Assembly (NCBI GenBank): GCA_009787085.1
Contig: WRGR01000045.1
Coordinates: forward strand, 75-64,074
Source of the DNA: Actinomycetes bacterium
GTDB taxonomy: Bacteria; Actinomycetota; Coriobacteriia; Coriobacteriales; UBA8131
Length of the DNA: 64,000 nucleotides
Direction of reading: 5' to 3'
The position numbers were made by a program, and so were the translations under genes. A model generated the notes under the pieces. That model did no database searches, had not been told where the DNA came from, and was given only the letters and a program-made list of their open reading frames with translations. This document shows, piece after piece, positions 1 through 64,000 of this stretch (position 1 is the first letter of the stretch; the number at the start of each line of letters is the position of its first letter).

Positions 1-945
1 GTAGCCACCCGGCGGCACACCCAGCGCATCCAACATGCCGACCGGACGGCCACGTTGTATCTCTGCAGCGATCAGCTTACGCTGGGCAATGACGATGATC
101 ACCGAGCCGGACAAGGCAACGGCATAGAAAACAACCATCCCCAAGTCCGAAACCCCCAGCAGCAAGAACAGCACGCTGAGTCCGTTGTTCAAGATATGCA
201 GCAGCATCGCCCACTTGATCGAGAAGCGCTGGCAGACATAGGCCAGCAGCAAGCCGACGAAAAAGGCGAAAATAGATTGGAACAAAATCATATGGTAGGC
301 ACCAAAAAGCAGCGATGAGATAACAATGGAGAAGTTCACCCCATAGCGCTGAAGCGAGCGCATAATGGCACCACGGAAGATGATCTCCTCAAAAATCGGG
401 CCGACCAAAACGATATAGGCTATGCCCCAAAACGACTTGGCCAAGGCGTTGATAGTTTCATCCAGCATACCGCCAGAGGATGAGCCGCCTTGAGGCACCA
501 TCAACGCTTGAGCCAGGAATTCCCCTAAAGCCCAAACCGCGCCGACTCCCAAGATCAAGACTATGATTTGCAGAAAATGGGGTATATGAATACGTTGGTT
601 AACATGTGTTAAATCTGATGTCACTAAGCGCTTGCCGCGCAGCGCAAACATGATGCAGGCACCGATGGCAGCCGCAGCGCAGGAGGCAAAGCCCATCCAA
701 GGACCGAGCGACTCGAGTGTCAACGACTGGACTTGAGCCGTCAATTCATCGTAGCTCATGCCGATGTTGCTGGGGTCACTGGCGATCCTCATCATCTCTG
801 AAAACAGGCCAGAGGCAAACATGCCGATAATCATGACAAAGGAGTTCACGATCAGCGTGATCACAAAGTAGCCGATCAGGCAGAGCAAGATGATCATGAC
901 CTGCTTTCGCAGATCCTTCTTGTAGAGAAACGGAATATCAGGCAT
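1..945 (-). CDS. CPBP family intramembrane metalloprotease (CAAX/Abi type); the 3' end runs off the window
   Basis: Absent from the ORF track because there is no stop inside the window. My own reverse-strand translation from the ATG at 945-943 gives 315 uninterrupted codons: MPDIPFLYKKDLRKQ...GPIFEEIIFRGAIMRSLQRYG...SLLFGAYHMILFQS...KWAMLLHILNNG. This contains the EExxxR, FxxxH and HxxxN motifs of the CPBP/Abi family, set in hydrophobic segments. Confidence 0.8.
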   Translation of the reverse strand, partial: MPDIPFLYKKDLRKQVMIILLCLIGYFVITLIVNSFVMIIGMFASGLFSEMMRIASDPSNIGMSYDELTAQVQSLTLESLGPWMGFASCAAAAIGACIMFALRGKRLVTSDLTHVNQRIHIPHFLQIIVLILGVGAVWALGEFLAQALMVPQGGSSSGGMLDETINALAKSFWGIAYIVLVGPIFEEIIFRGAIMRSLQRYGVNFSIVISSLLFGAYHMILFQSIFAFFVGLLLAYVCQRFSIKWAMLLHILNNGLSVLFLLLGVSDLGMVVFYAVALSGSVIIVIAQRKLIAAEIQRGRPVGMLDALGVPPGGY

Positions 946-1138
946 CTCGTCGACCTCTCTCTTAGCTGCTTAGCTGTCACCCTGTCCTCATGTCTCCAAG
1001 ACAGATTAAACGATATCTGGCCTATCCAAGCAATTTGTTTATCACCCTTTTAAAAGTCACGTTTGCCACAAAGGCGGCACAGTGCGCCTGGCCTTGCTGC
1101 CACCGCTGCCCACAGTACTAGGCAGCACAGAGTCTTTC

Positions 1139-1247
1139 GGGCCAAAGTAGGCTAAAAAACACCTATTTTGGCCCATTCAAACGGCTATTTTCGGGGTTTT
1201 TGGCTTCTTTCGAGCCAAAGTAGGCCAAAACATTCCATGTTTGGCCC
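1139..1247. repeat. Two related imperfect palindromes sharing the core GCCAAAGTAGGC
   Basis: GGGCCAAAGTAGG-n10-CCTATTTTGGCCC lies at 1139-1174 (12 of 13 arm positions pair). A weaker copy, GAGCCAAAGTAGG-n10-CCATGTTTGGCCC, lies at 1212-1247. The 12-nt core GCCAAAGTAGGC occurs at 1141-1152 and 1214-1225. Both are in the intergenic gap between the CPBP gene and the ATPase pseudogene. Confidence 0.5.
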
Positions 1248-1272
1248 GTTATGGCAGCGCTGATATCACGCC

Positions 1273-1880
1273 ATGTCAATCAGCAAAGGACAGAAAGTGG
1301 CGATAGTCGGCAGAAGACCTGAAAAACAAGAACTGGAGCGGTACTACCATTCAAGCTCTCCAGAGCTGTTGGTCGTTTATGGCCGTCGGCGCGTCGGCGC
1401 GGCCTTCTTGGTCAAGCAGTTCTTTGAAAACCGTTTGCAGGGCATTCACACTAAAGACGAGTATTTCTGGACAAACTACATCGAGGACGGAGCACACCGG
1501 GCGTGGTGCGGCTATGCGTTCGAATCAGTCTGCAGGGCGCACATCAAGCAGATCAAGGAGAGGCTGGCATCACAGGGGTGTCTACCTCCACAATGTCTTG
1601 GCGCAGCAAGAAGTCACAGCCAGCCGCACAGATCGGCCTGCTGATCAGCCGTCGAGACAGCGTGATCAACCTTTGTGAGATCAAATATCTCAAGCATCCC
1701 TACGAGTTGGACGCAACAGCAGCCGCCGATCTAGAGCGGAAGAAGTCCGTCTTCCTCACCGAGACAGGAGCAAAGGATGCGATTCACGCTACGATGATCA
1801 CCGCCTACGGCTTGGCACAAAGCGGTTATCGCAGCATCGTCCAGTCAGAAGTAACCATGAACGACCTGTTCCATCAATGA
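1273..1880 (+). pseudogene. Decayed AAA-type ATP-binding protein (archaeal-ATPase/DUF234-like) with an internal deletion and a +1 frameshift
   Basis: The N-terminal piece ...ELLVVYGRRRVGAAFLVKQFFENRL has the P-loop lysine/threonine replaced (GAA where GKT is expected). The C-terminal piece continues in another frame (ORF 1503..1880): GITGVSTSTMSWRSKKSQPAAQIGLLISRRDSVINLCEIKY...SIVQSEVTMNDLF. The frame switches near 1568 (ctg-g-gc-atc). The total of about 200 codons compares with the roughly 450 I recall for intact family members. Confidence 0.7.
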
Positions 1881-1893
1881 TCTAGCAGCCTAC

Positions 1894-3438
1894 TCATTGT
1901 TCGGTCAAGTTGAGTTGTTTTAGCAGCCAGGTCATCCAGGTTTCTTGGCCGGACACTATGTCGGCCTGCACCGTCATGCCGGCACTGGCCTCCTGGGCGG
2001 GGCTGCCGGCCTTCTGCAGGGTGCTGCTGTCCAGCGCGGCCTCGACCCGGTAGAACTGGCCTGCGCCCTCGACGGGCATCGAGGTGGCGGAGATGTAGTC
2101 CACCGTGCACTGCAGGCGGCCATACTGCTGGTAGGGATAAGCGCTGACCGAAAGCAGCACCTTCTGGCCGTGGCTGACCTGGGCGATGTCCTTGTCCGCG
2201 ACCATCAGCACCACCCGCGGCCGGCCAGCAGCCGGCACGATGTGCAGTATCGCCGTACCCGGCTGGATGACCTCCCCTGCCGTCAGCTGGTCGTCGAACA
2301 TCACGGTGCCGTCGCTGCTGGCGGTAATGGTGCCGTTGGCGATCTGCTGCTGAAGGTCGTTGACCTGTAGCTGGCAGGCATCACGCGCCTGCGTCGCGGT
2401 GTCCAGAAGCGTCTGTGCCTCCGAGATCTTCTGCTCCCGCAGCTGAGTGAGGGTCAACGTGACCAGCTGGCCCTTGTCCGCCGCTCCGGCCTGGGAGCTG
2501 GCCTGGGCGATCTGGTCTTGGTAGGCGGTGATCTGGGAGCTGGCCTGCTCGACGACGGTCTGGGCCTGCGTGTTGTAGCTGGCCAGCACCGAGTTCAGTT
2601 GCAGCTGGGCGCTGTCTTCGGCCTGCTTGGCGGCATCGACATCGGCTTGCTCCAGCACACCGGCGGCCAGCCCCCGCTCGGCCTCGGCATACTTGGCCGC
2701 CGCTGCGTCTAGAGCCTGCTGGTAGACGCTGCGCTCGCTGGTGAACGACCGGTAGATGGACATGGCGTAGGCATCCGGTGAGGAGAAGCCCTCGGAGTCG
2801 GCCATCGCCCCCTGTAGGCGCTGGTACTCGCCGATCTTCCAGTTCAGGTCGCCGATGCGCTGCTGGTAAAGCCCGGCCAGGGCTGTCGAGCCCTGCTGGG
2901 TCTGCGCAGACTGGGTGCTCTCCACCCGGTTGGTCTCGGTGATGATGTTGCGCTCGGCCAGGTAGTCTTGGTACATGGAGTAAAGCGGATCCTCCACGGC
3001 CAGCAGGTTGGTGCTGTCCAGATAGCTCTGCTTCAGGGTGTTCAGGCTGGCCAGCCTCTGGTTGGCAGCGTCCAGCTGGCCTTGGTACACACCGAGCTGG
3101 GACTGGGCATAGCCGATGTCCAAGACCACCAGCGCGTCGCCGGCATGCACCTCGGCGCCGTTGGCCACCTTGACCTCGGCTACCTTGCCGCCCGCCACCG
3201 CCGTCACGGCCTCGGCCTGGGTACCCGGCTCGATGATGCCTTGGGCGCTGACGGCCACGTCATGCCGCATCAGCAGCAAAAACAGCAGCGCCAGCAAGAC
3301 TGCCGCCAGCAGTATGGTCAAAAACCACCTAGCCACCGGCGGCACACTGGCCTGCATGACCTCCTTGCTGTCGGTGATCTGCTCAAAGTAGGCTTCCTGC
3401 CTACCCCGCTTACCCAATCTGTTCCTCCTGTTAGCCAT
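1894..3438 (-). CDS. HlyD-family secretion/accessory protein (LcnD/ComB-like bacteriocin export adaptor)
   Basis: 514-aa ORF. It has an N-terminal basic segment and one TM (WFLTILLAAVLLALLFLLL), a biotinyl-lipoyl-like motif (GGKVAEVKVANGAEVHAGDALVVLD), a long Q/A-rich coiled coil and a C-terminal beta-barrel region. Its start ATG (3438-3436) shares one nucleotide with the upstream TGA (TGATG). Confidence 0.85.
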   Translation of the reverse strand: MANRRNRLGKRGRQEAYFEQITDSKEVMQASVPPVARWFLTILLAAVLLALLFLLLMRHDVAVSAQGIIEPGTQAEAVTAVAGGKVAEVKVANGAEVHAGDALVVLDIGYAQSQLGVYQGQLDAANQRLASLNTLKQSYLDSTNLLAVEDPLYSMYQDYLAERNIITETNRVESTQSAQTQQGSTALAGLYQQRIGDLNWKIGEYQRLQGAMADSEGFSSPDAYAMSIYRSFTSERSVYQQALDAAAAKYAEAERGLAAGVLEQADVDAAKQAEDSAQLQLNSVLASYNTQAQTVVEQASSQITAYQDQIAQASSQAGAADKGQLVTLTLTQLREQKISEAQTLLDTATQARDACQLQVNDLQQQIANGTITASSDGTVMFDDQLTAGEVIQPGTAILHIVPAAGRPRVVLMVADKDIAQVSHGQKVLLSVSAYPYQQYGRLQCTVDYISATSMPVEGAGQFYRVEAALDSSTLQKAGSPAQEASAGMTVQADIVSGQETWMTWLLKQLNLTEQ

Positions 3439-5606
3439 CAGGCCTGCCTATCGGGCATCTGTTTGTTCCAAAGGCCGCTGTAGGCCCCGCCGGCGGCCAG
3501 CAGCTCGGCATGGCTGCCGCTCTCCACGATGCGCCCGTCATGCATCACACAGATCAGGTCGCAGTGCATGATGGAGGAAAGGCGGTGGGCGATCAGGAAA
3601 ACGGTAGTGTCGGCGGCCATGTTCTGGATGGTGCGCTGAATCACTTGCTCGGAGCTGGAATCCATGTGGCTGGTGGCCTCGTCCAGTATCAATATCTCCG
3701 GGTCGCGGATCAAAACGCGGGCGATGGCCAGCTTCTGGCGCTGGCCGCCGGAGAGGTTGGCGGCGTTCTCCTCCAAGTAGCTCTCGTAGCGCAGCGGCAT
3801 CTTGTTGATGAAGCTGGCCGCGTCGACCAGCTCGCAGACCGCCGCCATCTTCTCCATGTCCGGCTCCGCCAAGCCCATCATCAGGTTCTCACGGATCGAT
3901 CCGGAGAAGAAGTGCGGCTCTTGGGGCACATAGCCGATCCGGGTGCGCAGGGCGTCCAAATCGATGTCTTTGATGTTGTAGTTGCCAATGCGGATGTCGC
4001 CGGCCTCCCAGTCGTAGAGGCGCAGCAGCAGACTGACTAAGGTGGTCTTGCCCGAGCCGCTCTCCCCCACCAAGGCCACCCGTGCCCCCTTGGGGGCCTT
4101 CAGGCTGACACCCTCCAAGACCAAGCGCCTAGTGCCGTAACGGAAGGAGATGCCCTCGATGGCAATATCGCCCTTCAGGGTCGATGGGAAGAACTTGCTG
4201 CCGCCCTCGCGGGCATCTTCGCCCTCCAAGGCCAGTATCTCGCCCATCCGGTTGGCGGCCACCACTGCGGTCTGCAGCTGGGGTTGGAGGTTAATGATGT
4301 TGCGCACCGGGTCGATGAAATAGACCAGCAGGGCGTTGAAGGTGATCAGCCCGCCCAGCGTCATGCGGCCGTCGAGGATCTCCAACACGCCGACCCAGAG
4401 TATCACCGTGCCGCCGACTGCCGCTATCACCGTGGTGATAGTGCCTTGGGCGTTACCGATGAAGCCACCGGTGAAGACGCTCTTCAACAACCTGACGAAG
4501 AGGGTGTCGGTCCGGGCGCGAGCCAGCGCCTCGTTGCGGGAGACCTTGATCTCCTCGATGCCGTTGATCGACTCCACTAGGTAGGAGGTCAACTGGGCGT
4601 TGTTCTCCATCATCTTCTCGTTGATGTTGCGGATCGGTCGGTTGAAGGCGAACACCACGACCGCGTAGAGGACGACGACAACTAAGGCGATGACGAAGAG
4701 CATGGCGTTTTGGGTGTAGAGGATGATGCCGCCGATCACGGCCATCAAGGCATCGATCATCACCGTCAGGGCGGTGCCGGAGATAGCATCGCGGATCTTC
4801 GAGGCGTCCATGAAGCGGGCGACGATCTCGCCGATCTTGCGGGTGCCGAAAAACGACATCGGCAGCCCCATGACATGCTTGTAGTAGCCGAGCAGCAAGG
4901 GGATGTCCAGTTTCTGGGAGAGGTAGAGCGTCAGTTGGCCGCGGAAGAACTCCGTGACTGCCTTGACCACGTAGAGCGCGATGACACCGATAGAGATAGT
5001 GGTCAGGGTGGTGACCAAGTGTCCGGGGACGACCGAGTCCATGATCACTCGAAAGTAGAACGCCCCGAGGATGCCAAACAGGGTGATCAGCACGGAGGCC
5101 AAGAATATCAGGGCCAGCAGGCGCTTCTGCGGCAGCAGCAGCTTAAAGAAGCTGAGCAGGTAGTTCTCCACCTTCTTGCCGGCCACGAATTCCGGGGAGG
5201 GGGCGATAAGGATGATGATGCCCAGCCAAGTTTTGAGGAACTCCTCGCTGGTGTAAGGCACAACGCCCTTGGCCGGATCAGCAACCACCAGTTTGTCTTT
5301 GGTTTTTTTGTGGATCACCACATAGTGCAGCTCTCCGGAAGGGCTGGCCACCAAAGCGATGGCCGGCAAGGTGAAGTCTGCTGCGAATGCCGTGTGGTCG
5401 CCCTTGACCGGTCGGGCATAGAAGCCGAGCTGCTCTGCCGCCTTGACCATGCCGTAGGCGTTGGTACCCATTTTGTCGGTGCCAGCAGCTTCACGGATCT
5501 TCGATATTGAGATTTTCAGCTTGTAGTGCTTAGCGATAGTTGCCAGACAGGCCGCGCCACAGTCAGTGCTGTCATATTGTTTAACACAAGCGTACCGCTT
5601 AAGCAT
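3438..5606 (-). CDS. Peptidase C39 domain-containing ABC transporter (bacteriocin/peptide cleavage-export, PCAT type)
   Basis: 722 aa. The N-terminal C39 domain has the catalytic Cys context YDSTDCGAACLATIAKHY and His in GELHYVVIHK. It has a six-TM core, Walker A GESGSGKTTL, signature LSGGQRQKLAIARVL, Walker B ILILDEATS and H-loop LIAHRLS. Confidence 0.92.
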   Translation of the reverse strand: MLKRYACVKQYDSTDCGAACLATIAKHYKLKISISKIREAAGTDKMGTNAYGMVKAAEQLGFYARPVKGDHTAFAADFTLPAIALVASPSGELHYVVIHKKTKDKLVVADPAKGVVPYTSEEFLKTWLGIIILIAPSPEFVAGKKVENYLLSFFKLLLPQKRLLALIFLASVLITLFGILGAFYFRVIMDSVVPGHLVTTLTTISIGVIALYVVKAVTEFFRGQLTLYLSQKLDIPLLLGYYKHVMGLPMSFFGTRKIGEIVARFMDASKIRDAISGTALTVMIDALMAVIGGIILYTQNAMLFVIALVVVVLYAVVVFAFNRPIRNINEKMMENNAQLTSYLVESINGIEEIKVSRNEALARARTDTLFVRLLKSVFTGGFIGNAQGTITTVIAAVGGTVILWVGVLEILDGRMTLGGLITFNALLVYFIDPVRNIINLQPQLQTAVVAANRMGEILALEGEDAREGGSKFFPSTLKGDIAIEGISFRYGTRRLVLEGVSLKAPKGARVALVGESGSGKTTLVSLLLRLYDWEAGDIRIGNYNIKDIDLDALRTRIGYVPQEPHFFSGSIRENLMMGLAEPDMEKMAAVCELVDAASFINKMPLRYESYLEENAANLSGGQRQKLAIARVLIRDPEILILDEATSHMDSSSEQVIQRTIQNMAADTTVFLIAHRLSSIMHCDLICVMHDGRIVESGSHAELLAAGGAYSGLWNKQMPDRQA

Positions 5607-5725
5607 CTGCTGACCCGTCTATACGTGAACTGCCGCCACACCTTGCTCGGCTGCGGAATCTCCAGTAGCCGATGCGGATGAGTAGCGGGAATTTGACTAG
5701 AAGACAACCCCCCTACGCAACCGAA

Positions 5726-5760
5726 ACCCAGGTTGTTATTATAGCAATAACAACCTGGGT
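5726..5760 (-). terminator. Perfect 15-bp stem / 5-nt loop hairpin between the peptide gene and the exporter genes (attenuator or terminator candidate)
   Basis: ACCCAGGTTGTTATT-atagc-AATAACAACCTGGGT, checked base by base. It lies 62 nt downstream of the peptide stop (5822) and 120 nt upstream of the ABC start (5606). The trailing sequence on the minus strand is TTCGGTTG, a weak U-tract. Confidence 0.55.
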
Positions 5761-5821
5761 CCGATTACCGTTCAATCAAGAAATAGCCCTTGATTCTTTG
5801 AGAGCGATAGAAACCTAACGC

Positions 5822-6067
5822 TTACCAACGAATCAAAAGATTGGTGAAGGGGGCGATAACCCTGACAAAGCCATCCTTCACGGAGACGTTGACCTTGGTG
5901 TACGGAGCATTCACCTTTACATCAACATCATCTTTGCTGACAACGGAGACGAAGACAGACACGAGGGACGACAAAAAGCCGCTACCATCATAATCCATCA
6001 TCTCTTCCTTGCCGAGCTCGGCAAACCCTGCACCACATACGATTGAACGATCCATTGCCTCTTTCAT
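5822..6067 (-). CDS. 81-aa putative exported peptide precursor with a double-glycine-type (Gly-Ser) leader; product class unknown
   Basis: Strong SD (GGAGGAaagtgaaATG). It is on the same strand as, and immediately upstream of, the C39-ABC/HlyD pair. The N-terminal 29 aa, MKEAMDRSIVCGAGFAELGKEEMMDYDGS, fit the leader consensus positions (F-15, L-12, E-8, M-7, Y-4, G-2, S-1). The predicted 52-aa core is GFLSSLVSVFVSVVSKDDVDVKVNAPYTKVNVSVKDGFVRVIAPFTNLLIRW. Confidence 0.6.
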   Translation of the reverse strand: MKEAMDRSIVCGAGFAELGKEEMMDYDGSGFLSSLVSVFVSVVSKDDVDVKVNAPYTKVNVSVKDGFVRVIAPFTNLLIRW

Positions 6068-6120
6068 TTCACTTTCCTCCGTTCTTACAGTTTCCTGCTG
6101 GACAAACTAACTGAGAACAG

Positions 6121-6129
6121 ATTGTACCA
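6121..6129 (-). promoter_or_regulatory. Candidate extended -10 element (TGGTACAAT on the minus strand) for the peptide gene
   Basis: The reverse complement of 6121-6129 reads TGGTACAAT, about 53 nt upstream of the peptide ATG. I found no convincing -35 at 17-nt spacing (ACGCCA), which would fit an activator-dependent promoter. Confidence 0.3.
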
Positions 6130-6312
6130 CACTGTTCGGACCTTGGCGTGAGAATATGGATTTTTTATGTTAATTGCTATCGACAATCCATCCACACTTT
6201 GGCTGCATAACTCCGTAGTAGATCATATAATACCCTTTCTTTTGCGTCATATTGCTATATTTAGGATACATTTGTAATATCATTTATATAAATTGGTTAT
6301 GCAAATATAGCA

Positions 6313-6414
6313 GCAAATGATGGGCTGGTTCTAGGGAACATCTACCGCAACCAGTGCGCGGGCATGAATGAGCCGGGCAAATGATGGGCTGGTTCTAGGG
6401 AACATCTACCGCAA
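6313..6414. repeat. 38-bp perfect direct repeat (period 64 bp) duplicating the 3' end of the MFS gene
   Basis: GCAAATGATGGGCTGGTTCTAGGGAACATCTACCGCAA occurs at 6313-6350 and again at 6377-6414. The second copy contains the last two codons and the stop (6406-6408) of the MFS gene plus 29 nt of its 3' flank. Confidence 0.9.
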
Positions 6415-7719
6415 AGCATCTGTCTGGGAAGCAGCAGCAACACCTGCCTCACGGGTAACACGAACCGCAACTAAACAGACAGAGGCACAAGACATGCCAA
6501 TACCACCAACTATCAACAGCCAGTCAATGGGAACCAAGTCGGCAAGCGGGCCAAAAAACGCCATGCCAAGGGGCATAGTAAGTGACCCGATCATCATGAA
6601 CACCGAGAGCACCCGTCCCATGAAATCCGGGTCGGTCTTCTCTTGAAGAATAGCCGACATAGGCGAGTTGAAAAATGGCATGATGATGCCGATGACCCCC
6701 ATACAGGCCAGATAGATCCAAAAGCTGTTGAGAATCCCTAGCCCCACAGCACCCAAACCGAAGGCCAGCGAAGCGGATGCCATGGTGAAAGTACGGTTCT
6801 TAAAGCCGCCCCATACCCCAACAATGACACCGCCAAGCATCATCCCCACTGAGAACACAACCTCCACAGCGCCTAGGCGCCAAGCATCTGCGCCGAACTC
6901 TCGAACAACCTGCAGAGGCGGGAGAAAAGCAGCTGGCACAGCAAAAACGTTAAAGACGATGCCTATGACCAAAAAGGCCAGAATGAATTTCCGATGTCGC
7001 ATATAACGCAGACCAGCTGTGAATTCAGAGAAAAAGCCCGGTTTGGGTGTTGATGCTGCCAACTCTACATCAGCGTTGGAATCGGTCGCCGAGAGGGCAG
7101 CACTTCGCCGCCAGCCCCTATGGGTGCGCACACAGAAAAACACGATGGAAATGCCGATAACAGCAGTCGCCACGTCAACATACATCAGCGCCTGAACTGG
7201 AAAAAACGATAACAATCCCGCCGCTGCCATCGGTGAGGCGAATGTTGAGAGCGACTGGATAGCAGAACTGAAGCCGTTTACCCGAACCAGCTGGTCAGCA
7301 GGAACAATGTCAGGAAGGATGGCAGATACTGCAGGCAGTTGGATACCCTGTCCAAAGCCGCGCACCAACATACAAACGAAAAGCAGTCCCAACCACTGAA
7401 TACCAGCCGAGAATAGAAGCGCCATAACCAAGGTCACCAAGGCAATGACAGCATCAACGAAGTTGATGAGGTATTTACGGTTATAGCGGTCCGCCCATAC
7501 GCCGCCAAGGGGTGACGCAACGGCCATGGGCACCATCAAGGCGATAGTGAAGAGCATCAGCACGATGCCTGACTGCGTTTGCAGTGTCACATACCAGCTG
7601 ATGGCATAGCCGGTGATCATCGTGCCGAACAATGTGACTGCTTGGCCCACAAGGAACAAAGCGACGGTTCTTTTCCAAGCAGGAGAAAGCGCCCCTAGCT
7701 CTTGTTTTTCACTAGCCAC
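6406..7719 (-). CDS. MFS transporter (MFS_3 / EntS-Mef-like efflux family)
   Basis: 437 aa with about 12 predicted TM segments. The motif GGVWADRYNRKYL after TM2 is typical of this MFS subfamily. Confidence 0.8.
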   Translation of the reverse strand: MASEKQELGALSPAWKRTVALFLVGQAVTLFGTMITGYAISWYVTLQTQSGIVLMLFTIALMVPMAVASPLGGVWADRYNRKYLINFVDAVIALVTLVMALLFSAGIQWLGLLFVCMLVRGFGQGIQLPAVSAILPDIVPADQLVRVNGFSSAIQSLSTFASPMAAAGLLSFFPVQALMYVDVATAVIGISIVFFCVRTHRGWRRSAALSATDSNADVELAASTPKPGFFSEFTAGLRYMRHRKFILAFLVIGIVFNVFAVPAAFLPPLQVVREFGADAWRLGAVEVVFSVGMMLGGVIVGVWGGFKNRTFTMASASLAFGLGAVGLGILNSFWIYLACMGVIGIIMPFFNSPMSAILQEKTDPDFMGRVLSVFMMIGSLTMPLGMAFFGPLADLVPIDWLLIVGGIGMSCASVCLVAVRVTREAGVAAASQTDALR

Positions 7720-7798
7720 TGCCAGCCTTCCCTATGCCACCCCGCATGTCTGTTGCCACAGTCACACCCCCTTGCCTGCTTTACTGTATGTGAAAGGC

Positions 7799-8146
7799 TT
7801 ATGCTGTTGCTAGCGGCTCAATGATCACCGCTGTGCCATAGGCCACTACCCCGCCGGCTGTCTGCGCCATACTCTCGGTGTCAAAGCGCATCATTACCAC
7901 TGCGTTGGCACCCAGTTGTGACGCATTGGTACGCATCCGCATCATGGCCTCAGCGCGGGTCTCTTCGATAAGCTTTGTAAACGCAACCAGCTCGCCACCG
8001 ACCATCGACTTAAAACCTGCTCCCATGGTCGAGAACATATTGCGTGAACGGCTTGTGCAGCCAAAGACCCCACCGAGGGTGCGCACGGTACGGTAGCCGG
8101 CAACGTTCTCAGTGGTGACAACGAGTATCTGCTGAGGGTCAATCAT
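7799..8146 (-). CDS. YbjQ/UPF0145 family protein (heavy-metal-binding-like domain)
   Basis: 115 aa. ILVVTTENVAGYRTVRTLGGVFGCTSRSRNMF...GGELVAFTKLIEETRAEAMMRMRTNASQLGANAVVMMRFDT matches the conserved YbjQ pattern. Confidence 0.8.
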   Translation of the reverse strand: MIDPQQILVVTTENVAGYRTVRTLGGVFGCTSRSRNMFSTMGAGFKSMVGGELVAFTKLIEETRAEAMMRMRTNASQLGANAVVMMRFDTESMAQTAGGVVAYGTAVIIEPLATA

Positions 8147-8323
8147 GTTTTACTCCTTCGCCCGGTTTTCATTGCACACCCCGTGCAATGTTTAGCGTCA
8201 ATTTTAGCATTTTCCAGCCCTGACTAGACTTAAGCCATCAACAACAGCCACCCACAAATACGCCCAGATTACCGCATGATAGAAGACAGCCATAATGGCA
8301 CCACACGAGCTTGGGGAAGTGAA

Positions 8324-8569
8324 ATGCCAGATATCGGAGCAATCAAAAATGAGATACTACTGCTGCTGGATTGCGAGGAGGCTGCACACGGCAACCAACA
8401 AAGATTCCTCTTCACGCTGCTAGGCGATAGAGGCGACGACGATCTGGTCAGGGCCGAGTCCCTCGGTGGGCCTTTCTCTGCCGTAGACCTTGGGATCGTG
8501 AAATACCACTTCGAAATCGGCGTTGGCCGGGAGGGCCGACAGGGGCAGCAAACTTTCTGCTGGGCGTAA
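8324..8569 (+). CDS. Hypothetical small protein (81 aa)
   Basis: The internal ATG of ORF 8276..8569 is preceded by GGGGAAG. The sequence MPDIGAIKNEILLLLDCEEAAHGNQQRFLFTLLGDRGDDDLVRAESLGG... contains no domain I recognise. Confidence 0.35.
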   Translation: MPDIGAIKNEILLLLDCEEAAHGNQQRFLFTLLGDRGDDDLVRAESLGGPFSAVDLGIVKYHFEIGVGREGRQGQQTFCWA

Positions 8570-8624
8570 TGTTCACGGGTGCACTGAGTGAGCTTGGTCT
8601 GCTGGTAAAATAGTGGAGAGCAGC

Positions 8625-8726
8625 ATGGCTGTCGAGCGAAACTTCGAGATCCCGCTGCGAAACGGAGTAAGGCTTTGCGCAGGTGTTGCCCCGTCCGACG
8701 ATTCGACCGACTGGGGCTGTTGCTAA
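8625..8726 (+). CDS. Hypothetical 33-aa peptide ending in DWGCC
   Basis: Below the ORF-track size cutoff, so read by hand: GGAGAGcagcATG, then MAVERNFEIPLRNGVRLCAGVAPSDDSTDWGCC and TAA. Its stop lies 13 nt before the next ORF's ATG, and the SD AAAGGAG for that next ORF overlaps this peptide's stop codon. Confidence 0.3.
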   Translation: MAVERNFEIPLRNGVRLCAGVAPSDDSTDWGCC

Positions 8727-8739
8727 AGGAGCTGGTAGA

Positions 8740-8967
8740 ATGCAAAAGTACGAGGTTATTCGGGAGATGTTCAACCCTTGCGGTGGCGAGGCCCCAGGGA
8801 AGATCGACCTGCTGGAAATTGAAACTGAAGATATTGCCCAATGGCTGGCGTCTAGGTTCAGCAAGGAACCAGCATCCATCGAGCACTTAGAGAACAGAAA
8901 AGGCGCGATCATCTACAACGTATACATTGGCGTAATGCGGGAACGTTACAGCTTTTCAGCCATTTAG
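8740..8967 (+). CDS. Hypothetical small protein (75 aa)
   Basis: The internal ATG of ORF 8683..8967 has a good SD (AAAGGAGctggtagaATG). The sequence is MQKYEVIREMFNPCGGEAPGKIDLLEIETEDIAQWLASRF.... It looks like a conserved small protein, but I cannot name a family. Confidence 0.5.
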   Translation: MQKYEVIREMFNPCGGEAPGKIDLLEIETEDIAQWLASRFSKEPASIEHLENRKGAIIYNVYIGVMRERYSFSAI

Positions 8968-9190
8968 AGAAGTGCTGCCCTGTGCCCATGCTCGTCAAAA
9001 GCTTGGCCAAAATGTTTCTCTATGTTAACCACGTAATCCCGGAAAGTTAGGTATGCGGCATAAAGGGCTCGATCATCAGGGGCGCGCCCAATGCCTCGAA
9101 CAGCACACGCTGTCGCCCCGGCAGGTTGCTTAAAAGGTTGCGGCGGCTGGTCTGAAGCACGATCACGCTTGAGGAATTAGACCTTCTGGC

Positions 9191-12387
<3,197 letters not shown>

Positions 12388-12402
12388 TTAAAATTCCCTA
12401 AC

Positions 12403-12428
12403 CAATTTTCGTTCCCAATTTTCGTTCC
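12403..12428. repeat. 13-bp tandem duplication (CAATTTTCGTTCC x2) in the 5' region of the EFR1 gene
   Basis: The units lie at 12403-12415 and 12416-12428 and are identical. They start 16 nt upstream of the GTG start on the minus strand. Confidence 0.85.
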
Positions 12429-12548
12429 CGGCGCATTTTTCAAACGTTTACGATAACACGCAATGCCTAAAGAAGACAACCAAACTGGCAGACGGCGGGG
12501 GCAGCACCGGTCAAGGTGGTCAAGATAGGCTGAAACTACCCGCGCTTA

Positions 12549-12577
12549 TTGCAAGTCATCAAAAAATGCTGGATAAT
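12549..12577 (+). promoter_or_regulatory. Sigma-70-like promoter candidate for the Moco operon (TTGCAA - 17 nt - GATAAT)
   Basis: TTGCAA lies at 12549-12554, followed by a 17-nt spacer and GATAAT at 12572-12577, 60 nt upstream of the preferred moeA ATG (12638). The ORF-track start at 12566 would fall inside this element. Confidence 0.45.
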
Positions 12578-12637
12578 TGTAACTCTAGCATTATTCTGAT
12601 GTCAGTATATCTTGCAAGCAGGAATCGAGGCAGCCTA

Positions 12638-13933
12638 ATGAGCGGGTGCTACAAAGACCGGATTTTGATCAGTGTGGAAGATGCTCAAGAGATCATGCTT
12701 GGGCATGTGGCTGCTTTGGAACCAGAGCGCATCGGCATTGCTGAGAGCTTTGGCCGGGTGTTGGCGGAAGACATCGAAAGCGACATCGACATCAGTCCCT
12801 TTAGCAGCTCGGCAATGGACGGTTTTGCTATATGCTTAAGCCAGCTCACAGCCAGCCAGGCAAAGGCTGCAAATTGCGGCCAGCCCTTGCGTTTCTCGAT
12901 CATCGGCATTATCGGTGCTGGCGAGTCCTATACGCCTAGACTCTTGCCCGGTCAGGCCTTGCGCATCATGACCGGAGCACCGATACCCACCGGTGCCGAT
13001 ACCGTGGTGCCCATTGAAGAGGCCGAAGTCCTAGGAGAGTGTCCGGAGACACCAGCTGGCCTAGAGCTTGAGCTACATAACATGCCGGCTGTCGGCAGCC
13101 ACATCCGTGCTGCTGGCGAGGAAGCCCGTGCCGGCGATGTCTTGTTGCACATCGGCGAGACGCTGAGCGCAGCTGCCTGTGGGCTTTTGGCCGCTGCCGG
13201 GCACACCCGGACAAGCGTCTACCGCCGCCCCCGGGTAGCAGTTATCGCCACCGGCAACGAGCTGGTCGATGCCTCCGAGGTGCCACGCCCCGGGTTCATC
13301 CGCGACTCCAATAGTTTCTCCTTGGCCGCCGCTGTCATCGAGGCCGGCGGCATAGCCGACATCCTCCCGCGTCTAAAAGACGACGAGCAGAAGTTCGCAA
13401 CAGCACTCAGCGCGGCGGCAGCCAGCCACGACTTCGTGGTTACCAGCGGCGGGGCGGCCGAGGGCGATTTCGACTACGTCACCGCCACTATCCGCAAAAT
13501 CGGCCAACTCTATTTCAACAAGGTGAACATGAAGCCAGGCAAGTCCCAGAGCTTCGGCATGGTCAACGGAACACCGGTAATCGGCTTGGCCGGCAATCCC
13601 TCTGCCGCCGCTTGTGGCTTTGAAATGCTGGTCCGACCCTGTCTACGCAAGATGCAGGGGCATTCTGCACTGTTTCGGCCAGTGGTGTGCGCCCGTTTGG
13701 CCGACGGAGTGCATAAGAAGCCGGAGAAACGCCGCCTCTACCTACGTGCCCGCCTCTCGGCTGACCCCAACGGCGGCTATCTTGTACTTCCCGACAGCCA
13801 ACAGAACTCGGCGCTTCTAGGCGGTCTGAACCGCGCCAACTGCCTACTGATTGTGCCTGAGGGGCTGCAGCCGGCCACAGTCGGCAGCGAGGTGAACTGT
13901 GTGCGCATCGACCTGGAAGCCGGAACCGTCTGA
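12638..13933 (+). CDS. moeA: Molybdopterin molybdenumtransferase MoeA
   Basis: ISVEDAQEIMLGH...DIDISPFSSSAMDGFA...LRIMTGAPIPTGADTVVPIEE...VAVIATGNELV...IRDSNSFSLAAAV...VVTSGGAAEGDFDYV...KVNMKPGKSQSFG matches the MoeA domain order. The start was trimmed to M25 of the ORF. Confidence 0.9.
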   Translation: MSGCYKDRILISVEDAQEIMLGHVAALEPERIGIAESFGRVLAEDIESDIDISPFSSSAMDGFAICLSQLTASQAKAANCGQPLRFSIIGIIGAGESYTPRLLPGQALRIMTGAPIPTGADTVVPIEEAEVLGECPETPAGLELELHNMPAVGSHIRAAGEEARAGDVLLHIGETLSAAACGLLAAAGHTRTSVYRRPRVAVIATGNELVDASEVPRPGFIRDSNSFSLAAAVIEAGGIADILPRLKDDEQKFATALSAAAASHDFVVTSGGAAEGDFDYVTATIRKIGQLYFNKVNMKPGKSQSFGMVNGTPVIGLAGNPSAAACGFEMLVRPCLRKMQGHSALFRPVVCARLADGVHKKPEKRRLYLRARLSADPNGGYLVLPDSQQNSALLGGLNRANCLLIVPEGLQPATVGSEVNCVRIDLEAGTV

Positions 13934-14940
13934 TGACCCACGACAGCCATGGCCGTAAGATAGACTACCTGCGCATCTCGGTCACCGACCGCTGCAACCT
14001 GCGTTGCCTGTACTGTATGCCGGATGAAGGTGTGGCCTTCAAGCCGCATTCTGACATCTTGAGCATCGAGGAGATAACGGCCTTCGTCGAAGTTGCCGCC
14101 ACCTGCGGTATCAGCCGCATCCGCCTGACTGGTGGTGAGCCTTTGGTACGCAAGGGCATTCTCGACTTGGTGGCCAACATCACCGCCCTGCCCGGCCTGG
14201 AGCGGGTTGCTATGACCAGCAACGGCATCCTACTTGCGCAAATGGCTGAGAGCCTGAAGGCCGCCGGCCTGAAACGGGTAAACATCTCACTGGACAGCCT
14301 TGATCCCGGCCAGTACGCCGCCATCACTAGACGTGGCCGCATCGACGACGTGTATGCCGGCCTAGAGGCTGCGCTGGCCTGTGGCTTTAATCCCGTGAAA
14401 GTCAACGTGGTGGTGGTACGCAGCCTACACCAAGACCTGCTGGCCTTCGCCCGGCTCTCACTTGACCGCCCTCTGCATGTTCGGTTTATCGAGTACATGC
14501 CGGTCGGCAACCCTTCGGGTGCCAATAGTTGCGGCTGGACGAACAGCGACACCATTCCCAATGACGAGATGGTCGAACAGCTCGACCGAGCCAGCCAACG
14601 TTTTGGACTAGGCAACTTGATTCCACTGAACAGCAAGCACGAACCCGAAGGTTGGGGACCCGCCCGTTACTACCAGTTACCCGGAGCTAGCGGCACAATA
14701 GGCTTCATTTCAGCGCTCTCCCGCCACTTCTGCGCGGAGTGCAACCGCCTCCGCCTGACCGCCGACGGCAAGCTGCGCCCTTGTTTGTTCAGCGATACGG
14801 AGCTGGATGTTCGTGCTGCCCTGCGGGCTGGCGACAAGGCGGCGGTAAAGGCAATTATCCAGACGGCCTTGCGCGTCAAGCCCAAGGAGCACGGAAACCG
14901 CATTGGCACGGAGCGCAACATGAGCCAGATCGGAGGTTAA
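13933..14940 (+). CDS. moaA: GTP 3',8-cyclase MoaA (radical SAM)
   Basis: Contains LRISVTDRCNLRCLYCMP (CxxxCxxC radical-SAM cluster) and a C-terminal second cluster, CAECNRLRLTADGKLRPCL. There is a TGATG overlap with moeA. Confidence 0.95.
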   Translation: MTHDSHGRKIDYLRISVTDRCNLRCLYCMPDEGVAFKPHSDILSIEEITAFVEVAATCGISRIRLTGGEPLVRKGILDLVANITALPGLERVAMTSNGILLAQMAESLKAAGLKRVNISLDSLDPGQYAAITRRGRIDDVYAGLEAALACGFNPVKVNVVVVRSLHQDLLAFARLSLDRPLHVRFIEYMPVGNPSGANSCGWTNSDTIPNDEMVEQLDRASQRFGLGNLIPLNSKHEPEGWGPARYYQLPGASGTIGFISALSRHFCAECNRLRLTADGKLRPCLFSDTELDVRAALRAGDKAAVKAIIQTALRVKPKEHGNRIGTERNMSQIGG

Positions 14941-14946
14941 GCGCAA

Positions 14947-15636
14947 ATGACCAAAAACCAGCCGCAGATATCCCAGCACAACCCAGAGGACACAATGACC
15001 AGCCACGCAGCAGCCGGAGGGCAGCCGCCGAGCTGCAAGCCGACGCACAAGGGACAGCCGACTGGCTTGCAGCTCGACCCGGCTGGCACACAGCCCAGCC
15101 TTAGTCACATCGATGCCCACGGTGCGGCACACATGGTGAATGTCGGCCAGAAGGCCGAAACCGAACGGCTGGCAGTGGCCGAAGGCTTTATTGCCATGGC
15201 ACCAGGAACTTTGACGATGATAGTTGCAAACCAAGCAGAGAAAGGCGACGTGCTGGCAGTAGCCCGCATCGCTGGCATCATGGCCGCCAAGCAGACAGCA
15301 GCGCTGATACCGCTTTGCCACCCCCTGAGCATCACCAAGGTCAGCGTCGAGCTAGAGCCAGTGCAAGCTGGCGAGCGCGACGACGGCCAGGTGGGTATCA
15401 GGGCCACGGCAACGCTCGGCGTTTTTGCCAAAACCGGCATCGAGATGGAGGCCCTATGCGCTGCCTCGGTGGCCTGCCTGACAGTCTATGACATGTGCAA
15501 GGCGGTCGATCGCGGCATGCAGATCAGCGACATCCGTCTGCTCCACAAAAGCGGTGGCAGCAGCGGCATCTGGGAAAGAGAGCCGCTTCAAGCCCCCGAG
15601 ACCGGCCAAACCCCAGAAAGCAAGGTTGAACAATGA
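14947..15636 (+). CDS. moaC: Cyclic pyranopterin monophosphate synthase MoaC, with an N-terminal low-complexity extension of about 60 aa
   Basis: The core is [29 protein letters not shown]...[29 protein letters not shown]...[26 protein letters not shown]. The SD GGAGG lies 10 nt before the ATG at 14947. Confidence 0.9.
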
Positions 15637-16103
15637 GCATCAAATTAGCCATCATCACCTGCTCCAGCAGCCGCAGCTTGGCTGAGGACACAGCCGGAGC
15701 AGCCCTGTCCGAACGCATCGCCGCAGCCGGCTGGCAACTGCTGCGACACGTGGTGGTGGCCGATAGGCTTGAGGACATTGCCACGGCCATCGTCGATGCT
15801 GCCGATCAGGGCACAGACATCATCCTGACCTGTGGTGGCACCGGCCTGTCGCCGTCGGATGTCACCCCAGAGGCCACGGCCGCAGTTTGCGAGCGCAATG
15901 TTGGCGGCATTGCCGAGGCGATGCGCGCCGAAAGCCTGAAGATCACCGGACGGGCAATGCTCTCCCGCGCCGTTGCCATGCAGCGTGGCCGGGTCTTGGT
16001 CATCAACTTGCCGGGCAGCGAGAAGGCCGCCCTAGAGTGCTTCACTGCAGTTGCCGACCAATTGGAACATGCCGTGCAGATGAGCGCTGGCGGCGGCCAC
16101 TGA
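15633..16103 (+). CDS. MogA/MoaB-family molybdenum cofactor biosynthesis protein
   Basis: 156 aa. [11 protein letters not shown]...[21 protein letters not shown]...[14 protein letters not shown] is the MoCF_biosynth fold. There is an ATGA overlap with moaC. Confidence 0.88.
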
Positions 16104-16148
16104 GCCACGGAGGGGTCGGCCTCACGCCACATCGCGCCGCGCCCAGAG

Positions 16149-16218
16149 CGGCGGCGGTCAAGCCACTGGGCGCCCCCCTACGTCACGGCGGCGGTCAAGC
16201 CACTGGGCGCCCCCCTAC
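16149..16218. repeat. 33-bp perfect direct repeat (period 37 bp) spanning the stop codon of the histidine kinase gene
   Basis: CGGCGGCGGTCAAGCCACTGGGCGCCCCCCTAC occurs at 16149-16181 and 16186-16218. The second copy contains the kinase stop (16215-16217) plus 29 nt of 3' flank. The mogA 3' end (GGCGGCGGCCACTGAG, about 16089-16105) resembles the first part of the unit. Confidence 0.9.
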
Positions 16219-18023
16219 ATCATCACATAAAGCGAAACCATGAAGACACCGTTGGCGGCCTCGATCTTCATCGAACCGTCATAGCGCTCGACAATCGTCT
16301 GCACCGAAGACAGGCCAATGCCTCGCCCCGGACGCTTACGGGAGTAGAAGCTGTTGTCTTGGCGCCGATAGTAGCCATCGAAGCTGTTGTCAACGGTCAG
16401 AGTCAGGCGACGGGCAGGAGCTTGGCAACGCATACGCACAAAGCGTTTCGACTCCGGCAAAAACGCCGTAGCCTCGATGGCATTCTCAAAGAGGTTGCCG
16501 AAGATGATGCTGATATCGCTCTCCGAAACTGCACCCAGCTCAGCGGGAACTACCAACTGCAGGTCGGTATGGATGTTATACTCCGCTGCCATAGCCATGT
16601 AGTGTGAGAGCACGGCGTTGACTACAAAGTTGTCGGTTAGCAACATCAAGCTCAAGTTCGGGGCCGCGCCAGCGATCTGGTCGATATATTCAAGCGCCTC
16701 GTCAGTGTCGCCGTCTTTCAGATAGTCGCGTAGAACAAACAGCTGGTGGCGCATATCGTGGCGCATCGCCCGCACTTTCTCCGTCGACTCCGTCAGGTTG
16801 TGATATAAGGTGCGCTGTCTGTCCAAATTCTGGCTGATCACCTCGACCTCCATAGCCAGCTCTTTGGAGCGCTGGGCGTCTTCGAAGGTCTGCCGAACAG
16901 TACGCCAGCCTAAAATTGCCAGCCAGAAGATGAAAACGAACAGGCCGACCTGTAAAATATTGATACCCAAAGGTGCCTTAACATACATCGTATTCACCAA
17001 GTCGGCGATGACAAACAGCACTAGCAGCACACAGGGGAAGACCAAGCGCTTGGCGATCGGATTATGAAGCACATAGTATTCGTAAATCACATCTGCCATA
17101 AAAATTACTAAATAGAACGGTATATATATGCGCACTGCCACCCGGCTAACGGAAAAAGGCAACACCCCAGTAAGGTGCAAGACGATCAGCAGGATGGCTA
17201 AAACACAGGCTGTAGCGGAAAGGATACGCAGTAAGGGAAAGCCTTCCGAACGCATGATGATCTCCCCAAAAGAGATCATCGGTGCCACAATAGACAATAG
17301 GCCGATAAAACCTAATGAGTAAAGCACCGATGCGAACGGTATGAGATAAATCACCAGATCATTGATGCAAAAACTCCAGATGCCGGCAGCCAGACAAAAC
17401 GCTCCCAGAAAACCAAAAGCCATAGCCGGCGGCATGCTCCTAGTGATCAACAAGGAGATGCCGACCAGCGAGGCCCCACCGAACAGCAAAATCAAGGCCA
17501 GTGCCAGCGGCAAGCCGTTGGCGGTGAACAGCTGAAAGGAAAGCATGGTCGGATCACCAACATAAAATACCGGCAGCTCCAAAGAGTGTGCCGATTCGGA
17601 CAAGGTAAACTCAAAACGCAGTGTGCGCTCAGCGTTATTGTTAGGCAAAGCCACTGTGCCGACATACGGCGGTGGCGTTCCTTGGAAGTCCGGATAAGTC
17701 CCCTTCTGACCGGGTTGAGCCACTACATTATCATCGACATATATTTTCAGGGAAGCGTCCTGCACTTTGTAAAGCAAGCTGTCATGCTTATAGCTGCTAA
17801 TGTTGCTGATCAATACCAGCTTGTCCCCCGGCCGCAGTCCCTCCACCACAGTTGGCAGACGAGCCTCTTGGGTGCTGCCGTTCGGCAACATCAAAACACC
17901 GCTGCGAATAGAGCGCAGTTCGCCGGAGCTGTACAGAACATTGCTCCGGCTTGAAAGCGCAAAGCCCACAATCAGGCTCAACAGCACCAGCATCAACACC
18001 ACATAGGCAAGCATGGTTACCAT
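16215..18023 (-). CDS. Sensor histidine kinase (GHKL, HATPase_c_5 / LytTR-partner type) with a large extracytoplasmic domain and a multi-TM block
   Basis: 602 aa. It has an N-terminal TM, about 150 aa of non-hydrophobic sequence, about 7 TM helices, the phospho-acceptor region VRAMRHDMRHQLFVL, and the ATPase motifs NLFENAIEA ... GRGIGLSSVQTIVERYDGSM. Confidence 0.85.
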   Translation of the reverse strand: MVTMLAYVVLMLVLLSLIVGFALSSRSNVLYSSGELRSIRSGVLMLPNGSTQEARLPTVVEGLRPGDKLVLISNISSYKHDSLLYKVQDASLKIYVDDNVVAQPGQKGTYPDFQGTPPPYVGTVALPNNNAERTLRFEFTLSESAHSLELPVFYVGDPTMLSFQLFTANGLPLALALILLFGGASLVGISLLITRSMPPAMAFGFLGAFCLAAGIWSFCINDLVIYLIPFASVLYSLGFIGLLSIVAPMISFGEIIMRSEGFPLLRILSATACVLAILLIVLHLTGVLPFSVSRVAVRIYIPFYLVIFMADVIYEYYVLHNPIAKRLVFPCVLLVLFVIADLVNTMYVKAPLGINILQVGLFVFIFWLAILGWRTVRQTFEDAQRSKELAMEVEVISQNLDRQRTLYHNLTESTEKVRAMRHDMRHQLFVLRDYLKDGDTDEALEYIDQIAGAAPNLSLMLLTDNFVVNAVLSHYMAMAAEYNIHTDLQLVVPAELGAVSESDISIIFGNLFENAIEATAFLPESKRFVRMRCQAPARRLTLTVDNSFDGYYRRQDNSFYSRKRPGRGIGLSSVQTIVERYDGSMKIEAANGVFMVSLYVMM

Positions 18024-18105
18024 GCTGATAAAACCCCGTCTGCCACCTCTGTTCCGTACCCTTTTTATCGGATCATTCCCTGCCGTTGTTCATTCCCCCA
18101 TCAAA

Positions 18106-18846
18106 TCAATCACTGTCACTTCTCACACTGTTAAACAAGTAGTCCTCGTAGGCATGCTTAATTTTGCGATGGTTCTTCACTGTAATGTAGGCAATAGCAC
18201 CGTTGTCCATCACAAAATCGTCCCCCAGCTCGTCCACATGATCCAAGTTCACGACATATGAGCGATGGGAGCGCAGAAAACGAGGCGCCGGGAGCAGCTG
18301 TTCTAGGGAGTCTATAGTCATGGTCGTGGAATGGCAGGCATCCACGGTGTTGATCAAGGATCGACGGTTACGGGACTCGATGTAGATGATGTCGGCCAAG
18401 GGGATGATAATCGGAACGTTCTCAGAGGCGATGGCCAAGGTAGCACCTTGCCGCTTGTCACGCTTCATCGCCGCCAAATCCAAAGCCTCGCTGACATCGG
18501 TTGCAACCAAGGGTTTTAAGAGGTATTTATAGGCATTCAAACGGTAACCCTCGCGAGTGAAATCCTCACTGGTGGTGGTGAAGACCACAACCACCTGACT
18601 GTCTATCGCCCGGATGCGTTCGGTTGTCTCAATGCCATTCAGATCCCCCATAAAGACATCCATAAATACCAAATCGTAAAGACCCTTGTCAAAAGATGAC
18701 AAAAGAGCCTCACCAGACTTGAAGTGATCCACAGAAAGGATACTGTCATTCCCACCTAACATGGCCTTCAAGGTATCAGCGTCAGACTGCGTGTCCTCGG
18801 CTATCGCAATACGCAAAACCGAACGATCAACAGTAGCATCTGACAT
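18106..18846 (-). CDS. LytR/AlgR-family response regulator (REC + LytTR DNA-binding domain)
   Basis: 246 aa. The REC domain is LRIAIAEDTQSDADTL...YDLVFMDVFMGDLNGIE. The C-terminal LytTR region is IIYIESRNRRSLINTVDACH...FLRSHRSYVVNLDHV. Confidence 0.9.
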   Translation of the reverse strand: MSDATVDRSVLRIAIAEDTQSDADTLKAMLGGNDSILSVDHFKSGEALLSSFDKGLYDLVFMDVFMGDLNGIETTERIRAIDSQVVVVFTTTSEDFTREGYRLNAYKYLLKPLVATDVSEALDLAAMKRDKRQGATLAIASENVPIIIPLADIIYIESRNRRSLINTVDACHSTTMTIDSLEQLLPAPRFLRSHRSYVVNLDHVDELGDDFVMDNGAIAYITVKNHRKIKHAYEDYLFNSVRSDSD

Positions 18847-19018
18847 AAAGATTCCCCCCTTTGAGCAATCTCTATGATTCCATGTGCAAATACGTTACTA
18901 AAATGATAACACACATTCGGTTTTCGGAAAGTGCCGATTAGTACCGTTGTGCCGAATCGCGACCCGAGCCGCCCCAGTGGCGTTCGGGCAAGCCACTGTG
19001 TCCACTACCTCCCCCATT

Positions 19019-20137
19019 TCAGATATCATCTCCATAGGCAACTGCACAGGCAATGGCCAAGCGGGCAGTGTTCTCCAAGTCTTCGACTACCAAACTTTCC
19101 TTCAGGCTGTGTACAGCGGTCATGCCGCAACCCAAGACTAACGGGCGGAGGCCTTTGTCTGCCAAGACATTGGCATCCGAACCGCCACCTGTACAACGCG
19201 CCTCAGCCCTCAGCCCGAGTTTTTGCGCCTCATTCAGCACCAGCTGCACCAGCGGGTCGGAAGCCTCTACCTTAAAGCCTGGGTAAGCTTGGGTCCAGTC
19301 TACCTCCACATCACCACCGCCCGTGGCCACGGCGTCCTGTATCGCCGCTGCGAGCTGTACCTGCACCTCGTTCAGCCGCTTGGCCTTTAGCGACCGGAAC
19401 TCACCGGTGACAATGCAGGTGTCGGCAACCACGTTGTTTGCCCGACCGCCTTGGATGGTGCCGATATTGGCAGTGGTCATGTCATCCAGCCGCCCCAGAT
19501 GCATCCCAGAAATCGCCCGGGCAGCCAAAACAATGGCCGACAGCCCGTCTTCCGGCTTGACCCCAGCATGGGAGGCGCGGCCAATAAAGCGGGCGGTGAA
19601 CTCATGGTGGTAGGGCGCACCGATGATCACCACGCCTGGTGGCCCCTCGGCATCCAAAACCAGACAGGGTTCACCCGCAAAGTCTGACCCATCGATGGCT
19701 GCTGCACCTAGTAGCCCACACTCCTCGGCCACGGAAAGCAAAATGACCAGCTCGGGATGGGGCAGGTCGGTCTGATCAAAAGTCCTAACCATCTCGATGA
19801 TCGCGGCAACACCTGATTTGTCGTCACCGCCCAAGACGGTGTCGCCGGCAGAACGGATAACTCCATCTGTAATTTGTGGCCGAATGCCCTCGCCGGGGCT
19901 GACTGTATCCATATGTGCTGAAAAATAAAGCCGCCCGGAACGGCCACGGGCAGGCATGTAAGCGATCAGGTTGCCGGTGTCTGAGCCGGTCTGCGCGGAG
20001 CTGTCATCGATTCGCACCCGGCAGCCACAGGCTTCGAGTTCTTTTTGGCACCAAGCGGCAACTTTGGCCTCATGAAACGAGGGGCTGTCAATCTGGACTA
20101 ACTGGAGAAAGCACTGCAACAATCGCTCAGGGTTCAC
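19019..20137 (-). CDS. M20/M25/M40 family metallo-hydrolase (PepT-like peptidase)
   Basis: 372 aa. FLQLVQIDSPSFHE...FSAHMDTV...GGDDKSGVAAIIE...LLSVAEECGLLGA shows the typical metal-ligand contexts of the M20 family. Confidence 0.8.
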   Translation of the reverse strand: MNPERLLQCFLQLVQIDSPSFHEAKVAAWCQKELEACGCRVRIDDSSAQTGSDTGNLIAYMPARGRSGRLYFSAHMDTVSPGEGIRPQITDGVIRSAGDTVLGGDDKSGVAAIIEMVRTFDQTDLPHPELVILLSVAEECGLLGAAAIDGSDFAGEPCLVLDAEGPPGVVIIGAPYHHEFTARFIGRASHAGVKPEDGLSAIVLAARAISGMHLGRLDDMTTANIGTIQGGRANNVVADTCIVTGEFRSLKAKRLNEVQVQLAAAIQDAVATGGGDVEVDWTQAYPGFKVEASDPLVQLVLNEAQKLGLRAEARCTGGGSDANVLADKGLRPLVLGCGMTAVHSLKESLVVEDLENTARLAIACAVAYGDDI

Positions 20138-20192
20138 TGCCTGATCCTTTCATCTCAACTTATAGTGCATACATTCTACACTCAATTGACTA

Positions 20193-21800
20193 TCACTGCA
20201 TAATAGCAGCTCCAACAAAAGCAGCGAATAGGGGGTGTGGCCGGGTTGGACGGCTTTTGAACTCTGGGTGCCCCTGACAGGCTACAAACCAAGGATGCTC
20301 AGCAAGCTCGATCATCTCCACCAGCCGGGCATCGGGGGACAGACCGCTGATACAAAGGCCAGCCGCCGCCAAACGGTCACGAAAAGCATTGTTCACCTCA
20401 TAGCGATGCCGGTGCCGCTCGTAGACGACCGGCTCGCCATACACCGCATAAGAATTGGTATCCGGAGTCAGGCAGCAAGGATAGGCACCGAGGCGCATGG
20501 TACCACCCTTGTCGTCGATGTCTTCTTGATCGGGCATTAGATCGATCACCGGGTAGGCCAGGCTGCCGCCCAGATCGTTGGCGAACTCGGCAGAGTTGGC
20601 ACCCTCCAAGCCGGCCACGTTGCGGGCAAACTCCACCACTGCGGCATGAAGACCAAGGCAGATGCCAAGGTAGGGAACTTTTTGCTGACGCGCATAGCCA
20701 ACCGCCGCAACCTTGCCCTCGAATGCCCGCGAACCAAAGCCGCCGGGTACCAAAATGCCCTGCATTCCGGCCAAGGTCTGCTCCACACCCGCGCTCTTCA
20801 AAGTCTCCCCGTCGATCAGGCGGACGTTCACTCGACAAGAATGGGCGACCCCAGCATGCTCCAAAGCCTCGACTATCGAGAGATAGGCATCAGGCAAGGA
20901 GACATACTTGCCAACTACAGCGATATCCACTGACTTTGTCAAAGACTGCCGTGCCGTCAAATAGCCCTGCCAAGCAGTGAGGTCGATCTCCTGCGGCTCA
21001 AGGTTCAAGGTGCTCAAGACCTTCAGGTCGAAACTTTGGCGATAGAGGTCTATGGGCACCTGGTAGATGCTCTCCGCGTCTTGGCAGTTGATCACATGGT
21101 CGGCCTTGACATCACAGAACAGGGCGATTTTCTCCCGCACTTTGTCGGTCACCTCGTGGTCAGAGCGGCAGACGATGAAATCCGGCTGAACGCCAATGGA
21201 ACGCAGCTCTTTCACGGAGTGCTGGGTAGGCTTGGTCTTCACCTCGTGGGCAGCAGCAATGTAGGGCACCAAGGTGACATGGATGAAGATCACGTCACCC
21301 AAAGGCTTGCTCATCTTGAACTGCCGCGCCGCCTCGATGAAGGGCAACGACTCAATGTCGCCGATGGTGCCGCCGATCTCGGTAATGACGATATCGGCAG
21401 CGCTCTGGCCGGCAATGCGGGTCAAGCGGTCACAGATGGCGTTGGTCATATGCGGGATAACCTGGACTGTGCCGCCCAAGAAGTCACCGCGCCGCTCCCG
21501 GGCGATCAGGCTTTGGTAGATGGAGCCAGCAGTGAAGTTGCTCTCCCGGGTTAGGTTCTCGTCGATAAAACGCTCGTAATGGCCGAGGTCGAGGTCGCCC
21601 TCATGGCCGTCGTCGGTCACAAACACCTCGCCGTGCTGAAAGGGGCTCATAGTGCCGGGGTCGACATTCAAGTAGGGGTCGGCCTTCTGCAGCGTCACCT
21701 TGTAGCCCCGAGACTTCAACAGGCGGCCAAGAGAGGCGGCGGTGATGCCTTTCCCCAAAGATGAAACTACACCACCAGTGACAAAGATATGTTTAGCCAT
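20193..21800 (-). CDS. pyrG: CTP synthase
   Basis: MAKHIFVTGGVVSSLGKGITAASLGRLLKSRGYKV...DPYLNVDPGTMSPFQHGEVFVTDDG. The glutaminase domain is GILVPGGFG...PYLGICLGLH...HRHRYEVN. Confidence 0.97.
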   Translation of the reverse strand: MAKHIFVTGGVVSSLGKGITAASLGRLLKSRGYKVTLQKADPYLNVDPGTMSPFQHGEVFVTDDGHEGDLDLGHYERFIDENLTRESNFTAGSIYQSLIARERRGDFLGGTVQVIPHMTNAICDRLTRIAGQSAADIVITEIGGTIGDIESLPFIEAARQFKMSKPLGDVIFIHVTLVPYIAAAHEVKTKPTQHSVKELRSIGVQPDFIVCRSDHEVTDKVREKIALFCDVKADHVINCQDAESIYQVPIDLYRQSFDLKVLSTLNLEPQEIDLTAWQGYLTARQSLTKSVDIAVVGKYVSLPDAYLSIVEALEHAGVAHSCRVNVRLIDGETLKSAGVEQTLAGMQGILVPGGFGSRAFEGKVAAVGYARQQKVPYLGICLGLHAAVVEFARNVAGLEGANSAEFANDLGGSLAYPVIDLMPDQEDIDDKGGTMRLGAYPCCLTPDTNSYAVYGEPVVYERHRHRYEVNNAFRDRLAAAGLCISGLSPDARLVEMIELAEHPWFVACQGHPEFKSRPTRPHPLFAAFVGAAIMQ

Positions 21801-22716
21801 CCTTACTCTTCCTTCCTAGGTCATCGAGTTTTCTTAGCCAAGGGGTGTCATCGATGACCTTGCTGAACGATATGCGCTCTGCGAACAGGTTAAAAGCCAA
21901 GAGCACCAAAGCCAGAACCGCCAAGGTCCAGCCGGGAAGGGCTATGACAGACAAATAGCCAAGCACAGCACCCATCGAGTTGGCACCGGCATCGCCAAGC
22001 ATGCCGATCTCCCGCAGGTCAAAACGCAAGGTAGCAAGCAAAGGCCCGATACAGGCCAAAGCAACGGCAACCGCACCAAAGGCCGACAGCCGGAAATAAC
22101 CTACCGCAATAGATACGGCCCAGACCGCCATTACCAAGACCAAGCCCAGCAAATAGGCTTTAGAAGCACGTCCCGGCCTTAGATCGAAGAGGTTCATCAG
22201 GTTGGCCGAAAGAGCCAGCACCGCCCCAGCGGCCACCGCCTTGCCAGCACTTTGCCAAGTGCCATTGAAAAAAACCACAAAGCCAGTAGCCAAGGAAAGC
22301 AGGCCGATACCCACCATCTTCAGGCCGCCAGTCGTCAGCCGCCTACGGGCAAGCGCTGAGAGGTGCCCTCTGAAACCCCGGGTGCTGGAGTCACCAGCCC
22401 AGTCGTCATAGAGTCCGAAAGCAACAGTACCCCCGAGCAACGGTATTGCCGGCAACAACAGGCTCAGCCACTGCGAATCCCCCCAAACCGAGTCCTGGCC
22501 AAGCAAAATGGGCGAGGCCAGCAAACAGGCGAGCTGAGATGCCGCAAATATCGACACTATCCAGATCAACCAAACAATGCCGAGGCCGTTGAAGACGAGT
22601 CGGCCATGGAAGTTCGGCTCTTTGGGGGCCTTGTCTAAAAGCGACGGCACCAGCATCGCCATCGCCAAAACGGGAACGGCCACGCCGAACACCAAACTAA
22701 GTAGAAGCTCGTTCAT
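21793..22716 (-). CDS. Polytopic membrane protein, probably of the MraY/WecA (glycosyltransferase family 4) superfamily
   Basis: 307 aa with about 9 TM segments. YDDWAGD, NLMNLFDLRPGRASK and GDAGANSMGAVLGY resemble, loosely, the polyprenyl-phosphate sugar-phosphate transferase motifs. It overlaps the pyrG start by 8 nt. Confidence 0.45.
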   Translation of the reverse strand: MNELLLSLVFGVAVPVLAMAMLVPSLLDKAPKEPNFHGRLVFNGLGIVWLIWIVSIFAASQLACLLASPILLGQDSVWGDSQWLSLLLPAIPLLGGTVAFGLYDDWAGDSSTRGFRGHLSALARRRLTTGGLKMVGIGLLSLATGFVVFFNGTWQSAGKAVAAGAVLALSANLMNLFDLRPGRASKAYLLGLVLVMAVWAVSIAVGYFRLSAFGAVAVALACIGPLLATLRFDLREIGMLGDAGANSMGAVLGYLSVIALPGWTLAVLALVLLAFNLFAERISFSKVIDDTPWLRKLDDLGRKSKDG

Positions 22717-22817
22717 AGGGAACCGCTCACGGACACTCGCTCATAGTGGATCGGATTCCTTCCATAAAGAATGCTTTGGGAAGCTGGAGAATATCGCTTC
22801 AATGGTATCATAAGCAG

Positions 22818-25800
22818 ATGTATTCAACTCGGCTCTACAAAACACTGGTCGTCCTGATTGCCATGGTTCTGACCCATGGGATCGTCACTGCGTCCATATT
22901 TGCCTTAAATGCCAGCCCGAATGCGGCGGTGACGGGGCAGACGGCAAACAGGGCATCGCTTTGGCCCACGGCTAAGCCTGTGCCCGGGACGGCCGCCGGG
23001 GCGCAGGCCCAAACACCAACCGGGACAGCTGCCGGGGCACCGCAGCTCTCAAGGGCCGCCGATGCCCTCAGCTTCATGAATATCGGTACAGCAGCGCCCA
23101 GCCTAGCGGTTATCCCACCGGCCAGTGCGCCAGCGGCCGCCAGCCCGGCGGCGGCCACCCTGACGGTTGACCGGAAGGCGGCTGCGGAAAGCACACACCC
23201 CTTGGCGATCATCTACCTCCCTGGTTTGGACTTCAACAGTATCAACATCCAGAATGCACCCCATATCTACCAGCTGATCAGTGACTCAGCAGTTGCCAAC
23301 CTCAGCGCACCGCTACCGGGAGGCCGTGAGCAGCTGCTCAGCAACCCACATATCGCTTGGTACTCGCTGCCAGACAACTTAAGCCTAGCCGCCGTCGATG
23401 CCTCCTTGCCGGAGGCTATGAGCACCTTCGACGAACGCTGGCTGGTCGTTTTGGTCAGCGACCCTTACCTTAAGGCCAAGTCCACTGCGCCGCCCAGCCG
23501 TGCGCTAACATCAGTTGTCATCCATGGCAACGACCTCAAGGGCTACCTGACCTCTGAAAGCAGCCATCGCCAAGGCCTGATTTGCGCCAACGACCTAGAC
23601 TTGCTCGCACGGCACTTGAATTTCGAGCCAGACGACCCCAATTACTCAGATGCCAGCATCGAGGGCTTGGAGACCTTGGATAACACAGCGACACGACTGG
23701 GCAACCTAGCCCAAGAGCGGCAAGTTATCCAATCGACCTATGACTCCAAGACCATCGGCGGCCTTGGTTTCATGAGCCTCTTTTTCGTCGCCTTAGGCAT
23801 CTCCTGCATTCTGATCTACCTCAATTACCGCGGCCGCATCGCCTTCCGCCGGGTGCTGATTCCCCTAGTCCGAGTTATCTGGATCGTCGTCTTGAGCTTT
23901 CCGGCAGCCAGCTTCCTGATGTTCTTGTTCGTGCCGCCCATGCCGTCTAGCCAAACAATGCTCGGCCTCTGTGGCATTTGGATGTTTGTGATCACTGTCG
24001 GAGCCTTGATTTTGGGCAAGATCCGCAAATGGGTGTATTCGATCATCGCCCTTTTCATCTTGTCCATCTTAGTGATTGTGGTCGGCCAACTCTGCGGCGG
24101 GCCGCTGGCAATGCCCGGATACATGACCTATGACATCTTAGAGGGTTCTCGCTACTATGGCATGGGCAACGAGCAAGGCGCGATGCTCTTCGGGTCATGG
24201 ATCACCCTCACCGGGCTTTTGATCAACCGCTTCGGTGACCTGCGCGGTGTCAGGGCCCTCAAGCTATGGGGCTTCCCGCTGGGCTCGGCCGCTCTCTTGA
24301 TCATGTCCAGCAGCCCTTGGCTGGGTGCCAGCTTCGGCCAGTTGATCTGGGGGACCACTGGTTGCTTTGTTGCTTGGTGGCTGTTCAACAACCGCCGTAT
24401 TAATCCTTTGTTTATCGCCATCTCAGTGGTAGCCTCTTTCACGGTAGCCGTAGGGGTACTGTATTTGGACGTAATGCTGAACCCGCTATCCCATATGTCT
24501 TGGGTCATCCCGGCTATGGAGCAGGGCTTTCCAAACTTGGCCATAGCTTTGCTGCACGAGGTCTGGAAAGTGTCTTTGAACACCATGACCGCCCATGTTC
24601 CGGCTGTCGCATTGGTGTTTGCCGCAGCCATAGTAATCTTTTTGATAGTGCTGCTGATACGCAAACCGGGGACTTATCGGGAGTTCTGGCAGCGCAACCC
24701 GGCTTTTCGCAGCGCCTACGGGGTTTGTTTGTTCATCTCATTGATCGCTTTTTGCTTGGAGGATTCCGGGGTCTTCACCCCAGCGGTACTTTTGATCTAC
24801 CCCGTCTCCTGTTTGATATGGCTGATCGCAGATTTGCACCGCTGGCATTTACGTACCTTGGCAGCCGGTGACGAGGAGCCGAGCATTCGCCAAATGCAGC
24901 AAGAGGCTATCGCCAAGGAGACATCAACCCATGCTGCTGCGCTGAACCGCCCGCCACAGCCAACGGCAGCAGTGCTTGCCCAAGAGGAACAGCGCTCCGA
25001 AACAACAGCCAGCATGATCGACCAGTCTTTGCAGGTTATCCTCGGCAGCTCGGCTACCGCAACCGCCGACCCGGCGGCCGGGTCGGCGGCGACAACGGGC
25101 GGCAAGCGCCAAGCAGAGTTCGAGTTACGGGCAAAGGCCGAACTATCGGCAGCCATTCGAGCTGCAACCGAGTTGGACACAAGGCTTAAGGCAACGGCGG
25201 GCAGGCCGGCCGAGGCCACCGTCCAAGCAGCGATCACTGTAGCTGATGGCGGCGAGGCCAAAACAGCAGGTGGCCAAAACAGCGGTCATGAGATATCGAC
25301 GATTGTTGACGAAATATTGAAGTCGGCCGGAAGCAAAGAGCCTACCGAAAGCGAAGCTGCGAGCAAGGACGCCGAGACGACCGGGGACGAAAAGTCTGCC
25401 TTGATCGCAAATCCGGACGACTTGCTGCCAAGTGCGGCAGCATCGGCAGACCAGCAGCCCTCAGTCAGGCGCTCTACCGCCTTGATGTCTATGATCACGC
25501 TCGTCTCCCGAGTCACCGGCTTTGCCCGCACTTGGGCGATGGCTTTCGCCCTTGGCAACACCTTGCTCACCTCGGCCTACAACATCGCCAACGGCCTGCC
25601 TAACCAGATTTTCGAGCTGGTCGCCGGGGGTATTCTCTCCTCGGTGTTCTTGCCCATCTACTTGGCACAAAGGGAGAAACGCGGCAAGCAGGCCGCCAGC
25701 GACTATGCCTCCAACCTCTTCTCTTTGGGCTTGGTGGTACTCGGTGCCATCTCCATCCTAGCCACCGTCTTCGCTCCTCAGGTGGTGTTCACCCAAACCT

Positions 25801-27203
25801 TCCTAAACCAGAACTCCAACCAAGAGGCAGTCCAGCTGGCCTGCTTCTTCTTCCGCTTCTTCGCCATCCAGATATTCTTCTACGGCATCGGCGGGCTTTT
25901 GAACAGCCTGCTCAATGCCCATCGGGAGTTCCTCTGGTCGTCGATCGGGCCGGTCTTCAACAATATCGTGGTGGTCGCGGTGATGTTCAGCTACCCCTTC
26001 TTGGCCGCCACCAACCCGCAGCTAGCAATGACCTGGCTGGCTGTCGGCACATCATTGGGTGTGGTGGCGATGTTTGCCATCCAGCTGCCGGCGCTGATCC
26101 GCCTGAAGATCCCCTTGCGCTTTCGTATCAACCTCCGCGACCCGGCCTTACGTGAAAGCCTTGTGCTGGCGGTGCCGGTGACGGTCTTCGTGGTCATCAA
26201 TGTCATAGTGGCCAGCGTGCTGAACGCAGTTGCCCTGCACACCTCGCCAGAGGGGCCGTCGGCCATCGCCTATGCCTGGCTCTGGTACCAGCTGCCCTAT
26301 GGGGTGATCGCCGTAGCCCTCTCCACAGCCCTGTTCACCGAGATGAGCGAGGCCAGCGCCGCTGAGAACTGGACACAGTTGCGTGCCAATATTCGCATGG
26401 GGCTGCGCACTACCCTGTTCGCCATCATCCCGCTGGCCTTGATGGTGCTGGTGTTGGCCAATCAGTTGGTCGGCCTGTACAACTTCGGCAAGTTCACCCA
26501 CGATGACGTACTGGTGGTTGCCCAGGTGCTCCGCTATTGGTGCTTGGCGCTGCCCTTCTTTGCCGCCTACCGTTTCATCTACCGCGTCTTCAGCTCACTG
26601 CGCGACCTGAAAGCCTTTATCGCCATCGATGCCATCGGGCGGCTGGTGCAGGTTTTCCTCTATGGCTTTTTGACCACTGGCTTCGGCCTTTGGCCGGGGC
26701 TTGGCCTAGTTGGCCTGCCACTGGCCGATGCCATCAGCTACGTCTTGCTTTGTGCAGCGATGCTGGTATTGCTGTATCGGAAGGTCGGCCACTACGGTTT
26801 AACTAAGATATTCTTGGACGGCCTGAAGGTCACCCTAGCGGCTCTGGCGGCCGCAGCGCTGCCCTTCTTCCTAACCGCACTGGGCGGGCCTGACCCGAAC
26901 ATACTGGTTTCGCTGGCCAAGGCCTGTCTCTGGGGTACTTTTATTATGCTGGCCTATTTCCTTTGCTGCCGACTGCTGCGGGTTCCGGAGGTGGCACTGG
27001 TCGGCCAGCTGGCAAAGCGTTTCAAGCAACTGGCAAGGCAGCCTGGCGGTGATCAGGACGGCAGCTCGGATGATGGCTTAGGAGACAAACAAAAGGGCTA
27101 TCCAAACGGCAAGCAAAACGGCAAATCAGCAGGGGAACCGGCAAGGAAGGGGGCTCATGAGCATGAGTGCGAAGATGAACGTGAGCGAGATCGACAAAGA
27201 TGA
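22818..27203 (+). CDS. murJ: Lipid II flippase MurJ fused to a large N-terminal uncharacterised exported/polytopic module
   Basis: This is a single uninterrupted frame. The track opens it at GTG 22746; the first ATG, at 22818, gives MYSTRLYKT followed by a TM. The last roughly 560 aa begin RRSTALMSMITLVSRVTGFARTWAMAFALGNTLLTSAYNIANGLPNQIFELVAGGILSSVFLPIY, the canonical MurJ N-terminus, and carry about 14 TM segments. The preceding roughly 900 aa comprise a signal-anchor, an Ala/Pro-rich stretch, a soluble domain of about 250 aa, about 12 TM segments and an acidic/Ala-rich linker. Confidence 0.85.
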   Translation: MYSTRLYKTLVVLIAMVLTHGIVTASIFALNASPNAAVTGQTANRASLWPTAKPVPGTAAGAQAQTPTGTAAGAPQLSRAADALSFMNIGTAAPSLAVIPPASAPAAASPAAATLTVDRKAAAESTHPLAIIYLPGLDFNSINIQNAPHIYQLISDSAVANLSAPLPGGREQLLSNPHIAWYSLPDNLSLAAVDASLPEAMSTFDERWLVVLVSDPYLKAKSTAPPSRALTSVVIHGNDLKGYLTSESSHRQGLICANDLDLLARHLNFEPDDPNYSDASIEGLETLDNTATRLGNLAQERQVIQSTYDSKTIGGLGFMSLFFVALGISCILIYLNYRGRIAFRRVLIPLVRVIWIVVLSFPAASFLMFLFVPPMPSSQTMLGLCGIWMFVITVGALILGKIRKWVYSIIALFILSILVIVVGQLCGGPLAMPGYMTYDILEGSRYYGMGNEQGAMLFGSWITLTGLLINRFGDLRGVRALKLWGFPLGSAALLIMSSSPWLGASFGQLIWGTTGCFVAWWLFNNRRINPLFIAISVVASFTVAVGVLYLDVMLNPLSHMSWVIPAMEQGFPNLAIALLHEVWKVSLNTMTAHVPAVALVFAAAIVIFLIVLLIRKPGTYREFWQRNPAFRSAYGVCLFISLIAFCLEDSGVFTPAVLLIYPVSCLIWLIADLHRWHLRTLAAGDEEPSIRQMQQEAIAKETSTHAAALNRPPQPTAAVLAQEEQRSETTASMIDQSLQVILGSSATATADPAAGSAATTGGKRQAEFELRAKAELSAAIRAATELDTRLKATAGRPAEATVQAAITVADGGEAKTAGGQNSGHEISTIVDEILKSAGSKEPTESEAASKDAETTGDEKSALIANPDDLLPSAAASADQQPSVRRSTALMSMITLVSRVTGFARTWAMAFALGNTLLTSAYNIANGLPNQIFELVAGGILSSVFLPIYLAQREKRGKQAASDYASNLFSLGLVVLGAISILATVFAPQVVFTQTFLNQNSNQEAVQLACFFFRFFAIQIFFYGIGGLLNSLLNAHREFLWSSIGPVFNNIVVVAVMFSYPFLAATNPQLAMTWLAVGTSLGVVAMFAIQLPALIRLKIPLRFRINLRDPALRESLVLAVPVTVFVVINVIVASVLNAVALHTSPEGPSAIAYAWLWYQLPYGVIAVALSTALFTEMSEASAAENWTQLRANIRMGLRTTLFAIIPLALMVLVLANQLVGLYNFGKFTHDDVLVVAQVLRYWCLALPFFAAYRFIYRVFSSLRDLKAFIAIDAIGRLVQVFLYGFLTTGFGLWPGLGLVGLPLADAISYVLLCAAMLVLLYRKVGHYGLTKIFLDGLKVTLAALAAAALPFFLTALGGPDPNILVSLAKACLWGTFIMLAYFLCCRLLRVPEVALVGQLAKRFKQLARQPGGDQDGSSDDGLGDKQKGYPNGKQNGKSAGEPARKGAHEHECEDERERDRQR

Positions 27204-28014
27204 TGCGGCAGACACAAACCCAAGCTTGAACCGGAGTTTGAGCGCGAACTCCGGCAAACGCTGCCATGTGCTAATACCGGCCTACAATGAGGAGCGGATC
27301 ATCGCCACAACCGTCGAGGCCTTGAGCAGCTTGGCTGGCCAACCCGACATTTGGGTGATCGACGACGGCAGCAAAGATGCCACGGCTGAGCTGGCGCAAC
27401 GGGCCGGGGCGAATGTTTGCTCCAGCCAACGTCGTTTGGGCAAGGGTGCCGCCTTGACCTTGGGCATAGAGCGGCTGACGGCAGCGATAGCCGACGGCGG
27501 CGAGGCCGGCGGCTCCAACCCCAGTGTCAATGGCGGCAGAAGCAGTGCCAGCAGCAGGGTTGCCAGCGCCAGCGATATCGTGCTGTTGATCGATGCCGAC
27601 CTAGGGGCAAGCGCCGCCAAGGTCGGCCCGTTGATTGAAGCAATAGCCCAAGGACAAGCCGACCTGGCTATCGCTGTACTGCCCAGCCCACCGGACACCG
27701 GTGGCTTCGGCTTGGTGAAGAGCCTCGGCAAGCGCGCCATCCGAAATCTTGGTGGCGGCTTTGAGTCCCGAGCACCGCTCAGCGGCCAGCGGGCGTTGAC
27801 GCTTGACACCATGAGGCAGCTGATGCCCCTAGCAGACGGCTACGGCGTTGAGGTTGTAATGACCATCCGAGCGCTGCAGGCCGGAATGCGGGTACTGGAG
27901 CTGCCAATGGCTCTCCGCCATCGCTTCACAGGGCGCGACCTAGCCGGCTTTCTGCACCGTGGCCGCCAATACCTCGACCTCCGAGCAGCATTGAGGCAGA
28001 TGGGGAAAGGCTAG
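27157..28014 (+). CDS. Glycosyltransferase family 2 protein
   Basis: CHVLIPAYNEERIIATTVEALSS...IWVIDDGSKDATAELA...LLIDADL is the GT-A fold with its DxD motif. The SD is AAGGAAGGGGG. It overlaps the murJ tail by 47 nt. Confidence 0.75.
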   Translation: MSMSAKMNVSEIDKDDAADTNPSLNRSLSANSGKRCHVLIPAYNEERIIATTVEALSSLAGQPDIWVIDDGSKDATAELAQRAGANVCSSQRRLGKGAALTLGIERLTAAIADGGEAGGSNPSVNGGRSSASSRVASASDIVLLIDADLGASAAKVGPLIEAIAQGQADLAIAVLPSPPDTGGFGLVKSLGKRAIRNLGGGFESRAPLSGQRALTLDTMRQLMPLADGYGVEVVMTIRALQAGMRVLELPMALRHRFTGRDLAGFLHRGRQYLDLRAALRQMGKG

Positions 28015-28202
28015 AGGCAACGTAGGCATACAAGAATCAGATACACAGGCTTGCTTGTTCATCATCAAGAGATGCTGCCCCGTGCGCCCATGGAAGAATC
28101 ATCTCACCGCAGTTGGTGCCACATACCACTGCGTGACAGAGGAGCCACTCCCGAAAGTTGCCGTCACCGTTCCTTGCTTCAAGATGCCGTTCACCTGATT
28201 TG

Positions 28203-28248
28203 GTTTCTGCCCCTAAAAGCCAGACCCACTGTTCGTTTCTGCCCCTAA
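28203..28248. repeat. 14-bp direct repeat GTTTCTGCCCCTAA x2 (period 32 bp) in a 600-bp non-coding gap
   Basis: The copies lie at 28203-28216 and 28235-28248 and are identical. Confidence 0.8.
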
Positions 28249-28626
28249 GTCTGAGGCCAAAATAGGAGCTGTATGTATTGCCGGCACTAGTTTTACAGAT
28301 AACCTTGGTCGCCATAGCGTTGATGTTCTCGTTCCTTTGCCGCTCGGAAGGACGACGGCGCCAAGACTACCACATCCACTAGAACACCGTTGCCCATCCG
28401 GCCTTTCTAGCGGATGAACGATATGCCAGCATGATTATAGGCCAGATGATATGGCTTTGCGATCACTCGACCAACACAGTGCAAGGGGGAATTTAAAAAA
28501 TATTTTCAAACCCTCATTTTGCTTTAACCTCCAGCTTCTAGAGTTGTATGCACAGAGGTACAAGTCGCAAAAAGCGATGGACTGTTGAATGGTGACAGGT
28601 TACTAAAACGATGAGAGGAGTTTGAG

Positions 28627-29331
28627 ATGAAGCAGATGACGAAGAAGAGGATGATCGGAACGTGCGCACTGGCTCTGGCTCTGACCGCCGCCTTAGTGGT
28701 GCCGGCCACCCCGGCCATCGCGGCACCCAGCAGCACCAAAGTGATCTCGACAACAGCTATGAAGAAGATCGCCGTCAAGAAGGTCGGCGGCGGCAAGGTC
28801 TACAGCATCAAGCGGGCTTACGACGATGGACGCTTGGAGTACGACGTGGTCGTAGCGCGCGGATACAAGAAGTACGAGATGGAGTTCGATGCCTACAGTG
28901 GTCGCCTGATAGACTACGATGTCGATCGCTTGATCTATAGGACTGCCGTGAAAAGGGCGGCCGTGGCCAAACTCGGCGGCGGCAAGGTGACCAAGTACAC
29001 CCCGACCTTCGCTTATGGTGACGTGTCTTGGAAGACCTACGTTAGCTACAACGGCAAGACTTACCTGATGTACGTTCAGGCCGATGGCGGCGGCATCGAC
29101 GGCTTCAAGGCTCCGGCCGGAGCCAGCAAGGCCAATGGCTTGGTCAGCCCCAACACCGCCAAGAAAGCGGCTCTGAGCGCTGTCGGCGGTGGCAGCGTTA
29201 CCAAAACCGTACTTGACCGAGACGATGGCCGCTGGGAATACGAGATCACGGTGAGGCACAACTACCACAACTATGATCTGACCATCGATGCCAAGACTGC
29301 CCGGCTGCTGGATCGCGACATCGACGACTGA
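28627..29331 (+). CDS. Secreted protein with three PepSY domains
   Basis: Has a signal peptide (MKQMTKKRMIGTCALALALTAALVVPATPAIA) and three repeats of the pattern ...VGGGKV...DDGR(L/W)EYD/E(V/I)...(Y/H)...D(A)...G(R)L(I/L)D(Y/R)D(V/I)D. The SD is GAGAGGAG. Confidence 0.85.
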   Translation: MKQMTKKRMIGTCALALALTAALVVPATPAIAAPSSTKVISTTAMKKIAVKKVGGGKVYSIKRAYDDGRLEYDVVVARGYKKYEMEFDAYSGRLIDYDVDRLIYRTAVKRAAVAKLGGGKVTKYTPTFAYGDVSWKTYVSYNGKTYLMYVQADGGGIDGFKAPAGASKANGLVSPNTAKKAALSAVGGGSVTKTVLDRDDGRWEYEITVRHNYHNYDLTIDAKTARLLDRDIDD

Positions 29332-29385
29332 CATCCTTGGCACCGATAGTGAGCGGCACCCTCCACCTGCCCCACATTCATTGGA

Positions 29386-29421
29386 TAGGAACTGGCTGGC
29401 GAATCCGTCGGCCAGTTCCTA
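29386..29421 (+). terminator. Rho-independent terminator candidate after the PepSY gene
   Basis: TAGGAACTGGC-n14-GCCAGTTCCTA is an 11-bp perfect stem followed by TTCGTGCGTTC. It lies 55 nt after the stop. Confidence 0.55.
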
Positions 29422-29669
29422 TTCGTGCGTTCGGGATGGGCGATCTGATCTGAGTTGTGAGTCATAACCACCGCTTTTTGCGTCAAACTGCCGCAGGATT
29501 GTCAACCCACGTCCATGTTAGCGGGTATTCGGCAAAACCAAAATCTTTTCAATTGTGACGCAAGCCCCAATGGAGGATTGATGAGAAGAAGACAACCCCC
29601 AGATTGACGCTATCCTCACCAAGACTTTCTGCTCCGCAAGCTCGGTGCTGACGGTTATTACATCGATGA

Positions 29670-29930
29670 AGGCTGTGCCAACCTATACCCGTCGAACTGA
29701 TGAAGGCCCAGGAAATGGGCAGCCTTGGTGCCGCTATGTACGCTGGGGTAGGATCAGGAGTCTTTGACAACTTAGCCGACGCAGTGGCACACTGCGTCGA
29801 TGTGGTCGAGTCCTATTCGCCTGACCCCGAACGGCATGCGCTCTATACAAAATCCTTCAACCGTTGGAACAAGGCCTATGACGCCCTAAACAGCGGCTAT
29901 TACACTGATGAACTGATGGACAAGCTATGA
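29670..29930 (+). pseudogene. C-terminal remnant of an FGGY-family carbohydrate kinase
   Basis: The in-frame sequence after the stop at 29667-29669 is RLVQPIPVELMKAQEMGSLGAAMYAGVGSGVFDNLADAVAHCVDVVESYSPDPERHALYTKSFNRWNKAYDAL. The P-V ... E-x-(S/T)-x-LGAA-x-x-AG-x-G-x-G pattern and tail are typical of the last 80 or so residues of xylulokinase/glycerol-kinase-like enzymes. The roughly 400 N-terminal residues are absent. Confidence 0.65.
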
Positions 29931-30023
29931 GTTTATAGCGTTTATCGCCTAATTTTGAAAATCCGCCTTGGCTCTCTTGCTCGCCACCATCTTGCCGCAC
30001 TTGTTGATGGATGCCAGTTTCGT

Positions 30024-32864
30024 CTATCGGCCTTGCCCAAGTTCCGGGTAACGGCGGATAAGCTCATCCACTATCCGTTGACAGTTGTTGCGGTCTTGGT
30101 AGGGGAAAAAGCGCTTTGTCCTGGCTCGGAACTCCTCGCCCATCTGCGGGTTGTCCAACAGCCTGATCAGACCACTGATAGTTGCCTGGTAGTCCCGGGC
30201 AACCTGACCAAAGCCGTCCCGGTCGAAATCGAAATAGCCGGCCGGCGCATGCATGGTGTAAAAGTCCTCTTCATCAAACTGGATATAAAAACAGGCCTTA
30301 TTCAGATAGGCGAAGTCGAAGAGTATCGACGAGTAATCGGTCACAGCGATTCTGGCCTTCGACACCCACTCGTGGTTGTTGTAGCTGGCATCGGAGAAAA
30401 GAACTGCTTCGTCGGTGAGGTTGAAGTCGCGTTGGTTCGGCTTCATCAAGGGGTGGAGGGCAAACACCAGTTTGAAGCCAGTCTGATGCAACTTGTTGAT
30501 AAGCTCCGGGTCGTTCAGCAGTCGGTCATAGAAACGAAAGAACTCAGAATCCCTAAACAACGGGTTGTACGATCGCTTCCCCGTCTCCAAGCCAGTCAGG
30601 TAACGCCGCCAAGTCGGAGCGACCAACAAGACGTTCTCCTGCATGCTGTTGTCCAAAAGATCAAAGCGGGGGAATCCCAACAGTTTGACCTCATTTTGCC
30701 GATAGCCGTATTTGTCACTGATCAGGTCGTGATACTCGGGTAGGTTTCCTGAAACGTATAGATGTATATTCTTTAAATCCTTGCGCAGATTGTGCGAGTA
30801 ATCAAAAGGCAACATGCCATGGTTCAGATACACATAGTCAAACTGCTGTAGATTCCAGTAAAGTTCGGAGAGGTTCAGAGGGGCAAGATAATTGAAACCG
30901 TTATAACTCGAAATCAGTGTCTTGGCCTTCAAGAAAATTCTTTGTTCCAGCTTTGATCCCAGGGGCAGCATCAAAAAGCCTTCTCGCTTAAGCCTCTGAT
31001 AATCCGGGCAAGAATCAGAGAGCCGGAAATAGATGCGGTGATGCCGCCCGCTGACACCGACATGTTCCTTAAGCTTCCGATACAATGCCTCGCCGTTGTT
31101 ATTGGCACCGGACATGGCATCTGAGACGATGAGACACACACTGCGCTTCACTCCATATGTCAGAACATGTGCTGACCGCTGGCGAAAAGCCCGCCATGCC
31201 TGAACGGCAGTTATCACCTTAGCTGCGTTTTTTCGGCGGTACCAAACAGACAGCAAGTTAGCAGTCAAAAACAATACTTCACGGCCTAGGGCATTTGACC
31301 GCGAGAAACGGGCAACTCGCAGCCCATCGCTAGTCCTTGTCAAAATATGCTTTCCTTGAATGCGATAGGTGCCGTTCTGAGCGATGTGGGCGAAAGCCCT
31401 AGCAAGGCGACTCCGCCTCTGCGTCATACTTCGGAAAAGCTCTCCTAGCCTCAATCGACTAATCAAACTGTAACCCAAACTGCCTTTCACGCCATGCCCC
31501 TCACCCCATTGATATTGCACTCGGACAGAACCCACGAAGTCTGAAGGCAAACTAAAGCGCCGCCCTTCAGCTTGCAATACTTCGCCTCCAAAAAAGTACT
31601 TCGCAGCATGGGGATAGCGAAAATGTTCCAGCTCTTGGCAAGCCACCTGCTGGCAACAGCCATCCCGTTCACAAACAACATCTGTTCGAAAACCGAAGGA
31701 GGGCAAATCAATGGGCGGCAACATCAACTCGACTTCCAGAGAACCACCATCACAGCCGTTGACCGTCATTACCGTAACTTCTTGCTTTGCCACGTTGAAC
31801 AGCTCCAAGCCATGGTGAAACACCGCTCCATCACTGCTAAGCTCCACTTGGCCACGCCACTGACCGCCTTCCTTGACGTCGATCAGAGACAGCTTCTCAG
31901 AAAGACTGAACCCCTTGATCCCAGTGATCACAATATCTTCGATATCAGCCAAAAACAACCTGAACTGCGCTCTGATCCTCTGGCAAACACTCTCAGGAAC
32001 CGAAGCAAACATCGCTCGATTAAAAATATAGCTGCTATTGATATGCAAAAACAGGTATTGCAAATACCTCGAAATTCCCCCTCGCTCAAGCTTGCTCTGA
32101 TCCCACAAGTCTTGCCAGATATCGGTCAAGCCGTGCTCCAACTGCTCGACGCTCAACAGCTTGAGCTTTTCGACAAAACGCCGGTTCCCATCAGTCCAAC
32201 GCCGATACAAAGCCGCATGAGTATAATAAAGTTGCATATTGCTATGCAAGAGGCTGCGGACAATAAAATCAATATCAGAGTAAGGATAAGGATAAGGGTC
32301 TTCCTTGAAAACCAGCCCCTCAATTGCCTTGCGGGCGAACATCAGAGAGCTGACATCGATTTGCGGACACTTGAAGCATCTATCTAAGTCGGTCAGACGA
32401 TTGGCTTTGAAGGCATCACGGGATGAGTGAAATTTTTGCGTACCACCTCGGAAACGAACATGAAAGGCCACCGACCCCAGCTCCGGATACTTCTCGAAAA
32501 GCTCCAAGCCAGTGCGAAACATACTGGCAGCAACCACATCCCTAGCGCCCACAAAAGCGATACAGTCCCCCTTGGCAACACCTAAGCCGATGTTTCGGGC
32601 AGCGGCAACGCTAACCCCCGGTGCTTTGAGCAGCTCGATATTAGACGGATAGTGGCTCGCCCATTCTTCAGCCAAACTAATGGTTTTTGCGGTGCTAGCA
32701 ACACTTATCAATATCAGCTGAACCCGCTCGTTAAATCCAATATCCTGGCCAAAAAGGCTGGCCAGGCATTCTTCGAAGGCAACCGAGAAACCTCTCGCTG
32801 AACCATCATCGTCGATCACCGTTATACAGCTAATGCTGGGCGCATCCCTAGCCTCAGGGGACAT
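30024..32864 (-). CDS. Bifunctional glycosyltransferase family 2 / CDP-glycerol glycerophosphotransferase (TagF-like) protein
   Basis: 946 aa. The N-terminal GT-A-like region is ISCITVIDDDGS...LILISVAS...VSVAAARNIGL...IAFVGARD. The C-terminal TagF-type region is YVYLNHGMLPFDYSHNL...LVAPTWRRYL...FALHPLMK...VTDYSSILFDFAYLNKACFYIQFD. Confidence 0.8.
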   Translation of the reverse strand: MSPEARDAPSISCITVIDDDGSARGFSVAFEECLASLFGQDIGFNERVQLILISVASTAKTISLAEEWASHYPSNIELLKAPGVSVAAARNIGLGVAKGDCIAFVGARDVVAASMFRTGLELFEKYPELGSVAFHVRFRGGTQKFHSSRDAFKANRLTDLDRCFKCPQIDVSSLMFARKAIEGLVFKEDPYPYPYSDIDFIVRSLLHSNMQLYYTHAALYRRWTDGNRRFVEKLKLLSVEQLEHGLTDIWQDLWDQSKLERGGISRYLQYLFLHINSSYIFNRAMFASVPESVCQRIRAQFRLFLADIEDIVITGIKGFSLSEKLSLIDVKEGGQWRGQVELSSDGAVFHHGLELFNVAKQEVTVMTVNGCDGGSLEVELMLPPIDLPSFGFRTDVVCERDGCCQQVACQELEHFRYPHAAKYFFGGEVLQAEGRRFSLPSDFVGSVRVQYQWGEGHGVKGSLGYSLISRLRLGELFRSMTQRRSRLARAFAHIAQNGTYRIQGKHILTRTSDGLRVARFSRSNALGREVLFLTANLLSVWYRRKNAAKVITAVQAWRAFRQRSAHVLTYGVKRSVCLIVSDAMSGANNNGEALYRKLKEHVGVSGRHHRIYFRLSDSCPDYQRLKREGFLMLPLGSKLEQRIFLKAKTLISSYNGFNYLAPLNLSELYWNLQQFDYVYLNHGMLPFDYSHNLRKDLKNIHLYVSGNLPEYHDLISDKYGYRQNEVKLLGFPRFDLLDNSMQENVLLVAPTWRRYLTGLETGKRSYNPLFRDSEFFRFYDRLLNDPELINKLHQTGFKLVFALHPLMKPNQRDFNLTDEAVLFSDASYNNHEWVSKARIAVTDYSSILFDFAYLNKACFYIQFDEEDFYTMHAPAGYFDFDRDGFGQVARDYQATISGLIRLLDNPQMGEEFRARTKRFFPYQDRNNCQRIVDELIRRYPELGQGR

Positions 32865-32870
32865 ACTGGG

Positions 32871-35087
32871 TCACCTACACTTCAGTATCTTCTTTGCCCG
32901 ACGGGGCAGGAAAGTAATGGCTCGACCCAGTTTAAAGGAGATTGATTTGCGCAAGCATTCGATCTCCTGCTCTTTTGCCAACAACTGCTTGGTCAGACTG
33001 GCATTCTTGGCCTCAACTTTGGACAGCTCCTTGCGCAAGCCCGTCTGCTGCTTGATCTGTGCATAGACCTCCGAAACCAGCTTGCCATACAACCGGGTCG
33101 GCCTGAATAACACCGGATAAGGAACAAAAAGCCACTCGCAGCCCGCCTCGTCGGGCTGCTGATAATAAGAATGCACCCTCAACGCCTGGTCGGCAACCCG
33201 GAACCACTGATTAGTGAGACGCGCACAGGCACCGAGCGTTGAAATTGATGGATCATAGTGTTTGACAACCCTCTCCAACAACGCATTTGCCGAGGTTATC
33301 AAGCTGAAGGCAGTCTCTTGGGCACATCCGGGGCTAAACACCAAGTCGCGTTGTTTTGGCTGACGTCTGACCAAGGCATTGGCAAACAGCAAGCTAGCCT
33401 GACTGGAAAGCATGCTTTCGAAGCAGAACAGTGGGCCAGAATCAATCACGGCCTCAGAGAAGCGCAACCTAGCATTCAACAGATGCTGGCGCCTAGAGAT
33501 CTGTTGGGATGTTCGGCCAAAAAAGTCCCCCCTACGAACGCTGAGCGCAAACAGCTCGTCACCCGACCATGGTTTCAGCGGATAGTCATGGACAACAGCA
33601 TTATGATCTTTTAGATAACACAGAAGACGTTGCTGCTCAACTGAGCCAAAGTCTTCAGCAGCCGCAAAGAAGACGGTGTCAACCGCATGCTTGTCAGCCA
33701 ACTCATATAGTTTGCGCAAGGCATCATGGTGCAACGAATAGCTATCATCCAGAAAGTAAAGGTACTCGCCCCGAGACTGGGCTATCGCCTGGTTGTAAGC
33801 AGCAGCCACACTGGCTCCCGGCATTTGCAGCAACGTCAGACGCCCGTCCCGACCAGCAAGCTGCTCAACTGCTGACCGATCAGCCTCGGGCTGACCACAG
33901 TCGATACAGATCACCTCGATCTCCTGCAAGCTCTGCCCTAAGACATCGATGATTCGAGTGGCAGCACCAGTAGCTCCACCAGCCATGGCCATAGCCACAG
34001 ATACCAGTGGTGTGGCGCACTCTATCACCTCAGAAGCTAGTGGCTCTACGGCACTAGCAGCATCCAGCAATGGTGTGCCGAGCCTCTGATCGACCTCACC
34101 CTGACCAGAGTCGCCTACCGGAACAGCCGGATGGGAAATGTCAATACAGTGCTCGATCACCTCCCGATATAGATTAAACCATCTGTATTGGCGCAAATCA
34201 CCAAGGATCGAAAGATCCATAGAGGCCAAGAAGGAGAACAGGCCACCGACTATCCGGCGACGCTCAGCACCTTTGGCCTTATGAAACCAAGATAGACAGT
34301 CAGACAGCTCGATCTCCATCACCAGCGATCGAATACGCTCATCAAAGGCCTGCGACAGCCGCAACACCGAACGTATCGAATCGTAGTGAACCTCAAAATT
34401 GGCGAAACGCCTAGAGACTAACGAGCCATCCATGTTGCAGCGGTAGTAGATCAAAGGCTCAGACAACGCCCCAACACGGTTCGAGCAGAAAAGGGATGCA
34501 AAATAAAATGATCGGTCATTGATGACGATATAAGACGGGAAACGCAGCTGATTTTGAATTAAGAATTGCCGTCGATAGACCTTCGACCAAGGGGTGACAT
34601 TGCTCCAAACCCAAAACTCCGGCTCATCAAGCAGCGCGCCGACATGTAAGCCGTGATACTCGGGCAGCGACCGATAGGCAGTGCCTTTGGCGATCATCCG
34701 ACCGGTCATCATATCCACCCGCCTGTAGGCAAAGACTAAGAAGTCCAAGCCATGTTCGGCCATCAGAGGAATAGTACGATCATAGATACCTTGATCAACC
34801 CAGTCGTCGGCATCCAAGAAGTGGACATATTCGCCTTGGGCGATATCCAAGCCGACGTTACGGGCTACGCCAGCATACTGGTTTTTCTGGGTCAGGACAC
34901 GCAGCCGCGTGTCCTGTTGCTCAAAAGCGCGTAGGATAGCCAAGCTGGTATCGGTCGAGCCGTCATCAACACAAATCACCTCGATGTCTGCAACAGGCTG
35001 ACGCAATACGCTGTTCAGGCAGTCCTCCAAGTACTTCTCAGCGTTATACACCGGAATAATCACTGATACTAGCGGTGATGTACCCAT
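32871..35087 (-). CDS. Protein with two tandem glycosyltransferase family 2 domains and a C-terminal coiled-coil/amphipathic tail
   Basis: The start was trimmed to M33 of the ORF (ATG 35087, SD GGGGA). Domain 1 is VSVIIPVYNAEKYLEDCLNSVLRQ...EVICVDDGSTD...HFLDADD. Domain 2 is VSVAMAMAGG...IEVICIDCGQ...YLYFLDDSY. The tail is KELSKVEAKNASLTKQLLAKEQEIECLRKS. Confidence 0.8.
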   Translation of the reverse strand: MGTSPLVSVIIPVYNAEKYLEDCLNSVLRQPVADIEVICVDDGSTDTSLAILRAFEQQDTRLRVLTQKNQYAGVARNVGLDIAQGEYVHFLDADDWVDQGIYDRTIPLMAEHGLDFLVFAYRRVDMMTGRMIAKGTAYRSLPEYHGLHVGALLDEPEFWVWSNVTPWSKVYRRQFLIQNQLRFPSYIVINDRSFYFASLFCSNRVGALSEPLIYYRCNMDGSLVSRRFANFEVHYDSIRSVLRLSQAFDERIRSLVMEIELSDCLSWFHKAKGAERRRIVGGLFSFLASMDLSILGDLRQYRWFNLYREVIEHCIDISHPAVPVGDSGQGEVDQRLGTPLLDAASAVEPLASEVIECATPLVSVAMAMAGGATGAATRIIDVLGQSLQEIEVICIDCGQPEADRSAVEQLAGRDGRLTLLQMPGASVAAAYNQAIAQSRGEYLYFLDDSYSLHHDALRKLYELADKHAVDTVFFAAAEDFGSVEQQRLLCYLKDHNAVVHDYPLKPWSGDELFALSVRRGDFFGRTSQQISRRQHLLNARLRFSEAVIDSGPLFCFESMLSSQASLLFANALVRRQPKQRDLVFSPGCAQETAFSLITSANALLERVVKHYDPSISTLGACARLTNQWFRVADQALRVHSYYQQPDEAGCEWLFVPYPVLFRPTRLYGKLVSEVYAQIKQQTGLRKELSKVEAKNASLTKQLLAKEQEIECLRKSISFKLGRAITFLPRRAKKILKCR

Positions 35088-35115
35088 TTTTTTCCCCGCA
35101 GTATAGACAGTCGGT

Positions 35116-35610
35116 TTAGAATGATAACCCCTCGTCCAAGCGCTCTTTAATACCAGTGGTCGAAATACCGTCAGTGCGATCAAGAAAAACCAACTCGCAA
35201 ATATCTGACAACATCATAAAACGATTGTCGTCTTTCCAATCCGCGCCCATCACCACGGTATCGACATGATAGCGCAAGACATCATCGCGTTTCTGCCCCC
35301 AGGTATCCTCGGGGATCACGAGATCCACATAACGAATGGCCTTGAGCATCTCGCAACGCAGAGCATAGGGATAAAACGCCTCTTTCCCCTTCAAGGCATT
35401 AAACTTGTCAGTTGAAAGTGCAACTATCAAATAGTCTCCGAGTGCCGCCGCCCGCCGTAAAAGCCGGATGTGCCCATAGTGCAAGAGATCATAAGTTCCA
35501 TAAGTCAACACACGGCGAAACCCGAGCCCCTGCTGGACATCGGCGGCAGATGACCCGATCTCAGGCCACACTCTTTCCTTGTCACCAAAACTGCTCGTAC
35601 TCATCTGCAC
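35116..35610 (-). CDS. tagD: Glycerol-3-phosphate cytidylyltransferase (TagD/TarD)
   Basis: VLTYGTYDLLHYGHIRLLRRAAALGDYLIVALSTDKFNALKGK ... RYVDLVIPE...W contains the HxGH motif and the TagD core. About 30 extra N-terminal residues make the start uncertain. Confidence 0.88.
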   Translation of the reverse strand: MQMSTSSFGDKERVWPEIGSSAADVQQGLGFRRVLTYGTYDLLHYGHIRLLRRAAALGDYLIVALSTDKFNALKGKEAFYPYALRCEMLKAIRYVDLVIPEDTWGQKRDDVLRYHVDTVVMGADWKDDNRFMMLSDICELVFLDRTDGISTTGIKERLDEGLSF

Positions 35611-35745
35611 TCATTCGTCCTTAAGCTGCTATCAAAGCTACCAATTGCGGGAAACGGACAATCAATCGTGACATATTCCGGCTCTAAAGGCAAGACTCCC
35701 GACATATACCAGGAAAGTGCCCGCAAGCAACAATCTAAGCATCCT

Positions 35746-37116
35746 TCAGCGATTTTCCTCAAGCAACGCCATTATCGCCGATGCGATAGATTTTGTTGCC
35801 CCATCAGAGGGAGTGGCCAAATAATGACGGGCAAACTCCGCGAAGGCATCGGCAGGGGCATCGGTCGGACTTTCACCAAAAGCCAATACCGCCCTAGTCA
35901 ATAACTCAGCATCCCGAAAGCTCTGGTCACAGAACTGATGCTCTGGGTCAATGTTCAGGCCGGGAGATCCCCGATAGGTATCGATGTCCGGCAGATAGAA
36001 GAAAACCCGAGCACCGGCCAAGAATGCCTCGAAAGCCACTGCCGAATAGTCACTAACCACCACATCGACCAATGGCATCAGAGCCAAGCTGCCGCCATCG
36101 ACTAAGCTGATGCCTGCTCCATAGCATCTCTCAGAAAAGTGACCATCGTCAGCATCCCTAGAGGCATATTGCACACCTATCGCTGCTTCTAACTGACTCA
36201 AGACATGAGGGCTGACAAAGAAGTTGCATTTGCCAGAGAGCTGCTCAGCCAGATGCATGACCCCTTTGGTAAACAATCCCGCCTCGTCATGTTGGCGGAA
36301 GGTCGGCGCGTAGAGCACGTTCAATCGGCCATTCTGAAGCTGCGGGTAACAGGACAGCAATTCTTTCCGATCAACGGCGCATTCAGCAGCTATTAGCTGG
36401 TCAAGGTCGGAAAAACATTCTCCATCAACAACATTCGAGCAAATCCCTTCACCTTCTGCTGACTCCCAGCCGGCAGCTTCCCGCTCAACTGCCTTCGGCC
36501 CTGCCACCGGCTGCCCAAGCATACCCCGACTGGCTAACAGGTAGTCAACCCGTGGCAGTCCCAAAGGTGCAATCCGTTCGCTGGGTACGTTAAATGCCTC
36601 AGCAAAGGCATGGATTGCCCCTGAACCGCCGGCCACTACCATGTCGTAATTACCGTGCATCTTCAGCTCCTCAGCTGCGCTTGCCCTTCTTCCCATAGGC
36701 GTATCCACCGACTGCCAGGAAAACCGCTTGAAAGCTCCTAGGGCATGCCAAAGCTGGACAACAACTGTACTGGACGGCAAGCGTGGTATCGAAACTGCTG
36801 GGCAATAGCCATCCGCTATGCAGAGGTTAGCCCTAGCAACAGCATACATCTGCCGCATGGTACCGCAAATCCTTCTGCCTGTGGAGCCTCGCTTGTGATC
36901 ACTATCCAAGTAGCAGACATGTTCGATATCCCAGCTCGGCAACCGCCTAGCCAACTCCCAGCTTAGTAGCCGATAGTCCAAGGACGGCTCATCACATTGG
37001 CGCGAAAGGAAGGCGATGCTCTTCCGTTCCCGCCGCCGTCGACTGAATAACAGTCTCAACAGGCAGAAGAGCGCACTCATTCCTTTGGCGTTGAGCGTGT
37101 CAATTAATCGTGGCAA
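35746..37116 (-). CDS. CDP-glycerol glycerophosphotransferase family protein (TagB/TagF-like)
   Basis: 456 aa. QLWHALGAFKRF...VLYAPTFRQ...FFVSPHV...VVSDYSAVAFEAFLAGARVFFYLPD are the characteristic TagB/F motifs. Confidence 0.78.
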   Translation of the reverse strand: MPRLIDTLNAKGMSALFCLLRLLFSRRRRERKSIAFLSRQCDEPSLDYRLLSWELARRLPSWDIEHVCYLDSDHKRGSTGRRICGTMRQMYAVARANLCIADGYCPAVSIPRLPSSTVVVQLWHALGAFKRFSWQSVDTPMGRRASAAEELKMHGNYDMVVAGGSGAIHAFAEAFNVPSERIAPLGLPRVDYLLASRGMLGQPVAGPKAVEREAAGWESAEGEGICSNVVDGECFSDLDQLIAAECAVDRKELLSCYPQLQNGRLNVLYAPTFRQHDEAGLFTKGVMHLAEQLSGKCNFFVSPHVLSQLEAAIGVQYASRDADDGHFSERCYGAGISLVDGGSLALMPLVDVVVSDYSAVAFEAFLAGARVFFYLPDIDTYRGSPGLNIDPEHQFCDQSFRDAELLTRAVLAFGESPTDAPADAFAEFARHYLATPSDGATKSIASAIMALLEENR

Positions 37117-37353
37117 CCATGTCCCTCGGATCGTCTAAACTACACGGACAAACAACAAATGCATGATCTTTGGCCGTTGCGTCACAGAAACTATGTTTCT
37201 AAATGCTAATATTTTAGACTAAAACTCTTGTATCGAACACTATGATCTGTTGGTGTTGGCGCTGTTTTCATGCCGTTGTTTGATCAAGGGAGTGATCCGC
37301 AAAGCTGTCTGGAGAAAACCGGGGGGACCCGGCATAGGAGCCCGAAATTTGCA

Positions 37354-38166
37354 ATGTTCTCAACTCTAAAGGAAATCATCTTGGCAAACTTCACCCGTTT
37401 GCCTTCGTTTTGGAGCTATGGTCTGCATGATCTAGGCAAACGGAACCGAGATACCGTTCTTGGGTGGTTCTGGATATTTGCTCGTCCATTGATTTACATT
37501 CTGGCCTTTGGCATGGCTTTAGAGATTGGCTTTAGGCATTCCGACAGCCTAAACTCTACAAAGCCTTATCTGCTCTGGCTAGCCAGCGGCATCTACCCTT
37601 GGTTTTTCATCGGTGATATCTTCGGTCGCAGCGCCAACGCCTTCAAAGCCCAATCCAAGCTGATCAAGCTGAACTGCTTTCCATTGGCTTCGATTCCCAG
37701 TGTCAACCTGATGTCCAACTTGATCGTCTTTTTGGTCACCTTTGCGGCAATGATGCTGGTAGCTGTGCCATTTGGGGCTTATCCCAGTATCTATTGGCTC
37801 CAAGTCCCATTAATCATCGCCTTGATGCTGTTGTTTTACTATTGCTTCTCTTTGATGGTATCTTGCTTCTCTGCCTTAAGCCATGATTTCGCCAATCTGG
37901 TTAAAGTTCTCAGTACGCCGATGTTTTGGCTCTCTGGCATCCTTTTCGACACGTCACATATCTCCAATGTCGCTGTCAAGGTTTTTTTGATCATCAATCC
38001 TGTCACCTTTTTAGTCACCGCTTTCCGCGATGCCGTCTATTTCGGCAGATGGACATTCGTCGACTTGGGGCGTCTGCTGCCCTTCTTGCTTGTTGTCTTG
38101 ATCACCACTCTGATGGCTTGGCGCAACTATCATGCCTTGAAATCCGAGGTTCTGGATGCGATCTGA
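37354..38166 (+). CDS. tagG: ABC-2 type (TagG-like) glycopolymer export permease
   Basis: The start was trimmed to M29 of the ORF (AGGAG 13 nt upstream). The sequence is MFSTLKEIILANF...YGLHDLGKRNRDTVLGWFWIFARPLIYILAFG... with six TM segments, the pattern typical of TagG/ABC-2 permeases. Confidence 0.8.
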   Translation: MFSTLKEIILANFTRLPSFWSYGLHDLGKRNRDTVLGWFWIFARPLIYILAFGMALEIGFRHSDSLNSTKPYLLWLASGIYPWFFIGDIFGRSANAFKAQSKLIKLNCFPLASIPSVNLMSNLIVFLVTFAAMMLVAVPFGAYPSIYWLQVPLIIALMLLFYYCFSLMVSCFSALSHDFANLVKVLSTPMFWLSGILFDTSHISNVAVKVFLIINPVTFLVTAFRDAVYFGRWTFVDLGRLLPFLLVVLITTLMAWRNYHALKSEVLDAI

Positions 38167-39022
38167 CCGTATCAAAATCACTTCTGCCGCAAAGCGTTTC
38201 GAAGTGATTCGCAACCTGCAAAGCAACGCTACCGATGTCATCCGTATCGAAGCAGTAGACAAACGCTTCCGTATCTATGAGGACCAAAAACAGCACTTCT
38301 TTTCACTCTTCTCCAAAAAATACCGCCGTCGCCTGAAGCTGCAAACAGCCATCCGAGATATTAGCTGTGTTATCCAACGCGGCCAGTCGGTAAACTTAAT
38401 CGGCGAAGCTGCCTCCGGCAAAACCACGTTGATCAACCTGATTGCTGGAATCAAACTGCCAGGCAAAGGCCGCATTGTGATCAATGGCCGGGTGAGCAAC
38501 TTCAACACTGCGATCACCGGCCTAGACACAAGTATCTCCGGTCGCCGCAACATGCTGCTCAAAGGGCAGATGATGGGACTGACCAAAACCGAGTTGGCAG
38601 TGACAATTCCCAAGGCCGTTGAATTCTCCGGTCTCGGTGCCGACATTGACAAACCGATGAAACGTCTAACAAAAAGCTTGTCTAACCGCATTGTTCCAGC
38701 TTTTTTACTTTCTTGTGATTATGATATTTTGCTAGTTGATAGTTGGATCAAGGGCATCGACAGAGAGTTCAGCCAAAAGTGCCAGATGCGCATCCAGGAA
38801 CTGGTGGCAAGCAAGAAGACCACGGTAATCTATAGCTCACGCAGTCCGATGACCAAGATACCGGGATTTGACCGGGCACTGATACTCAAACAGGGACGGT
38901 TGATCTACGACGGCGTGATGAGTGGGGCTTTGGATTATTTCAAAGATCTCGGAACGCCATCGCCTATCCCTGACGATCCAGAGAGCGAACAGAACAAAAC
39001 ACCACTCGAACCAGAGATGTAA
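38156..39022 (+). CDS. TagH-like ABC nucleotide-binding protein with degenerate catalytic motifs
   Basis: 288 aa. It overlaps the tagG stop by 11 nt. Walker A is present (GEAASGKTTLINLIAG). At the positions of the other motifs I read DTSISG (no Q-loop Gln), RLTKSLSNRI (instead of a YSSGM/LSGGQ signature), ILLVDSW (Ser instead of the catalytic Glu) and VIYSSRSP (Arg instead of the H-loop His). The alignment was done by eye only. Confidence 0.7.
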   Translation: MRSDRIKITSAAKRFEVIRNLQSNATDVIRIEAVDKRFRIYEDQKQHFFSLFSKKYRRRLKLQTAIRDISCVIQRGQSVNLIGEAASGKTTLINLIAGIKLPGKGRIVINGRVSNFNTAITGLDTSISGRRNMLLKGQMMGLTKTELAVTIPKAVEFSGLGADIDKPMKRLTKSLSNRIVPAFLLSCDYDILLVDSWIKGIDREFSQKCQMRIQELVASKKTTVIYSSRSPMTKIPGFDRALILKQGRLIYDGVMSGALDYFKDLGTPSPIPDDPESEQNKTPLEPEM

Positions 39023-40706
39023 CTATCTGCGCCAGCCCGGCTGCAGCTGCTGGAATGCGCCTTGCCCCCTGCTGGACTTCGAATCGATAACGCCGCAACT
39101 CTGCCCTTAGAAGCCACCGCATCCTGAACTTCTTTATCAGCACACCAGCCTCACTGCGCTCCAGCCAATAGCGCCCCAGCAACTGCTGATCTTGGAAACT
39201 GTCACTTGAATAGCTGCCATCACTCTGGCGATAGCGGAAATGGAGCGGAACCGAGTTAATTGGCCCCGCTTCACCGTGATCGTCACCGAAAAAACGGCAT
39301 TCGCAACGCAGCTTCTGGACGGGCAACTGCGGATCAAGGTGCAATCGAAATCCCCGTCCTATTTCAACCAACTGATCGGCCAAGAAAACATCGCGCTCAG
39401 AAATCCTGATCTGCTCCACGACAAGCTCCCTGACAATGCCGTTGGCTTCCCAAAGAAAATGGTATCCGAGGGTCGGCAGCCCGTAATTTTGGCGTATAAA
39501 GCCCTCAAAGATTAATTCTTTGCGGCTTGGATCAAGATAGGCCGAGATGTTGTCCACCGTACTGCTGGACTTAATGTTGAAGAGCTTGAGATCGCCAAAA
39601 AAAAGCGAGCAGGAACGGGTGATGCGCAAATGGCGGTGCCATTTGTGTCCGTATTTGAGATTCAACAAGGCCACTTTGTGTGCCCGACCCAGTTTGCGCT
39701 GGGCAAAGATCACATCGTCATCTATCTCATCAACTAGGTCAAATAACGACTGACGGTAAGCGTTCAGCTCATCCGGAGTCAACACATCAATTTCTGCCAA
39801 CCCGCGCTGCAAAAACCGCCACTGCAGATCATACATCACCATGTACTGCACGAATTTGAGCACACTGCCATCAGGCGATCGCGCCTCTTTAAACGCCCGT
39901 TGATAGAAACGTTCCACCGTATCCACGTACCAGTCTTTCCGGAGATGCTTGCCAGCAATGCTGTTACTGCCATCGCCACGCCGTCGGTAGTTGATATGGG
40001 ATGTGGACACGACACCGTAGCACATACCATTAGCCAACAGCACATCGAGGATAAAGCAGGCATCTTCGGAGAGTTCCAAGCCCTCGTCAAAGCGGCTGGC
40101 AGCCAGAGCCTGCCGTCTGAACAGGCAGGAGTTGACATGCATCACAAAGCTAGCCGGCTCAGCATCCAGTTCGATCAGGCGATCACCTTGATCAAATTTT
40201 GAATTTAGCCGATGTTCGCCTTGTCGGCCTTCGAAGAAGATCACGCGCTGAGCGACAAAAGGCAGCATCTGACAGCCATCGTCTTCCAACGTAGCAAAGA
40301 GCTCCAGCATGTCGGCTAAGGAGCGCTCAGAAAGGCAATCGTCAGCATCCAAGAAATAGCAGTAGTCGCCACTGGCATGTTCAATGCCGCGGTTGCGGGC
40401 AGCGCTGACCCCGCAATTGCCCTGCTGGATGTATACCGTGTTGTTCGGATACTGCTGCGCATATGCCTCACAGAGTCTGCCGCTTTCGTCCGCAGAGCCA
40501 TCATTGACCAAAATCAGCTGGATATCGGCCTCAAAACATATGCCCTCTTGACCAAGTACGCTCTGCACGGCATCCGGCAAGTAGCGCGCGGCGTTGTATA
40601 TCGGAACGATTACGCTGACCAAAGGCCGTAGGCGAGGTATGTCAGAGGAATTTTGCAAAGTCTTCTTGCACTCGATTGACCAAACGCTCTGTATTGCAAC
40701 CGTCAT
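38964..40706 (-). CDS. Glycosyltransferase family 2 protein with a C-terminal uncharacterised domain of about 300 aa
   Basis: VSVIVPIYNAARYLPDAVQSVLGQ...LILVNDGSADESGRLCE...GVSAARNRGIEHASGDYCYFLDADD. The start is uncertain: ATG 40706 overlaps the upstream gene by 65 nt, and TTG 40658 is an alternative. The 3' end overlaps the convergent tagH-like gene by 59 nt. Confidence 0.75.
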   Translation of the reverse strand: MTVAIQSVWSIECKKTLQNSSDIPRLRPLVSVIVPIYNAARYLPDAVQSVLGQEGICFEADIQLILVNDGSADESGRLCEAYAQQYPNNTVYIQQGNCGVSAARNRGIEHASGDYCYFLDADDCLSERSLADMLELFATLEDDGCQMLPFVAQRVIFFEGRQGEHRLNSKFDQGDRLIELDAEPASFVMHVNSCLFRRQALAASRFDEGLELSEDACFILDVLLANGMCYGVVSTSHINYRRRGDGSNSIAGKHLRKDWYVDTVERFYQRAFKEARSPDGSVLKFVQYMVMYDLQWRFLQRGLAEIDVLTPDELNAYRQSLFDLVDEIDDDVIFAQRKLGRAHKVALLNLKYGHKWHRHLRITRSCSLFFGDLKLFNIKSSSTVDNISAYLDPSRKELIFEGFIRQNYGLPTLGYHFLWEANGIVRELVVEQIRISERDVFLADQLVEIGRGFRLHLDPQLPVQKLRCECRFFGDDHGEAGPINSVPLHFRYRQSDGSYSSDSFQDQQLLGRYWLERSEAGVLIKKFRMRWLLRAELRRYRFEVQQGARRIPAAAAGLAQIVTSLVRVVFCSVRSLDRQG

Positions 40707-42453
40707 GGTGTACCACCAGTTGTCGATAGCGCTCGATATACTGCTCAGCCTGTGCCTGACTGTAATTCCTCTCGATCGCATCTCCCAGTTCAGCGTCGTC
40801 AAGGCAAACATCGCCGAAAACGCTATGCTCATCGAGCATCAGATGTGTCGGCTCACCGTAATGAGACATGCATTCTTCGAGCTCCCGCCAATAGAAAAGC
40901 ACGTTTGCCCCCCGATAGAAGGCATCAAAAGAGATACTGGAGTAGTCGGTGATCAACAGTCTGGTTTTGCGCAGCAGCTCGTCATAAGATCCATTGGCCT
41001 CGCCAGTGGCATGCTGAAAAACCTCTTTGCCGAACAACGGATGCGGTGCCACCACCACTTTGTCCTTCAGGTGCTCGGGCACCTCCTCTAGAATCCGCTT
41101 GATCATCCGTACATAGCCAGCGTTGGCGGTGTCGTATTTGATGGCGTTGAACTCCCAGAAGCGCCAAGTTGGCATGACCAATATCTTATCGGCATCCGGG
41201 TATTGGTAGCTGAAATCGAACTTCGGCAGACCACTGACCACCAGCTCATCCGGCGCAAAGCCGGCTAAGTCGATAAAGTGTTGCGCTTCGCGGGGCGAGG
41301 ACACCACTACCCGTACCTTGCCGCGCATATGGTCACGGCGAAAAGACGTTCGTTGCGGCGAGTCCAAGGAGATCATCATCATCACTCCATGCTGCAAGAA
41401 CACATAGCCCTTTTTGCCACGGGAGATCTTGTGCTGCGCGAAAGGGTTCTGAACCCGCAGCTCCAGGCAATGGGCGATCGATTCGGTGCCGATAAACATC
41501 CGGCAACGAAAAAAGGCCAGGTAATGCCGAAAGCTGTGTTGGTAAATAAAGTGCCGACGATAGCTGTCGGCCACATCGAGCCGTTCGGCCATCTGTTTGG
41601 AGATCACATAATGGATCCGCGGCTGCCCCATGTCGACCATCCGCTCAAAAACCACCTTGGCGCTCTCCTCGTACTTCGAGGCATTCTTCTCGAACAGCAG
41701 GATCGGCCGGTTGAAGGGCATGAGCACTGAGAGCAGCCAAGCCAGGTAAAGTTTTAGGCGCCTATGCAACAGGTCTGTTTGGTTGCGGTGCCGAACAGTG
41801 AGCAACATCCCTCTGCCCACTGACTGCCGGAAAAAGGCCGTGGTATCCTGTTTTTCGTCATAGAGGAAATGCCCATGGGCGGCAACGTAGCGCCGCAGAA
41901 CCACATTATAGGTGATCGGCCGGTAGATTCGGGTATCCTCGTCTACTTGGATATAGGCACGCATGGCGTTGTGGATCTTCATGTGCTGAAGGTCCTTCAT
42001 CTTCAACTTCAAACGCAGCAGACAGAAATGGCGGTATCTGCCCTTCTTCGAGCCAATCAGGATCTCAGGCATGAAATATTGGTCGTTAATCACGATACGC
42101 ATGTCTTCTAAAGCCACAGGATAACTGGTTTTGGTGATAAACAAACAGGTCAAACCAAGAGTTTGGCGCTTTTTGGAATTATGGAAAAAAGGCATAAAAG
42201 CACGAAAACGATTACGTCGCCTACCCTGCTGGTCACAGATAGGGTCGTCGTCACTCTCTTCGATGTCCTCAACAATGTTACCGTCAAACGCATCCGGGTA
42301 TTCGTTTTTGTGCCTGATCCCCTTGGGGAGATGCCGGTCAGTATTCAAGAGCTGCCTGTCCTTTGCATTCGATGTTCCATTGCCCCCCTTTCGTTTCTTC
42401 TCCACCTCGGTGCGCGTCATCTGAGCGGCTACGGTACTGAGGGTGAGATGCAT
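40642..42453 (-). CDS. CDP-glycerol glycerophosphotransferase family protein (TagF-like) with a basic N-terminal region
   Basis: FLQHGVMMMI...KILVMPTWRFWEF...VVAPHPLF...LLITDYSSISFDAFYRGANVLFYWRE. The ORF track opens it at TTG 42483. The first ATG is 42453, 10 nt after the upstream stop, and the start is uncertain. Confidence 0.78.
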   Translation of the reverse strand: MHLTLSTVAAQMTRTEVEKKRKGGNGTSNAKDRQLLNTDRHLPKGIRHKNEYPDAFDGNIVEDIEESDDDPICDQQGRRRNRFRAFMPFFHNSKKRQTLGLTCLFITKTSYPVALEDMRIVINDQYFMPEILIGSKKGRYRHFCLLRLKLKMKDLQHMKIHNAMRAYIQVDEDTRIYRPITYNVVLRRYVAAHGHFLYDEKQDTTAFFRQSVGRGMLLTVRHRNQTDLLHRRLKLYLAWLLSVLMPFNRPILLFEKNASKYEESAKVVFERMVDMGQPRIHYVISKQMAERLDVADSYRRHFIYQHSFRHYLAFFRCRMFIGTESIAHCLELRVQNPFAQHKISRGKKGYVFLQHGVMMMISLDSPQRTSFRRDHMRGKVRVVVSSPREAQHFIDLAGFAPDELVVSGLPKFDFSYQYPDADKILVMPTWRFWEFNAIKYDTANAGYVRMIKRILEEVPEHLKDKVVVAPHPLFGKEVFQHATGEANGSYDELLRKTRLLITDYSSISFDAFYRGANVLFYWRELEECMSHYGEPTHLMLDEHSVFGDVCLDDAELGDAIERNYSQAQAEQYIERYRQLVVHHDGCNTERLVNRVQEDFAKFL

Positions 42454-42463
42454 GCCATTTGGC

Positions 42464-43624
42464 TCAGACCATGCTATCTTCAATACGCCGGACGGCCTCT
42501 AACAGCCGGTCGTCCGGGGTGGTCAGGGAAATGCGCACATAGCCCTCGCCGCCCGGCCCGTAGCCGCTGCCAGGTGTGACGATAACATGCGCTTGGGTCA
42601 ACACCTGTTCTGCAAACTCAGCAGAGCTTAGGCCTTGAGGCACCCGTGCCCAAATGTAAATCGAAGCCTTGGGAGTGGCACATTCCAAACCGATCGCCCG
42701 CAGCGCCCCGACCACTAGATCACGGCGCCTCTGGTAAAGGGCGCAGACCTCTGCAATGCAGCTCTGGTCGCCACTGAGCGCAACTATCGCCGCCTCTTGG
42801 ATGGCTGTGAACTGACCGGAATCCAAGTTGTTCTTGACGGTTCCCAAGGCCTTGATAGCCATGGCATTGCCCACCGCAAAGCCGATACGCCAGCCGGTCA
42901 TGTTGTAGCTCTTGGATAAGGAGAATATCTCGACCGCTACCTCCTTGGCACCGGGACGCTCTAGCAGCGCCGGTGGCCGGTAGCCGTCAAAGCCGATCTC
43001 ACAGTAGGCGTTGTCGTGGACCAACAACAGGTCGTGCGCCTTGGCATAAGCAATTGCAGCATCGAAGTACTCCGGCGGCGCAATCGCCCCAGTTGGGTTG
43101 TTGGGGTAGCCGATGAACAGGATGCGCGCCTGTTCGGCAATGTCAGCAGGCACGGCATCGAACTCCGCCAACCAGCCGGTTTCTGCCCGCATTGGCATGT
43201 AGTATGTCTGAGCATGCATCAGCGTCGCGCCACCGGAATAGACCGGATAGCCAACGGCAGGTGCCAGCACATAGTCGCCGGGGTTGACGAAGGCCGTATG
43301 CAGATGCCCGATGCCCTCCTTGCTGCCGATCAAGGCCAAGGTCTCGCTGCTCGGATCGATAGGTACGCCAAAGCGGCGTTGCACCCAAGCAGCGGCAGCC
43401 TGACGGAAGGCGGCGCTGCCGGCATAGTCCGGATAACGATGGTTGGCAGGGCGGCGGATGGCCTCAGCCATGGCATCCACGATATGCGCGGGTGTCGGCA
43501 TGTCCGGGTCGCCAATGGCCAAGGAAATGACATCGATGCCGGCAGCCCGCATCGCATCGCGCTTCGCATCGATTTGCACAAACAGGTACGGGGAGATATG
43601 GTCAAGGTTGCGTGCAGGTTTCAT
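42464..43624 (-). CDS. Class I/II PLP aminotransferase, most similar in pattern to the DapC_direct type of LL-diaminopimelate aminotransferase
   Basis: ISPYLFVQIDAKRDAMRAAGIDVISLAIGDPDMPTPAHIVDAMAEAIRRPANHRYPDYAGSAAFRQAAAAWVQRRFGV...LIGSKEGIGHL...FSLSKSYNMTGWRIGFAVGN (PLP lysine). dapF lies 2.4 kb away. Confidence 0.75.
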   Translation of the reverse strand: MKPARNLDHISPYLFVQIDAKRDAMRAAGIDVISLAIGDPDMPTPAHIVDAMAEAIRRPANHRYPDYAGSAAFRQAAAAWVQRRFGVPIDPSSETLALIGSKEGIGHLHTAFVNPGDYVLAPAVGYPVYSGGATLMHAQTYYMPMRAETGWLAEFDAVPADIAEQARILFIGYPNNPTGAIAPPEYFDAAIAYAKAHDLLLVHDNAYCEIGFDGYRPPALLERPGAKEVAVEIFSLSKSYNMTGWRIGFAVGNAMAIKALGTVKNNLDSGQFTAIQEAAIVALSGDQSCIAEVCALYQRRRDLVVGALRAIGLECATPKASIYIWARVPQGLSSAEFAEQVLTQAHVIVTPGSGYGPGGEGYVRISLTTPDDRLLEAVRRIEDSMV

Positions 43625-43888
43625 GGTATTCGGCCTCCTTTACTGAACCTCCATTGTACTAGACCGATGAAGTGAAGGTTACCGTGATCTGCCGGTACGC
43701 CTCCAGACCGCGAATGCGCGCCCCAAAACTTCTTTGGTACGCCAGAGCTCATCTTTATTCCCTTTTTAATTTCTGTTTGTTATAGTGGATACGTGTATTG
43801 GCTGCCAGATGGATTGGCTGCCAGATGGCGATCAGAGTTTTCAATGGTCAGAGTTGCGCCCCGCTTGCCAAAGCCGAAAGGAGCAAGG

Positions 43889-45985
43889 ATGGGTCATTTC
43901 ACAGCAAAAGTTGGCTCCTTTCTCAAAAGAACCGTGCGGGGCATATCCGAGGTGAGAGCCTCTGATCAAGAAACGCTCAACAAACTGAAGAGGGCCGAAA
44001 AAGAGCTGAAGGCTAGCAAGCGCGTCCTGAAAGCCGACGGCCAAGCCCGTCAGATGCTTGCCCAGTGGCTGGAGCTGAACCAGCAAGGCCAGTTCCTCAT
44101 TGGCTCATACCTTTGTTTGCTCGGGTATCACAAAGTGGCGGTGTTTTCCGCTTTGCCTCCCAAGCAGCGCATCTCGTCGAAGCGTGATATCATCGACACC
44201 CTGCTGGTTCGGGAACTCAGCGCCGACCCGAATATCGAAGTCACTTGCCTTATAAGCGATAACCGGACCACGATTGGTGATTTGCCCAGCATCAAGCTTG
44301 CTGAACTGCCCTTGCGGATGCCCGTTGATGCCGTAATCATCCCCCTGCCCCAATTGAGCCAGCAAGCATGCGAGGCGCTGGGCAGCAACATCCCCATATT
44401 GCATTTGTCACAGATAATCAGCCAAATCCACTCCACTTTCACTGATGATGCGGCTTTAGCCCGCTCCTTGGTGGCTTTGAGGAACCGTGGGGTCGCGGTG
44501 CAGGTGATCGCCACCCCCAACAGCCCAGCCATTGAGCACCCCTCGGCATTCGAGAGATACCTGCTGGAGAAGAAGATCAAGCGGGGCGGTTCCGGTCCGA
44601 ACATCCAGGAGTACTTCAAGCGCTCGCACACTGACGAGCTGTACAGCTTGCAGGAGTACCAAGACCTCTTGCGCATCGAGCTCCCGGCAGTCCCCTACAA
44701 GGACTACTGGCGACACACCGACGTACACAGCGACAAGGTGAATATCGTCGGCGGCGAGCGTCTGACAACAGACCTTCCAGAGAGCTACAACCGGACACTT
44801 CATGTCTTCGGTGACTCAACGGCTCTGAACTACGGCATGGAAGATCGCTTCACAGTAGCCAGCTGTCTGCAACGGCTGATCAACCAAAACAATGCGGCGG
44901 GCGGCGCTGCGGCAACCGAGGGATTGCGGGTCATCAACCACAGCCTGACTGCAGCCAGCACCCGCATGCTGGCCAATAAGATTAACGATACTGCCGTCGG
45001 CGATACCGACATGGTCGTGGTCATCCGCAGAAACGGTGCCTTGAACAGCTTGTTCGGCAAGCTGATGACCGCCAACGGCATATTCTTCTATGACACCCAG
45101 CCAGAGTTCGAGCGCCCCCATGACGACGGTGAAGTATTCCTGAACCAAAAGCACCCCAACTTCCGGGGCACCCAGAAGCTGGCCAGCATCATCTTCAGAC
45201 TGGCCTTCGGCCCGGATGCCGTGTCAGCAGCTCCGGCTCCACAGAGAACAGCAGTCACAGAGACATTCCATCCAGACACCTTGCTTTATTCCTACAATCA
45301 GCTCAGCCAGCCCATCCCAGCCCTAGACGAGCGCGCCATTGATACCATCAGCCAAAGCGCGAAGTTCAGAGCCTATTTGAAGGAGCTGGAGGCAATGCGC
45401 ACTCCAACCGATGGACGGGTCGGTGCAATTGTCATGAACTGCAACCCCTTCACCAAGGGGCACCAGTTCCTGATCGAAACCTGTGTAGCCAAAGTCGATA
45501 AACTCTACATCTTCGCCGTCGAGGAGGATAGGAGCGAATTTCCCTTCAACGACCGCATCGAGCTGATCAGGGCGGGAGTGGCACACCTAAGCAATGTCGA
45601 AGTACTGCCTAGCGGCAATTTCATCATCTCCACCTTGACCTTCCCAGAGTACTTCCAGAAGGGCGATCTTCAGGAAGTTGCCATTGACCCGTCCAACGAT
45701 GTCGACCTCTTTGGCAGGCACATCGCGCCGGCTCTGGGTATCAGCATTCGCTTCGTGGGCGAGGAGCCCTTGGACAAGGTAACCCTACAGTACAACCAGA
45801 CGATGCAGCGGCTGTTACCAGACCTCGGTGTGGATGTCGAGGTGATAGCACGCATCGAGCATGGCGGTGCCCCGATTAGTGCGTCAAGGGTGCGCAGACT
45901 GTTGGCGACTAGGGACTTCGCGGCCATAGCCGAGATAGTGCCCGCCACCACACTCACCTACTTGAAGGAGAGGTTCTCCGACTGA
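43889..45985 (+). CDS. Multidomain protein: N-terminal coiled coil, a central region with a GDS motif (SGNH-like?) and a C-terminal citrate-lyase-ligase (CitC)-like nucleotidyltransferase domain
   Basis: The start was trimmed to M33 of the ORF (AAAGGAGcaaggATG). The C-terminus is GAIVMNCNPFTKGHQFLIETCVAKVDKLYIFAVEEDRSEFPFNDRIELIR...FPEYFQKGDL...FVGEEPLDKVTLQYNQ...ISASRVRRLL, which carries the (T/H)xGH and ISAS(R/T)xR motifs of the CitC/cytidylyltransferase superfamily. The middle contains LHVFGDSTALNYG. Confidence 0.7.
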   Translation: MGHFTAKVGSFLKRTVRGISEVRASDQETLNKLKRAEKELKASKRVLKADGQARQMLAQWLELNQQGQFLIGSYLCLLGYHKVAVFSALPPKQRISSKRDIIDTLLVRELSADPNIEVTCLISDNRTTIGDLPSIKLAELPLRMPVDAVIIPLPQLSQQACEALGSNIPILHLSQIISQIHSTFTDDAALARSLVALRNRGVAVQVIATPNSPAIEHPSAFERYLLEKKIKRGGSGPNIQEYFKRSHTDELYSLQEYQDLLRIELPAVPYKDYWRHTDVHSDKVNIVGGERLTTDLPESYNRTLHVFGDSTALNYGMEDRFTVASCLQRLINQNNAAGGAAATEGLRVINHSLTAASTRMLANKINDTAVGDTDMVVVIRRNGALNSLFGKLMTANGIFFYDTQPEFERPHDDGEVFLNQKHPNFRGTQKLASIIFRLAFGPDAVSAAPAPQRTAVTETFHPDTLLYSYNQLSQPIPALDERAIDTISQSAKFRAYLKELEAMRTPTDGRVGAIVMNCNPFTKGHQFLIETCVAKVDKLYIFAVEEDRSEFPFNDRIELIRAGVAHLSNVEVLPSGNFIISTLTFPEYFQKGDLQEVAIDPSNDVDLFGRHIAPALGISIRFVGEEPLDKVTLQYNQTMQRLLPDLGVDVEVIARIEHGGAPISASRVRRLLATRDFAAIAEIVPATTLTYLKERFSD

Positions 45986-46033
45986 CGGTGAGTCTTTAGT
46001 CGCTCTGGGCGAAAGACGGGGGCACTTCGCCGG

Positions 46034-47008
46034 TTAAAGCGCTATCTCGCCTTGATAGACGGTTTTTGCAGGCCCGGTCATCAGCACATGGTTGTCGGAT
46101 CGCCAGTCGATATCCAAGACCCCGCCGCGTAGCTGCACCTGCGAGCGGCGCGGGGCACGCCCGGTCAAGGCGGCGGCCACCGCCACTGCCGAGGCGCCTG
46201 TGCCACAGGCCATGGTTTCGCCAACACCACGCTCATAGACCCGCATCGACAAAACGGTGCCGCCAAAGAGAGCGCGTTTTGTGCCCTGTTCCACATTCTG
46301 ATTACTAGCGAGAACCCGAACGAATTCGATGTTGCACTGCTCGGGAAACTCACTGGCCTCGGCCAAAGGGCGGGCGAAGATGGCAAACTCGGAGTCCGAA
46401 AGCCCCAGGATGCCAGCCGTTGGCTCTTCCAGAAAACAAACTGCATGCGGGTTGCCCATATTCACACAGGTGAAACGGAGGGTGCCGTATTCGATGCCCG
46501 ACTGTGACCTGACATCTGCTAGGCTGCCTAGCACCGCTTCCGTGACGATCTGGCCCCAACGGCCACAGATACCACTCGTCTGCGCCGCCGCCAACGTCGT
46601 AGGTACCAGCGCGGGAGCGAAGCACGGCTCACCCATGTCCACACTGGCCTGAGTCATCTGGCCTTGTTCGTCCACCTCGAATCTGATCGCCTTGTTCCCT
46701 GCCCTAGTGCCGGCAATCAAGGAGCGCTGCCCGTCCGGCAAATAGCCACAGTCCACCAAGAACTTGGCAAAGCAGCGTACGCCATTGCCGCACATCTCGG
46801 CTATCGATCCATCGGCATTGCGGTAGTCCATAAAGGCCAAGCATTCGCTGTCAGTCGAGGGGCGCACGACAATCAAACCGTCGGCACCGATGCCCAAGCG
46901 GCGATCACAAAGCCACTGCACCTGCCCGGCATCCAGTTCGGCTTGGCTCGCAAGGCCATCGATGACTATGAAGTCATTGCCTGTTCCATGCATCTTGGTA
47001 AAACGCAT
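46034..47008 (-). CDS. dapF: Diaminopimelate epimerase
   Basis: The start was trimmed to M16 (MRFTKMHGTGNDFIVIDG). The active-site Cys contexts are EMCGNGVRCF and ETMACGTGASAVA. Confidence 0.92.
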   Translation of the reverse strand: MRFTKMHGTGNDFIVIDGLASQAELDAGQVQWLCDRRLGIGADGLIVVRPSTDSECLAFMDYRNADGSIAEMCGNGVRCFAKFLVDCGYLPDGQRSLIAGTRAGNKAIRFEVDEQGQMTQASVDMGEPCFAPALVPTTLAAAQTSGICGRWGQIVTEAVLGSLADVRSQSGIEYGTLRFTCVNMGNPHAVCFLEEPTAGILGLSDSEFAIFARPLAEASEFPEQCNIEFVRVLASNQNVEQGTKRALFGGTVLSMRVYERGVGETMACGTGASAVAVAAALTGRAPRRSQVQLRGGVLDIDWRSDNHVLMTGPAKTVYQGEIAL

Positions 47009-47119
47009 CCGGGTCACCCCATTCGTCCTAGAGAAGCGCCATTCAATGCCCAATTCCGTCCCTCACGGCCTCCGAGTCGCAATTTTTTCTCCCTAACCAG
47101 CGGTGTCAGAGATTGCTGG

Positions 47120-48163
47120 TCAAACCGGTAATGGCCGCGCTCTTGGCTGCGTTTTCGCGCTTCCCCAACTGTCCGTTTGTTGGATATCTATTATAACGGC
47201 CTCGGCAAACTCCGCCGCCGTGAGGCTGCCTGTGCAGCGCCCACGGCAAAGCTCCGTCAGGTCGTGCCACTCAATGCGCGGGTCACGTTTGAACCATGTT
47301 TCTTGGCGCTTGGCCAAGCGGCGGGTGGAGCGCTTGATGTCCTCTGTTGCCTCTGCCAGCGAAACTGAGCCTCGGAGCACCCCTACCAGCTCTTTGTAGC
47401 CGATGGCCTGCATCGCCGGGGTGTCATCTGGCAAGCCCCGGGCGAGCAGCGCCTCAACCTCTTGTAGCAGGCCAGCCGCCAACATGGCATCCACTCGGGC
47501 GTTGATCAGTTCGTAAAGCAAATCGCGCTGCACCGTCAAACCGATGAAGCGAGTTGGCAAAACAGCTTGGAAACGACTAAAGCCGGCGCTGGCCTGAACA
47601 TAGCTGGTGCCCTGCTGGCAAAGCTCCAAAGCCCGCAGCACCCGCCGCACGTTGTTTGGGTGGATCAAAGCCGCGCTGGCCGGGTCACGCTCGGCCAACA
47701 GCGCATGAAAGCCTTCCGCCCCCAGTTCGGCGGCCTGTTGCTGCAGCTGCGCCCGCGACCTGCCGCCACTGCCACTGCCCTCTGCCTCCCTGCCCTCATC
47801 CAACTGGAAATCGTCCAAGGCAGCCCGGATGTAAAGACCAGTGCCGCCACAAAACACAACGGGCTTATCCCGGCTTTGGATATCGGCGATCACCTGACGG
47901 GCATAGCGCTGGTAGAGGGCAGCGGTGAAGCCATCCGCTGGGTCCACCAAATCGATGCCGTGATAGGCAACACTGCGCTCAGCAATCGGGGTTTTGGCAG
48001 TGCCAATATCCATGCCCCGGTAGACCTGCATGGAATCGGCGCTGACAACTTCGCCGCCAAGGCGGTAGGCCAGCGCGTCGGCCACTAGGGACTTACCGGT
48101 AGCAGTCGGGCCAACCACCGCGAACAAAGGCCGGCTCACGGGTGGCTCACACCAGCTCTCCAC
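47120..48163 (-). CDS. miaA: tRNA dimethylallyltransferase MiaA
   Basis: LFAVVGPTATGKSLVADALA...VVSADSMQVYRGMDIGTAK...HGIDLVDP...VFCGGTGLYI. The ORF opens at GTG 48163, overlapping miaB by 17 nt. GTG 48139 is an alternative start. Confidence 0.9.
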   Translation of the reverse strand: MESWCEPPVSRPLFAVVGPTATGKSLVADALAYRLGGEVVSADSMQVYRGMDIGTAKTPIAERSVAYHGIDLVDPADGFTAALYQRYARQVIADIQSRDKPVVFCGGTGLYIRAALDDFQLDEGREAEGSGSGGRSRAQLQQQAAELGAEGFHALLAERDPASAALIHPNNVRRVLRALELCQQGTSYVQASAGFSRFQAVLPTRFIGLTVQRDLLYELINARVDAMLAAGLLQEVEALLARGLPDDTPAMQAIGYKELVGVLRGSVSLAEATEDIKRSTRRLAKRQETWFKRDPRIEWHDLTELCRGRCTGSLTAAEFAEAVIIDIQQTDSWGSAKTQPRARPLPV

Positions 48164-49517
48164 GCAAATACCAAGTGCGTGCCTCAGTCACCTGCACCTT
48201 CAGGATGCGACCGCAAAGCCGTTCGCTGTCAACACCCGCTGGGGCCGGCGCATGCACTGTTTGGTTTTTGGGGCTGCGGCCAGTCAGCATGTTCGCGTCA
48301 CGCTTGCTGGTCCCCTCCACCAACACTTCGACCGTCTGCCCCAGCTCACCTTGGTTGGCTTGCCAAGCGCTCTGCTGCACCAGTGTCACCAGCCGCTCAA
48401 AACGATCCTGAATGACCACTGCCGGGGTGGCATCAACGACCTTGGCCGCCGGGGTGCCCTGACGCTTGGAGTAGATGAAGGTGAAGGCCTGAGAATAGCC
48501 GACTTCCTGTACCAGTTGGCAGGTGGCCTCGAAGTCGGCCTCGGTCTCACCCGGAAAGCCAACGATGATGTCTGTGGAGAGGGCCGGCGTGTTGGCGCCT
48601 TTGCCGGACATGGCGCAAGCCGCCCGCAGCTCATGCACCAACCCCAAGTAGTGCTCCACTGAATAATGGCGGTTCATGGCGGCCAACACCCGGTTCGATC
48701 CACTCTGGACGGGCAGGTGCAGATGCGGCATAACGGCGGCGGTGTGGGCAAAAGCCTCAATACTTTGCGGACTCAAGTCTTTGGGGTGGCTGGTGGTGAA
48801 GCGCAGGCGCGCCAGGCCGCTTTGCCCCACCGCCACCAGCAAATCGGCAAAGCGCGGCTGGCCGTACAAGTCGCGGCCATAGGAATTGACGTTTTGCCCA
48901 AGCAAAGTGACCTCGACCACACCTTCGGCCAACAGCCGCTCCAGCTCCGCCATAATGTCTGGGAAAGGACGGCTTTTCTCCCGACCACGCACATAAGGAA
49001 CAATGCAATAGGAGCAAAAATTGTTGCAGCCGGTCATGATCGGCAGCCAAGCATGCCAAGCTTGCGAGCGCCGCGACGGCAAACTGGTGGCCGGCTGGCA
49101 CTCGCAAGCCAACAACTCCACCTGATGCCCCTCGCCTGCCAATACGGCTTGAACTAGGTCGGGCAGCGCGGCGAGGTTATGTGTGCCGAAGACGATGTCG
49201 ATGTGAGGAAGCTGCTCGATCAGCCGGGCACCGTCGCGCTGGCCAATGCAGCCACCGACGGCAATGATCCTAGGGGCAAGCCCGGGCTGCGGCAGGTTCT
49301 TCAGCGAGGCCACCTGCCCCAACAGGCGTTCGTCGGCCTTCTCGCGCACACAGCAAGTCATGAAGACCACCAGCTCGGCCTGCTCGGCTCCAGACACCGG
49401 CAAGGCCCCCAGCGACTCCAACATGCCAGCAATCCGCTCCGAGTCGTGGAAGCTCATTTGGCAGCCAAAAGTGCGCAGGTGGTATGTCAGGCCGTTCAAA
49501 CGCTGCGATGCAGACAT
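48147..49517 (-). CDS. miaB: tRNA-2-methylthio-N6-dimethylallyladenosine synthase MiaB
   Basis: YHLRTFGCQMSFHDSE...IMTGCNNFCSYCIVPYVRG (radical SAM CxxxCxxC), followed by a TRAM-like C-terminus. The start was trimmed to M13 (ATG 49517), which shares one nucleotide with the upstream TGA. Confidence 0.93.
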   Translation of the reverse strand: MSASQRLNGLTYHLRTFGCQMSFHDSERIAGMLESLGALPVSGAEQAELVVFMTCCVREKADERLLGQVASLKNLPQPGLAPRIIAVGGCIGQRDGARLIEQLPHIDIVFGTHNLAALPDLVQAVLAGEGHQVELLACECQPATSLPSRRSQAWHAWLPIMTGCNNFCSYCIVPYVRGREKSRPFPDIMAELERLLAEGVVEVTLLGQNVNSYGRDLYGQPRFADLLVAVGQSGLARLRFTTSHPKDLSPQSIEAFAHTAAVMPHLHLPVQSGSNRVLAAMNRHYSVEHYLGLVHELRAACAMSGKGANTPALSTDIIVGFPGETEADFEATCQLVQEVGYSQAFTFIYSKRQGTPAAKVVDATPAVVIQDRFERLVTLVQQSAWQANQGELGQTVEVLVEGTSKRDANMLTGRSPKNQTVHAPAPAGVDSERLCGRILKVQVTEARTWYLRGELV

Positions 49518-49861
49518 CAGGATTCGGAGAAGTTCGCCCCGTAGGTCACCCAATCGAAATGGGCATCCTCACCCATTTCGGCACTCTTGATGCCGCGCAG
49601 ATAGCGCGGCTCGACTGCGAATCGGATGGCTGTACGGACATCGCCGTTGATATCGACATCAGCAAAGGCCGGCGCACAAACTATCTCAATGCCGACAGGC
49701 GCCAAGAAGCCTCTAGCAATGGCAATGGCCTTCACGGCCTGATTCACCGCCCCAGCCCCCACGGACTGGATCTCAACAGGAACTCCGTCCTTGATCATGC
49801 CAGCTATGGCACCGGCAACTGATGAGGGCGATGACTTTGATGACACTTTTAGATATTCCAT
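49517..49861 (-). CDS. SpoVS-family protein with a C-terminal extension of about 28 aa
   Basis: MEYLKVSSKSSPSSVAGAIAGMIKDGVPVEIQSVGAGAVNQAVKAIAIARGFLAPVGIEIVCAPAFADVDINGDVRTAIRFAVEPRY matches the 86-aa SpoVS sequence nearly position by position. It then continues LRGIKSAEMGEDAHFDWVTYGANFSES. Confidence 0.85.
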   Translation of the reverse strand: MEYLKVSSKSSPSSVAGAIAGMIKDGVPVEIQSVGAGAVNQAVKAIAIARGFLAPVGIEIVCAPAFADVDINGDVRTAIRFAVEPRYLRGIKSAEMGEDAHFDWVTYGANFSES

Positions 49862-50045
49862 ATGCGCCCAAGCCTTCTGTTCTACATTCATACTTCATTT
49901 ATGTTTCAATGTGTTCGGTTTTTTGGCTATGTTCCCAACAAAAGTCCATTGCTAAACAGGTAATGGGCAATTGACTGTCGCGGACTGTTTAGTATGGCAT
50001 GTATCCCCTGCTTATGCAAGCATCCGCGCTAGGGAGGCGCCGTGA

Positions 50046-50495
50046 TTAACTGTGCTTCCCTAATCGCCCTTGTTTTCGCCTGCTGTGCATGATAGCAAGG
50101 ATGCCGACGAACAGGAGGCGCAACAGCAGCAGCAGGTAAAAAGCGATGGCAACCGCAAGATAGATGTTAGTGCCTGCGAGTATCTTCGAATAAAGCAGCG
50201 TGAACACAAGGATGGTGCAGGCCGCCGCAACCACGACCCCGATAAAGCAACAAACCATGTTGAAGACCTTATGAGTTGCATTCGAGCGCATAAGAGACCC
50301 GTAGAATCCCATTGCCAAGAGAATCAGCAGCACCATGCAGACGCTCAGAAGAAGACACACCTGATACGGGATCTGTGCCCTATAGTATGCGTACTGCTCC
50401 AACCAGACTGAAAACCATGGAATAGCAACAAGCATGGCCAGAGGAGCCAGCACGGAGGCTGTAAGGAATGTGAATATTCGCACCAAAACCTGCAT
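50046..50495 (-). CDS. Hypothetical membrane protein (4 TM)
   Basis: 149 aa with four long hydrophobic segments and a basic C-terminus (HSRRKQGRLGKHS). I recognise no motif. Confidence 0.55.
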   Translation of the reverse strand: MQVLVRIFTFLTASVLAPLAMLVAIPWFSVWLEQYAYYRAQIPYQVCLLLSVCMVLLILLAMGFYGSLMRSNATHKVFNMVCCFIGVVVAAACTILVFTLLYSKILAGTNIYLAVAIAFYLLLLLRLLFVGILAIMHSRRKQGRLGKHS

Positions 50496-50562
50496 ATCAA
50501 CTCACATCCATCCCAAGGCTACCGAGTGCCAGACAGTATCAGTGTGGCACTGCAACGCCCGG

Positions 50563-51873
50563 CTACTCAATGACACCGGGTATTTTCTCGCTGTCAGCAA
50601 CAAATGGCACCTTGCCCGCAATGAACTTCTTTTTCACCGAAGCCCATTGGTCATCGACAGGCACAACATACGAGCCACCGGCAATGAAGGTCGAGACAGA
50701 AGGCACTTGGCCAGTATATATGTCGGTGCTAGCGCTCATGCCGCGCAAGCTCTGCACCATCGCAATGATCTGATCTGTGCTCATATCGGTATTAAGATAC
50801 TTGCTGATAGTGGTAATCAGCTCAGGCATCGATGTTGCTGGTGATCTGAGCAAGTCATCAGCGACGACCTTTATCAGTTGGCGGTGATTGGCGGTCCGCT
50901 GGAAGTCACCTGCCCCATAGGTCTTTCGGCAACGGGCGAAGATCAGGGCTTGCTCGCCGTTTAGCTTCTGCTTCCCAGCCTGAATAGCTATGCCGTCATA
51001 ATAGGTGTAGGCGGGAACATCCACCGTAACACCGCCCAGCGCGTTAACAATATCCTTAAAGCCAGTGAAGTCCATCTGCACATAGTGGGCAATAGGCACA
51101 CCCACGAAGTCTGAAACCGCTTTTACCGCCTCTTTCGGTCCGCCGTAGATCATGGCTGCGTTGATCTTGTCTTTTCCGTGTCCCGGCAAATCGACCCTCG
51201 TGTCGCGGGGGATGGAGAGCAAAGAAACCTGTTTTTTAGCCGGGTCAATGCGACATAAGATGATGGCATCCGAACGTCCCGCCACCCCCGGCTGGCGGTT
51301 GTCTGAGCCCAGCACCAGCACATAGTAAGGATCACCAGCAGCTACTGGCTCGGTTGGCGACCCGCCTGAAACCTGTAGGCTTCCAAGCGGCAGGCCCTGC
51401 AACATGCTACTGACAGGAACCGTGCCATCAAAGTTGTTCGCTAGCCCGTTTACTGCCCCCAGCCGCCAAATGCCGAAACAGGCCAGCGATACCAGCACTA
51501 ATGCGCCAACAACAACAGCGGCAATCCTTCCTTTGCCCAGCCTACGGTGTTTTGAGCTGCTGCCTTCCTCAAAATGGGCGTTTCCCTTGGGACTTGGCGC
51601 TTGCCCGTCGGCGTTAGCGGGGCCTGGCGCTTGCCCGTCGGCGTTAGCGGGGCCTGGCGCTTGCCCGTCGGCACCCCCGAGCTCCACAACTTGTTCGTCA
51701 ACCTTCTCGTCCTCTACAGCAACTCGCTCGGCGGCCTCATCAAGACTCGGCTTTTGTCCATCAGTGCCTTCTGGGCCTGACACTTGCTCATGCCCATCTG
51801 CCTGTTCGCCGTTTTCTTGTCTGCTACTCTTCGGCATGCCGTTTTCTTGTTTACCGTTCTTTTTTTTAGTCAT
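50563..51873 (-). CDS. LCP (LytR-CpsA-Psr) family glycopolymer transferase
   Basis: YYVLVLGSDNRQPGVAGRSDAIILCRIDPAKKQVSLLSIPRDTRVDLPGHG..KINAAMIYGGP...VQMDFTGFKDIVNALGGVTVDVP. It has an N-terminal charged repeat region and a single TM. Confidence 0.9.
   Translation of the reverse strand: MTKKKNGKQENGMPKSSRQENGEQADGHEQVSGPEGTDGQKPSLDEAAERVAVEDEKVDEQVVELGGADGQAPGPANADGQAPGPANADGQAPSPKGNAHFEEGSSSKHRRLGKGRIAAVVVGALVLVSLACFGIWRLGAVNGLANNFDGTVPVSSMLQGLPLGSLQVSGGSPTEPVAAGDPYYVLVLGSDNRQPGVAGRSDAIILCRIDPAKKQVSLLSIPRDTRVDLPGHGKDKINAAMIYGGPKEAVKAVSDFVGVPIAHYVQMDFTGFKDIVNALGGVTVDVPAYTYYDGIAIQAGKQKLNGEQALIFARCRKTYGAGDFQRTANHRQLIKVVADDLLRSPATSMPELITTISKYLNTDMSTDQIIAMVQSLRGMSASTDIYTGQVPSVSTFIAGGSYVVPVDDQWASVKKKFIAGKVPFVADSEKIPGVIE
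51595..51674. repeat. 30-bp coding tandem repeat (about 2.7 copies) in the LCP N-terminal region
   Basis: TGGCGCTTGCCCGTCGGCGTTAGCGGGGCC occurs at 51595-51624 and 51625-51654, with a partial third unit. It encodes (NADGQAPGPA)n. Confidence 0.9.
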
Positions 51874-51951
51874 TGTCCAAACCCTTCTATCCTGTTCGAA
51901 TGGCAGCGCCCTCGTGGCAAGGCATGTGCTGTGAGGGGCCGATATTCTGTC

Positions 51952-52767
51952 TTAACGTGTTTGCTCCATCAAACGCCAGCGCATCAACATCAATGCCGCA
52001 CCGATCACCAACAATAGGCCGGAAAGCATCAAGAGGCGCAGATCAACAGCATGGTAGAGCGGCTGCCCATGAGCCACAACGGCCAAGTGTTCGGCATGAA
52101 TGTCAGCCAAGCCCTGATGATCAGGGCAATCGGCATGAAAGGTGCCGAAAACCAAAACTACATCGCCACTTTGGCCATAACGACCGAGGTTTTCTATCTG
52201 GGCAGCATCTGACGGGGAGCAAAGCACACTAATGCTGGAATCACCCTCGTCCAGTGCCAGCCAGAACATGTCGTCAGAGGCTTTGATGATGTCGCCGACC
52301 ACCTCGCCTTGAACACTCACCTTCATGCCATCCAGTTGGCGGCCAGCGGCATTCAGCGCTGGGATGCTGGATGTCGCCTCGTCGCCCGACGGCTCGGCTG
52401 CGGTCCGGACATCCGGCGGCTGAAGTTCAGTGTCCATATCACCAACAACCGGTGTGTCTGGCCCTTGGCTGATCGACGCGGCAAAAACGCTGCCGACCGC
52501 CAACATAACCACCAGCCCGGTGACAAGGCCGACAATCACCAACCACTGCCGATGCCGCTGGGGCTGGGGCTGCTGTGGCCGCTGCTGCTGCTGCTGGGGC
52601 TGGGGCTGCTGTGGCCGCTGCTGCTGCTGCTGGGGCTGGGGCTGCTGTGGCCGCTGCTGCTGGGGCTGGGGCCGCTGTGGCCGCTGCTGCCGGGGCTGGG
52701 GCCGCTGTGGCCGCTGCTGCTGGGGCTGGGACCGCTGCCGCTGGGGCCGCTGCCGCTGGGGCACCAC
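51952..52767 (-). CDS. Membrane protein with a Gln/Pro/Arg-repeat N-terminus, a TM, an OB-fold-like extracytoplasmic domain and a C-terminal TM
   Basis: The start was reassigned to GTG 52767-52765, because AGGAGG lies 8-9 nt upstream, inside the last codons of trkH. The sequence is (Q)nRPQQPQPQ repeats, then WLVIVGLVTGLVVMLAV, then MKVSVQGEVVGDIIKASDDMFWLALDEGDSSISVLC...VVLVFGTFHADCPDHQG, then a C-terminal TM. Confidence 0.6.
   Translation of the reverse strand: MVPQRQRPQRQRSQPQQQRPQRPQPRQQRPQRPQPQQQRPQQPQPQQQQQRPQQPQPQQQQQRPQQPQPQRHRQWLVIVGLVTGLVVMLAVGSVFAASISQGPDTPVVGDMDTELQPPDVRTAAEPSGDEATSSIPALNAAGRQLDGMKVSVQGEVVGDIIKASDDMFWLALDEGDSSISVLCSPSDAAQIENLGRYGQSGDVVLVFGTFHADCPDHQGLADIHAEHLAVVAHGQPLYHAVDLRLLMLSGLLLVIGAALMLMRWRLMEQTR
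52558..52762. repeat. Coding tandem array of 36-bp and 30-bp units (CTGGGGCTGGGGCTGCTGTGGCCGCTGCTG...)
   Basis: There are two 36-bp units (52558-52593 and 52594-52629), three 30-bp units (52630-52719) and degenerate shorter units to about 52762. All are multiples of 3. Confidence 0.85.
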
Positions 52768-52768
52768 C

Positions 52769-54292
52769 CTAACCCCTCCTCTTGCGCGGTTTGAGCGATG
52801 CCAGCAAGCCGGCAAACAAGGCGAGCAGAGTAAAAAACTCCAAACGCCCCATCCACATCTGCAAAACATAAACGACTTTCAAGGCCAAAGGCGCGTCCGG
52901 GGTAACGATCCCAGCCGAAAGCCCGGCGTTAGAGGCCGCAGAAACCGACTCCAAGGCAGACGGCAAGGCATCGTAGCCGGCGACAATGCCAGCTAAGGTG
53001 CCCAGCAGATAGCTGACGATGTACAAGAGTGTCACCACCATCGCAGTATTGGCGGCTTCGGTGCTGATCAGGTGGCGTCCGTTATGGTAGTAGCTGGTAG
53101 TGTCGCGGGCGGATCCCGGTGAGAGCAAGGCCTTCGTCCGGGCGACCACCAATTTGAAAACAATGCCCACCCGCAAGGCCTTGATACCGCCGGCGGTAGA
53201 GCCAACACTGCCACCGAGAGCCATAGAGATAATCAAGATCATGAATGCCCCACTGGAGAGCAGACTGGTTGTCTGATGAGTGGCGAACAACTGATAGCCA
53301 GTATTGGTAGCAGCAGAAACGATAGTAAAGAAGCCCCGCCGCAACAAAGTACCCATCTCGTCCAAATAACCGCCGGCCACCAGTGCTGCCGTGAACAGCA
53401 CCAAGATCAGTGCGATCCAAGCCGCCAAGGTACGCAGTTCGATATCTCGGAAGAAGTCACGCACTGCCTCTTTCCAATTACCGTGCCAAAGGCGGGCATA
53501 AACGGCAAAATTCACTGCTCCCATACACATCAACACCATAGTGATGAACTCCAGCGGCCAAGAATGATAATAGATCATAGAAAGCCCTTGTGGTGCAAAC
53601 CCACCTGTATCATAAGAACCAATTGTCAACCAAAGAGAGTGGAACAGGGCCCGCGGCGGCTCCATGCCCAAGATCATCGTGATACAGCAAAGCACTGAGG
53701 TGCCAATCAGCGTCACCACTGCGGAGAAGCGCCAGATGAACTGGGCGGTCCTCTTGATGTACGGCATCACAAACTCCTCCCGGCCTTCGGCGTTGTAGAA
53801 GGAGGAACCAGTCTTGCTGAAAAGCCCGATTGACAAAGCAATGACTATCACACCTTGGCCGCCAAGAAACTGCATCATGAAACGCCACATATTGTCAGCC
53901 ATTGATGCATGGTCGATGTTTCTGGCCAGTGACAGCCCAGTGGCAGTAAAACCAGAGACACATTCAAAGAAGGCATCGAAATAAGATAAGAAATGACCGG
54001 AAAGCCAAAGCGGCACCGCCGCTACCAAGGCGGCGACGATCCAGATCAGGCCGGTGACCACAATGGCCTGTTTGCGTTTCAACTCACTGGGTGCCACCCG
54101 CGCCAAGCGCAGCAGCGATCCCACCGCCAACGCACAACCGATGCCCACCAAGTAATGGGCACTCACCGCGAATTCCCCGAATAGCAACGATACGATCAGC
54201 GGGGCGAGCATCAACACTGCCAGCAACTGTACCAAGATGCCTAGGTAGCGGCAAATGTTCGCCAGATCGTCGCGTCCAAACCGTGGCCACAT
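52769..54292 (-). CDS. trkH: TrkH-family potassium uptake protein
   Basis: 507 aa, polytopic. It has repeated pore-loop-like motifs (SGFTATGLS, GSYDTGGFA, ATNTGYQ, SAASNAGLS) typical of TrkH/KtrB. Confidence 0.9.
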   Translation of the reverse strand: MWPRFGRDDLANICRYLGILVQLLAVLMLAPLIVSLLFGEFAVSAHYLVGIGCALAVGSLLRLARVAPSELKRKQAIVVTGLIWIVAALVAAVPLWLSGHFLSYFDAFFECVSGFTATGLSLARNIDHASMADNMWRFMMQFLGGQGVIVIALSIGLFSKTGSSFYNAEGREEFVMPYIKRTAQFIWRFSAVVTLIGTSVLCCITMILGMEPPRALFHSLWLTIGSYDTGGFAPQGLSMIYYHSWPLEFITMVLMCMGAVNFAVYARLWHGNWKEAVRDFFRDIELRTLAAWIALILVLFTAALVAGGYLDEMGTLLRRGFFTIVSAATNTGYQLFATHQTTSLLSSGAFMILIISMALGGSVGSTAGGIKALRVGIVFKLVVARTKALLSPGSARDTTSYYHNGRHLISTEAANTAMVVTLLYIVSYLLGTLAGIVAGYDALPSALESVSAASNAGLSAGIVTPDAPLALKVVYVLQMWMGRLEFFTLLALFAGLLASLKPRKRRG

Positions 54293-54298
54293 CAGCGT

Positions 54299-54466
54299 TT
54301 ATCCAATCAGAAGCTTCTCAAGAGCACAAACAGCGATGAGCAATAAGAGAAAAATCGCCATCACAGCCACCACCATGAACAGTGCGGCCAACGGTACATC
54401 CCGACGTAGCCGCCGGGATCTCGTGACCCCTTTGCGCAAGAGCTTCTTACCCGAATAGATAGCCAT
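54299..54466 (-). CDS. Possible 55-aa single-TM protein between the PNP gene and trkH
   Basis: The internal ATG of ORF 54299..54619 lies downstream of the PNP stop. The sequence is MAIYSGKKLLRKGVTRSRRLRRDVPLAALFMVVAVMAIFLLLLIAVCALEKLLIG, and the SD is weak (GAGG). Confidence 0.35.
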   Translation of the reverse strand: MAIYSGKKLLRKGVTRSRRLRRDVPLAALFMVVAVMAIFLLLLIAVCALEKLLIG

Positions 54467-54485
54467 GTCTACGTGCCGCCTCGGC

Positions 54486-55352
54486 CTAGGAAAACGTCGG
54501 CCAATGCTGTTGGCGGCCACGCGGCAGTTTGGCGATGACCCCCTGCAGCAAGCCCTGCAGACGTTGGTCGGCCAAGCGCGATGCTGCCAGCACGTCATCG
54601 CCAGAAAGCGGCCTGTCACCGAGGCCAGCCGCCGGATTGGAAATCATAGAGATGCCCAGAACCTGCATGCCCAGCTGGACAGCGGCCAGCACCTCGAAGA
54701 TTGTGGACATCCCCACAGCATCGGCACCAAGCGTCCTAAACGCCCGGATCTCTGCCGGAGTTTCAAAGCTTGGTCCGCGAACACCGAGGTAGACACCTTC
54801 CTGTAAGATCACACCAAGACCTGCGGCCACATCTTTGGCAGACCGCCGCAGCTCGGGCGAGTAAGCATGGCTCATGTCGATGAAATCATCTAGGCCTTGA
54901 TCCTCGCCAAAGGTCAGGGGACTGGCGGCGGTGAAGTTGATGTGGTCGCTGATCAGCATCAGGTCACCGACGGCGAATGCCGGGTTGATACCACCAGCAG
55001 CGTTGGTTACTACCAAGGTGTGCGCACCCATGGCCCTGGCAGCCTGCAGCGGCAAGACGATCTGCTCCGGCGTGTTGCCCTCATAATAATGCAGACGCCC
55101 CTGCATACAGAGCACCGGGCAGCCCGCGATGCTGCCGAAGATCAAACGACCGGTATGCCCCGGTGCCGTGCTGGTTTGAAAATGGGGGATATCTTGGTAG
55201 CCAATGCTCACAGCGTCATCCACGGCAGCGGCACAGTCGTTGAGCCCTGATCCAAGAATAATAAGCACCTCGGGGCTGCCCGTCTCAAGGTGACTTTCCA
55301 GCCGTCTTGCGAGAAAATCCAGAGTCTCGTTGATCCGGTCTTTTAGAGCCAT
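54486..55352 (-). CDS. Purine nucleoside phosphorylase (trimeric PNP/PunA type)
   Basis: ILGSGLN...HFQTSTAPGHTGRLIFG...CMQGRLHYYEG...LVVTNAAGGINP...YLGVRGPSFETPAEIRAFRTLGADAVGMSTIFEV. Confidence 0.92.
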   Translation of the reverse strand: MALKDRINETLDFLARRLESHLETGSPEVLIILGSGLNDCAAAVDDAVSIGYQDIPHFQTSTAPGHTGRLIFGSIAGCPVLCMQGRLHYYEGNTPEQIVLPLQAARAMGAHTLVVTNAAGGINPAFAVGDLMLISDHINFTAASPLTFGEDQGLDDFIDMSHAYSPELRRSAKDVAAGLGVILQEGVYLGVRGPSFETPAEIRAFRTLGADAVGMSTIFEVLAAVQLGMQVLGISMISNPAAGLGDRPLSGDDVLAASRLADQRLQGLLQGVIAKLPRGRQQHWPTFS

Positions 55353-55460
55353 CGCCTACCTTTCCCATACAACCGCCGCCGCACACCTTCCCTTGGGCTG
55401 GAACTTGGCCAACGCTTTTGTTACTATCAGTGCTTCATTATACGACAGGAGATTTGACTT

Positions 55461-57107
55461 ATGACAGAACCGCAACGCCCTTTTCGTGAACAATTCACTG
55501 CACGGGGACTGATTATTGGACTAATCGGCTGCGTAATCATCACCTCTAGCTCCATTTATGTGGCCTTGAAACTGGGAGCTTTGCCTTGGCCGATTTTCTT
55601 CGTGGTCCTTTTGGCATTGTTTTCTTTGAAGCTGTTCTCACGCCTGCCGGGCACCAAGCCCACCAACATCAACGAGGCCAGTGTCTCGGCCAGCGTTATG
55701 AGCGCCGGTGCCATGGTAGCCGGCGGCCTAGCCTTCACGGTGCCCGGCATCTGGATCATGCTCGGCAACACCGAGCTGGCCTGGTGGAAACTTTTGGTTT
55801 GCGCGTTAGGCGGCGTGGGTATGGGCATCGTGGCCTGTGCCCTGTTCAGGACACACTTTATTCAGAAAAGCGCCTTGCCCTACCCGGTCGGCCAAGGTGC
55901 TGCCGAGACTTTACAGGCCGGTGATGGCGGCGGCCGCAAGGCGGTGCTGCTGTTCAGTGCGGTAGGCGTGGCCGGGTTCTTTACTTTTCTCCGCGACGGC
56001 CTGAGGCTGGTGCCGCCGATGCTCGGTGACCAGTTGAAGATACCGGGTGTGGCTTTCGGGGTCTACGCCAGCCCGATGGCATTGGCCATGGGATTCATGA
56101 TCGGCTCGGTGCCGGCACTGGTCTGGGTGATCGGCGGCGTGATCGGCAGCTTTGGCGTGGTGGTCGGCGGGCCGGCCTTACTGGGCTGGAGCTTGGATTT
56201 CGCCCAAGATGTCCGAGTCAGTTTGGGAATCGGGCTGATGATCGGTTGCGGTGTCGGCATTGCACTGAAAGAGGTACTACCACGCGCCAAGAAGCTGTTC
56301 GCGCCGTTGGTTGGCCGCAATGCCGGCGAGGCCATCGTGCCCTTGCGTTGGGCACCGTTCTTGCTTGCTGCCATCGTCTTGGTGCTGGCCTTCGTGGCCG
56401 GCTTCGGATTGTTGGCCTCGCTGCTTTTGGTGCTGCTGACCTGGCTGGTGGTGACTATGGCAGCGCAATGCACCGGCCAAGCTGGCATGAACCCAATGGA
56501 GGTCTTCGGGGTCATCGTTTTGCTGGTCTGCGGTTTAGCAGTGAATTTGGGTGGTGTTGAAGCCTTCCTAGTAGCCGCCACTGCCACGGTAGCTTGCGGC
56601 TTCGTGGGCGACCTGATGAATGACTTCAAGGCCGGGGCGCTGCTCGGCACCAGCCCACGGGCACAGTGGATCGGCGTCAGTATCGGCGGCGTGCTGGGTG
56701 CCGTAGTGGGAACGGCCATCATCTTGCTCTTCGTCACGGCCTATGGTGCCAGCGGCTTCGGGCCGGACGGCACGTTCGTCGCCGCCCAAGCGACAGCGGT
56801 GGCCTCAATGGTCGGCGGCATCCCTAACTTGCCAGTCTTTTTGGCCGGATTGGCCATTGGTGCCCTAGCCTACACGCTCAAAGCCCCAGTGATTACTCTG
56901 GGACTCGGTGTTTATCTGCCATTCTACCTGACGCTGGCAGTAGCTATCGGCGCTGCGGTACGCTTCGTGGTAAGCAAGATTGCCCCCCGCTGGTCAGCCC
57001 GCGAAGACGGCATGGTGTTAGCCTCCGGGCTGCTAGGCGGTGAGAGCATAGTCGGCGTAATCCAAGCTTTGGTGGTCGTGATCAGCAGCGGTTTTGGACT
57101 CAGGTAG
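55461..57107 (+). CDS. OPT-family oligopeptide transporter
   Basis: 548 aa with about 16 TM segments. FTARGLIIGLIGCVIITSSSIYVALKLG...LPYPVGQGAAETLQAG...AGMNPMEVFG...DLMNDFKAGALLG are typical OPT motifs. The SD is AGGAG. Confidence 0.85.
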   Translation: MTEPQRPFREQFTARGLIIGLIGCVIITSSSIYVALKLGALPWPIFFVVLLALFSLKLFSRLPGTKPTNINEASVSASVMSAGAMVAGGLAFTVPGIWIMLGNTELAWWKLLVCALGGVGMGIVACALFRTHFIQKSALPYPVGQGAAETLQAGDGGGRKAVLLFSAVGVAGFFTFLRDGLRLVPPMLGDQLKIPGVAFGVYASPMALAMGFMIGSVPALVWVIGGVIGSFGVVVGGPALLGWSLDFAQDVRVSLGIGLMIGCGVGIALKEVLPRAKKLFAPLVGRNAGEAIVPLRWAPFLLAAIVLVLAFVAGFGLLASLLLVLLTWLVVTMAAQCTGQAGMNPMEVFGVIVLLVCGLAVNLGGVEAFLVAATATVACGFVGDLMNDFKAGALLGTSPRAQWIGVSIGGVLGAVVGTAIILLFVTAYGASGFGPDGTFVAAQATAVASMVGGIPNLPVFLAGLAIGALAYTLKAPVITLGLGVYLPFYLTLAVAIGAAVRFVVSKIAPRWSAREDGMVLASGLLGGESIVGVIQALVVVISSGFGLR

Positions 57108-57254
57108 GCAAATGCAGCCTCAGACAAACAGGCAGCCGCCTTGTTGATGCCTCCCAAACCTGCACGGCCTTGAGGAAGCAGCGATTCCCATATACCCTTG
57201 GCACTGCTCACTTGAACGGAATTGGCCAATTTGGGCGGTATGCGGGAGTTTTCT

Positions 57255-57263
57255 TGGTATAAT
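57255..57263 (+). promoter_or_regulatory. Extended -10 promoter candidate (TGGTATAAT)
   Basis: TGGTATAAT lies at 57255-57263. The ORF-track ATG at 57266 is too close to be translated from this transcript, which supports the ATG at 57299. Confidence 0.4.
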
Positions 57264-57298
57264 CAATGGACTATCCGAACGAGGGGAAGGCGAGACTT

Positions 57299-58456
57299 AT
57301 GTTTTGCACAAACTGTGGCCGAGAACTTCTAGATGATGCCAAATTCTGCACATTCTGTGGAGCAGCTCAGGATAACCTTGTCATCAGTGAGCCTGCTATG
57401 CCTGCAGATCCGCAGCTCCCGGTCGAGCCAACACTGCCCGGTGAGGCGGCTGTCTTAGCGAGCAGTGCGGCGGTGGCTAGCGAAGGGGCAGCTTCTGCTC
57501 CCCTTGGGGCGGATGCTATGCCGTCTCCAGCAGCAGCGGACAACGTTTTAGGCGATGTCGAGGCTGCCCCCGCACTAGCTGAACCTAGTCCGATGCCAGC
57601 CAACAGCAATGCGGCCGTGGCGGCAGATGGCTACCCGAACACCAATCCAGCGGCAGTGCCGGTTGCGGTACCAGTGGCAATACCGGTGGTGGCACCAGCG
57701 GTACCACCAGTACAGCCGGTATCACCAGTGGCGCCAACGGCATCAACACCAACACCGCCAGAGCCACCGATGCCACAGGGCGGCAGTGGCACACAAGGCC
57801 AGTATGCAGCACCGTCCGCCGACACCGTAGCGCAGGCTCCGGCCTATACCGTCCCCACTGGCCAACAGCAAGCAACGGGCGGCAAGAAGAAGACTTGGAT
57901 CATCTTCCTAGTTATTGCTGCCGTCTTGATACTCCTAATTGGTGTCTTGGCCTTTGCTGTCGTGGGCTTTCTGAACTTTCAGGCTGATAACCTCCGGTCA
58001 TCTGGGGGCACTGCAAGCATTAGTAACTCTAGCGGCTCCAGCAGCGGCGGTGCTGGCACCACCGATAGCGGCGGCAGCGCGTCAGGCACTGACATGCCTT
58101 CCGGATACAGCTCGATAGCCAGTGACGATAAGATGGACTTTGCCCTCGGCAAAGCAGGGAACTCTGCAGGCGGCGGTATCGAAGTCGAGATCTATGTCAA
58201 CAACAAGACCAGTAGCAATGTGTTCTTCTTATTCAACGACAACAAGATCAACGGTGCAGCGGTAAATGACTCCAATGTCTACAGCAGTGTCTACTACGAT
58301 GTCAAAGCCGGCAACAGCCGTGCTGGTGTAGTGTACCTTGATGACGTAAAAACCGTTGATGACCTGAAAACTTGGTCAGGAACCATTGTGGTTGTCGATG
58401 TAGATAGTTATGACACCATTGCGAACTACCCGTTTAGCCTTACCTACAAAAAATAG
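57299..58456 (+). CDS. Zinc-ribbon domain membrane protein with a Pro/Ala-rich linker and an extracytoplasmic C-terminal domain
   Basis: MFCTNCGRELLDDAKFCTFCGA is a CxxC...CxxC zinc ribbon. It is followed by a P/A-rich region of about 170 aa, a TM (WIIFLVIAAVLILLIGVLAFAVVGF), a Ser/Gly-rich stretch and a beta-rich domain of about 120 aa. The SD is GAGGGGAAGG. Confidence 0.8.
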   Translation: MFCTNCGRELLDDAKFCTFCGAAQDNLVISEPAMPADPQLPVEPTLPGEAAVLASSAAVASEGAASAPLGADAMPSPAAADNVLGDVEAAPALAEPSPMPANSNAAVAADGYPNTNPAAVPVAVPVAIPVVAPAVPPVQPVSPVAPTASTPTPPEPPMPQGGSGTQGQYAAPSADTVAQAPAYTVPTGQQQATGGKKKTWIIFLVIAAVLILLIGVLAFAVVGFLNFQADNLRSSGGTASISNSSGSSSGGAGTTDSGGSASGTDMPSGYSSIASDDKMDFALGKAGNSAGGGIEVEIYVNNKTSSNVFFLFNDNKINGAAVNDSNVYSSVYYDVKAGNSRAGVVYLDDVKTVDDLKTWSGTIVVVDVDSYDTIANYPFSLTYKK

Positions 58457-58518
58457 GTTGGTGCCCCGGAGAGATCGATCGGCATCTTCTAGGCAGACCC
58501 CGTCATTGGGCTTGACCG

Positions 58519-58554
58519 GCAATCTTTCCCTTGATCAACAGGACGAAAGATTGC
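58519..58554. terminator. Hairpin between convergent genes (zinc-ribbon protein and mfd)
   Basis: GCAATCTTTC-n16-GAAAGATTGC is a 10-bp perfect stem. I see no clear U-tract. Confidence 0.35.
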
Positions 58555-58598
58555 GGCTCGGGTGGCCGGGTGGGACGGAATCACAAGTTGATCGGCAT

Positions 58599-61500
58599 CT
58601 AGGGAAGAAGTCCGTCCAGCAACTCCAGTAGCTGATGGTAGGCACTATCAGCCTGCTGTTCTTTGGACACAGGGTATTGCAAGCGATGGGACTTCACGAA
58701 GTATAGGCCGCCCTTGGCTTTCAGTGCGGCGGCCTGCTCTGCCCCGAGCACTAGGCCTTCCAGCACGAAGGCTTGACGTTGTACGGTTATGCTGGTGATG
58801 CCAAGGGCAACCGCCAGCAGACGCACCCGGTTGCGGTCAAGCAGATTGCTGGCGGCGGCGGGCAAGGCACCGTAGCCGCCTTCCAGACGTGATTGCAGCT
58901 CGTCGATCGTCTCCAGATCTAAAGCTGCCGCCAAACGGCGATAATAAAGCACCCGTTCGTCTGCTGCAGCCATATACTCCTCGGGGAAGAGACAGGGCAC
59001 TGGCAGCTCAACACGAACCTCTGAGACATCCTTCGCAGATGCCGTTTTCTGTTCCGAGTTCTTGCCGCTACTGCCATCGGCGAACTCGCGCATCACAGCT
59101 TGCCCTTGGCCCTCGGCCGTGCGTACTGCTTCGTTGATCATGCTGGTGAAGAGGTCGAAGCCCACTGCCGAGAGGTTGCCGCTTTGCTCCGCCCCGAGCA
59201 AGGCACCGGCACCACGGATTTCCAGATCACGCATCGCCACCTTCATGCCACTGCCCAAGTCCTGAAATTCGTCGATGGCCGTTAGGCGGCTGACTGCCTC
59301 CGGAGTCAAAGAGGATTCCGATGGGAACAGGAAGTAAGCGTAGGCCTGATCATGTGATCGTCCGACCCGGCCTTTTAGTTGGTAGAGCTGTGCCAGTCCC
59401 AAACGTTGGGAGTCCTCGATGATCAGGGTGTTGGTATGCGGATTATCCAAGCCGCTCTCGATGATAGTGGTCGACACCAACACATCAAACTGACCAGCGG
59501 CAAAACGCTCCATGACATCTTCCAGCTGGCGAGGACTCATTTGGCCATGAGCCACGCCAATGCGCACCTCCGGTGCCACGGCCATGACCCGGGAGGTCGC
59601 GTCATCAATTGAGCGCACCCGATTGCTGACATAGTAAACCTGCCCGCCCCGACCGACTTCGTGGCGGATCGCCGCGCTCACCACGTCCTCATTCCACTCC
59701 CCCACCTGTACCCGTACAGGAGTACGGCTGGTGGGCGGAGTGTCGATCAGGCTCATATCCCGCACCCCAGAAAGAGCCATCTGCAGGGTGCGCGGAATCG
59801 GTGTAGCCGTGAGCGTCAGCACGTCCGTCTGCTCACGCAATTTCTTTAGCTGCTCTTTGTTCTGAACGCCAAAGCGCTGCTCCTCGTCAATGATGACCAG
59901 CCCCAGATCAAGCGGGTTAACATCAGCAGAAAGCAGACGATGGGTACCAACCAGCATCTCCAAGCGCCCTTGGCCAAAACGTTTGAGAATGGCCTTCTGC
60001 TCGGCAGCCGTGCGGAAGCGAGACAGCACATCGACGTTCACAGCAAAGGGCTCGAAACGCTCGGAGAAGGTAGTGTAATGCTGTTGGGCGAGAATGGTGG
60101 TGGGAGCCAAAAGCATCACCTGCTTACCTCCCTGAATGGCCTTGAAGGCCGCCCGTATGGCCACCTCGGTCTTGCCAAAGCCAACGTCACCGCAAATCAG
60201 CCTGTCCATCGGCCGCGAAGACTCCATGTTCGCCTTGACATCGGCGATCGCCGCCAGCTGATCAGGGGTTTCTTCGTAGGGGAAGGCCAGTTCCATCTGG
60301 TACTGTAACTCGTTGTCCGGAGCATAGGCAAAGCCCTGCTCGGCGATCCGCTGGGAGTATAGCTCGATCAGATCAAAAGCCAACTGACGAGCGGCCTTGC
60401 GTGCCTTGCCGCTCGCCCGCGCCCAGTCCGAAGTGTTTAAGCGGGTCAAGCGGGGGGCAGCAGAATCGGAGCCGATGTAGCGCGTGACCCGGGCGATCTG
60501 CTCCACCGGCGTGAACAGCTTGTCGCCTTTGGCGTATTCCAGATGCAGGTAGTCGCGTTGGATACCGGCCACTTCTTGGCTCAAGATCTGACGGAAAAGG
60601 GCGATGCCATGCGCTTCGTGCACCACGTAGTCACCGGGTTTGAAAGGAAAGGTCAGTGAAGTGGGGTCAACCCGGCGGCGGCTGGCCACACCGGACGTAC
60701 CGCCCCGGCCACGGCGGGCAACACTGACTGCCGAGTTGTCGGTCAGGGAGAGCAATGCCAAGCGGGCAGCGGGAACGCTGAGCGCCGTCGGCAAGGCAAG
60801 ATCGCAAACCATGGCGATGTTAGCGGCCGGCATGACGGGCTGCTGCTCACCCTCCGAGCGCCGCTCGACAAAGGAGACGTGTGCGTCAGACAAGGCCAGC
60901 TCGATTTCTGAGCGTAGGCGGTGGTTGGGCTCGCAGACCAAGGTCAAGTAGTCACTTTTCAGCAAGCCAGACGCAGCAGCGGCCAAGCGTTCCTCTGAGC
61001 CATTAATGCCGGGATGCTTGACCTCCAAGCGCAAGTCGAGGCCACCCGCACCGGCAATCATGGCCAGCAACGACAGCCGCTGTTGAGCACCAAAGTCCAA
61101 CTCACCAGGCTTGGTGAAAAGCGCCGCCAAGGCCGCCTTGGCAGCAGCAGTGCCCGAGATATGGCGCTCAACGCTGCTCTGCTGTTCATCAAAGTAGCGG
61201 TTGGCATCGTCAAACAGCGAACGCGGCTCAATTGCCACCACCAACGCATCCTTGGCCAAGTAGTCCAGCGGGTTGGCGGTTTGCTCATAGAGCCAAGGCA
61301 GGTAGAAGGGCAGCTCGGCAAACAGGTTGCCGGCCTCGATACTCTCGATATGCTGGCGGTATCCGGTGGGCAAGGCAGCAATATTTTCTCCCTGTAAGGC
61401 ATACAGGCAGCGCAGTGCCCGCTGGGCGCTACGTTCGTCTAGGACCACATCCCGCGCTGGCCAAATATCCACAGCCGCTAACATGCCAATAGACTGGCCG

Positions 61501-62411
61501 GTCAGCGGCACCAGCCGCCGCAATGCCTCAACGTCGTCACCAAAAAGCTCAATGCGCACCGGATGGCCGAGGCCAGCCGGCCAAACATCCACGGTGTCGC
61601 CCCGACGGCTGAAGCTGCCGGGCAAATTGGCCTGGTCGTTGCGTTCATAGCCCCGTTGGACAAGCGCCAAAGGCAAGTCGTCCCAGCTCAGCGAATCCGG
61701 TAAGGGCTGCCCTTGAACGAGACGAAGGCTGGCTGGCAAAGAGCCAGGAGGCGGCAGACGGCCGAGCAGCGCCCGGGCGCTGGCCACCACCAGCGCTGGC
61801 CCGGGGAAGCACCGGTCAATGCACACTTCCGGCATTGCAGCCGCCGAGCCGCAATCTAACAAGGCCCGATTGATCGGTGCTGCTTCAACAGGCGGTTGTC
61901 CAGTAGGCGTTTTTCGATCGAACAGTTGCCCGGTCGGTGCCTCTCCGGCTGGCAGTGGCCCAGCGGTTGTTGCCCCAGCATAGCCGCCCTGCAAAACACT
62001 GAGCGCCCGCGCCCGCTGGCCGACTGCGGCCACATGGTCTTCCGTAAACGACCCCTCACGCCAAGGCTGATAGCTCAAAAGCGGCAAACGGAGAACTGCG
62101 GCGGCGGGCAGCCAGAGCCGCAACTCCCGCGCCAACTGATCGGCAGCAACCTCTCCGCTGACCAACACCAACGTCGTGCGCGGCACACGAACAAAGTTAG
62201 CAGCCACCAGCAAAGCACGTGCCGAAAGCGGCACCGCAGCCACTGCATCGTCGCCTTGGTCAAGTTTTCCGCGCAAGCCAACCAGCGCCTGTGAAGCAAA
62301 CAGGTGCTGAGAAACAAGCGAGATCAAAGATGAGTCAAACACATTAAAAAGCTTAGCGCAAACCAAGGCAACCCACAGGCGAGAGGAGAGTCGTTGAACA
62401 TCTAAAAACAC
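58599..62411 (-). CDS. mfd: Transcription-repair coupling factor Mfd
   Basis: 1270 aa. It has the RNAP-interaction/CarD-like region (GDYVVHEAHGIALF), helicase motifs (LICGDVGFGKTEVAIRAAF, VIIDEEQRFGV, LTLTATPIPRTL, QVYYVSNR, GRVGRS) and a TRG motif region. Confidence 0.95.
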   Translation of the reverse strand: MFLDVQRLSSRLWVALVCAKLFNVFDSSLISLVSQHLFASQALVGLRGKLDQGDDAVAAVPLSARALLVAANFVRVPRTTLVLVSGEVAADQLARELRLWLPAAAVLRLPLLSYQPWREGSFTEDHVAAVGQRARALSVLQGGYAGATTAGPLPAGEAPTGQLFDRKTPTGQPPVEAAPINRALLDCGSAAAMPEVCIDRCFPGPALVVASARALLGRLPPPGSLPASLRLVQGQPLPDSLSWDDLPLALVQRGYERNDQANLPGSFSRRGDTVDVWPAGLGHPVRIELFGDDVEALRRLVPLTGQSIGMLAAVDIWPARDVVLDERSAQRALRCLYALQGENIAALPTGYRQHIESIEAGNLFAELPFYLPWLYEQTANPLDYLAKDALVVAIEPRSLFDDANRYFDEQQSSVERHISGTAAAKAALAALFTKPGELDFGAQQRLSLLAMIAGAGGLDLRLEVKHPGINGSEERLAAAASGLLKSDYLTLVCEPNHRLRSEIELALSDAHVSFVERRSEGEQQPVMPAANIAMVCDLALPTALSVPAARLALLSLTDNSAVSVARRGRGGTSGVASRRRVDPTSLTFPFKPGDYVVHEAHGIALFRQILSQEVAGIQRDYLHLEYAKGDKLFTPVEQIARVTRYIGSDSAAPRLTRLNTSDWARASGKARKAARQLAFDLIELYSQRIAEQGFAYAPDNELQYQMELAFPYEETPDQLAAIADVKANMESSRPMDRLICGDVGFGKTEVAIRAAFKAIQGGKQVMLLAPTTILAQQHYTTFSERFEPFAVNVDVLSRFRTAAEQKAILKRFGQGRLEMLVGTHRLLSADVNPLDLGLVIIDEEQRFGVQNKEQLKKLREQTDVLTLTATPIPRTLQMALSGVRDMSLIDTPPTSRTPVRVQVGEWNEDVVSAAIRHEVGRGGQVYYVSNRVRSIDDATSRVMAVAPEVRIGVAHGQMSPRQLEDVMERFAAGQFDVLVSTTIIESGLDNPHTNTLIIEDSQRLGLAQLYQLKGRVGRSHDQAYAYFLFPSESSLTPEAVSRLTAIDEFQDLGSGMKVAMRDLEIRGAGALLGAEQSGNLSAVGFDLFTSMINEAVRTAEGQGQAVMREFADGSSGKNSEQKTASAKDVSEVRVELPVPCLFPEEYMAAADERVLYYRRLAAALDLETIDELQSRLEGGYGALPAAASNLLDRNRVRLLAVALGITSITVQRQAFVLEGLVLGAEQAAALKAKGGLYFVKSHRLQYPVSKEQQADSAYHQLLELLDGLLP

Positions 62412-62470
62412 TATGAAAGGGCGATGCCCCCCGTAGGCACAACCTCAGTTGATACGGTGGGACAGGGAAG

Positions 62471-62524
62471 GGGGGCGGTTCCTGTGTTCCGCATGCTCAC
62501 ATGCGAGACACAGGAACCGCCCCC
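62471..62524 (-). terminator. Long compound hairpin (17-bp perfect outer stem plus 6-bp inner stem) downstream of the FN3/Big_2 gene and upstream of mfd
   Basis: GGGGGCGGTTCCTGTGT-tc-CGCATG-ctca-CATGCG-ag-ACACAGGAACCGCCCCC, checked base by base. It lies about 125 nt after the stop at 62650. Confidence 0.5.
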
Positions 62525-62649
62525 ATCATATGACCCTGTGCTCCTTCTCCGAAGCTACAAGGATCATCCCGGTCAGCGGCTCACAGTGTGTTCGAGACCG
62601 CGTGAAGGCCTGCCCTTGCCATGCCGTCTGCTAGCTATCGATCTCAATG

Positions 62650-63648
62650 CTAGTGCCCGGCGAAGGTGGAAAAGAACCAGCGGGGAGCCACCTTGTCCAT
62701 GCCGGAGCTGGCAGCGTCCTGATCCTCAAGGTCGTGATCGTAGAAAAACTTCAGGGACTCGTAGGCCGCAGCACCATCTGCATCTGGGAACGGTATCTGG
62801 AACTCTATCTGGGTGCTATAGACGGCAATTTCTACAGGATAAGGCGCACTGTAGAGGAACTTGTATATATAGTCCCTCATCGACCCCATGTCGATGTTAG
62901 CGTGATTTAGCAGGTTGTCGTTCTCGTCAAGACATATATAGCCGCCGCTAGCCTCCGGGTGCTGGGAGAAGTACGACGCGATGTTGAGTATCTCGGCCCG
63001 CTTGGCTTCCACCAGCGTTGGCATCATGTAGCCCGACATGTAGTCAAAGCCGCCCTTGGGGTGGGCGAAGTCCTTGACGGTCACCTTGACCTTGGCCAGC
63101 CTGCCGTTGTGGGAGCGTATGGTGACGGTGGCGGTGCCGGCCTTCAGGCCGGTCACCTTGCCGGAGGCGGACACCTTGACGCGGCTGTTGGAGGCCGAGT
63201 AGTAAAGCTTGGTGCTCACCGGCCTCGGGTACTCGTAGGTGGTGTAGTGCGATGCCTCGGCCTCGGCGTAGATCTGCTTGACCTGCCCCAAGCCGATGGT
63301 GGCCGACCTATTCACGTCTATGCTCTGGACGTTGGTCTTCTTGGCAGCAGGGCTGTGGGTCTTGGAGGACACCGCATAGGTCAGGGCGCTGTAGACCCTC
63401 TTGCCGCCGACCACGTCGTAGGAGCGCATCTTGTAGCGGTAGGTCTTGTTGGCCTTAGTGGCCTTGTCAGTCCAGCTGGTCGCCTTCTTGCCCACCGTGG
63501 CGACCTTCTCATAGGCCTTCTTGGCCGGGTCGTAGCGCAAGACAACGTAGCCGTCGGCGCCCTTGGCGGCCTTCCAAGTGAGCTTCAGGGTGTCGGAGTC
63601 CACCCGCCCGGCATAGAGGGCGCCGGGGGGCGCAACGGCGGGCGGCAT
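62650..63648 (-). CDS. Fibronectin type III + bacterial Ig-like (Big_2) domain protein; the N-terminus is probably truncated
   Basis: The FN3-like part is LKLTWKAAKGADGYVVLRYDPAKKAYEKVATV...TSWTDK...NKTYRYKMRSY. The Big_2-like part is SNSRVKVSASGKVTGLKAGTATVTIRSHNGRLAKVKVTV. It is followed by an unassigned domain of about 140 aa. It has no signal peptide and no SD, and there is an in-frame TAG 7 codons upstream of the ATG. Confidence 0.55.
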   Translation of the reverse strand: MPPAVAPPGALYAGRVDSDTLKLTWKAAKGADGYVVLRYDPAKKAYEKVATVGKKATSWTDKATKANKTYRYKMRSYDVVGGKRVYSALTYAVSSKTHSPAAKKTNVQSIDVNRSATIGLGQVKQIYAEAEASHYTTYEYPRPVSTKLYYSASNSRVKVSASGKVTGLKAGTATVTIRSHNGRLAKVKVTVKDFAHPKGGFDYMSGYMMPTLVEAKRAEILNIASYFSQHPEASGGYICLDENDNLLNHANIDMGSMRDYIYKFLYSAPYPVEIAVYSTQIEFQIPFPDADGAAAYESLKFFYDHDLEDQDAASSGMDKVAPRWFFSTFAGH

Positions 63649-63826
63649 CGCGGCCGCATAGGCCTATGTTACGGCGAGCCGCGAGACAGGGCAGAATACT
63701 CTGCCTTCTCCTGATCGGCAGCTCAAAGGATTGCCGGTCAAGCCGGCAATGACTGGGGGTTTGTTTAATTCGACGCTCCCTTGGGAAAACATGGCCCTGC
63801 CACAACTGGGGGCTGCCGTGCCTCGG

Positions 63827-63962
63827 GGCCGCCCTCCGATGTGGCCGCCCTCCGATGTGGCCGCCCTCCGATGTGGCCGCCCTCCGATGTGGCCGCCCTC
63901 CGATGTGGCCGCTCTCCGATGTGGCCGCTCTCCGATGTGGCCGCTCTCCGATGTGGCCGCCT
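63827..63962. repeat. Non-coding 16-bp tandem repeat array, 8 full units plus a partial one, in two sequence variants
   Basis: GGCCGCCCTCCGATGT occurs 5 times (63827-63906), then GGCCGCTCTCCGATGT occurs 3 times (63907-63954), then a partial unit. Because 16 is not a multiple of 3, the track ORFs crossing the array show a 16-aa periodic artefact. Confidence 0.92.
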
Positions 63963-64000
63963 TGCCCCCATGCCGCGCCGCTACCACGAATCGTCCCGGT

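Follow-up and report, generated by a model that had tools for sequence, protein, structure and literature searches.

The known systems closest to the exporter described here are PCAT1 of Clostridium thermocellum, whose cargo is CtA, and ComA/ComB of Streptococcus, which share with it the domain order C39, 6-TM, NBD. Leaders processed by ComA and LahT carry the recognition pattern L-12 x3 E-8 L-7 with a hydrophobic residue at -4, and cleavage behind Gly-Ser is also accepted (PMC6363468). Loci for class II bacteriocins, among them lactococcin A (LcnC/LcnD) and plantaricin/Blp, combine a leader peptide, an ABC exporter and an accessory protein with a CPBP/Abi gene nearby, and they encode small, cationic and hydrophobic mature peptides. 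The class II bacteriocins known so far are mostly helical and not beta-meanders. A further point of comparison is provided by clusters that combine LanM with LanT.

We analysed a window of 64,000 nucleotides, meaning the whole stretch of DNA under study. The host is an uncultured gut-type actinobacterium, and its relatives are labelled Coriobacteriales. We favor, at a probability of roughly 0.55, the reading that one locus in this window is a self-contained module for producing a bacteriocin of class II type, cationic and unmodified, whose cargo represents a new family. The predicted mature peptide is small, cationic and hydrophobic, as in the lactococcin A and plantaricin/Blp loci; the differences are a predicted fold that is an all-beta meander of repeats and not helical, and a candidate gene for immunity that lies apart from the operon.

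The export module

The genes for peptide, exporter and adaptor, with the elements around them, are as follows (window coordinates).

1894 to 3438, minus strand: HlyD-family accessory protein, probably of the LcnD/ComB type, 514 amino acids (HlyD_3, HB_LcnD, TGATG overlap)
3438 to 5606, minus strand: peptidase-containing ABC transporter (PCAT/AMS), 722 amino acids (Pfam, TIGR01193, PCAT1 comparison, motifs)
5193 to 5594, minus strand: C39 domain of the exporter (residues 5-138)
5726 to 5760, minus strand: hairpin between the peptide and exporter genes, 15 perfectly paired bp and a loop of 5 nt (arms 5726-5740 and 5746-5760)
5822 to 6067, minus strand: precursor peptide gene, 81 amino acids, stop codon included (ORF call, homology of leader and core)
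6075 to 6080, minus strand: Shine-Dalgarno sequence GGAGGA, 7 nt before the peptide ATG (read from the sequence)
6222 to 6250, minus strand: candidate sigma-70-like promoter, ATGACG, 17 nt, TATGAT (weak, consensus match only)

A first-pass annotation had reported a Shine-Dalgarno-led 81-aa ORF, a 15-bp hairpin, a 722-aa C39-ABC exporter and an overlapping HlyD-type adaptor, and we find all four where it placed them. The exporter contains Peptidase_C39 (PF03412, E-value 3.8e-36), ABC_membrane and ABC_tran domains, and scores 680 bits against TIGR01193, “peptide cleavage/export ABC transporter” (cut-off 523.85). Its closest solved structure is PCAT1 (4ry2, E-value 5e-217), followed by ComA. The same annotation held that the Cys and His contexts and the NBD motifs were intact. 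Indeed, Q10, C16, H94 and D110 fall, in a gapless alignment, on the catalytic Gln/Cys/His/Asp of PCAT1; a C39 domain with the catalytic Cys and His, the oxyanion Gln and the Asp sets such a transporter apart from HlyB-type exporters, whose C39-like domains are inactive. The ATPase motifs are also complete (Walker A GESGSGKT at 514, LSGGQ at 618, Walker B ILILDEATS at 638, H-loop IAHRL at 672). As in PCAT1/ComA-like systems, a cargo gene with a double-glycine-type leader lies directly upstream, and the accessory protein resembles the LcnD/ComB proteins of Gram-positives.

The adaptor has HlyD_3 (above cut-off), HB_LcnD (PF25887) and Beta-barrel_AprE (PF26002) domains, and stays under the curated cut-offs of TIGR01000 (128 bits vs 259) and TIGR01843 (153 bits vs 209). 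Its ATG shares nucleotide 3438 with the exporter TGA, forming a TGATG through which the adaptor is, judging from this overlap, translationally coupled to the exporter. All three genes are intact, and their sequences do not differ between two independent samples; the genes within about 10 kb of the module are housekeeping genes.

The 81-aa ORF was called identically in two independent assemblies and is preceded by a 340-bp AT-rich spacer (GC 43-46%). The promoter candidate in this region should be read against the scan that produced it, which found 2 sites where 3.7 were expected. Downstream of the ORF, the hairpin arms (15 nt) are 100% complementary, and a folding energy of -46.9 kcal/mol is computed for the 122-nt intergenic RNA (z = -5.8 relative to 200 shuffled sequences). 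The U-tract that follows the stem is short (UUUCGGUU), which suggests an attenuator or processing element rather than a strong terminator. The hairpin was absent from the output of the terminator scan. By analogy with hairpins known from the structural genes of bacteriocin and lantibiotic operons, it probably acts as a partial terminator or as a stabiliser and so determines how much peptide is made relative to exporter.

The leader peptide and its relatives

The precursor divides into two parts.

5981 to 6067, minus strand: double-glycine-type leader, residues 1-29, MKEAMDRSIVCGAGFAELGKEEMMDYDGS (consensus positions, alignment to related leaders)
5825 to 5980, minus strand: predicted mature core, 52 amino acids, GFLSS...LLIRW (family profile, AlphaFold)

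The leader is acidic (pI 4.2). The consensus (PMC6363468) calls for Gly at -2 and Gly, Ala or Ser at -1, for Glu at -8, and for hydrophobic side chains at -4, -7, -12 and also -15. The leader fits it with F-15, L-12, E-8, M-7, Y-4, G-2 and S-1, and it is the only one of its kind among the ORFs of the 64 kb. Leaders that can be aligned with it are present on small ORFs next to exporter homologues at loci L005, L007, L008, L009 and L012; for example, VCGGAFEDLTTEEMMEFDGS of L007 matches VCGAGFAELGKEEMMDYDGS of the 81-aa ORF. The mature peptide proposed earlier, which begins with GFLSSLVS and presupposes cleavage behind Gly28-Ser29, agrees with both the consensus and the related leaders. None of the curated profiles PF10439, PF16934 and PF03047 matches the leader above its cut-off. 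The leader part of PF16934 gives 12 bits (E-value 0.17; cut-off 27.6), and the related leaders score somewhat better, still below the cut-off.

The first-pass annotation had taken the 81-aa ORF to be the cargo, subject to its conservation beside homologous exporters. Here the leader is conserved and the core is not: the closest exporter homologues are 60-75% identical, and the cores of their adjacent small ORFs are all different. A variable core behind a kept leader is normal for bacteriocin loci, so the cargo assignment is not refuted; the lack of core conservation does mean that we are dealing with a single locus rather than a “system.” From the fit of the leader and its alignment with leaders beside related exporters, it is almost certain that the 81-aa ORF encodes what the adjacent C39-ABC/LcnD-type exporter carries.

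The nearest exporter relatives raise the possibility of another origin for this locus. The two closest, in L003 (75% identical) and L007 (68%), adjoin LanM and an FMN-reductase-like gene in LanM + LanT clusters, which ties the exporter lineage to lanthipeptide export. The locus might then be a remnant or satellite of a class II lanthipeptide-type cluster, in which a LanM-type enzyme, since lost or encoded elsewhere in the genome, would dehydrate the Ser/Thr residues of the precursor, with reduction as a possible further step. The L007 precursor has the same leader type as the window peptide (..CGGAFE.L...EMM.FDGS), and both cores are Cys-free and Ser/Thr-rich, the window core having eight Ser/Thr, five of them among its first 15 residues. 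The sub-threshold PF16934 matches of these leaders and the decay of a neighboring gene point the same way. Against this origin, tblastn of both LanMs and both FMN reductases against these 64 kb of the 402-kb contig gave a best E-value of 0.17, and unlike the LanM clusters the 64 kb has no LanM, LanC or reductase. With LanM not found in the 64 kb and no Cys in the core, the locus does not classify as class II lanthipeptide. Moreover, the core is homologous to a non-lanthipeptide family, and the peptides that go with the homologous exporters of L008, L009 and L012 bear leaders of this kind and are apparently unmodified. We therefore regard a lanthipeptide origin as distinctly unlikely.

The core and an unnamed repeat family

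The core has a mass of 5.7 kDa (about 5.73) and a pI of 9.4, and is hydrophobic. Its N-terminal 13-15 residues are hydrophobic and Ser-rich; two clear V-x-V-x-A-P-[YF]-T repeats follow and end at the C-terminal Trp. The internal repeat consists of VKVNAPYTKVNV and VRVIAPFTNLLI, and the DNA carries a repeat as well, at a distance of 63 nt. AlphaFold predicts a five-strand beta-meander (strands 42-46, 49-54, 57-62, 67-72 and 75-80; pLDDT 82-93), in whose strands hydrophobic and polar residues strictly alternate. Sequence and prediction thus bear out the first-pass description of a core free of cysteines, beta-strand-like and internally repeated.

No Pfam or NCBIfam family matched the core, Bacteriocin_IIc, the other Pfam bacteriocin families and ComC included, and it is unrelated to CtA or any other described cargo. 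The earlier suggestion of novelty holds in the sense that the core falls into no described bacteriocin, lantibiotic or pheromone family. It fails in the sense that the core is not unique but a member of a rare unnamed family. The last 38-39 core residues align gaplessly, at 53-57% identity, to this family (our set: P0125-P0156 and L028-L053), whose members end in ...VRVRAPYVNLDIRW. Against a family profile built without the window peptide, the core scores 53.3 bits (E-value 2e-9, 1.8 billion sequences), in a gapless alignment that reaches the C-terminal end of the profile; phmmer matches range from 9e-7 to 8e-4. Two to three V-x-V-x-A-P-[YFH]-T-x-V repeats with equal spacing and the ending ...RAP[FY][TV]N[LV]x[IV][RK]W are common to the family and the core. 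The window peptide departs from the rest of the family in its first repeat, which is degenerate and hydrophobic, and in its actinobacterial host.

Could the ORF be unexpressed, or have arisen by chance? The core sequence itself is found at one locus only among 5.8 billion proteins, as such an ORF would be. However, the best of 20,000 shuffles reaches only 13.2 bits on the profile on which the core reaches 53, the ORF has a strong Shine-Dalgarno sequence and the canonical location, and the leader is homologous to those of neighboring genes at related loci. A silent or chance ORF is thus extremely improbable, and protein-level homology of both leader and core shows, as far as sequence comparison goes, that the ORF is coding.

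High-GC soil metagenomes are the main source of the family. Among its members, one carries the label Pseudomonadota and one has CcrM and AmpG genes next to it. Most begin with a signal-peptide-like or membrane-anchor N-terminus, and their genes stand alone; the window peptide begins with an acidic leader of the double-glycine type and is encoded in a PCAT operon. No homologue of C39, ABC or HlyD was found at any of the 26 metagenome loci of the family, nor was an exporter homologue among the called genes at three further loci. In soil proteobacteria, the members of this family would be exported by a route other than PCAT.

This distribution raises the possibility that the cargo is a non-toxic, small envelope-associated or matrix-forming beta-sheet protein that is routed via PCAT instead of Sec. 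It would do the same job as is presumed for its proteobacterial relatives, its amphipathic strands self-associating or sticking to the cell surface. The stand-alone family genes are consistent with such a role, as are the confidently predicted meander with its strict alternation and the annotated neighbors at the three family loci checked, among which there is no CPBP or other immunity-type gene. PCATs also export non-bacteriocin peptides and proteins, according to two articles (PMC6959990, PMC7018657). What argues against an envelope role is the CPBP/Abi gene downstream of the module, the bacteriocin-like overall properties (5.7 kDa, pI 9.4, acidic leader), the bacteriocin or lanthipeptide cargo of this exporter's relatives, and the occurrence at a single locus, for which a housekeeping surface protein would give no obvious reason. 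We consider an envelope protein unlikely, while giving it more weight than any other alternative to a bacteriocin.

A candidate immunity gene and a possible mechanism

The next same-strand gene downstream of the adaptor is cut by the start of the window.

1 to 945, minus strand: CPBP/Rce1-like (Abi) intramembrane protease gene, 5' part (PF02517)

The full ORF encodes 523 amino acids (L001, 15123-16694). It matches PF02517 above cut-off (E-value 1.9e-17) as well as CPBP NCBIfam models, and its translation contains the motifs EEIIFR, FGAYH and HILNN and an unusual Pro-rich tail of about 230 residues. The first-pass annotation did not mention this gene. A gap of about 950 bp separates it from the adaptor and holds a frameshifted ATPase gene (pseudogene) on the opposite strand. 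Around the related exporters examined, no gene of the CPBP type was seen. The CPBP/Abi family has been tied to bacteriocin self-immunity (Kjos et al. 2010, as cited in PMC8692603), and the protease is a candidate immunity gene of the classic bacteriocin type.

The first-pass annotation had left the choice between antimicrobial and signalling open, and the CPBP/Abi gene favors the former. A secreted signalling peptide similar to the ComC/BlpC pheromones deserves mention since pheromones are among the substrates of ComA-type exporters, and ComA ranks second among the solved relatives of this exporter; histidine kinases or Agr-like genes also occur near the related loci L003 and L012. Around this module, the roughly 10 kb that flank it on each side contain no histidine kinase or response regulator, and no two-component system adjoins it. 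The mature part is moreover structured and 52 residues long, and it does not match ComC. To our knowledge, all double-glycine pheromones are far shorter than this. A pheromone is thus very unlikely.

On the preferred reading of an unmodified class II-type bacteriocin, the precursor would be expressed from its own promoter and strong Shine-Dalgarno sequence, and the hairpin past its stop codon would pass only part of the transcripts into the exporter genes. The leader would form an amphipathic helix whose F-15, L-12, M-7 and Y-4 side chains dock in the C39 groove of the exporter, where Cys16/His94 would cleave after Gly28-Ser29. The ABC dimer, assisted by the LcnD-type accessory protein, would then expel the 52-residue cationic core. 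Outside the cell, the core with its hydrophobic N-terminal stretch might fold into, or assemble through, the amphipathic beta-meander of V-x-V-x-A-P-[YF]-T repeats and act on the envelope of competing bacteria, the producer being shielded by the CPBP/Abi membrane protease.

The cut-and-export module itself is an ordinary, textbook bacteriocin-type arrangement, and its only unusual feature is the 52-residue cargo. The stand-alone homologues of this cargo suggest that the ancestral role of the fold may have been non-toxic and envelope-related.

Operon layout and export machinery

We confirmed the arrangement described in the first-pass annotation, a Shine-Dalgarno-led 81 amino acid ORF, a 15-bp hairpin, a C39-ABC gene and an overlapping adaptor gene, in both order and position. 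The operon and the genes beside it are as follows.

Features of the operon and its downstream flank
Upstream of the precursor gene: AT-rich spacer of 340 bp (GC 43-46%)
6222-6250, minus strand: sigma-70-like promoter candidate, a weak match, in the AT-rich spacer
7 nt before the ATG of the 81-aa ORF, minus strand: Shine-Dalgarno sequence GGAGGA
5822-6067, minus strand: 81-aa precursor ORF
5726-5760, minus strand: perfect 15-bp inverted repeat with a 5-nt loop, between precursor and exporter genes
3438-5606, minus strand: exporter ORF, 722 aa
1894-3438, minus strand: adaptor ORF, 514 aa
1273-1880, plus strand: probable frameshifted ATPase gene, two overlapping ORFs, AAA-type (ATPase_2/AAA_16, sub-threshold)
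1-945, minus strand: CPBP/Rce1-like intramembrane protease gene, 523 aa (full gene at 15123-16694 of L001, another assembly of this locus)

The exporter has Peptidase_C39, ABC_membrane and ABC_tran domains, and its 680 bits against TIGR01193 ("peptide cleavage/export ABC transporter") exceed the curated cut-off of 524. Among solved proteins it is closest to PCAT1 (E 5e-217) and ComA. The N-terminal 148 residues align with PCAT1 without gaps, with Gln10, Cys16, His94 and Asp110 on catalytic residues, and Walker A, signature, Walker B and H-loop are all intact, which bears out the earlier reading of the C39 and NBD motifs. The adaptor, whose ATG overlaps the preceding exporter TGA by one nucleotide (TGATG), is a HlyD family protein with an LcnD-type helical bundle and an AprE-type barrel; it scores under the curated cut-offs of TIGR01000 and TIGR01843. 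A genome-collection scan with the exporter gave a single close relative, in the Coriobacteriales MAG that also contributes locus L008. The earlier proposal of an undescribed secreted-peptide system is supported in part: the cargo would be new, but the export machinery is textbook and has nothing new in it. GC at third codon positions reaches 0.84-0.86 in the exporter and adaptor genes, against 0.72 for ligA, 0.585 for the cargo gene and 0.57 for the MFS gene; the exporter pair differs in composition from its neighbours and its own cargo, a hint of mosaic origin.

The intergenic RNA around the hairpin has a folding energy of -46.9 kcal/mol (z = -5.8). Since the U-run 3' of the hairpin is short and the terminator scan does not list it, we take it for an attenuator or stabiliser, not a full terminator. 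An Rfam search of window 1-12000 found no RNA family. That the precursor ORF is not expressed is barely credible.

Several further observations concern the upstream side. Just upstream of the cargo gene is an AT-rich ORF of 37 aa (6170-6283, minus strand; MILQMYPKYSNMTQKKGYYMIYYGVMQPKCGWIVDSN), a gene call in one assembly only, with no obvious Shine-Dalgarno sequence and no known relatives. A perfect 38-bp direct repeat (6313-6350 and 6377-6414, 64-nt period) has its second copy over the 3' end of the Mef-like MFS gene (6406-7719, minus strand), stop codon included, and L002, an independent assembly of the locus, breaks exactly at this repeat. Between ybjQ and ligA, about 1 kb (8150-9190) has no ORFs other than short ones that overlap; an 81-aa fragment with a weak nitroreductase-like match is a gene call there in one assembly, and no Rfam family is found. 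This stretch is probably decayed coding sequence.

The leader and the assignment of the cargo

With a cut after Gly28-Ser29, the leader (pI 4.2) places F at -15, L at -12, E at -8, M at -7, Y at -4, G at -2 and S at -1. The published recognition pattern is L-12 x3 E-8 L-7, in which positions -4, -7 and -12 pack in the protease groove, and Gly-Ser is an accepted cut site (PMC6363468). We rejected a cut after Gly30 (GSG), since positions -2 and -4 would then be Ser and Asp, and also a Sec signal with the hydrophobic residues 30-44 as its h-region, as the preceding 29 residues have a net charge of -4.

Small ORFs beside homologues of the exporter
L007: exporter identity 68%; nearby small ORF MKEYELVCGGAFEDLTTEEMMEFDGS / IGPITL...
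L005, L006: exporter identity 74%; nearby small ORF ..MACGAAFE-LKQAEMMDFDGG / VTPTVV..., frameshifted in both assemblies
L008 (Coriobacteriales MAG): exporter identity 73%; small ORF directly upstream ..FKSLDCDEMYEFDAG / AISLNI...
L009: exporter identity 65%; nearby small ORF ..FSEMDETELTEVNGG / FFGFGGGG...
L012 (Ruminococcus): exporter identity 60%; several peptides with N-terminus MESVMKNGFAELSANEMNEVDGG

The leaders at L007, L005, L008, L009 and L012 align with the window leader (alignment A1), so the expected conservation of the 81-aa ORF beside homologous exporters was found for the leader but not for the core, which differs at every locus. Conserved leaders with divergent cores are usual in bacteriocin loci. 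A motif scan of all six frames found no other credible double-glycine leader ORF in the 64 kb. Judging from the leader alignment and the lack of a competitor, the 81-aa ORF is very probably the cargo of the adjacent exporter. The cargo gene occurs elsewhere only in L002, 100% identical to the window over 6342 nt.

The precursor genes beside the 74% homologue (L005 5307-5520 and L006 95-310, both minus strand) share, in separate assemblies, an identical frameshift within the leader, and adjoin phage-type integrase and HTH genes. Because of the shared frameshift and these neighbours, this gene may be a decaying, mobile copy.

The two loci with the closest exporter homologues, L003 (5359-9170) and L007 (1504-5938), carry LanM and an FMN-reductase-like gene beside the exporter, whereas tblastn finds neither homologue in the 64-kb window, which argues against a modified peptide. 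That our operon is a satellite or remnant of such a LanM system is improbable. At L007 the LanC part of LanM is only faint, and the precursor has the same leader type as the window and a Cys-free core, IGPITLSVILNTIYMITEMFFFPRKAY; its product may not be a true lanthipeptide but a peptide with D-amino acids formed by dehydration and reduction.

A core from a rare family of repeat proteins

The core had been thought to resemble no familiar class II bacteriocin, lantibiotic or pheromone family. It has no match in Pfam or NCBIfam, and a word-index search with the precursor returned only the precursor itself, so that an exhaustive search was needed; however, exhaustive phmmer matched the C-termini of small proteins to precursor residues ~43-81 at 51-55% identity. 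A profile search for this unnamed family gives 26 proteins among 5.8 billion, without Pfam domain and one labelled Pseudomonadota, and a DNA-level metagenome scan adds 26 further loci (GC 62-70%). A non-circular profile of 22 members, from which the window peptide was left out, gives the window core 53.3 bits (E 2e-9 for 1.8 billion sequences), and none of 20,000 shuffles with the same composition exceeds 13.2 bits. A literature search for the C-terminal motif strings found no paper.

The family has three V-x-V-x-A-P-[YH]-T-x-V repeats and ends ...VRVRAPYVNLDIRW. Its last 38 residues align essentially without gaps (apart from a 2-residue deletion in one member); 14 columns are invariant, and every sequence ends in Trp. 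There is a short form (64-83 aa), in many cases with a signal-peptide-like N-terminus, and a longer one (107-170 aa) that carries a hydrophobic anchor at its N-terminus as well as a Pro/Ala linker. In the full alignment the hydrophobic stretch LVSVFVSVVS of the window peptide takes the position of the first repeat. It may be a degenerate repeat unit, as suggested by a 14-nt DNA repeat with copies 63 nt apart that encode VFVSV and VNVSV.

The predicted mature peptide (52 aa, 5.73 kDa, pI 9.4, GRAVY 0.62) is indeed Cys-free. Its expected beta-strand character agrees with the AlphaFold prediction made with the family alignment, a five-strand beta-meander over residues 42-80 (block pLDDT 82-93; residues 30-38 and the leader fall under 50). 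A Foldseek search of the PDB with this model gave only generic beta-galactosidase beta-sheet pieces (best E 0.3), which are uninformative.

Co-occurrence of core homologues with C39-ABC genes had been put forward as a check, and the outcome was negative: none of the 26 metagenome loci has a C39, ABC or HlyD homologue, and on three long contigs with family members the neighbours are unrelated. As far as these sequences go, the window peptide is hence the only member that combines a double-glycine leader with a place in a PCAT operon. One family locus, L035, adjoins CcrM-like (615 bits) and AmpG genes, neighbours suggestive of an alphaproteobacterial host; the family's taxonomy rests on them and the one Pseudomonadota label.

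The three long contigs are those of L013 (4126-4701), L015 (1847-2368) and L014 (3361-4823). A DUF924 gene adjoins the family member in two of them; in the third, an ECF-type sigma factor and a 284-aa gene precede it. Such neighbours may be clues to the native role of the family.

Immunity candidate and possible functions

The CPBP gene lies on the same strand as the operon and runs past the window start (PF02517, E 2e-17); the frameshifted ATPase gene lies between it and the adaptor gene, on the opposite strand to both. The motifs EExxxR, FxxxH and HxxxN are visible in its product. Passages of PMC8692603 citing Kjos et al. (2010) tie this "Abi" type to bacteriocin self-immunity. Its C-terminal tail of ~230 residues has Pro-rich tandem repeats (PPGGYPPPPAAAWPGVPPTSY...) and then a final hydrophobic segment, a tail unusual among Abi-type immunity proteins.

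At slightly better than even odds (about 0.55), the locus is best read as a module for a class II-type bacteriocin that is unmodified and represents a new cargo. PCAT would cut the precursor after Gly28-Ser29 and export the cargo, aided by the LcnD-type accessory protein, and the CPBP protein would confer immunity. A less likely alternative is a surface or matrix peptide without toxicity, which has retained the ancestral role of the core family; the signal-peptide-like and anchored N-termini of its relatives fit such a role, and the downstream CPBP gene speaks against it. A pheromone exported by the same machinery is very unlikely, and no histidine kinase or response regulator lies within ~10 kb of the operon.

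The invariant C-terminal strand of the family has alternating hydrophobics and a terminal aromatic (L-x-I-R-W-COOH), and appears to resemble the C-terminal beta-signal of outer-membrane proteins. By this likeness the peptide might engage outer-membrane assembly or envelope-stress machinery and not form pores. It is tempting, if a long shot, to picture a captured beta-meander that exchanged its Sec signal for a double-glycine leader and whose C-terminal strand mimics the beta-signal and targets Gram-negative envelope machinery. Speculatively, a Gram-positive gut actinobacterium would have taken the module from proteobacterial-type envelope proteins and would secrete it as a weapon or decoy against Gram-negative neighbours. 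If this held, the peptide would represent a new, all-beta structural class among PCAT-exported effectors.

Novel cores are common; what is unusual is that this beta-repeat cargo has Sec-type counterparts in another phylum. On the bacteriocin reading, short beta-hairpin repeats, not helices, would make up a secreted peptide of class II type. One small module would leave soil proteobacteria by a Sec-type signal and the window's host by the double-glycine/PCAT route, a natural example of cargo recruitment via leader swapping. The 5.7-kDa peptide is accessible to synthesis and offers a way into an uncharacterised family of small repeat proteins and, if active, would be a new scaffold from poorly sampled, uncultured Coriobacteriia-like actinobacteria.

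Follow-up and report, generated by a model that had tools for sequence, protein, structure and literature searches.

The window analysed here is a 64-kb stretch of DNA from an actinomycete MAG, and it holds an operon read from the minus strand in the order peptide gene, hairpin, peptidase-containing ABC transporter (PCAT) and LcnD/HlyD-type accessory protein. The precursor gene (5822..6067, minus strand; 81 codons plus a stop codon at 5822-5824) was taken from the open reading frame list and the sequence itself, and its translation, MKEAMDRSIVCGAGFAELGKEEMMDYDGSGFLSSLVSVFVSVVSKDDVDVKVNAPYTKVNVSVKDGFVRVIAPFTNLLIRW, agrees as written with the 81-aa peptide of the original prediction. A strong ribosome-binding site (Shine-Dalgarno GGAGGA at 6075..6080, minus strand, read directly from the sequence) lies 7 nt 5' of the ATG at 6067. 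Further upstream, an AT-rich region with a GC content of about 0.43 contains a weak sigma-70-like promoter candidate, ATGACG and TATGAT spaced by 17 nt (6222..6250, minus strand), which agrees with the consensus at 9 of 12 positions in a scan where the number of sites did not exceed chance expectation. Between the peptide and transporter genes, the inverted repeat I1 forms a stem-loop with a perfect 15-bp stem followed by UUUCGGUU (5726..5760, minus strand). The RNA of 5690-5825 folds at -52.3 kcal/mol (z = -7.5), and a terminator scan did not flag the stem-loop, which is probably a partial terminator or attenuator. No plausible small gene was found between the peptide and transporter genes, and Rfam and tRNA scans of the window were empty.

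The PCAT (722 aa; 3438..5606, minus strand) carries the Pfam domains C39, ABC_membrane and ABC_tran and scores 680 bits against TIGR01193 (cutoff 524) and 726 bits against PCAT1 (4RY2). Its C39 domain (residues 5-138; 5193-5594, minus strand) contains Q10, C16, H94 and D110, and the last three align with C21, H99 and D115 of PCAT1, leaving the catalytic residues intact; as would suit a PCAT substrate, the peptide is thus encoded beside a transporter that keeps the catalytic Cys/His/Asp. The accessory protein (514 aa; 1894..3438, minus strand), whose start codon shares one base with the PCAT stop codon at position 3438, was assigned from HlyD_3, from HB_LcnD and Beta-barrel_AprE in precomputed Pfam matches, and from TIGR01843 and TIGR01000, both matched below their cutoffs. 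About 950 bp downstream of the accessory gene lies a gene for a CPBP / Rce1-like (Abi) membrane protein (1..945, minus strand; PF02517, 65 bits), of which the N-terminal 315 of 523 aa fall inside the window and the remainder beyond its start. A frameshifted ATPase remnant on the opposite strand separates this gene from the operon and makes its linkage to the operon loose.

For about 10 kb in each direction from the peptide gene, the gene table lists no modification enzyme, histidine kinase or response regulator, and the only radical-SAM gene in this 20-kb neighbourhood is MoaA, in a molybdopterin operon. The window contains no second double-glycine (GG) peptide. A word-indexed search of 5.8 billion proteins with the 81-aa peptide returned the self match only and no orthologue, and tblastn searches of plasmid records with the peptide and with the consensus of the family described below gave no match; one further occurrence of the locus was found in Logan SRR5247074, where the DNA is 100% identical over 6342 bp. 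The GC3 of the peptide gene (0.59) differs from that of the transporter genes (0.84-0.86), pointing to a mosaic origin. Homologues were found independently for the leader half and for the core half of the peptide.

The leader peptide and its cleavage register

The original prediction gave the peptide a 29-aa GG-type leader with a Gly-Ser cleavage site, and gap-free leader alignments, register scoring and the adjacent PCAT all support it. The leader (residues 1-29, ending G28-S29; 5981..6067, minus strand) was delimited by alignment with the leaders of three related loci (L013, L004 and L001), by register scoring and by AlphaFold, which gives residues 1-33 a pLDDT below 50 and so predicts a disordered leader. 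The positions named earlier are correct: F15 stands at -15, L18 at -12, E22 at -8, M23 at -7, Y26 at -4, G28 at -2 and S29 at -1. Accepted leader endings are GG, GA and GS, with the consensus L(-12)xxxE(-8)L(-7), and SunA, a glycocin, is cleaved after GS (PMC6363468). GG-type leaders run to about 15-30 residues and close with Gly followed by Gly, Ala or Ser (positions -2 and -1), and G28-S29 at the end of 29 residues agrees with this. Y26, M23, L18 and F15 supply the hydrophobic positions of the recognition helix (-4, -7, -12 and -15) and E22 its Glu at -8, all in register with the site. An alignment free of gaps pairs the L013 leader GFAELSSDEMQVVDGG with GFAELGKEEMMDYDGS of this peptide, and the GG of five canonical leaders falls exactly on G28-S29.

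The main scoring matrix had 15 columns and was built solely from GG leaders found beside related PCATs in this analysis. With it, register 29 scored 20.2 bits, the next register -0.2, and none of 5000 shuffles did as well; when positions -1 and -2 were omitted, register 29 was still at the top (18.1 bits vs -1.7). A second matrix, made of textbook leaders, also placed register 29 first, at a level not significant alone (p = 0.12), and the two leader sets combined gave p = 0.002. Cuts after G28 or G30 had been expected to fit less well, and registers 28 and 30 indeed lie far below 29 in all three matrices. The proposed check against curated GG-leader models, on the other hand, failed to recover the peptide: neither TIGR01847 nor PF10439 matched it, at E <= 10 in an NCBIfam-type scan or at E <= 1 in Pfam, while control peptides from L013 and L004 matched both TIGR01847 (12.9-15.8 bits) and PF10439. 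Pfam and NCBIfam scans of the peptide gave nothing above threshold. Its best Pfam match was a very weak one below cutoff, PF16934, the type 2 lantibiotic leader (E = 0.17), and in that weak alignment S29 shares a profile column with the second Gly of the L013 leaders.

Two of the related loci are particularly informative for the leader. L001, in a Coriobacteriales MAG, has the closest related transporter (PCAT 73% identical), and L013, on a metagenome contig, has a PCAT that is 60% identical. In both, the peptide gene is upstream of the PCAT gene, as here, and the leaders are homologous to this one, with the pattern F..L...E[ML]..[YFV]D[GA][GS]. L001 also has a hairpin of different sequence at the corresponding place after its peptide gene; the intergenic DNA is not conserved with L001, and only the leader codons align. 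The cores are unrelated to the one described here, that of L001 being a hydrophobic Ala/Val/Gly-rich 44-mer and those of L013 Trp/Gly-rich 30-mers. Homologous leaders on unrelated cores indicate that the export module carries swapped cargoes. At the positions aligned to G28-S29 the L001 leader reads A-G, so that Gly at -2 is not strictly kept in this subgroup. Curated models miss this leader subtype, which ends in G-S here and in A-G in the closest relative and has an aromatic residue at -4.

In known systems, the leader docks on the peptidase domain through its residues at -4, -7 and -12, with no specific recognition of the cargo itself (PMC6959990). We considered size complementarity at -4, and it was not borne out: Y(-4) faces Ile130 here, and PCAT1 has Gly135 opposite M(-4). 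When the two positions were compared for covariation, the Gly135 equivalent was Ile where -4 is Y or F (this locus and L001) and Val where it is V or T (L013).

The locus as a whole resembles the class II systems of the lactococcin A type (LcnC/LcnD), which have the same gene order of precursor, PCAT and LcnD-type accessory protein. Its transporter is close to PCAT1 of the PCAT1-CtA system of Acetivibrio thermocellus, with the catalytic triad present in both, and the 52-aa cargo is close in size to the CtA cargo of 66 aa (PMC6959990). Like class II leaders, this one is hydrophobic at -4, -7, -12 and -15 and carries Glu at -8 and Gly at -2; unlike in class II GG systems, it ends in Gly-Ser and has Tyr at -4 and Met at -7.

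The core repeats and their family

Cleavage in register 29 would release a predicted mature peptide of 52 aa (residues 30-81; 5825..5980, minus strand) with an average mass of 5726.6 Da and a pI of 9.4; its 6 K/R against 4 D/E agree with the 52 residues and net charge of +2 expected for it. The peptide begins with a hydrophobic segment, G30-S44 (GFLSSLVSVFVSVVS; 5936..5980, minus strand), read from the sequence, in which AlphaFold places a strand at 39-43 with low to moderate confidence. Two related segments, K51-V61 and R69-I79, had been noted 18 residues apart, and both are found at those positions. The repeat that they had been taken to define is real, and its true unit is longer than the 11 residues first proposed: it spans 18 residues, 43-60 and 61-78. 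The best 17-mer pair has a BLOSUM62 score of 32 (p <= 0.001 against shuffles) and the best 11-mer pair a score of 26 (p about 0.01). Repeat unit 1 (residues 43-60, VSKDDVDVKVNAPYTKVN; 5888..5941, minus strand) is a predicted beta-hairpin with an A-P turn, based on the repeat statistics, the alignment to the family profile and AlphaFold strands at 49-54 and 57-62. Repeat unit 2 with the conserved C-terminal end (residues 61-81, VSVKDGFVRVIAPFTNLLIRW; 5825..5887, minus strand) was assigned by alignment with family C-termini and by the profile.

The AlphaFold prediction that had been suggested for the core was run and gave, after the disordered leader, a confident beta-meander of five strands, with pLDDT above 90 for residues 60-81. 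In this predicted structure the repeats make up a single-layer beta-meander, one face of which is entirely hydrophobic (V/V/A, V/V, V/V/A, L/I/W). We infer that this face must be buried, either by self-association or by membrane binding. Weak structural resemblances were seen to phage spike proteins and to the CPAP G-box, which are single-layer, oligomerising sheets (E = 0.03-0.3, not significant), and a search of PDB sequences with the family profile yielded nothing significant. In addition, each unit, VKVNAPYTKVNV, resembles the VKVKV-pPT-KVKV of MAX1 (PDB 2N1E), a designed amphiphilic beta-hairpin, in that alternating Val/polar strands flank a Pro-containing turn that is followed by Thr. 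Unlike natural kin, MAX1 is artificial; the match (E = 2) is not significant and is no evidence of descent, and serves as a lead on self-assembly only.

The 18-residue repeat of the peptide is the unit of a larger protein family, which bears out the internal repeat a second time. A phmmer search of 1.84 billion representatives with the peptide retrieved repeat proteins ending in RW (E = 9e-7 to 8e-4), and a profile search extended these to at least 266 family members (clusters), mostly metagenomic. The family pattern consists of three [V+V.AP.T.V.V] units, and all members end in ...RVRAPYVNLDIRW. Against a test profile built without this peptide, the peptide scored 44.1 bits, with residues 43-81 on profile positions 20-58, and the best of 2000 shuffles scored 8.6; the alignment covers the last 39 residues and runs end to end at the C-terminus. 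The last 32 aa align with family C-termini free of gaps at 53-63% identity and share with them the terminal RW, the Gly that separates the units and the A-P turns. The peptide therefore carries the marks of the family, tandem 18-residue V+V.AP.T.V.V...G units and a C-terminal ...AP[YF][VT]N[LV].[IV]RW, and it is the only frame in the 64-kb window to match the profile, with no second family member present. Taken together, these sequence comparisons show that the peptide and an unnamed family of small Sec-exported proteins have homologous repeats.

Family members of the Sec type begin with a signal peptide or anchor and contain three repeats, in most cases together with a Pro/Ala-rich linker; among those listed, nearly all sequences of apparently full length show three units and an N-terminus that is basic and hydrophobic. 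They share with the peptide a hydrophobic segment before the repeats and a predicted beta-meander, which has seven strands in the AlphaFold model of one member. The peptide differs from them in having an acidic GG-type leader in place of a Sec signal, two units instead of three and no linker, and in its place in the PCAT operon of an actinomycete MAG. Family members elsewhere are stand-alone genes with no transporter, immunity genes or bacteriocin context. Their genomes carry GapR/UPF0335 and a CcrM-like methyltransferase with a RAMA domain, and because of these alphaproteobacterial markers we call the hosts Alphaproteobacteria. Pfam and NCBIfam scans of six members found no family or model, and no paper containing the C-terminal motif APYVNLDIRW came up in a full-text search.

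Possible roles of the exported peptide

Based on these results, we consider it highly probable that the gene is real, that its product is cut after S29 and that the adjacent PCAT exports it, the cleavage and export being predicted. Beginning with transcription from the AT-rich upstream region and translation from the GGAGGA site, the following course of events is proposed. The stable hairpin after the stop codon would probably let only part of the transcripts reach the transporter genes. By analogy with the PCAT1-CtA and LahT structures, the acidic 29-residue leader could form a short amphipathic helix, seating L18, M23 and Y26 in a hydrophobic groove of the C39 peptidase domain, with F15 as an additional conserved hydrophobic position upstream, and G28-S29 would then lie in a narrow active site formed by Cys16, His94 and Asp110. 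The bond after S29 would be cut and the 52-residue cargo pumped out with the assistance of the LcnD-type accessory protein. The released peptide, of 5.7 kDa and net charge +2, would consist of a 15-residue hydrophobic N-terminus, two 18-residue beta-hairpin repeats and the ...IRW end.

Several readings of the gene and its processing compete with this one. It is extremely improbable that the frame is a chance one that is not translated: it is short, it is absent from all other genomes searched and its GC3 departs from that of the adjacent transporter genes, yet it is preceded by a strong ribosome-binding site and followed by a hairpin, occupies the position just upstream of a transporter gene that the L001 and L013 cargo genes also have, resembles other proteins significantly and independently in leader and core, and is the sole match to the family profile among the frames of the window. 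A cut after G28 or G30, or a peptide that is no substrate of the adjacent transporter, is improbable. The three small residues of G-S-G leave some latitude, the A-G-A of L001 would offer a canonical G-A site equivalent to a cut after G30 here, and the curated leader models are silent on the peptide; against this, both other registers score far lower in every matrix, the GG of canonical leaders coincides with G28-S29, and the positions of the helix upstream of the site are enough by themselves to fix register 29 here and its counterpart, register 25, in L001. We also regard as highly improbable a RiPP precursor, such as that of a class II lanthipeptide or a glycocin, which would fit the faint PF16934 match, the GS site of SunA (PMC6363468) and the several Ser and Thr residues of the core. 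That match is below cutoff, the core has no Cys and is homologous to ordinary Sec-exported proteins, and the 20-kb neighbourhood has no LanM, glycosyltransferase, radical-SAM maturase or other modification gene. This lack of modification enzymes, over about 10 kb on each side in the gene table, is what an unmodified bacteriocin would call for.

What the peptide does once outside the cell can be read in several ways as well. That the peptide serves as a secreted signal of the ComC or BlpC pheromone type and not as an effector is very improbable; PCATs do export GG-type pheromones (PMC6363468, PMC7595303) and some L013 leaders weakly match ComC and BlpC models, but the peptide itself does not match them, its mature part is a structured repeat domain of 52 residues belonging to a protein family, and the genes within about 10 kb on each side include neither a histidine kinase nor a response regulator. 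A more serious contender, though still unlikely, is that the peptide is cleaved and exported and is not a toxin, remaining anchored in the membrane of the producer by its hydrophobic N-terminus or assembling into a surface beta-sheet with a structural, adhesive or amyloid-like function. This would mirror an envelope role of the Sec-exported relatives in other bacteria, which join the same repeats to an N-terminal signal or anchor and stand alone, with no transporter or immunity genes beside them. A predicted single-layer sheet with a fully hydrophobic face would favour self-association, and the likeness to phage spike proteins and the CPAP G-box, and to the self-assembling hairpin MAX1, points the same way. 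These matches are not significant, however, and the dedicated PCAT and LcnD-type systems known from Gram-positive bacteria mostly serve bacteriocins and pheromones (PMC6363468); a CPBP/Abi gene is nearby, and the related loci L013 and L001 have typical bacteriocin-like cargoes.

We favour a membrane-active bacteriocin, with the CPBP/Abi protein as its immunity factor, as the likeliest role of the peptide. Bacteriocin clusters and self-immunity have been linked to CAAX/Abi proteins (PMC9298176, PMC4517551), and in L013 two CPBP/Abi-type genes are interleaved with the GG peptide genes, making the protein encoded at 1..945 a candidate immunity factor. That the open reading frame at 5822..6067 is a genuine gene for an exported, unmodified peptide precursor, a cargo of the class II bacteriocin type, we hold to be reasonably probable; that the mature peptide is antimicrobial we purely infer, at slightly less than an even chance. 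For the cut and the export, an ordinary bacteriocin-type locus is the most likely account. The export module is textbook, and the locus itself adds little to it. The unexpected part is the core, drawn from an unnamed beta-hairpin-repeat family that is elsewhere Sec-exported; it is unrelated to any described bacteriocin family, and its predicted fold is that of a beta-hairpin repeat instead of a helix or a YGNGV-type structure.

Since curated models miss this leader subtype, genome mining based on those models will overlook such cargoes in Coriobacteriia-like actinomycetes. If active, the peptide would rank as a 5.7-kDa bacteriocin of beta-sheet type that has no cysteine and no modification. 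A bolder idea, which we consider unlikely, is that it represents the first PCAT-exported member of a hitherto unrecognised beta-hairpin repeat family of two phyla and acts by the assembly of its amphipathic single-layer sheets into an oligomeric beta structure, which would be a surface fibril or a pore in the target membrane. If this were true, its mode of action would be unlike that of helical or disulfide-stabilised class II bacteriocins, and one domain would have moved between the Sec and GG-leader export routes. Through this cargo, at least 266 small secreted repeat proteins that had no family annotation gain a first clue to function: one member is found here behind a dedicated peptide exporter and near a candidate immunity gene.

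The peptide gene and its export operon

The signals around the ORF at 5822..6067 (minus strand), which translates as MKEAMDRSIVCGAGFAELGKEEMMDYDGSGFLSSLVSVFVSVVSKDDVDVKVNAPYTKVNVSVKDGFVRVIAPFTNLLIRW, show it to be a real small gene. A ribosome-binding site, GGAGGA (6080-6075, minus strand), lies 7 nt ahead of the ATG, and a stem-loop 3' of the stop codon, with a perfect 15-bp stem (5726-5740 and 5746-5760; fold z-score -7.5), is followed by UUUCGGUU on the coding strand. The upstream DNA is AT-rich (GC about 0.43) and holds a single weak sigma-70-like match at chance level. It also contains a 37-aa ORF, MILQMYPKYSNMTQKKGYYMIYYGVMQPKCGWIVDSN (6170-6283, minus strand), without a GG leader; a 37-aa gene predicted at the matching position (60-173) in L025, the Logan assembly where the peptide gene's DNA occurs a second time, is probably its counterpart. 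This ORF is probably spurious. At the upstream border of this promoter region a perfect 38-nt direct repeat, GCAAATGATGGGCTGGTTCTAGGGAACATCTACCGCAA, is present in only two copies in the window (6313-6350 and 6377-6414, starts 64 nt apart), the second spanning the final codons and stop of an MFS gene (6406..7719, minus strand). The repeat may be the trace of a junction or of a duplication.

The peptide gene adjoins an intact peptidase-containing ABC transporter (PCAT) and accessory protein. The PCAT (3438..5606, minus strand; 722 aa) begins 215 bp after the peptide gene, carries Pfam C39, ABC_membrane and ABC_tran domains and scores 680 bits against TIGR01193 (cutoff 524). Its nearest solved relative is PCAT1 of Acetivibrio thermocellus (4RY2; 726 bits), with whose catalytic triad Cys16, His94 and Asp110 align, Cys16 matching the position mutated to Ala in entry 7N87. 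The accessory gene, whose start overlaps the PCAT stop, encodes 514 aa with HlyD_3, HB_LcnD and Beta-barrel_AprE domains. About 950 bp beyond it, on the same strand, lies the gene for a 523-aa CPBP/Rce1-like (Abi) membrane protein (1-945, minus strand), which runs past the window start (15123-16694 in L024, a record extending further); its known-domain match is confined to residues 171-255, no family being matched by the long C-terminal part. Genes of this type are linked to bacteriocin self-immunity. Between the accessory and CPBP genes, on the opposite strand (region 1273-1880, plus), two overlapping ORFs look like a frameshifted or truncated ATPase remnant: that at 1273..1644 has weak similarity to the N-terminal end of an archaeal-type AAA ATPase (ATPase_2), and that at 1503..1880 has no match. 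GC3 across 1894-7719 is 0.84 for the PCAT, 0.86 for the accessory gene, 0.59 for the peptide gene and 0.57 for the MFS gene, other window genes ranging from 0.63 to 0.72; given this mosaic, the cargo gene may have a history different from that of the export genes.

The leader and its relatives

The original prediction placed cleavage of a GG-type leader after S29, and its numbering is exact: F15, L18, E22, M23, Y26 and G28 fall at -15, -12, -8, -7, -4 and -2. Accepted leader endings are Gly-Gly, Gly-Ala and Gly-Ser, with the recognition consensus L(-12)xxxE(-8)L(-7), and SunA is cut after GS by LahT150 (PMC6363468). Related loci were fetched using the window transporter as query, and their canonical GG leaders supplied a 15-column scoring matrix, by which the 29-residue register is best (20.2 bits, the next register reaching -0.2; none of 5000 shuffles as good); with positions -1 and -2 omitted it still scores 18.1 bits versus -1.7. 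G28-S29 share MAFFT columns with both glycines of five canonical leaders. These comparisons show the window leader to be homologous, in its sequence, to GG leaders. The curated models proposed as a check do not recognize it, however: TIGR01847 and PF10439 have no match to the window peptide, whereas control peptides from L013 and L004, two loci with related PCATs, do match.

In PCAT1-CtA and LahT, a hydrophobic groove takes residues -4, -7 and -12, the cargo is not specifically recognized, and the -4 residue has been proposed to complement PCAT1 Gly135 in size (PMC6959990). Such complementarity is not seen here, where the equivalent residue, Ile130, faces Tyr(-4).

L013, a metagenome contig whose PCAT is 60% identical to the window's, is a typical multi-bacteriocin cluster, with four peptide genes bearing canonical GG leaders and two interleaved CPBP genes. 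Its leaders resemble that of the window peptide, one of them, MEMVMSNGFAELSSDEMQVVDGG followed by S, being collinear with the window's GFAELGKEEMMDYDGS followed by G. The region (1-7200, contig Ga0129308_1001931) also holds the PCAT and a 630-aa accessory protein, and three of the four cores are Trp/Gly-rich. The closest PCAT (73% identical) belongs to L001, in Coriobacteriales MAG JAIRUT010000040.1. There, less in keeping with a GG-type site, the cargo gene (3101-3310) encodes a homologous leader with Ala-Gly at the aligned -2/-1 positions (EMYEFDAG/AISL) instead of Gly-Gly/Ala/Ser, and an Ala/Val/Gly-rich core unrelated to the window core; a hairpin follows this gene too, different from the window's. 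Curated families give no match to the L001 cargo.

A repeat family in the core

The 52-residue core carries six K/R and four D/E, giving the net charge of +2 originally estimated, and K51-V61 and R69-I79 do lie 18 residues apart. The internal repeat was borne out as well, the 17-mer pair 43-59/61-77 scoring 32 (p <= 0.001). An exhaustive phmmer search of 1.84 billion representatives returned 12 matches, half of them proteins of 77-171 aa with repeats like those in the C-terminal half of the peptide; all but one of the six terminate in RVRAPFTNVxVRW or RVRAPYVNLDI[RK]W. The last 32 residues of the peptide align to the family without gaps at 53-63% identity. A family profile, built from 126 members with the window peptide left out, scores the peptide at 44.1 bits (best of 2000 shuffles, 8.6), aligns residues 43-81 to profile positions 20-58, to the C-terminus, and matches no other six-frame ORF of the window. 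As judged from this profile, the core is shown to be homologous to an unannotated repeat family; therefore, the 11-residue repeat first noted forms the centre of a true repeat unit of this family, 18 residues long.

Profile searching gave at least 266 family clusters, none with a Pfam domain or a useful name, and we found neither a Pfam or NCBIfam model for the family nor a paper mentioning its C-terminal motif, making it a candidate new domain family. Members (P0005-P0138; L021 5001-5354, L023 5001-5330) span 64-171 aa, and nearly all end in RVRAPYVNLDIRW or in something very like it. Among the listed members of apparently full length, nearly all begin with a signal peptide or anchor, basic and hydrophobic and in many cases bearing an AxA-type cleavage motif; a Pro/Ala-rich linker usually comes next, and then three units of 18 residues. 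In two contexts the members are stand-alone genes adjoining GapR/UPF0335 or a CcrM-like, RAMA-domain methyltransferase, and therefore presumably alphaproteobacterial.

AlphaFold2, given the family alignment, shows residues 1-33 as disordered (pLDDT below 50) and predicts five strands (39-43, 49-54, 57-62, 67-72 and 75-80; pLDDT above 90 from residue 60 on), with A-P at the turn of each unit's hairpin; for family member P0057 it predicts a seven-strand meander with similar confidence. One face of the strands presents V/V/A, V/V, V/V/A and L/I(/W) and the other is mostly polar or charged, and a one-faced sheet of this predicted kind would need a partner surface. Foldseek found nothing significant for the predicted structure; its weak best matches (E = 0.03-0.3; phage phi92 spike protein, PhiTE baseplate protein, CPAP G-box) are all single-layer sheets that oligomerise. 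A profile search of PDB sequences was likewise without significant matches, the designed hairpin MAX1 at E = 2 being a mere curiosity.

Probable export and possible function

As an export system, the locus is an ordinary one of the class II bacteriocin type. From established knowledge of PCATs, the leader helix would dock on the transporter, the bond after S29 would be cleaved and a peptide of 5726.6 Da would be exported in an ATP-driven manner. More weakly, the peptide may be antimicrobial, with the CPBP/Abi protein as a candidate immunity factor; bacteriocin loci commonly hold CAAX/Abi genes (PMC9298176, PMC4517551).

The main rival to an antimicrobial role is that the peptide is exported yet non-toxic, and is either anchored in the membrane or assembles with itself, as may also be true of its Sec-type relatives. 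Other readings are unlikely. Cleavage at another register is one of them: a matrix of textbook leaders likewise puts register 29 first, though not significantly (p = 0.12), and both leader sets combined give it p = 0.002. That the peptide is a pheromone or a RiPP precursor is improbable too, the gene table listing neither a two-component system nor a modification enzyme within about 10 kb either side of the peptide gene. It is also unlikely, given its well-placed signals, that the ORF is spurious. No orthologue of the peptide was found, a word-indexed protein search returning the peptide itself alone (MCL1880224.1, from a MAG named Actinomycetia/Actinomycetes bacterium), and its sole other occurrence is identical DNA.

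What is new here is a cargo family without described relatives and with a predicted beta-hairpin repeat fold, a cargo domain that also occurs behind Sec signals in another phylum, and a leader subtype missed by curated models.

Follow-up and report, generated by a model that had tools for sequence, protein, structure and literature searches.

In-frame fusion of MurJ to a member of an unannotated membrane protein family within a conserved Coriobacteriia envelope cassette

A termite-gut Coriobacteriia-like bacterium carries a 1461-residue fusion gene that is authentic and lineage-specific. The C-terminal half of its product is the syntenic MurJ located next to pyrG throughout the Coriobacteriia, while residues 1-676 (the module) fall into a large family of envelope membrane proteins from Gram-positive bacteria that lacks annotation. 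The module-MurJ fusion is limited to one subclade. Together with a downstream GT2 glycosyltransferase gene and a divergent MraY/WecA-like (PNPT-like) gene, module and MurJ form a conserved cassette by pyrG, and this four-gene envelope cassette has apparently not been described previously. A first-pass annotation of the same DNA had proposed that MurJ is covalently fused to another envelope-biogenesis membrane protein. This proposal is supported, as all of its testable parts hold, and the account is now refined by a minimised alkaline-phosphatase-superfamily soluble part, by the restriction of the fusion to the subclade and by a partnership that also includes the GT2 and MraY-like genes. All coordinates refer to the window, the whole analysed stretch of 64,000 nucleotides (Table 1).

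Results

Extent and authenticity of the fusion

The frame, previously annotated as uninterrupted over more than 1460 codons, comprises 1461 codons from the first ATG. The same length was obtained when genes were called independently on the Logan assembly of SRR5247073, and the ORF listing extends the frame to a GTG start (22746..27203, plus strand, 1485 aa). MurJ, which had been expected to begin at about codon 905, starts with RRSTALMS at residue 884 (nucleotide 25467, codon 908 of the GTG-started frame). The order of segments described ahead of it was recovered as well, with a signal-anchor (residues 8-30), an Ala/Pro-rich stretch (31-110), a soluble region (about 111-312) and a polytopic block (313-676) carrying YYGMGNEQG at residue 446. 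This block had been credited with about 12 transmembrane (TM) helices of its own, but it has 11, or 12 when the anchor is included. The Ala/Glu/Thr-rich linker of about 200 aa measures 204 aa between the HxWHLR and RRST motifs and is disordered and Ala/Thr/Glu/Ser-rich, and the charged tail does overlap the GT2 gene, by 47 nt.

Such a long frame might be the product of a frameshift introduced by assembly or sequencing, or two neighbouring genes that are in fact distinct might have been read through as one. In a UBA8131 MAG (L002/L013) the module is indeed a separate gene of 665 aa, whose stop and the start of murJ share 4 bp, and the cassette is visibly broken by frameshifts in several MAG contigs (L003, L038, L068). 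However, the Logan assembly shows 100% identity with the window across 16,528 bp that include the whole fusion ORF, no frameshift lies between the two parts, and the 204-codon linker contains no stop in the ORF frame, whereas five are present in each of the other two forward frames. In-frame module-MurJ fusions occur in nine other Coriobacteriia contigs (L003, L007, L008, L009, L010, L011, L012, L015 and L016), which represent eight distinct sequences from separate assemblies, and their linkers differ, ranging from 62 to 168 aa in the seven fused homologues in which they were measured. The N-terminus of MurJ is cytoplasmic and the C-terminus of the module is predicted to be cytoplasmic, so that the topology suits a fusion via a cytoplasmic linker running from the end of the module to TM1 of MurJ, as a real fusion requires. 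It is thus extremely improbable that the fusion is an artefact.

Table 1. Features of the fusion gene and its neighbours in the window.
Feature	Coordinates	Strand	Basis or remark
pyrG (CTP synthase), conserved anchor of the locus	20193..21800	-	Pfam and NCBIfam profile matches
Divergent MraY/WecA-like (PNPT) membrane protein, 307 aa, cassette partner	21793..22716	-	motifs GLxDD, NLxNLxDxRPGR, GDAGAN
Fusion ORF (module, linker, MurJ, tail)	22818..27203	+	1461 aa from first ATG at 22818
Short cytoplasmic N-terminus and signal-anchor TM1, aa 1-30 (predicted)	22818..22907	+	hydropathy, AF2 helix 2-32, positive-inside count
Ala/Pro-rich disordered extracytoplasmic stretch, aa 31-110 (predicted)	22908..23147	+	pLDDT <50 at residues 30-110
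Minimised, degenerate alkaline-phosphatase-superfamily ectodomain, aa 111-312	23148..23753	+	fold of relative P0009
11-TM domain, aa 313-676	23754..24845	+	hydropathy, AF2, positive-inside topology
Family-invariant RYYGMGNE, aa 445-452	24150..24173	+	outward-facing loop by positive-inside rule
Cytoplasmic low-complexity linker, aa 677-883 (predicted)	24846..25466	+	open in ORF frame only
MurJ (MOP-superfamily flippase), aa 884-1395	25467..27002	+	PF03023, TIGR01695, PDB matches
Charged C-terminal tail, aa 1396-1461 and stop	27003..27203	+	overlaps GT2 start
GT2 glycosyltransferase, cassette partner	27157..28014	+	PF00535, E 7.9e-18

The MurJ domain

Residues 884-1395 lie above the curated MurJ thresholds. 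PF03023 was matched on residues 908-1348 (E 6.5e-71), TIGR01695 on residues 883-1395 with 261.5 bits (cut-off 235.55), and MurJ structures in the PDB were matched at E 1e-21 to 1e-26. In three relatives (MurJ identity 67%, 63% and 43%) murJ lies beside pyrG without the other cassette genes; two of these are the closest relatives found, and both are without any module. Its persistence alone beside pyrG suggests that murJ is the indispensable housekeeping gene, the fused copy probably included, with the module, the GT2 and the PNPT-like gene as an accessory set.

The N-terminal module

The module family comprises 3266 cluster representatives with a threshold of E<=1e-3, and 473 when this is tightened to E<=1e-30. 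The module, earlier called uncharacterised, is no recognised accessory domain of MurJ. Neither the window's module nor 12 diverse relatives gave a significant Pfam match, the module and 10 relatives had no match in NCBIfam, and a PDB sequence search of the module returned nothing at E 0.001 or better. Among the relatives, SGSH_C reached 29.6 bits (cut-off 29.3), although no individual stretch passed by itself, and Phosphodiest was matched once, weakly.

The predicted topology consists of a cytoplasmic N-terminus, an anchor helix, an extracytoplasmic ectodomain, 11 further TM helices and a cytoplasmic C-terminus. In 107 divergent sequences some 15 polar, Gly or Pro residues are nearly invariant and are concentrated in the outward-facing loops of the 11-TM domain, with R445, G448 and N451 conserved at 99%. 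On the topology model, the invariant motifs RYYGMGNE, PxxGAxxG, H559 and EDSG should face outward, and the family-invariant polar residues R445, N451, E452, D551, H559, D649 and S650 would all lie in outward-facing loops. No solved structure or curated family was matched by the 11-TM domain in fold searches with the models of the window protein and of a relative, P0009, or in the PDB sequence search.

The ectodomain region is alpha/beta and contains the family motif SxS(T/S)HRxGxxxxxD (aa 246-259). When the AF2 model of P0009 (pLDDT 93) was subjected to Foldseek, 40 matches at E<=1e-3 were obtained, all to the alkaline-phosphatase superfamily, including LtaS, LtaP, NPP and PbgA/YejM, and none spanning the TM domain. 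The window module's own model gave weak matches only, to phosphopentomutase and YejM. Compared with P0009, the window protein is without residues 79-233 and 243-264 and without the canonical metal-binding Asp, and its ectodomain is reduced to about 140 core residues that do not include the nucleophile helix. The beta-1 Asp is replaced by Pro in the window protein and in 71 of 102 relatives, while 18 of 102 family members keep the Asp after beta-1 together with an N-x-T-like segment. The nucleophile position is poorly conserved in the family, and in the window protein the whole segment is absent. As the canonical catalytic residues are missing from the ectodomain, a non-enzymatic role is equally compatible.

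Cassette partners and genomic context

The start of the GT2 gene is preceded by the Shine-Dalgarno-like GGAAGGGGG, and the nearest named NCBIfam relatives of its product are polyprenyl-phosphate sugar synthases, all far under their cut-offs. The divergently transcribed gene, annotated from the outset as encoding an MraY-like membrane protein, does carry MraY/WecA-type motifs and overlaps pyrG by 8 nt. Its product reached no Pfam threshold; PF00953 was matched in 5 of 35 homologues. The PNPT-like gene adjoins the module in 30 distinct contigs (window not counted), the GT2 adjoins MurJ or the module in 28, and pyrG adjoins murJ or the cassette in L003, L004, L084, L087, L088 and L089.

Two arrangements prevailed. 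In nine contigs, a PNPT-like gene on the minus strand is followed by a module or module-MurJ gene on the plus strand, with the GT2 downstream in eight; in nineteen others, GT2 and MurJ on the minus strand face module and PNPT-like gene on the plus strand. Three more fused contigs carry no PNPT-like gene within the contig sequence covered, and in one actinobacterial contig all four parts are located between steB and pyrG. The suggestion that the module corresponds to a separate gene beside murJ in relatives was borne out by the UBA8131 MAG and by 19 more distant Coriobacteriia/Actinomycetota contigs, where the two are divergent neighbours. Among the best 150 family representatives and the cluster members listed for them, Rosetta-stone fusions were of the types GT2-module (9), module-MurJ (6), module-GT2-module (5), module-module (4) and MurJ-module-GT2-module (3 sequences, one cluster). 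The module also occurs without any cassette partner (L001; Bacillota such as Romboutsia), and one contig (L014) has the cassette with MurJ absent, indicating that the module does not strictly depend on an adjoining MurJ. In a parallel Coriobacteriia cluster, a 46%-identical MurJ lies between a PF00953 PNPT, GT2s, a GT4 and a Wzy_C protein.

Discussion

The best overall explanation is a genuine fusion that serves a lipid-linked glycan made by the cassette, flipped by MurJ and processed by the module; we give this reading about an even chance, its pathway part being what we infer. The MraY-like enzyme and the GT2 would build a polyprenyl-(pyro)phosphate-linked sugar unit at the cytoplasmic face, which the MurJ domain would flip, probably in addition to lipid II. 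At the outer face the module, which would occupy the slot of Wzy_C-type proteins in related clusters, may handle the flipped lipid-linked glycan as a transferase, polymerase or ligase. The fusion would then be a 1:1 tether of the flippase to the next step.

The degenerate ectodomain also allows the module to be read as a protein without catalytic function that regulates the housekeeping lipid II flippase or serves as its scaffold. Much as in PbgA/YejM, which is among the fold matches, its ectodomain and TM domain would detect a lipid or glycan of the envelope and modulate MurJ or direct its localisation; the PNPT-like protein and GT2 would make the sensed ligand or be only loosely linked. That MurJ stands alone in close relatives fits this, as the module is dispensable for flipping. 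However, the near-invariant outward-loop residues look more like an active or substrate site, the recurrent GT2 fusions and the tandem module-GT2-module proteins suggest a biosynthetic line rather than a sensor, and for many family members MurJ is not nearby. Such a regulator is possible but rather unlikely. The fold matches to LtaS, LtaP and NPP, the SGSH_C and Phosphodiest signals and the members retaining the Asp would instead be explained by an LtaS/EptA/PIG-N-type phosphotransferase that, once flipping has taken place, moves a phospho-substituent or sugar-phosphate from a lipid donor to lipid II, peptidoglycan or a different polymer, and the order of TM1, ectodomain and multi-TM block resembles that of PIG-N/Mcd4. 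The Pro at the beta-1 position and the eroded nucleophile region argue against it, as does the lack of any Sulfatase (PF00884) or PigN (PF04987) match in the module or the relatives searched, and we regard a phosphotransferase as clearly unlikely.

The known fused form of MurJ/MviN is mycobacterial MviN, which bears a C-terminal pseudokinase extension; here, in contrast, the extension is N-terminal, polytopic and 883 residues long and is not a kinase-like domain. About 400 residues can be aligned with the solved E. coli MurJ. R18 and R24 are kept, whereas R52 is replaced by F/Y and R270 by L/M/V/T across the whole clade, including standalone MurJs. In S. aureus MurJ the cationic triad reportedly lies at other positions (preprint 10.64898/2026.06.21.733627), and the replacements alone are therefore no argument against lipid II flipping.

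LtaS/LtaP, EptA and PbgA/YejM, which act on envelope lipids or polymers, share with the module an extracytoplasmic alkaline-phosphatase-fold domain on a polytopic membrane domain. Their order of five TM helices followed by the ectodomain is nevertheless reversed in the module (anchor, ectodomain, 11 TM), which differs further by its missing PF00884 match and, in the window protein, by the loss of metal-binding Asp and nucleophile. In eukaryotic PIG-N/Mcd4, PIG-O and PIG-G, one N-terminal TM helix is followed by a luminal/extracytoplasmic alkaline-phosphatase-fold domain and then by about 10-14 TM helices at the C-terminus. The module has a similar overall architecture, but a sequence relation is undetectable and the catalytic residues are not kept.

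In contrast to Wzx/Wzy-type pathways, the cassette has a true MurJ in place of a Wzx and holds a single glycosyltransferase; its module shows neither a signature of Wzy_C, GT-C or SEDS proteins nor a fold match to them, and no LCP gene belongs to the conserved set. Shared with these pathways are a PNPT-like initiator, a GT2, a flippase of the MOP family and a polytopic protein whose conserved residues face outward. In C. difficile, an MviN/MurJ-family gene is part of a Wzx/Wzy-type wall-glycopolymer locus (PSII; PMC5065235), and in the related Coriobacteriia cluster Wzy_C stands in the place that the module would take.

Architecture and origin of the fusion protein

The open frame of the locus, 22746-27203(+), comprises 1485 codons and encodes a protein of 1461 aa when started at the first ATG (22818), a start that was also chosen by an independent gene call on another assembly. 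The uninterrupted frame of more than 1460 codons described in the first-pass annotation was thereby recovered, as was the overlap of a GT2 gene with the charged tail of the protein. The second membrane block had been put at about 12 TM helices; 11 were found, and a total of 12 is reached with the anchor. Curated models detect MurJ alone: residues 1-880 gave no Pfam or NCBIfam match, and fused relatives are labelled plain 'MurJ' at NCBI. A promoter and terminator scan gave signal at background level.

Features of the fusion protein (22818-27203(+); layout derived from hydropathy and the AF2 model) and of the adjoining genes
Feature	Position	Remarks
Anchor helix	residues 8-30	
Ala/Pro-rich disordered stretch	residues 31-110	
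Alpha/beta domain	residues ~111-312	
11 TM helices	residues 313-676	
Low-complexity linker	residues 677-883	204 aa between HxWHLR and RRST motifs
MurJ	residues 884-1395	
Charged tail	residues 1396-1461	
GT2 gene	27157-28014	47-nt overlap with the tail of the fusion; good Shine-Dalgarno-like sequence ahead
307-aa PNPT-like gene	21793-22716(-)	divergent; 8-nt overlap with pyrG
pyrG	20193-21800	

As judged from the sequences, the joining of the N-terminal part (residues 1-676, the module) to MurJ is not an artefact. The linker holds no stop in the fusion frame vs five in each of the other two forward frames, the window and the Logan assembly of run SRR5247073 agree at 100% identity across 16,528 bp including the whole ORF, and the same in-frame fusion was found on nine further contigs (L003, L007, L008, L009, L010, L011, L012, L015 and L016, the L003 and L010 fusions being one and the same sequence); an assembly frameshift, against which the first-pass annotation had cautioned, is thus set aside. 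The fusion-bearing contigs belong to termite-gut Coriobacteriales MAGs and UBA948. Linkers of the seven fused homologues that were matched in the linker search measure 62-168 aa and are unrelated low-complexity sequences with conserved ends. In the MAG relative UBA8131 (L002 = L013), module and murJ are two genes, the stop of the first overlapping the start of the second by 4 bp, in line with the earlier suggestion that the module might lie directly ahead of murJ as a separate gene elsewhere. Since the N-terminus of this separate murJ product is homologous to the linker of the L003/L010 fused form, fusion and fission of the two parts are, by this homology, recent and natural. Frame breaks were observed in three loci, namely a frameshift near the MurJ C-terminus of L003 (8748-9260), with the same fused protein intact in L010 (5419-9216), and cassettes split into many frames on L038 and L068 ('MFD' MAGs); they are probably assembly indel errors and not pseudogenes.

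The MurJ domain

The flippase MurJ is essential and serves as a target for antibiotics. By its scores against two curated models, the C-terminal domain of the fusion is a member of this family: PF03023 matched residues 908-1348 (E 6.5e-71, 239.7 bits vs a cut-off of 27.4, model positions 1-429 of 451) and TIGR01695 residues 883-1395 (261.5 bits vs a cut-off of 235.55, model positions 2-504 of 506). The closest relatives of the domain (60-67% identity) are standalone proteins of 500-560 aa. On contigs L088, L087 and L089, whose MurJs are 67%, 63% and 43% identical to that of the window (the last representing a cluster of 266 sequences), murJ stands alone in a divergent pair with pyrG, and no module, PNPT-like gene or cassette GT2 was found in any frame within 8-9 kb. 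Downstream, miaA and miaB occur in both L088 and L003, and the flanks of L003 match those of the window. On the basis of this conserved chromosomal position, the window MurJ is predicted to be orthologous to the housekeeping murJ of the lineage. Because murJ alone adjoins pyrG in L087, L088 and L089, the conserved core of the locus is, in this comparison, the pyrG-murJ pair; MurJ stays when the other three of the four genes, which are dispensable, are lost. Such retention would fit an essential housekeeping flippase surrounded by an accessory gene set.

The equivalents of E. coli R18 and R24 are kept in the window MurJ, R52 being replaced by Phe and R270 by Leu. All 30 cassette MurJs and the standalone syntenic MurJs likewise keep R18 and R24 and have F/Y for R52 and L/M/V/T for R270; since the standalone proteins have it as well, the replacement is, by alignment, a clade trait and not a hallmark of the fusion. 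In S. aureus MurJ the cationic triad is reported to be built from non-aligned positions (2026 preprint 10.64898/2026.06.21.733627), so that the R52/R270 substitutions are no argument against lipid II flipping. The loss of both residues, considered as a possible mark of a specialised paralogue for cargo other than lipid II, was discounted as evidence for one on these two grounds. A further MurJ-family gene, 46% identical to that of the window, was observed on 165 contigs of up to 3.28 Mb; in L085/L086 (5348-15402) it sits in a Wzy-type polysaccharide cluster with a PF00953 PNPT, two GT2s, GT4, Wzy_C, DegT and Bac_transf.

The module family

A word-indexed search yielded just 10 relatives of the module. 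An exhaustive profile search of cluster representatives (clusters formed at 50% identity) returned 3266 at E<=1e-3, 2234 at E<=1e-10 and 473 at E<=1e-30, most of them 700-790 aa long. A scan of GTDB species genomes placed the family in Coriobacteriia, other Actinomycetota (Nonomuraea, Microtetraspora, Acidimicrobiales) and Bacillota (Romboutsia, Clostridium, Paenibacillus, Tissierella, Limnochordia). Next to the module no cassette partner was detected in the cultured genera Romboutsia, Paenibacillus and Nonomuraea, and beyond Romboutsia the Bacillota and Nonomuraea contexts hold unrelated genes; none of these contexts hinted at a function. The closest homologue of the window module (P0001, 53% identity) is encoded by a standalone gene of 722 aa (L001 3631-5799) between an ABC transporter and a LysE gene, and its 8.7-kb contig carries no cassette partner. 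Two tandem module copies were seen in Romboutsia, Clostridium and another Bacillota genome (L044, L047, L054, L057); in Romboutsia the two copies are flanked by alaS and ruvX, and an LCP gene follows three genes further downstream. No significant Pfam match was obtained for the window module and 12 diverse relatives, and no NCBIfam match to the module for the window protein and 10 relatives, which speaks against a known, commonly fused MurJ accessory domain, the reading that would have undone the first-pass claim. Identity of the module with Rv3909, encoded ahead of mycobacterial mviN, was considered and dropped, as Rv3909 is described as non-polytopic and the genome scan gave no mycobacterial match; it is a putative outer-membrane or exported protein (PMC6656915).

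For the relative P0009, an AF2 model of high confidence was obtained from a 102-sequence alignment (pLDDT 93, pTM 0.92). Foldseek against the PDB returned 40 matches at E<=1e-3 with probability 1.00, every one from the alkaline-phosphatase superfamily (arylsulfatase A, sulfamidase, LtaP, NPP, PbgA/YejM and alkaline phosphatase; LtaS followed at E 1.3e-3), and the TM domain was covered by none. From this model, the ectodomain family is predicted to have the core alpha/beta fold of that superfamily. With an earlier model, built for the window module itself (pLDDT 71.5), no PDB match reached significance; the reduced ectodomain gave weak matches to the superfamily (E 0.36-1.5), and module profiles against PDB sequences found sub-threshold matches to the superfamily only. 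At the canonical metal-binding Asp position after beta-1, 71/102 sequences, as well as the window protein, have Pro and 18/102 have Asp; the nucleophile position is poorly conserved across the family. As the window protein is devoid of equivalents of P0009 residues 79-233 (the nucleophile-helix segment) and 243-264, its ectodomain core spans ~140 residues vs a family median of 304. Having kept neither the metal-binding Asp nor a Ser/Thr/Cys nucleophile at the N-terminus of a helix, the window ectodomain is, on alignment, degenerate.

Conservation across 107 sequences is concentrated in the last strand-helix of the ectodomain (S246, T249, which is Ser in the window protein, R251, G253 and D259) and in loops of the TM domain (Y438, R445-Y-Y-G-M-G-N-E452, P500-x-x-G-A-x-x-G507, D551, H559 and D649-S-G651). 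The positive-inside rule gives 12 TM helices overall, places both ends of the module in the cytoplasm and all conserved motifs outside; a cytoplasmic C-terminus is what joining the cytoplasmic N-terminus of MurJ demands. The TM domain showed no family or fold match to Wzy_C, GT-C or SEDS proteins. Residue 423 (nt 24084-24086) of the window protein is Gly, as in the consensus of the locus group to which the window belongs (group A), vs Asp in 85% of the family, where it belongs to the motif DQxxGxPL just ahead of an outward loop.

Gene context and further fusions

An HMM was built for each of the four cassette parts (module, 307-aa protein, MurJ domain, GT2) and run on all six frames of the fetched loci. 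In group A, to which the window and eight other contigs belong (modules 40-47% identical), a PNPT-like gene (-) diverges from the module or module-MurJ gene (+), and GT2 (+) follows in 8/9 contigs. The fused loci L007, L009 and L011 showed no PNPT-like gene within the contig sequence scanned. Group B (~24-34% identical; 19 contigs from other Coriobacteriia and Actinomycetota MAGs) is arranged as GT2(-) and MurJ(-) diverging from module(+) and PNPT-like(+), and group C (Bacillota, Nonomuraea, Microtetraspora) has the module alone, often in tandem duplicate. The cassette thus ranges over Coriobacteriia and other Actinomycetota, with the module alone also in Bacillota; it was seen in MAGs only, one of them labelled Slackia heliotrinireducens. 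L014 (3231-7125, group A) carries PNPT-like gene, module and GT2 side by side and has no MurJ among or close to them, so that the accessory trio can remain together without murJ.

The 307-aa protein is kept adjoining the module across relatives. Its motifs GLxDD, NLxNLxDxRPGR and GDAGAN are invariant in 35 sequences (D104-D105, N172/N175/D178 and D242-x-G-x-N246); they were set by eye against the MraY/WecA consensus (DD; NxxNxxDGxDG; GDxGS), of which the second Asp of DGxDG is replaced in this family (D178-L-R-P-G-R). The canonical motif NxxNxxDGxDG was found neither in the window nor in the first 82 fetched loci, which therefore offer no canonical PNPT for comparison. Among 35 homologues (41-55% identity), five matched PF00953 (best E 3.6e-7), and several are named GlcNAc-1-P transferase by JGI. 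The window protein gave no Pfam or PDB match, nor did PNPT-like profiles against the PDB. The divergent orientation noted in the first-pass annotation stands; the MraY-like assignment, to which the motifs and these homologues point, is putative, the window copy itself being below threshold.

Other gene groups of the window were recorded as well. A wall-teichoic-acid-type cluster [30024-42483 (with 37270-39022), 47120-49553 and 50563-51873] encodes four TagF-like Glyphos_transf proteins, several GT2s and a TagG/TagH-like ABC-2 transporter, with an LCP ligase gene further on; compared with L003/L088, ~19 kb including this cluster are inserted between the window GT2 and miaA/miaB, which lie close downstream of the cassette GT2 in L003 and of murJ in L088. 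The window further encodes, at 3438-5606 and 16215-18846, a bacteriocin-type C39-peptidase ABC exporter and a pair formed by a LytTR response regulator and a GHKL histidine kinase; in L003 and L087 this LytTR pair shares synteny with the M20-pyrG-murJ block.

Domain fusions, counted in the 150 top-ranking representatives of the family and the members listed for their clusters, comprised six module-MurJ, nine GT2-module, five module-GT2-module and four module-module proteins, plus one MurJ-module-GT2-module cluster with proteins of 2394 aa. By their domain orders, the cassette parts are linked independently elsewhere. The 2394-aa protein P0061 (L084 8001-15185, JGI 3300036974) consists of MurJ, module, GT2 and a second module, an order independent of that in the window; a PNPT-like gene and then pyrG follow it, and tlyA, ppnK, recN, steA and steB(MctB) precede it, a setting that corresponds to the classic actinobacterial recN-pyrG region.

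Discussion

For the hand-over of MurJ cargo, the natural covalent tether makes the module a candidate partner, to which the independent fusions of the same module to GT2, and to MurJ in another order, also point. The observed architecture and topology, the outward conserved site, the co-occurrence of the genes, their recurrent fusion and the finding that three of the four can be dispensed with could be accommodated as follows. The PNPT-like enzyme would prime polyprenyl phosphate, GT2 would extend the primed lipid in the cytoplasm, MurJ would flip the product alongside lipid II, and the module would act on it outside, the fusion fixing a 1:1 tether between flippase and next step. A related Coriobacteriia cluster supports this scheme: PF00953 PNPT(-) diverges from GT2, GT2, MurJ (46% identical), GT4 and Wzy_C, and Wzy_C occupies the slot expected for the module. 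Further support comes from the C. difficile PSII locus, which has been read likewise as initiating transferase, GTs, MviN, polymerase and LCP, and where mviN knock-down led to less surface PSII (PMC5065235).

As to what the module does outside, our tentative proposal, which we regard as rather improbable in its full form, is that it founds a new enzyme class that acts on the outer face, has a TM fold not represented in the PDB, and polymerises or ligates polyprenyl-linked glycan directly at the MurJ exit. If so, it would correspond in function to SEDS, Wzy or WaaL proteins, and PNPT-like/GT2/MurJ/module would form a minimal assembly line for a wall polymer that has so far gone unrecognised. 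To the scheme above, the main rival is a non-catalytic, PbgA/YejM-like regulator of MurJ, which the degenerate ectodomain favours; the dense outward-facing conservation and the fusions to GT2 argue against it, and even a mere regulator would be a new MurJ-associated factor. An LtaS/EptA/PIG-N-type phosphotransferase role may apply to the minority of family members that keep the Asp and is unlikely for the window protein, whose ectodomain has Pro at the metal-binding position. Despite 3266 clusters, ~15 near-invariant outward residues and a high-confidence model, the module family lacks a counterpart in Pfam, NCBIfam and the PDB.

Among known systems, the architecture presumably resembles the PIG-N/Mcd4 type; the window protein and 12 relatives matched neither PF01663 (Phosphodiest) nor PF04987 (PigN), and P0061 gave one weak PF01663 match below cut-off (E 4.7e-4). 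The same 13 proteins did not match PF00884. MurJ itself is known. As no curated model exists and literature searches returned no description of fusion, module family or cassette, all three, the joining of a polytopic protein to the MurJ N-terminus, the family of that protein and the set of four genes, appear to be undescribed, in agreement with the first-pass view that a physical coupling of MurJ of this kind would be new. LtaS, EptA and PbgA share the fold of their ectodomains with the module. However, proteins of that type combine PF00884 with five N-terminal TM helices, whereas the module runs from anchor through ectodomain to 11 TM helices; because of this reversed order, the missing catalytic residues and the unmatched TM domain, it was not placed in those families. 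The cassette may be an assembly line for lipid-linked glycans that relies on a MOP flippase, and one of its components could turn out to be new in kind.
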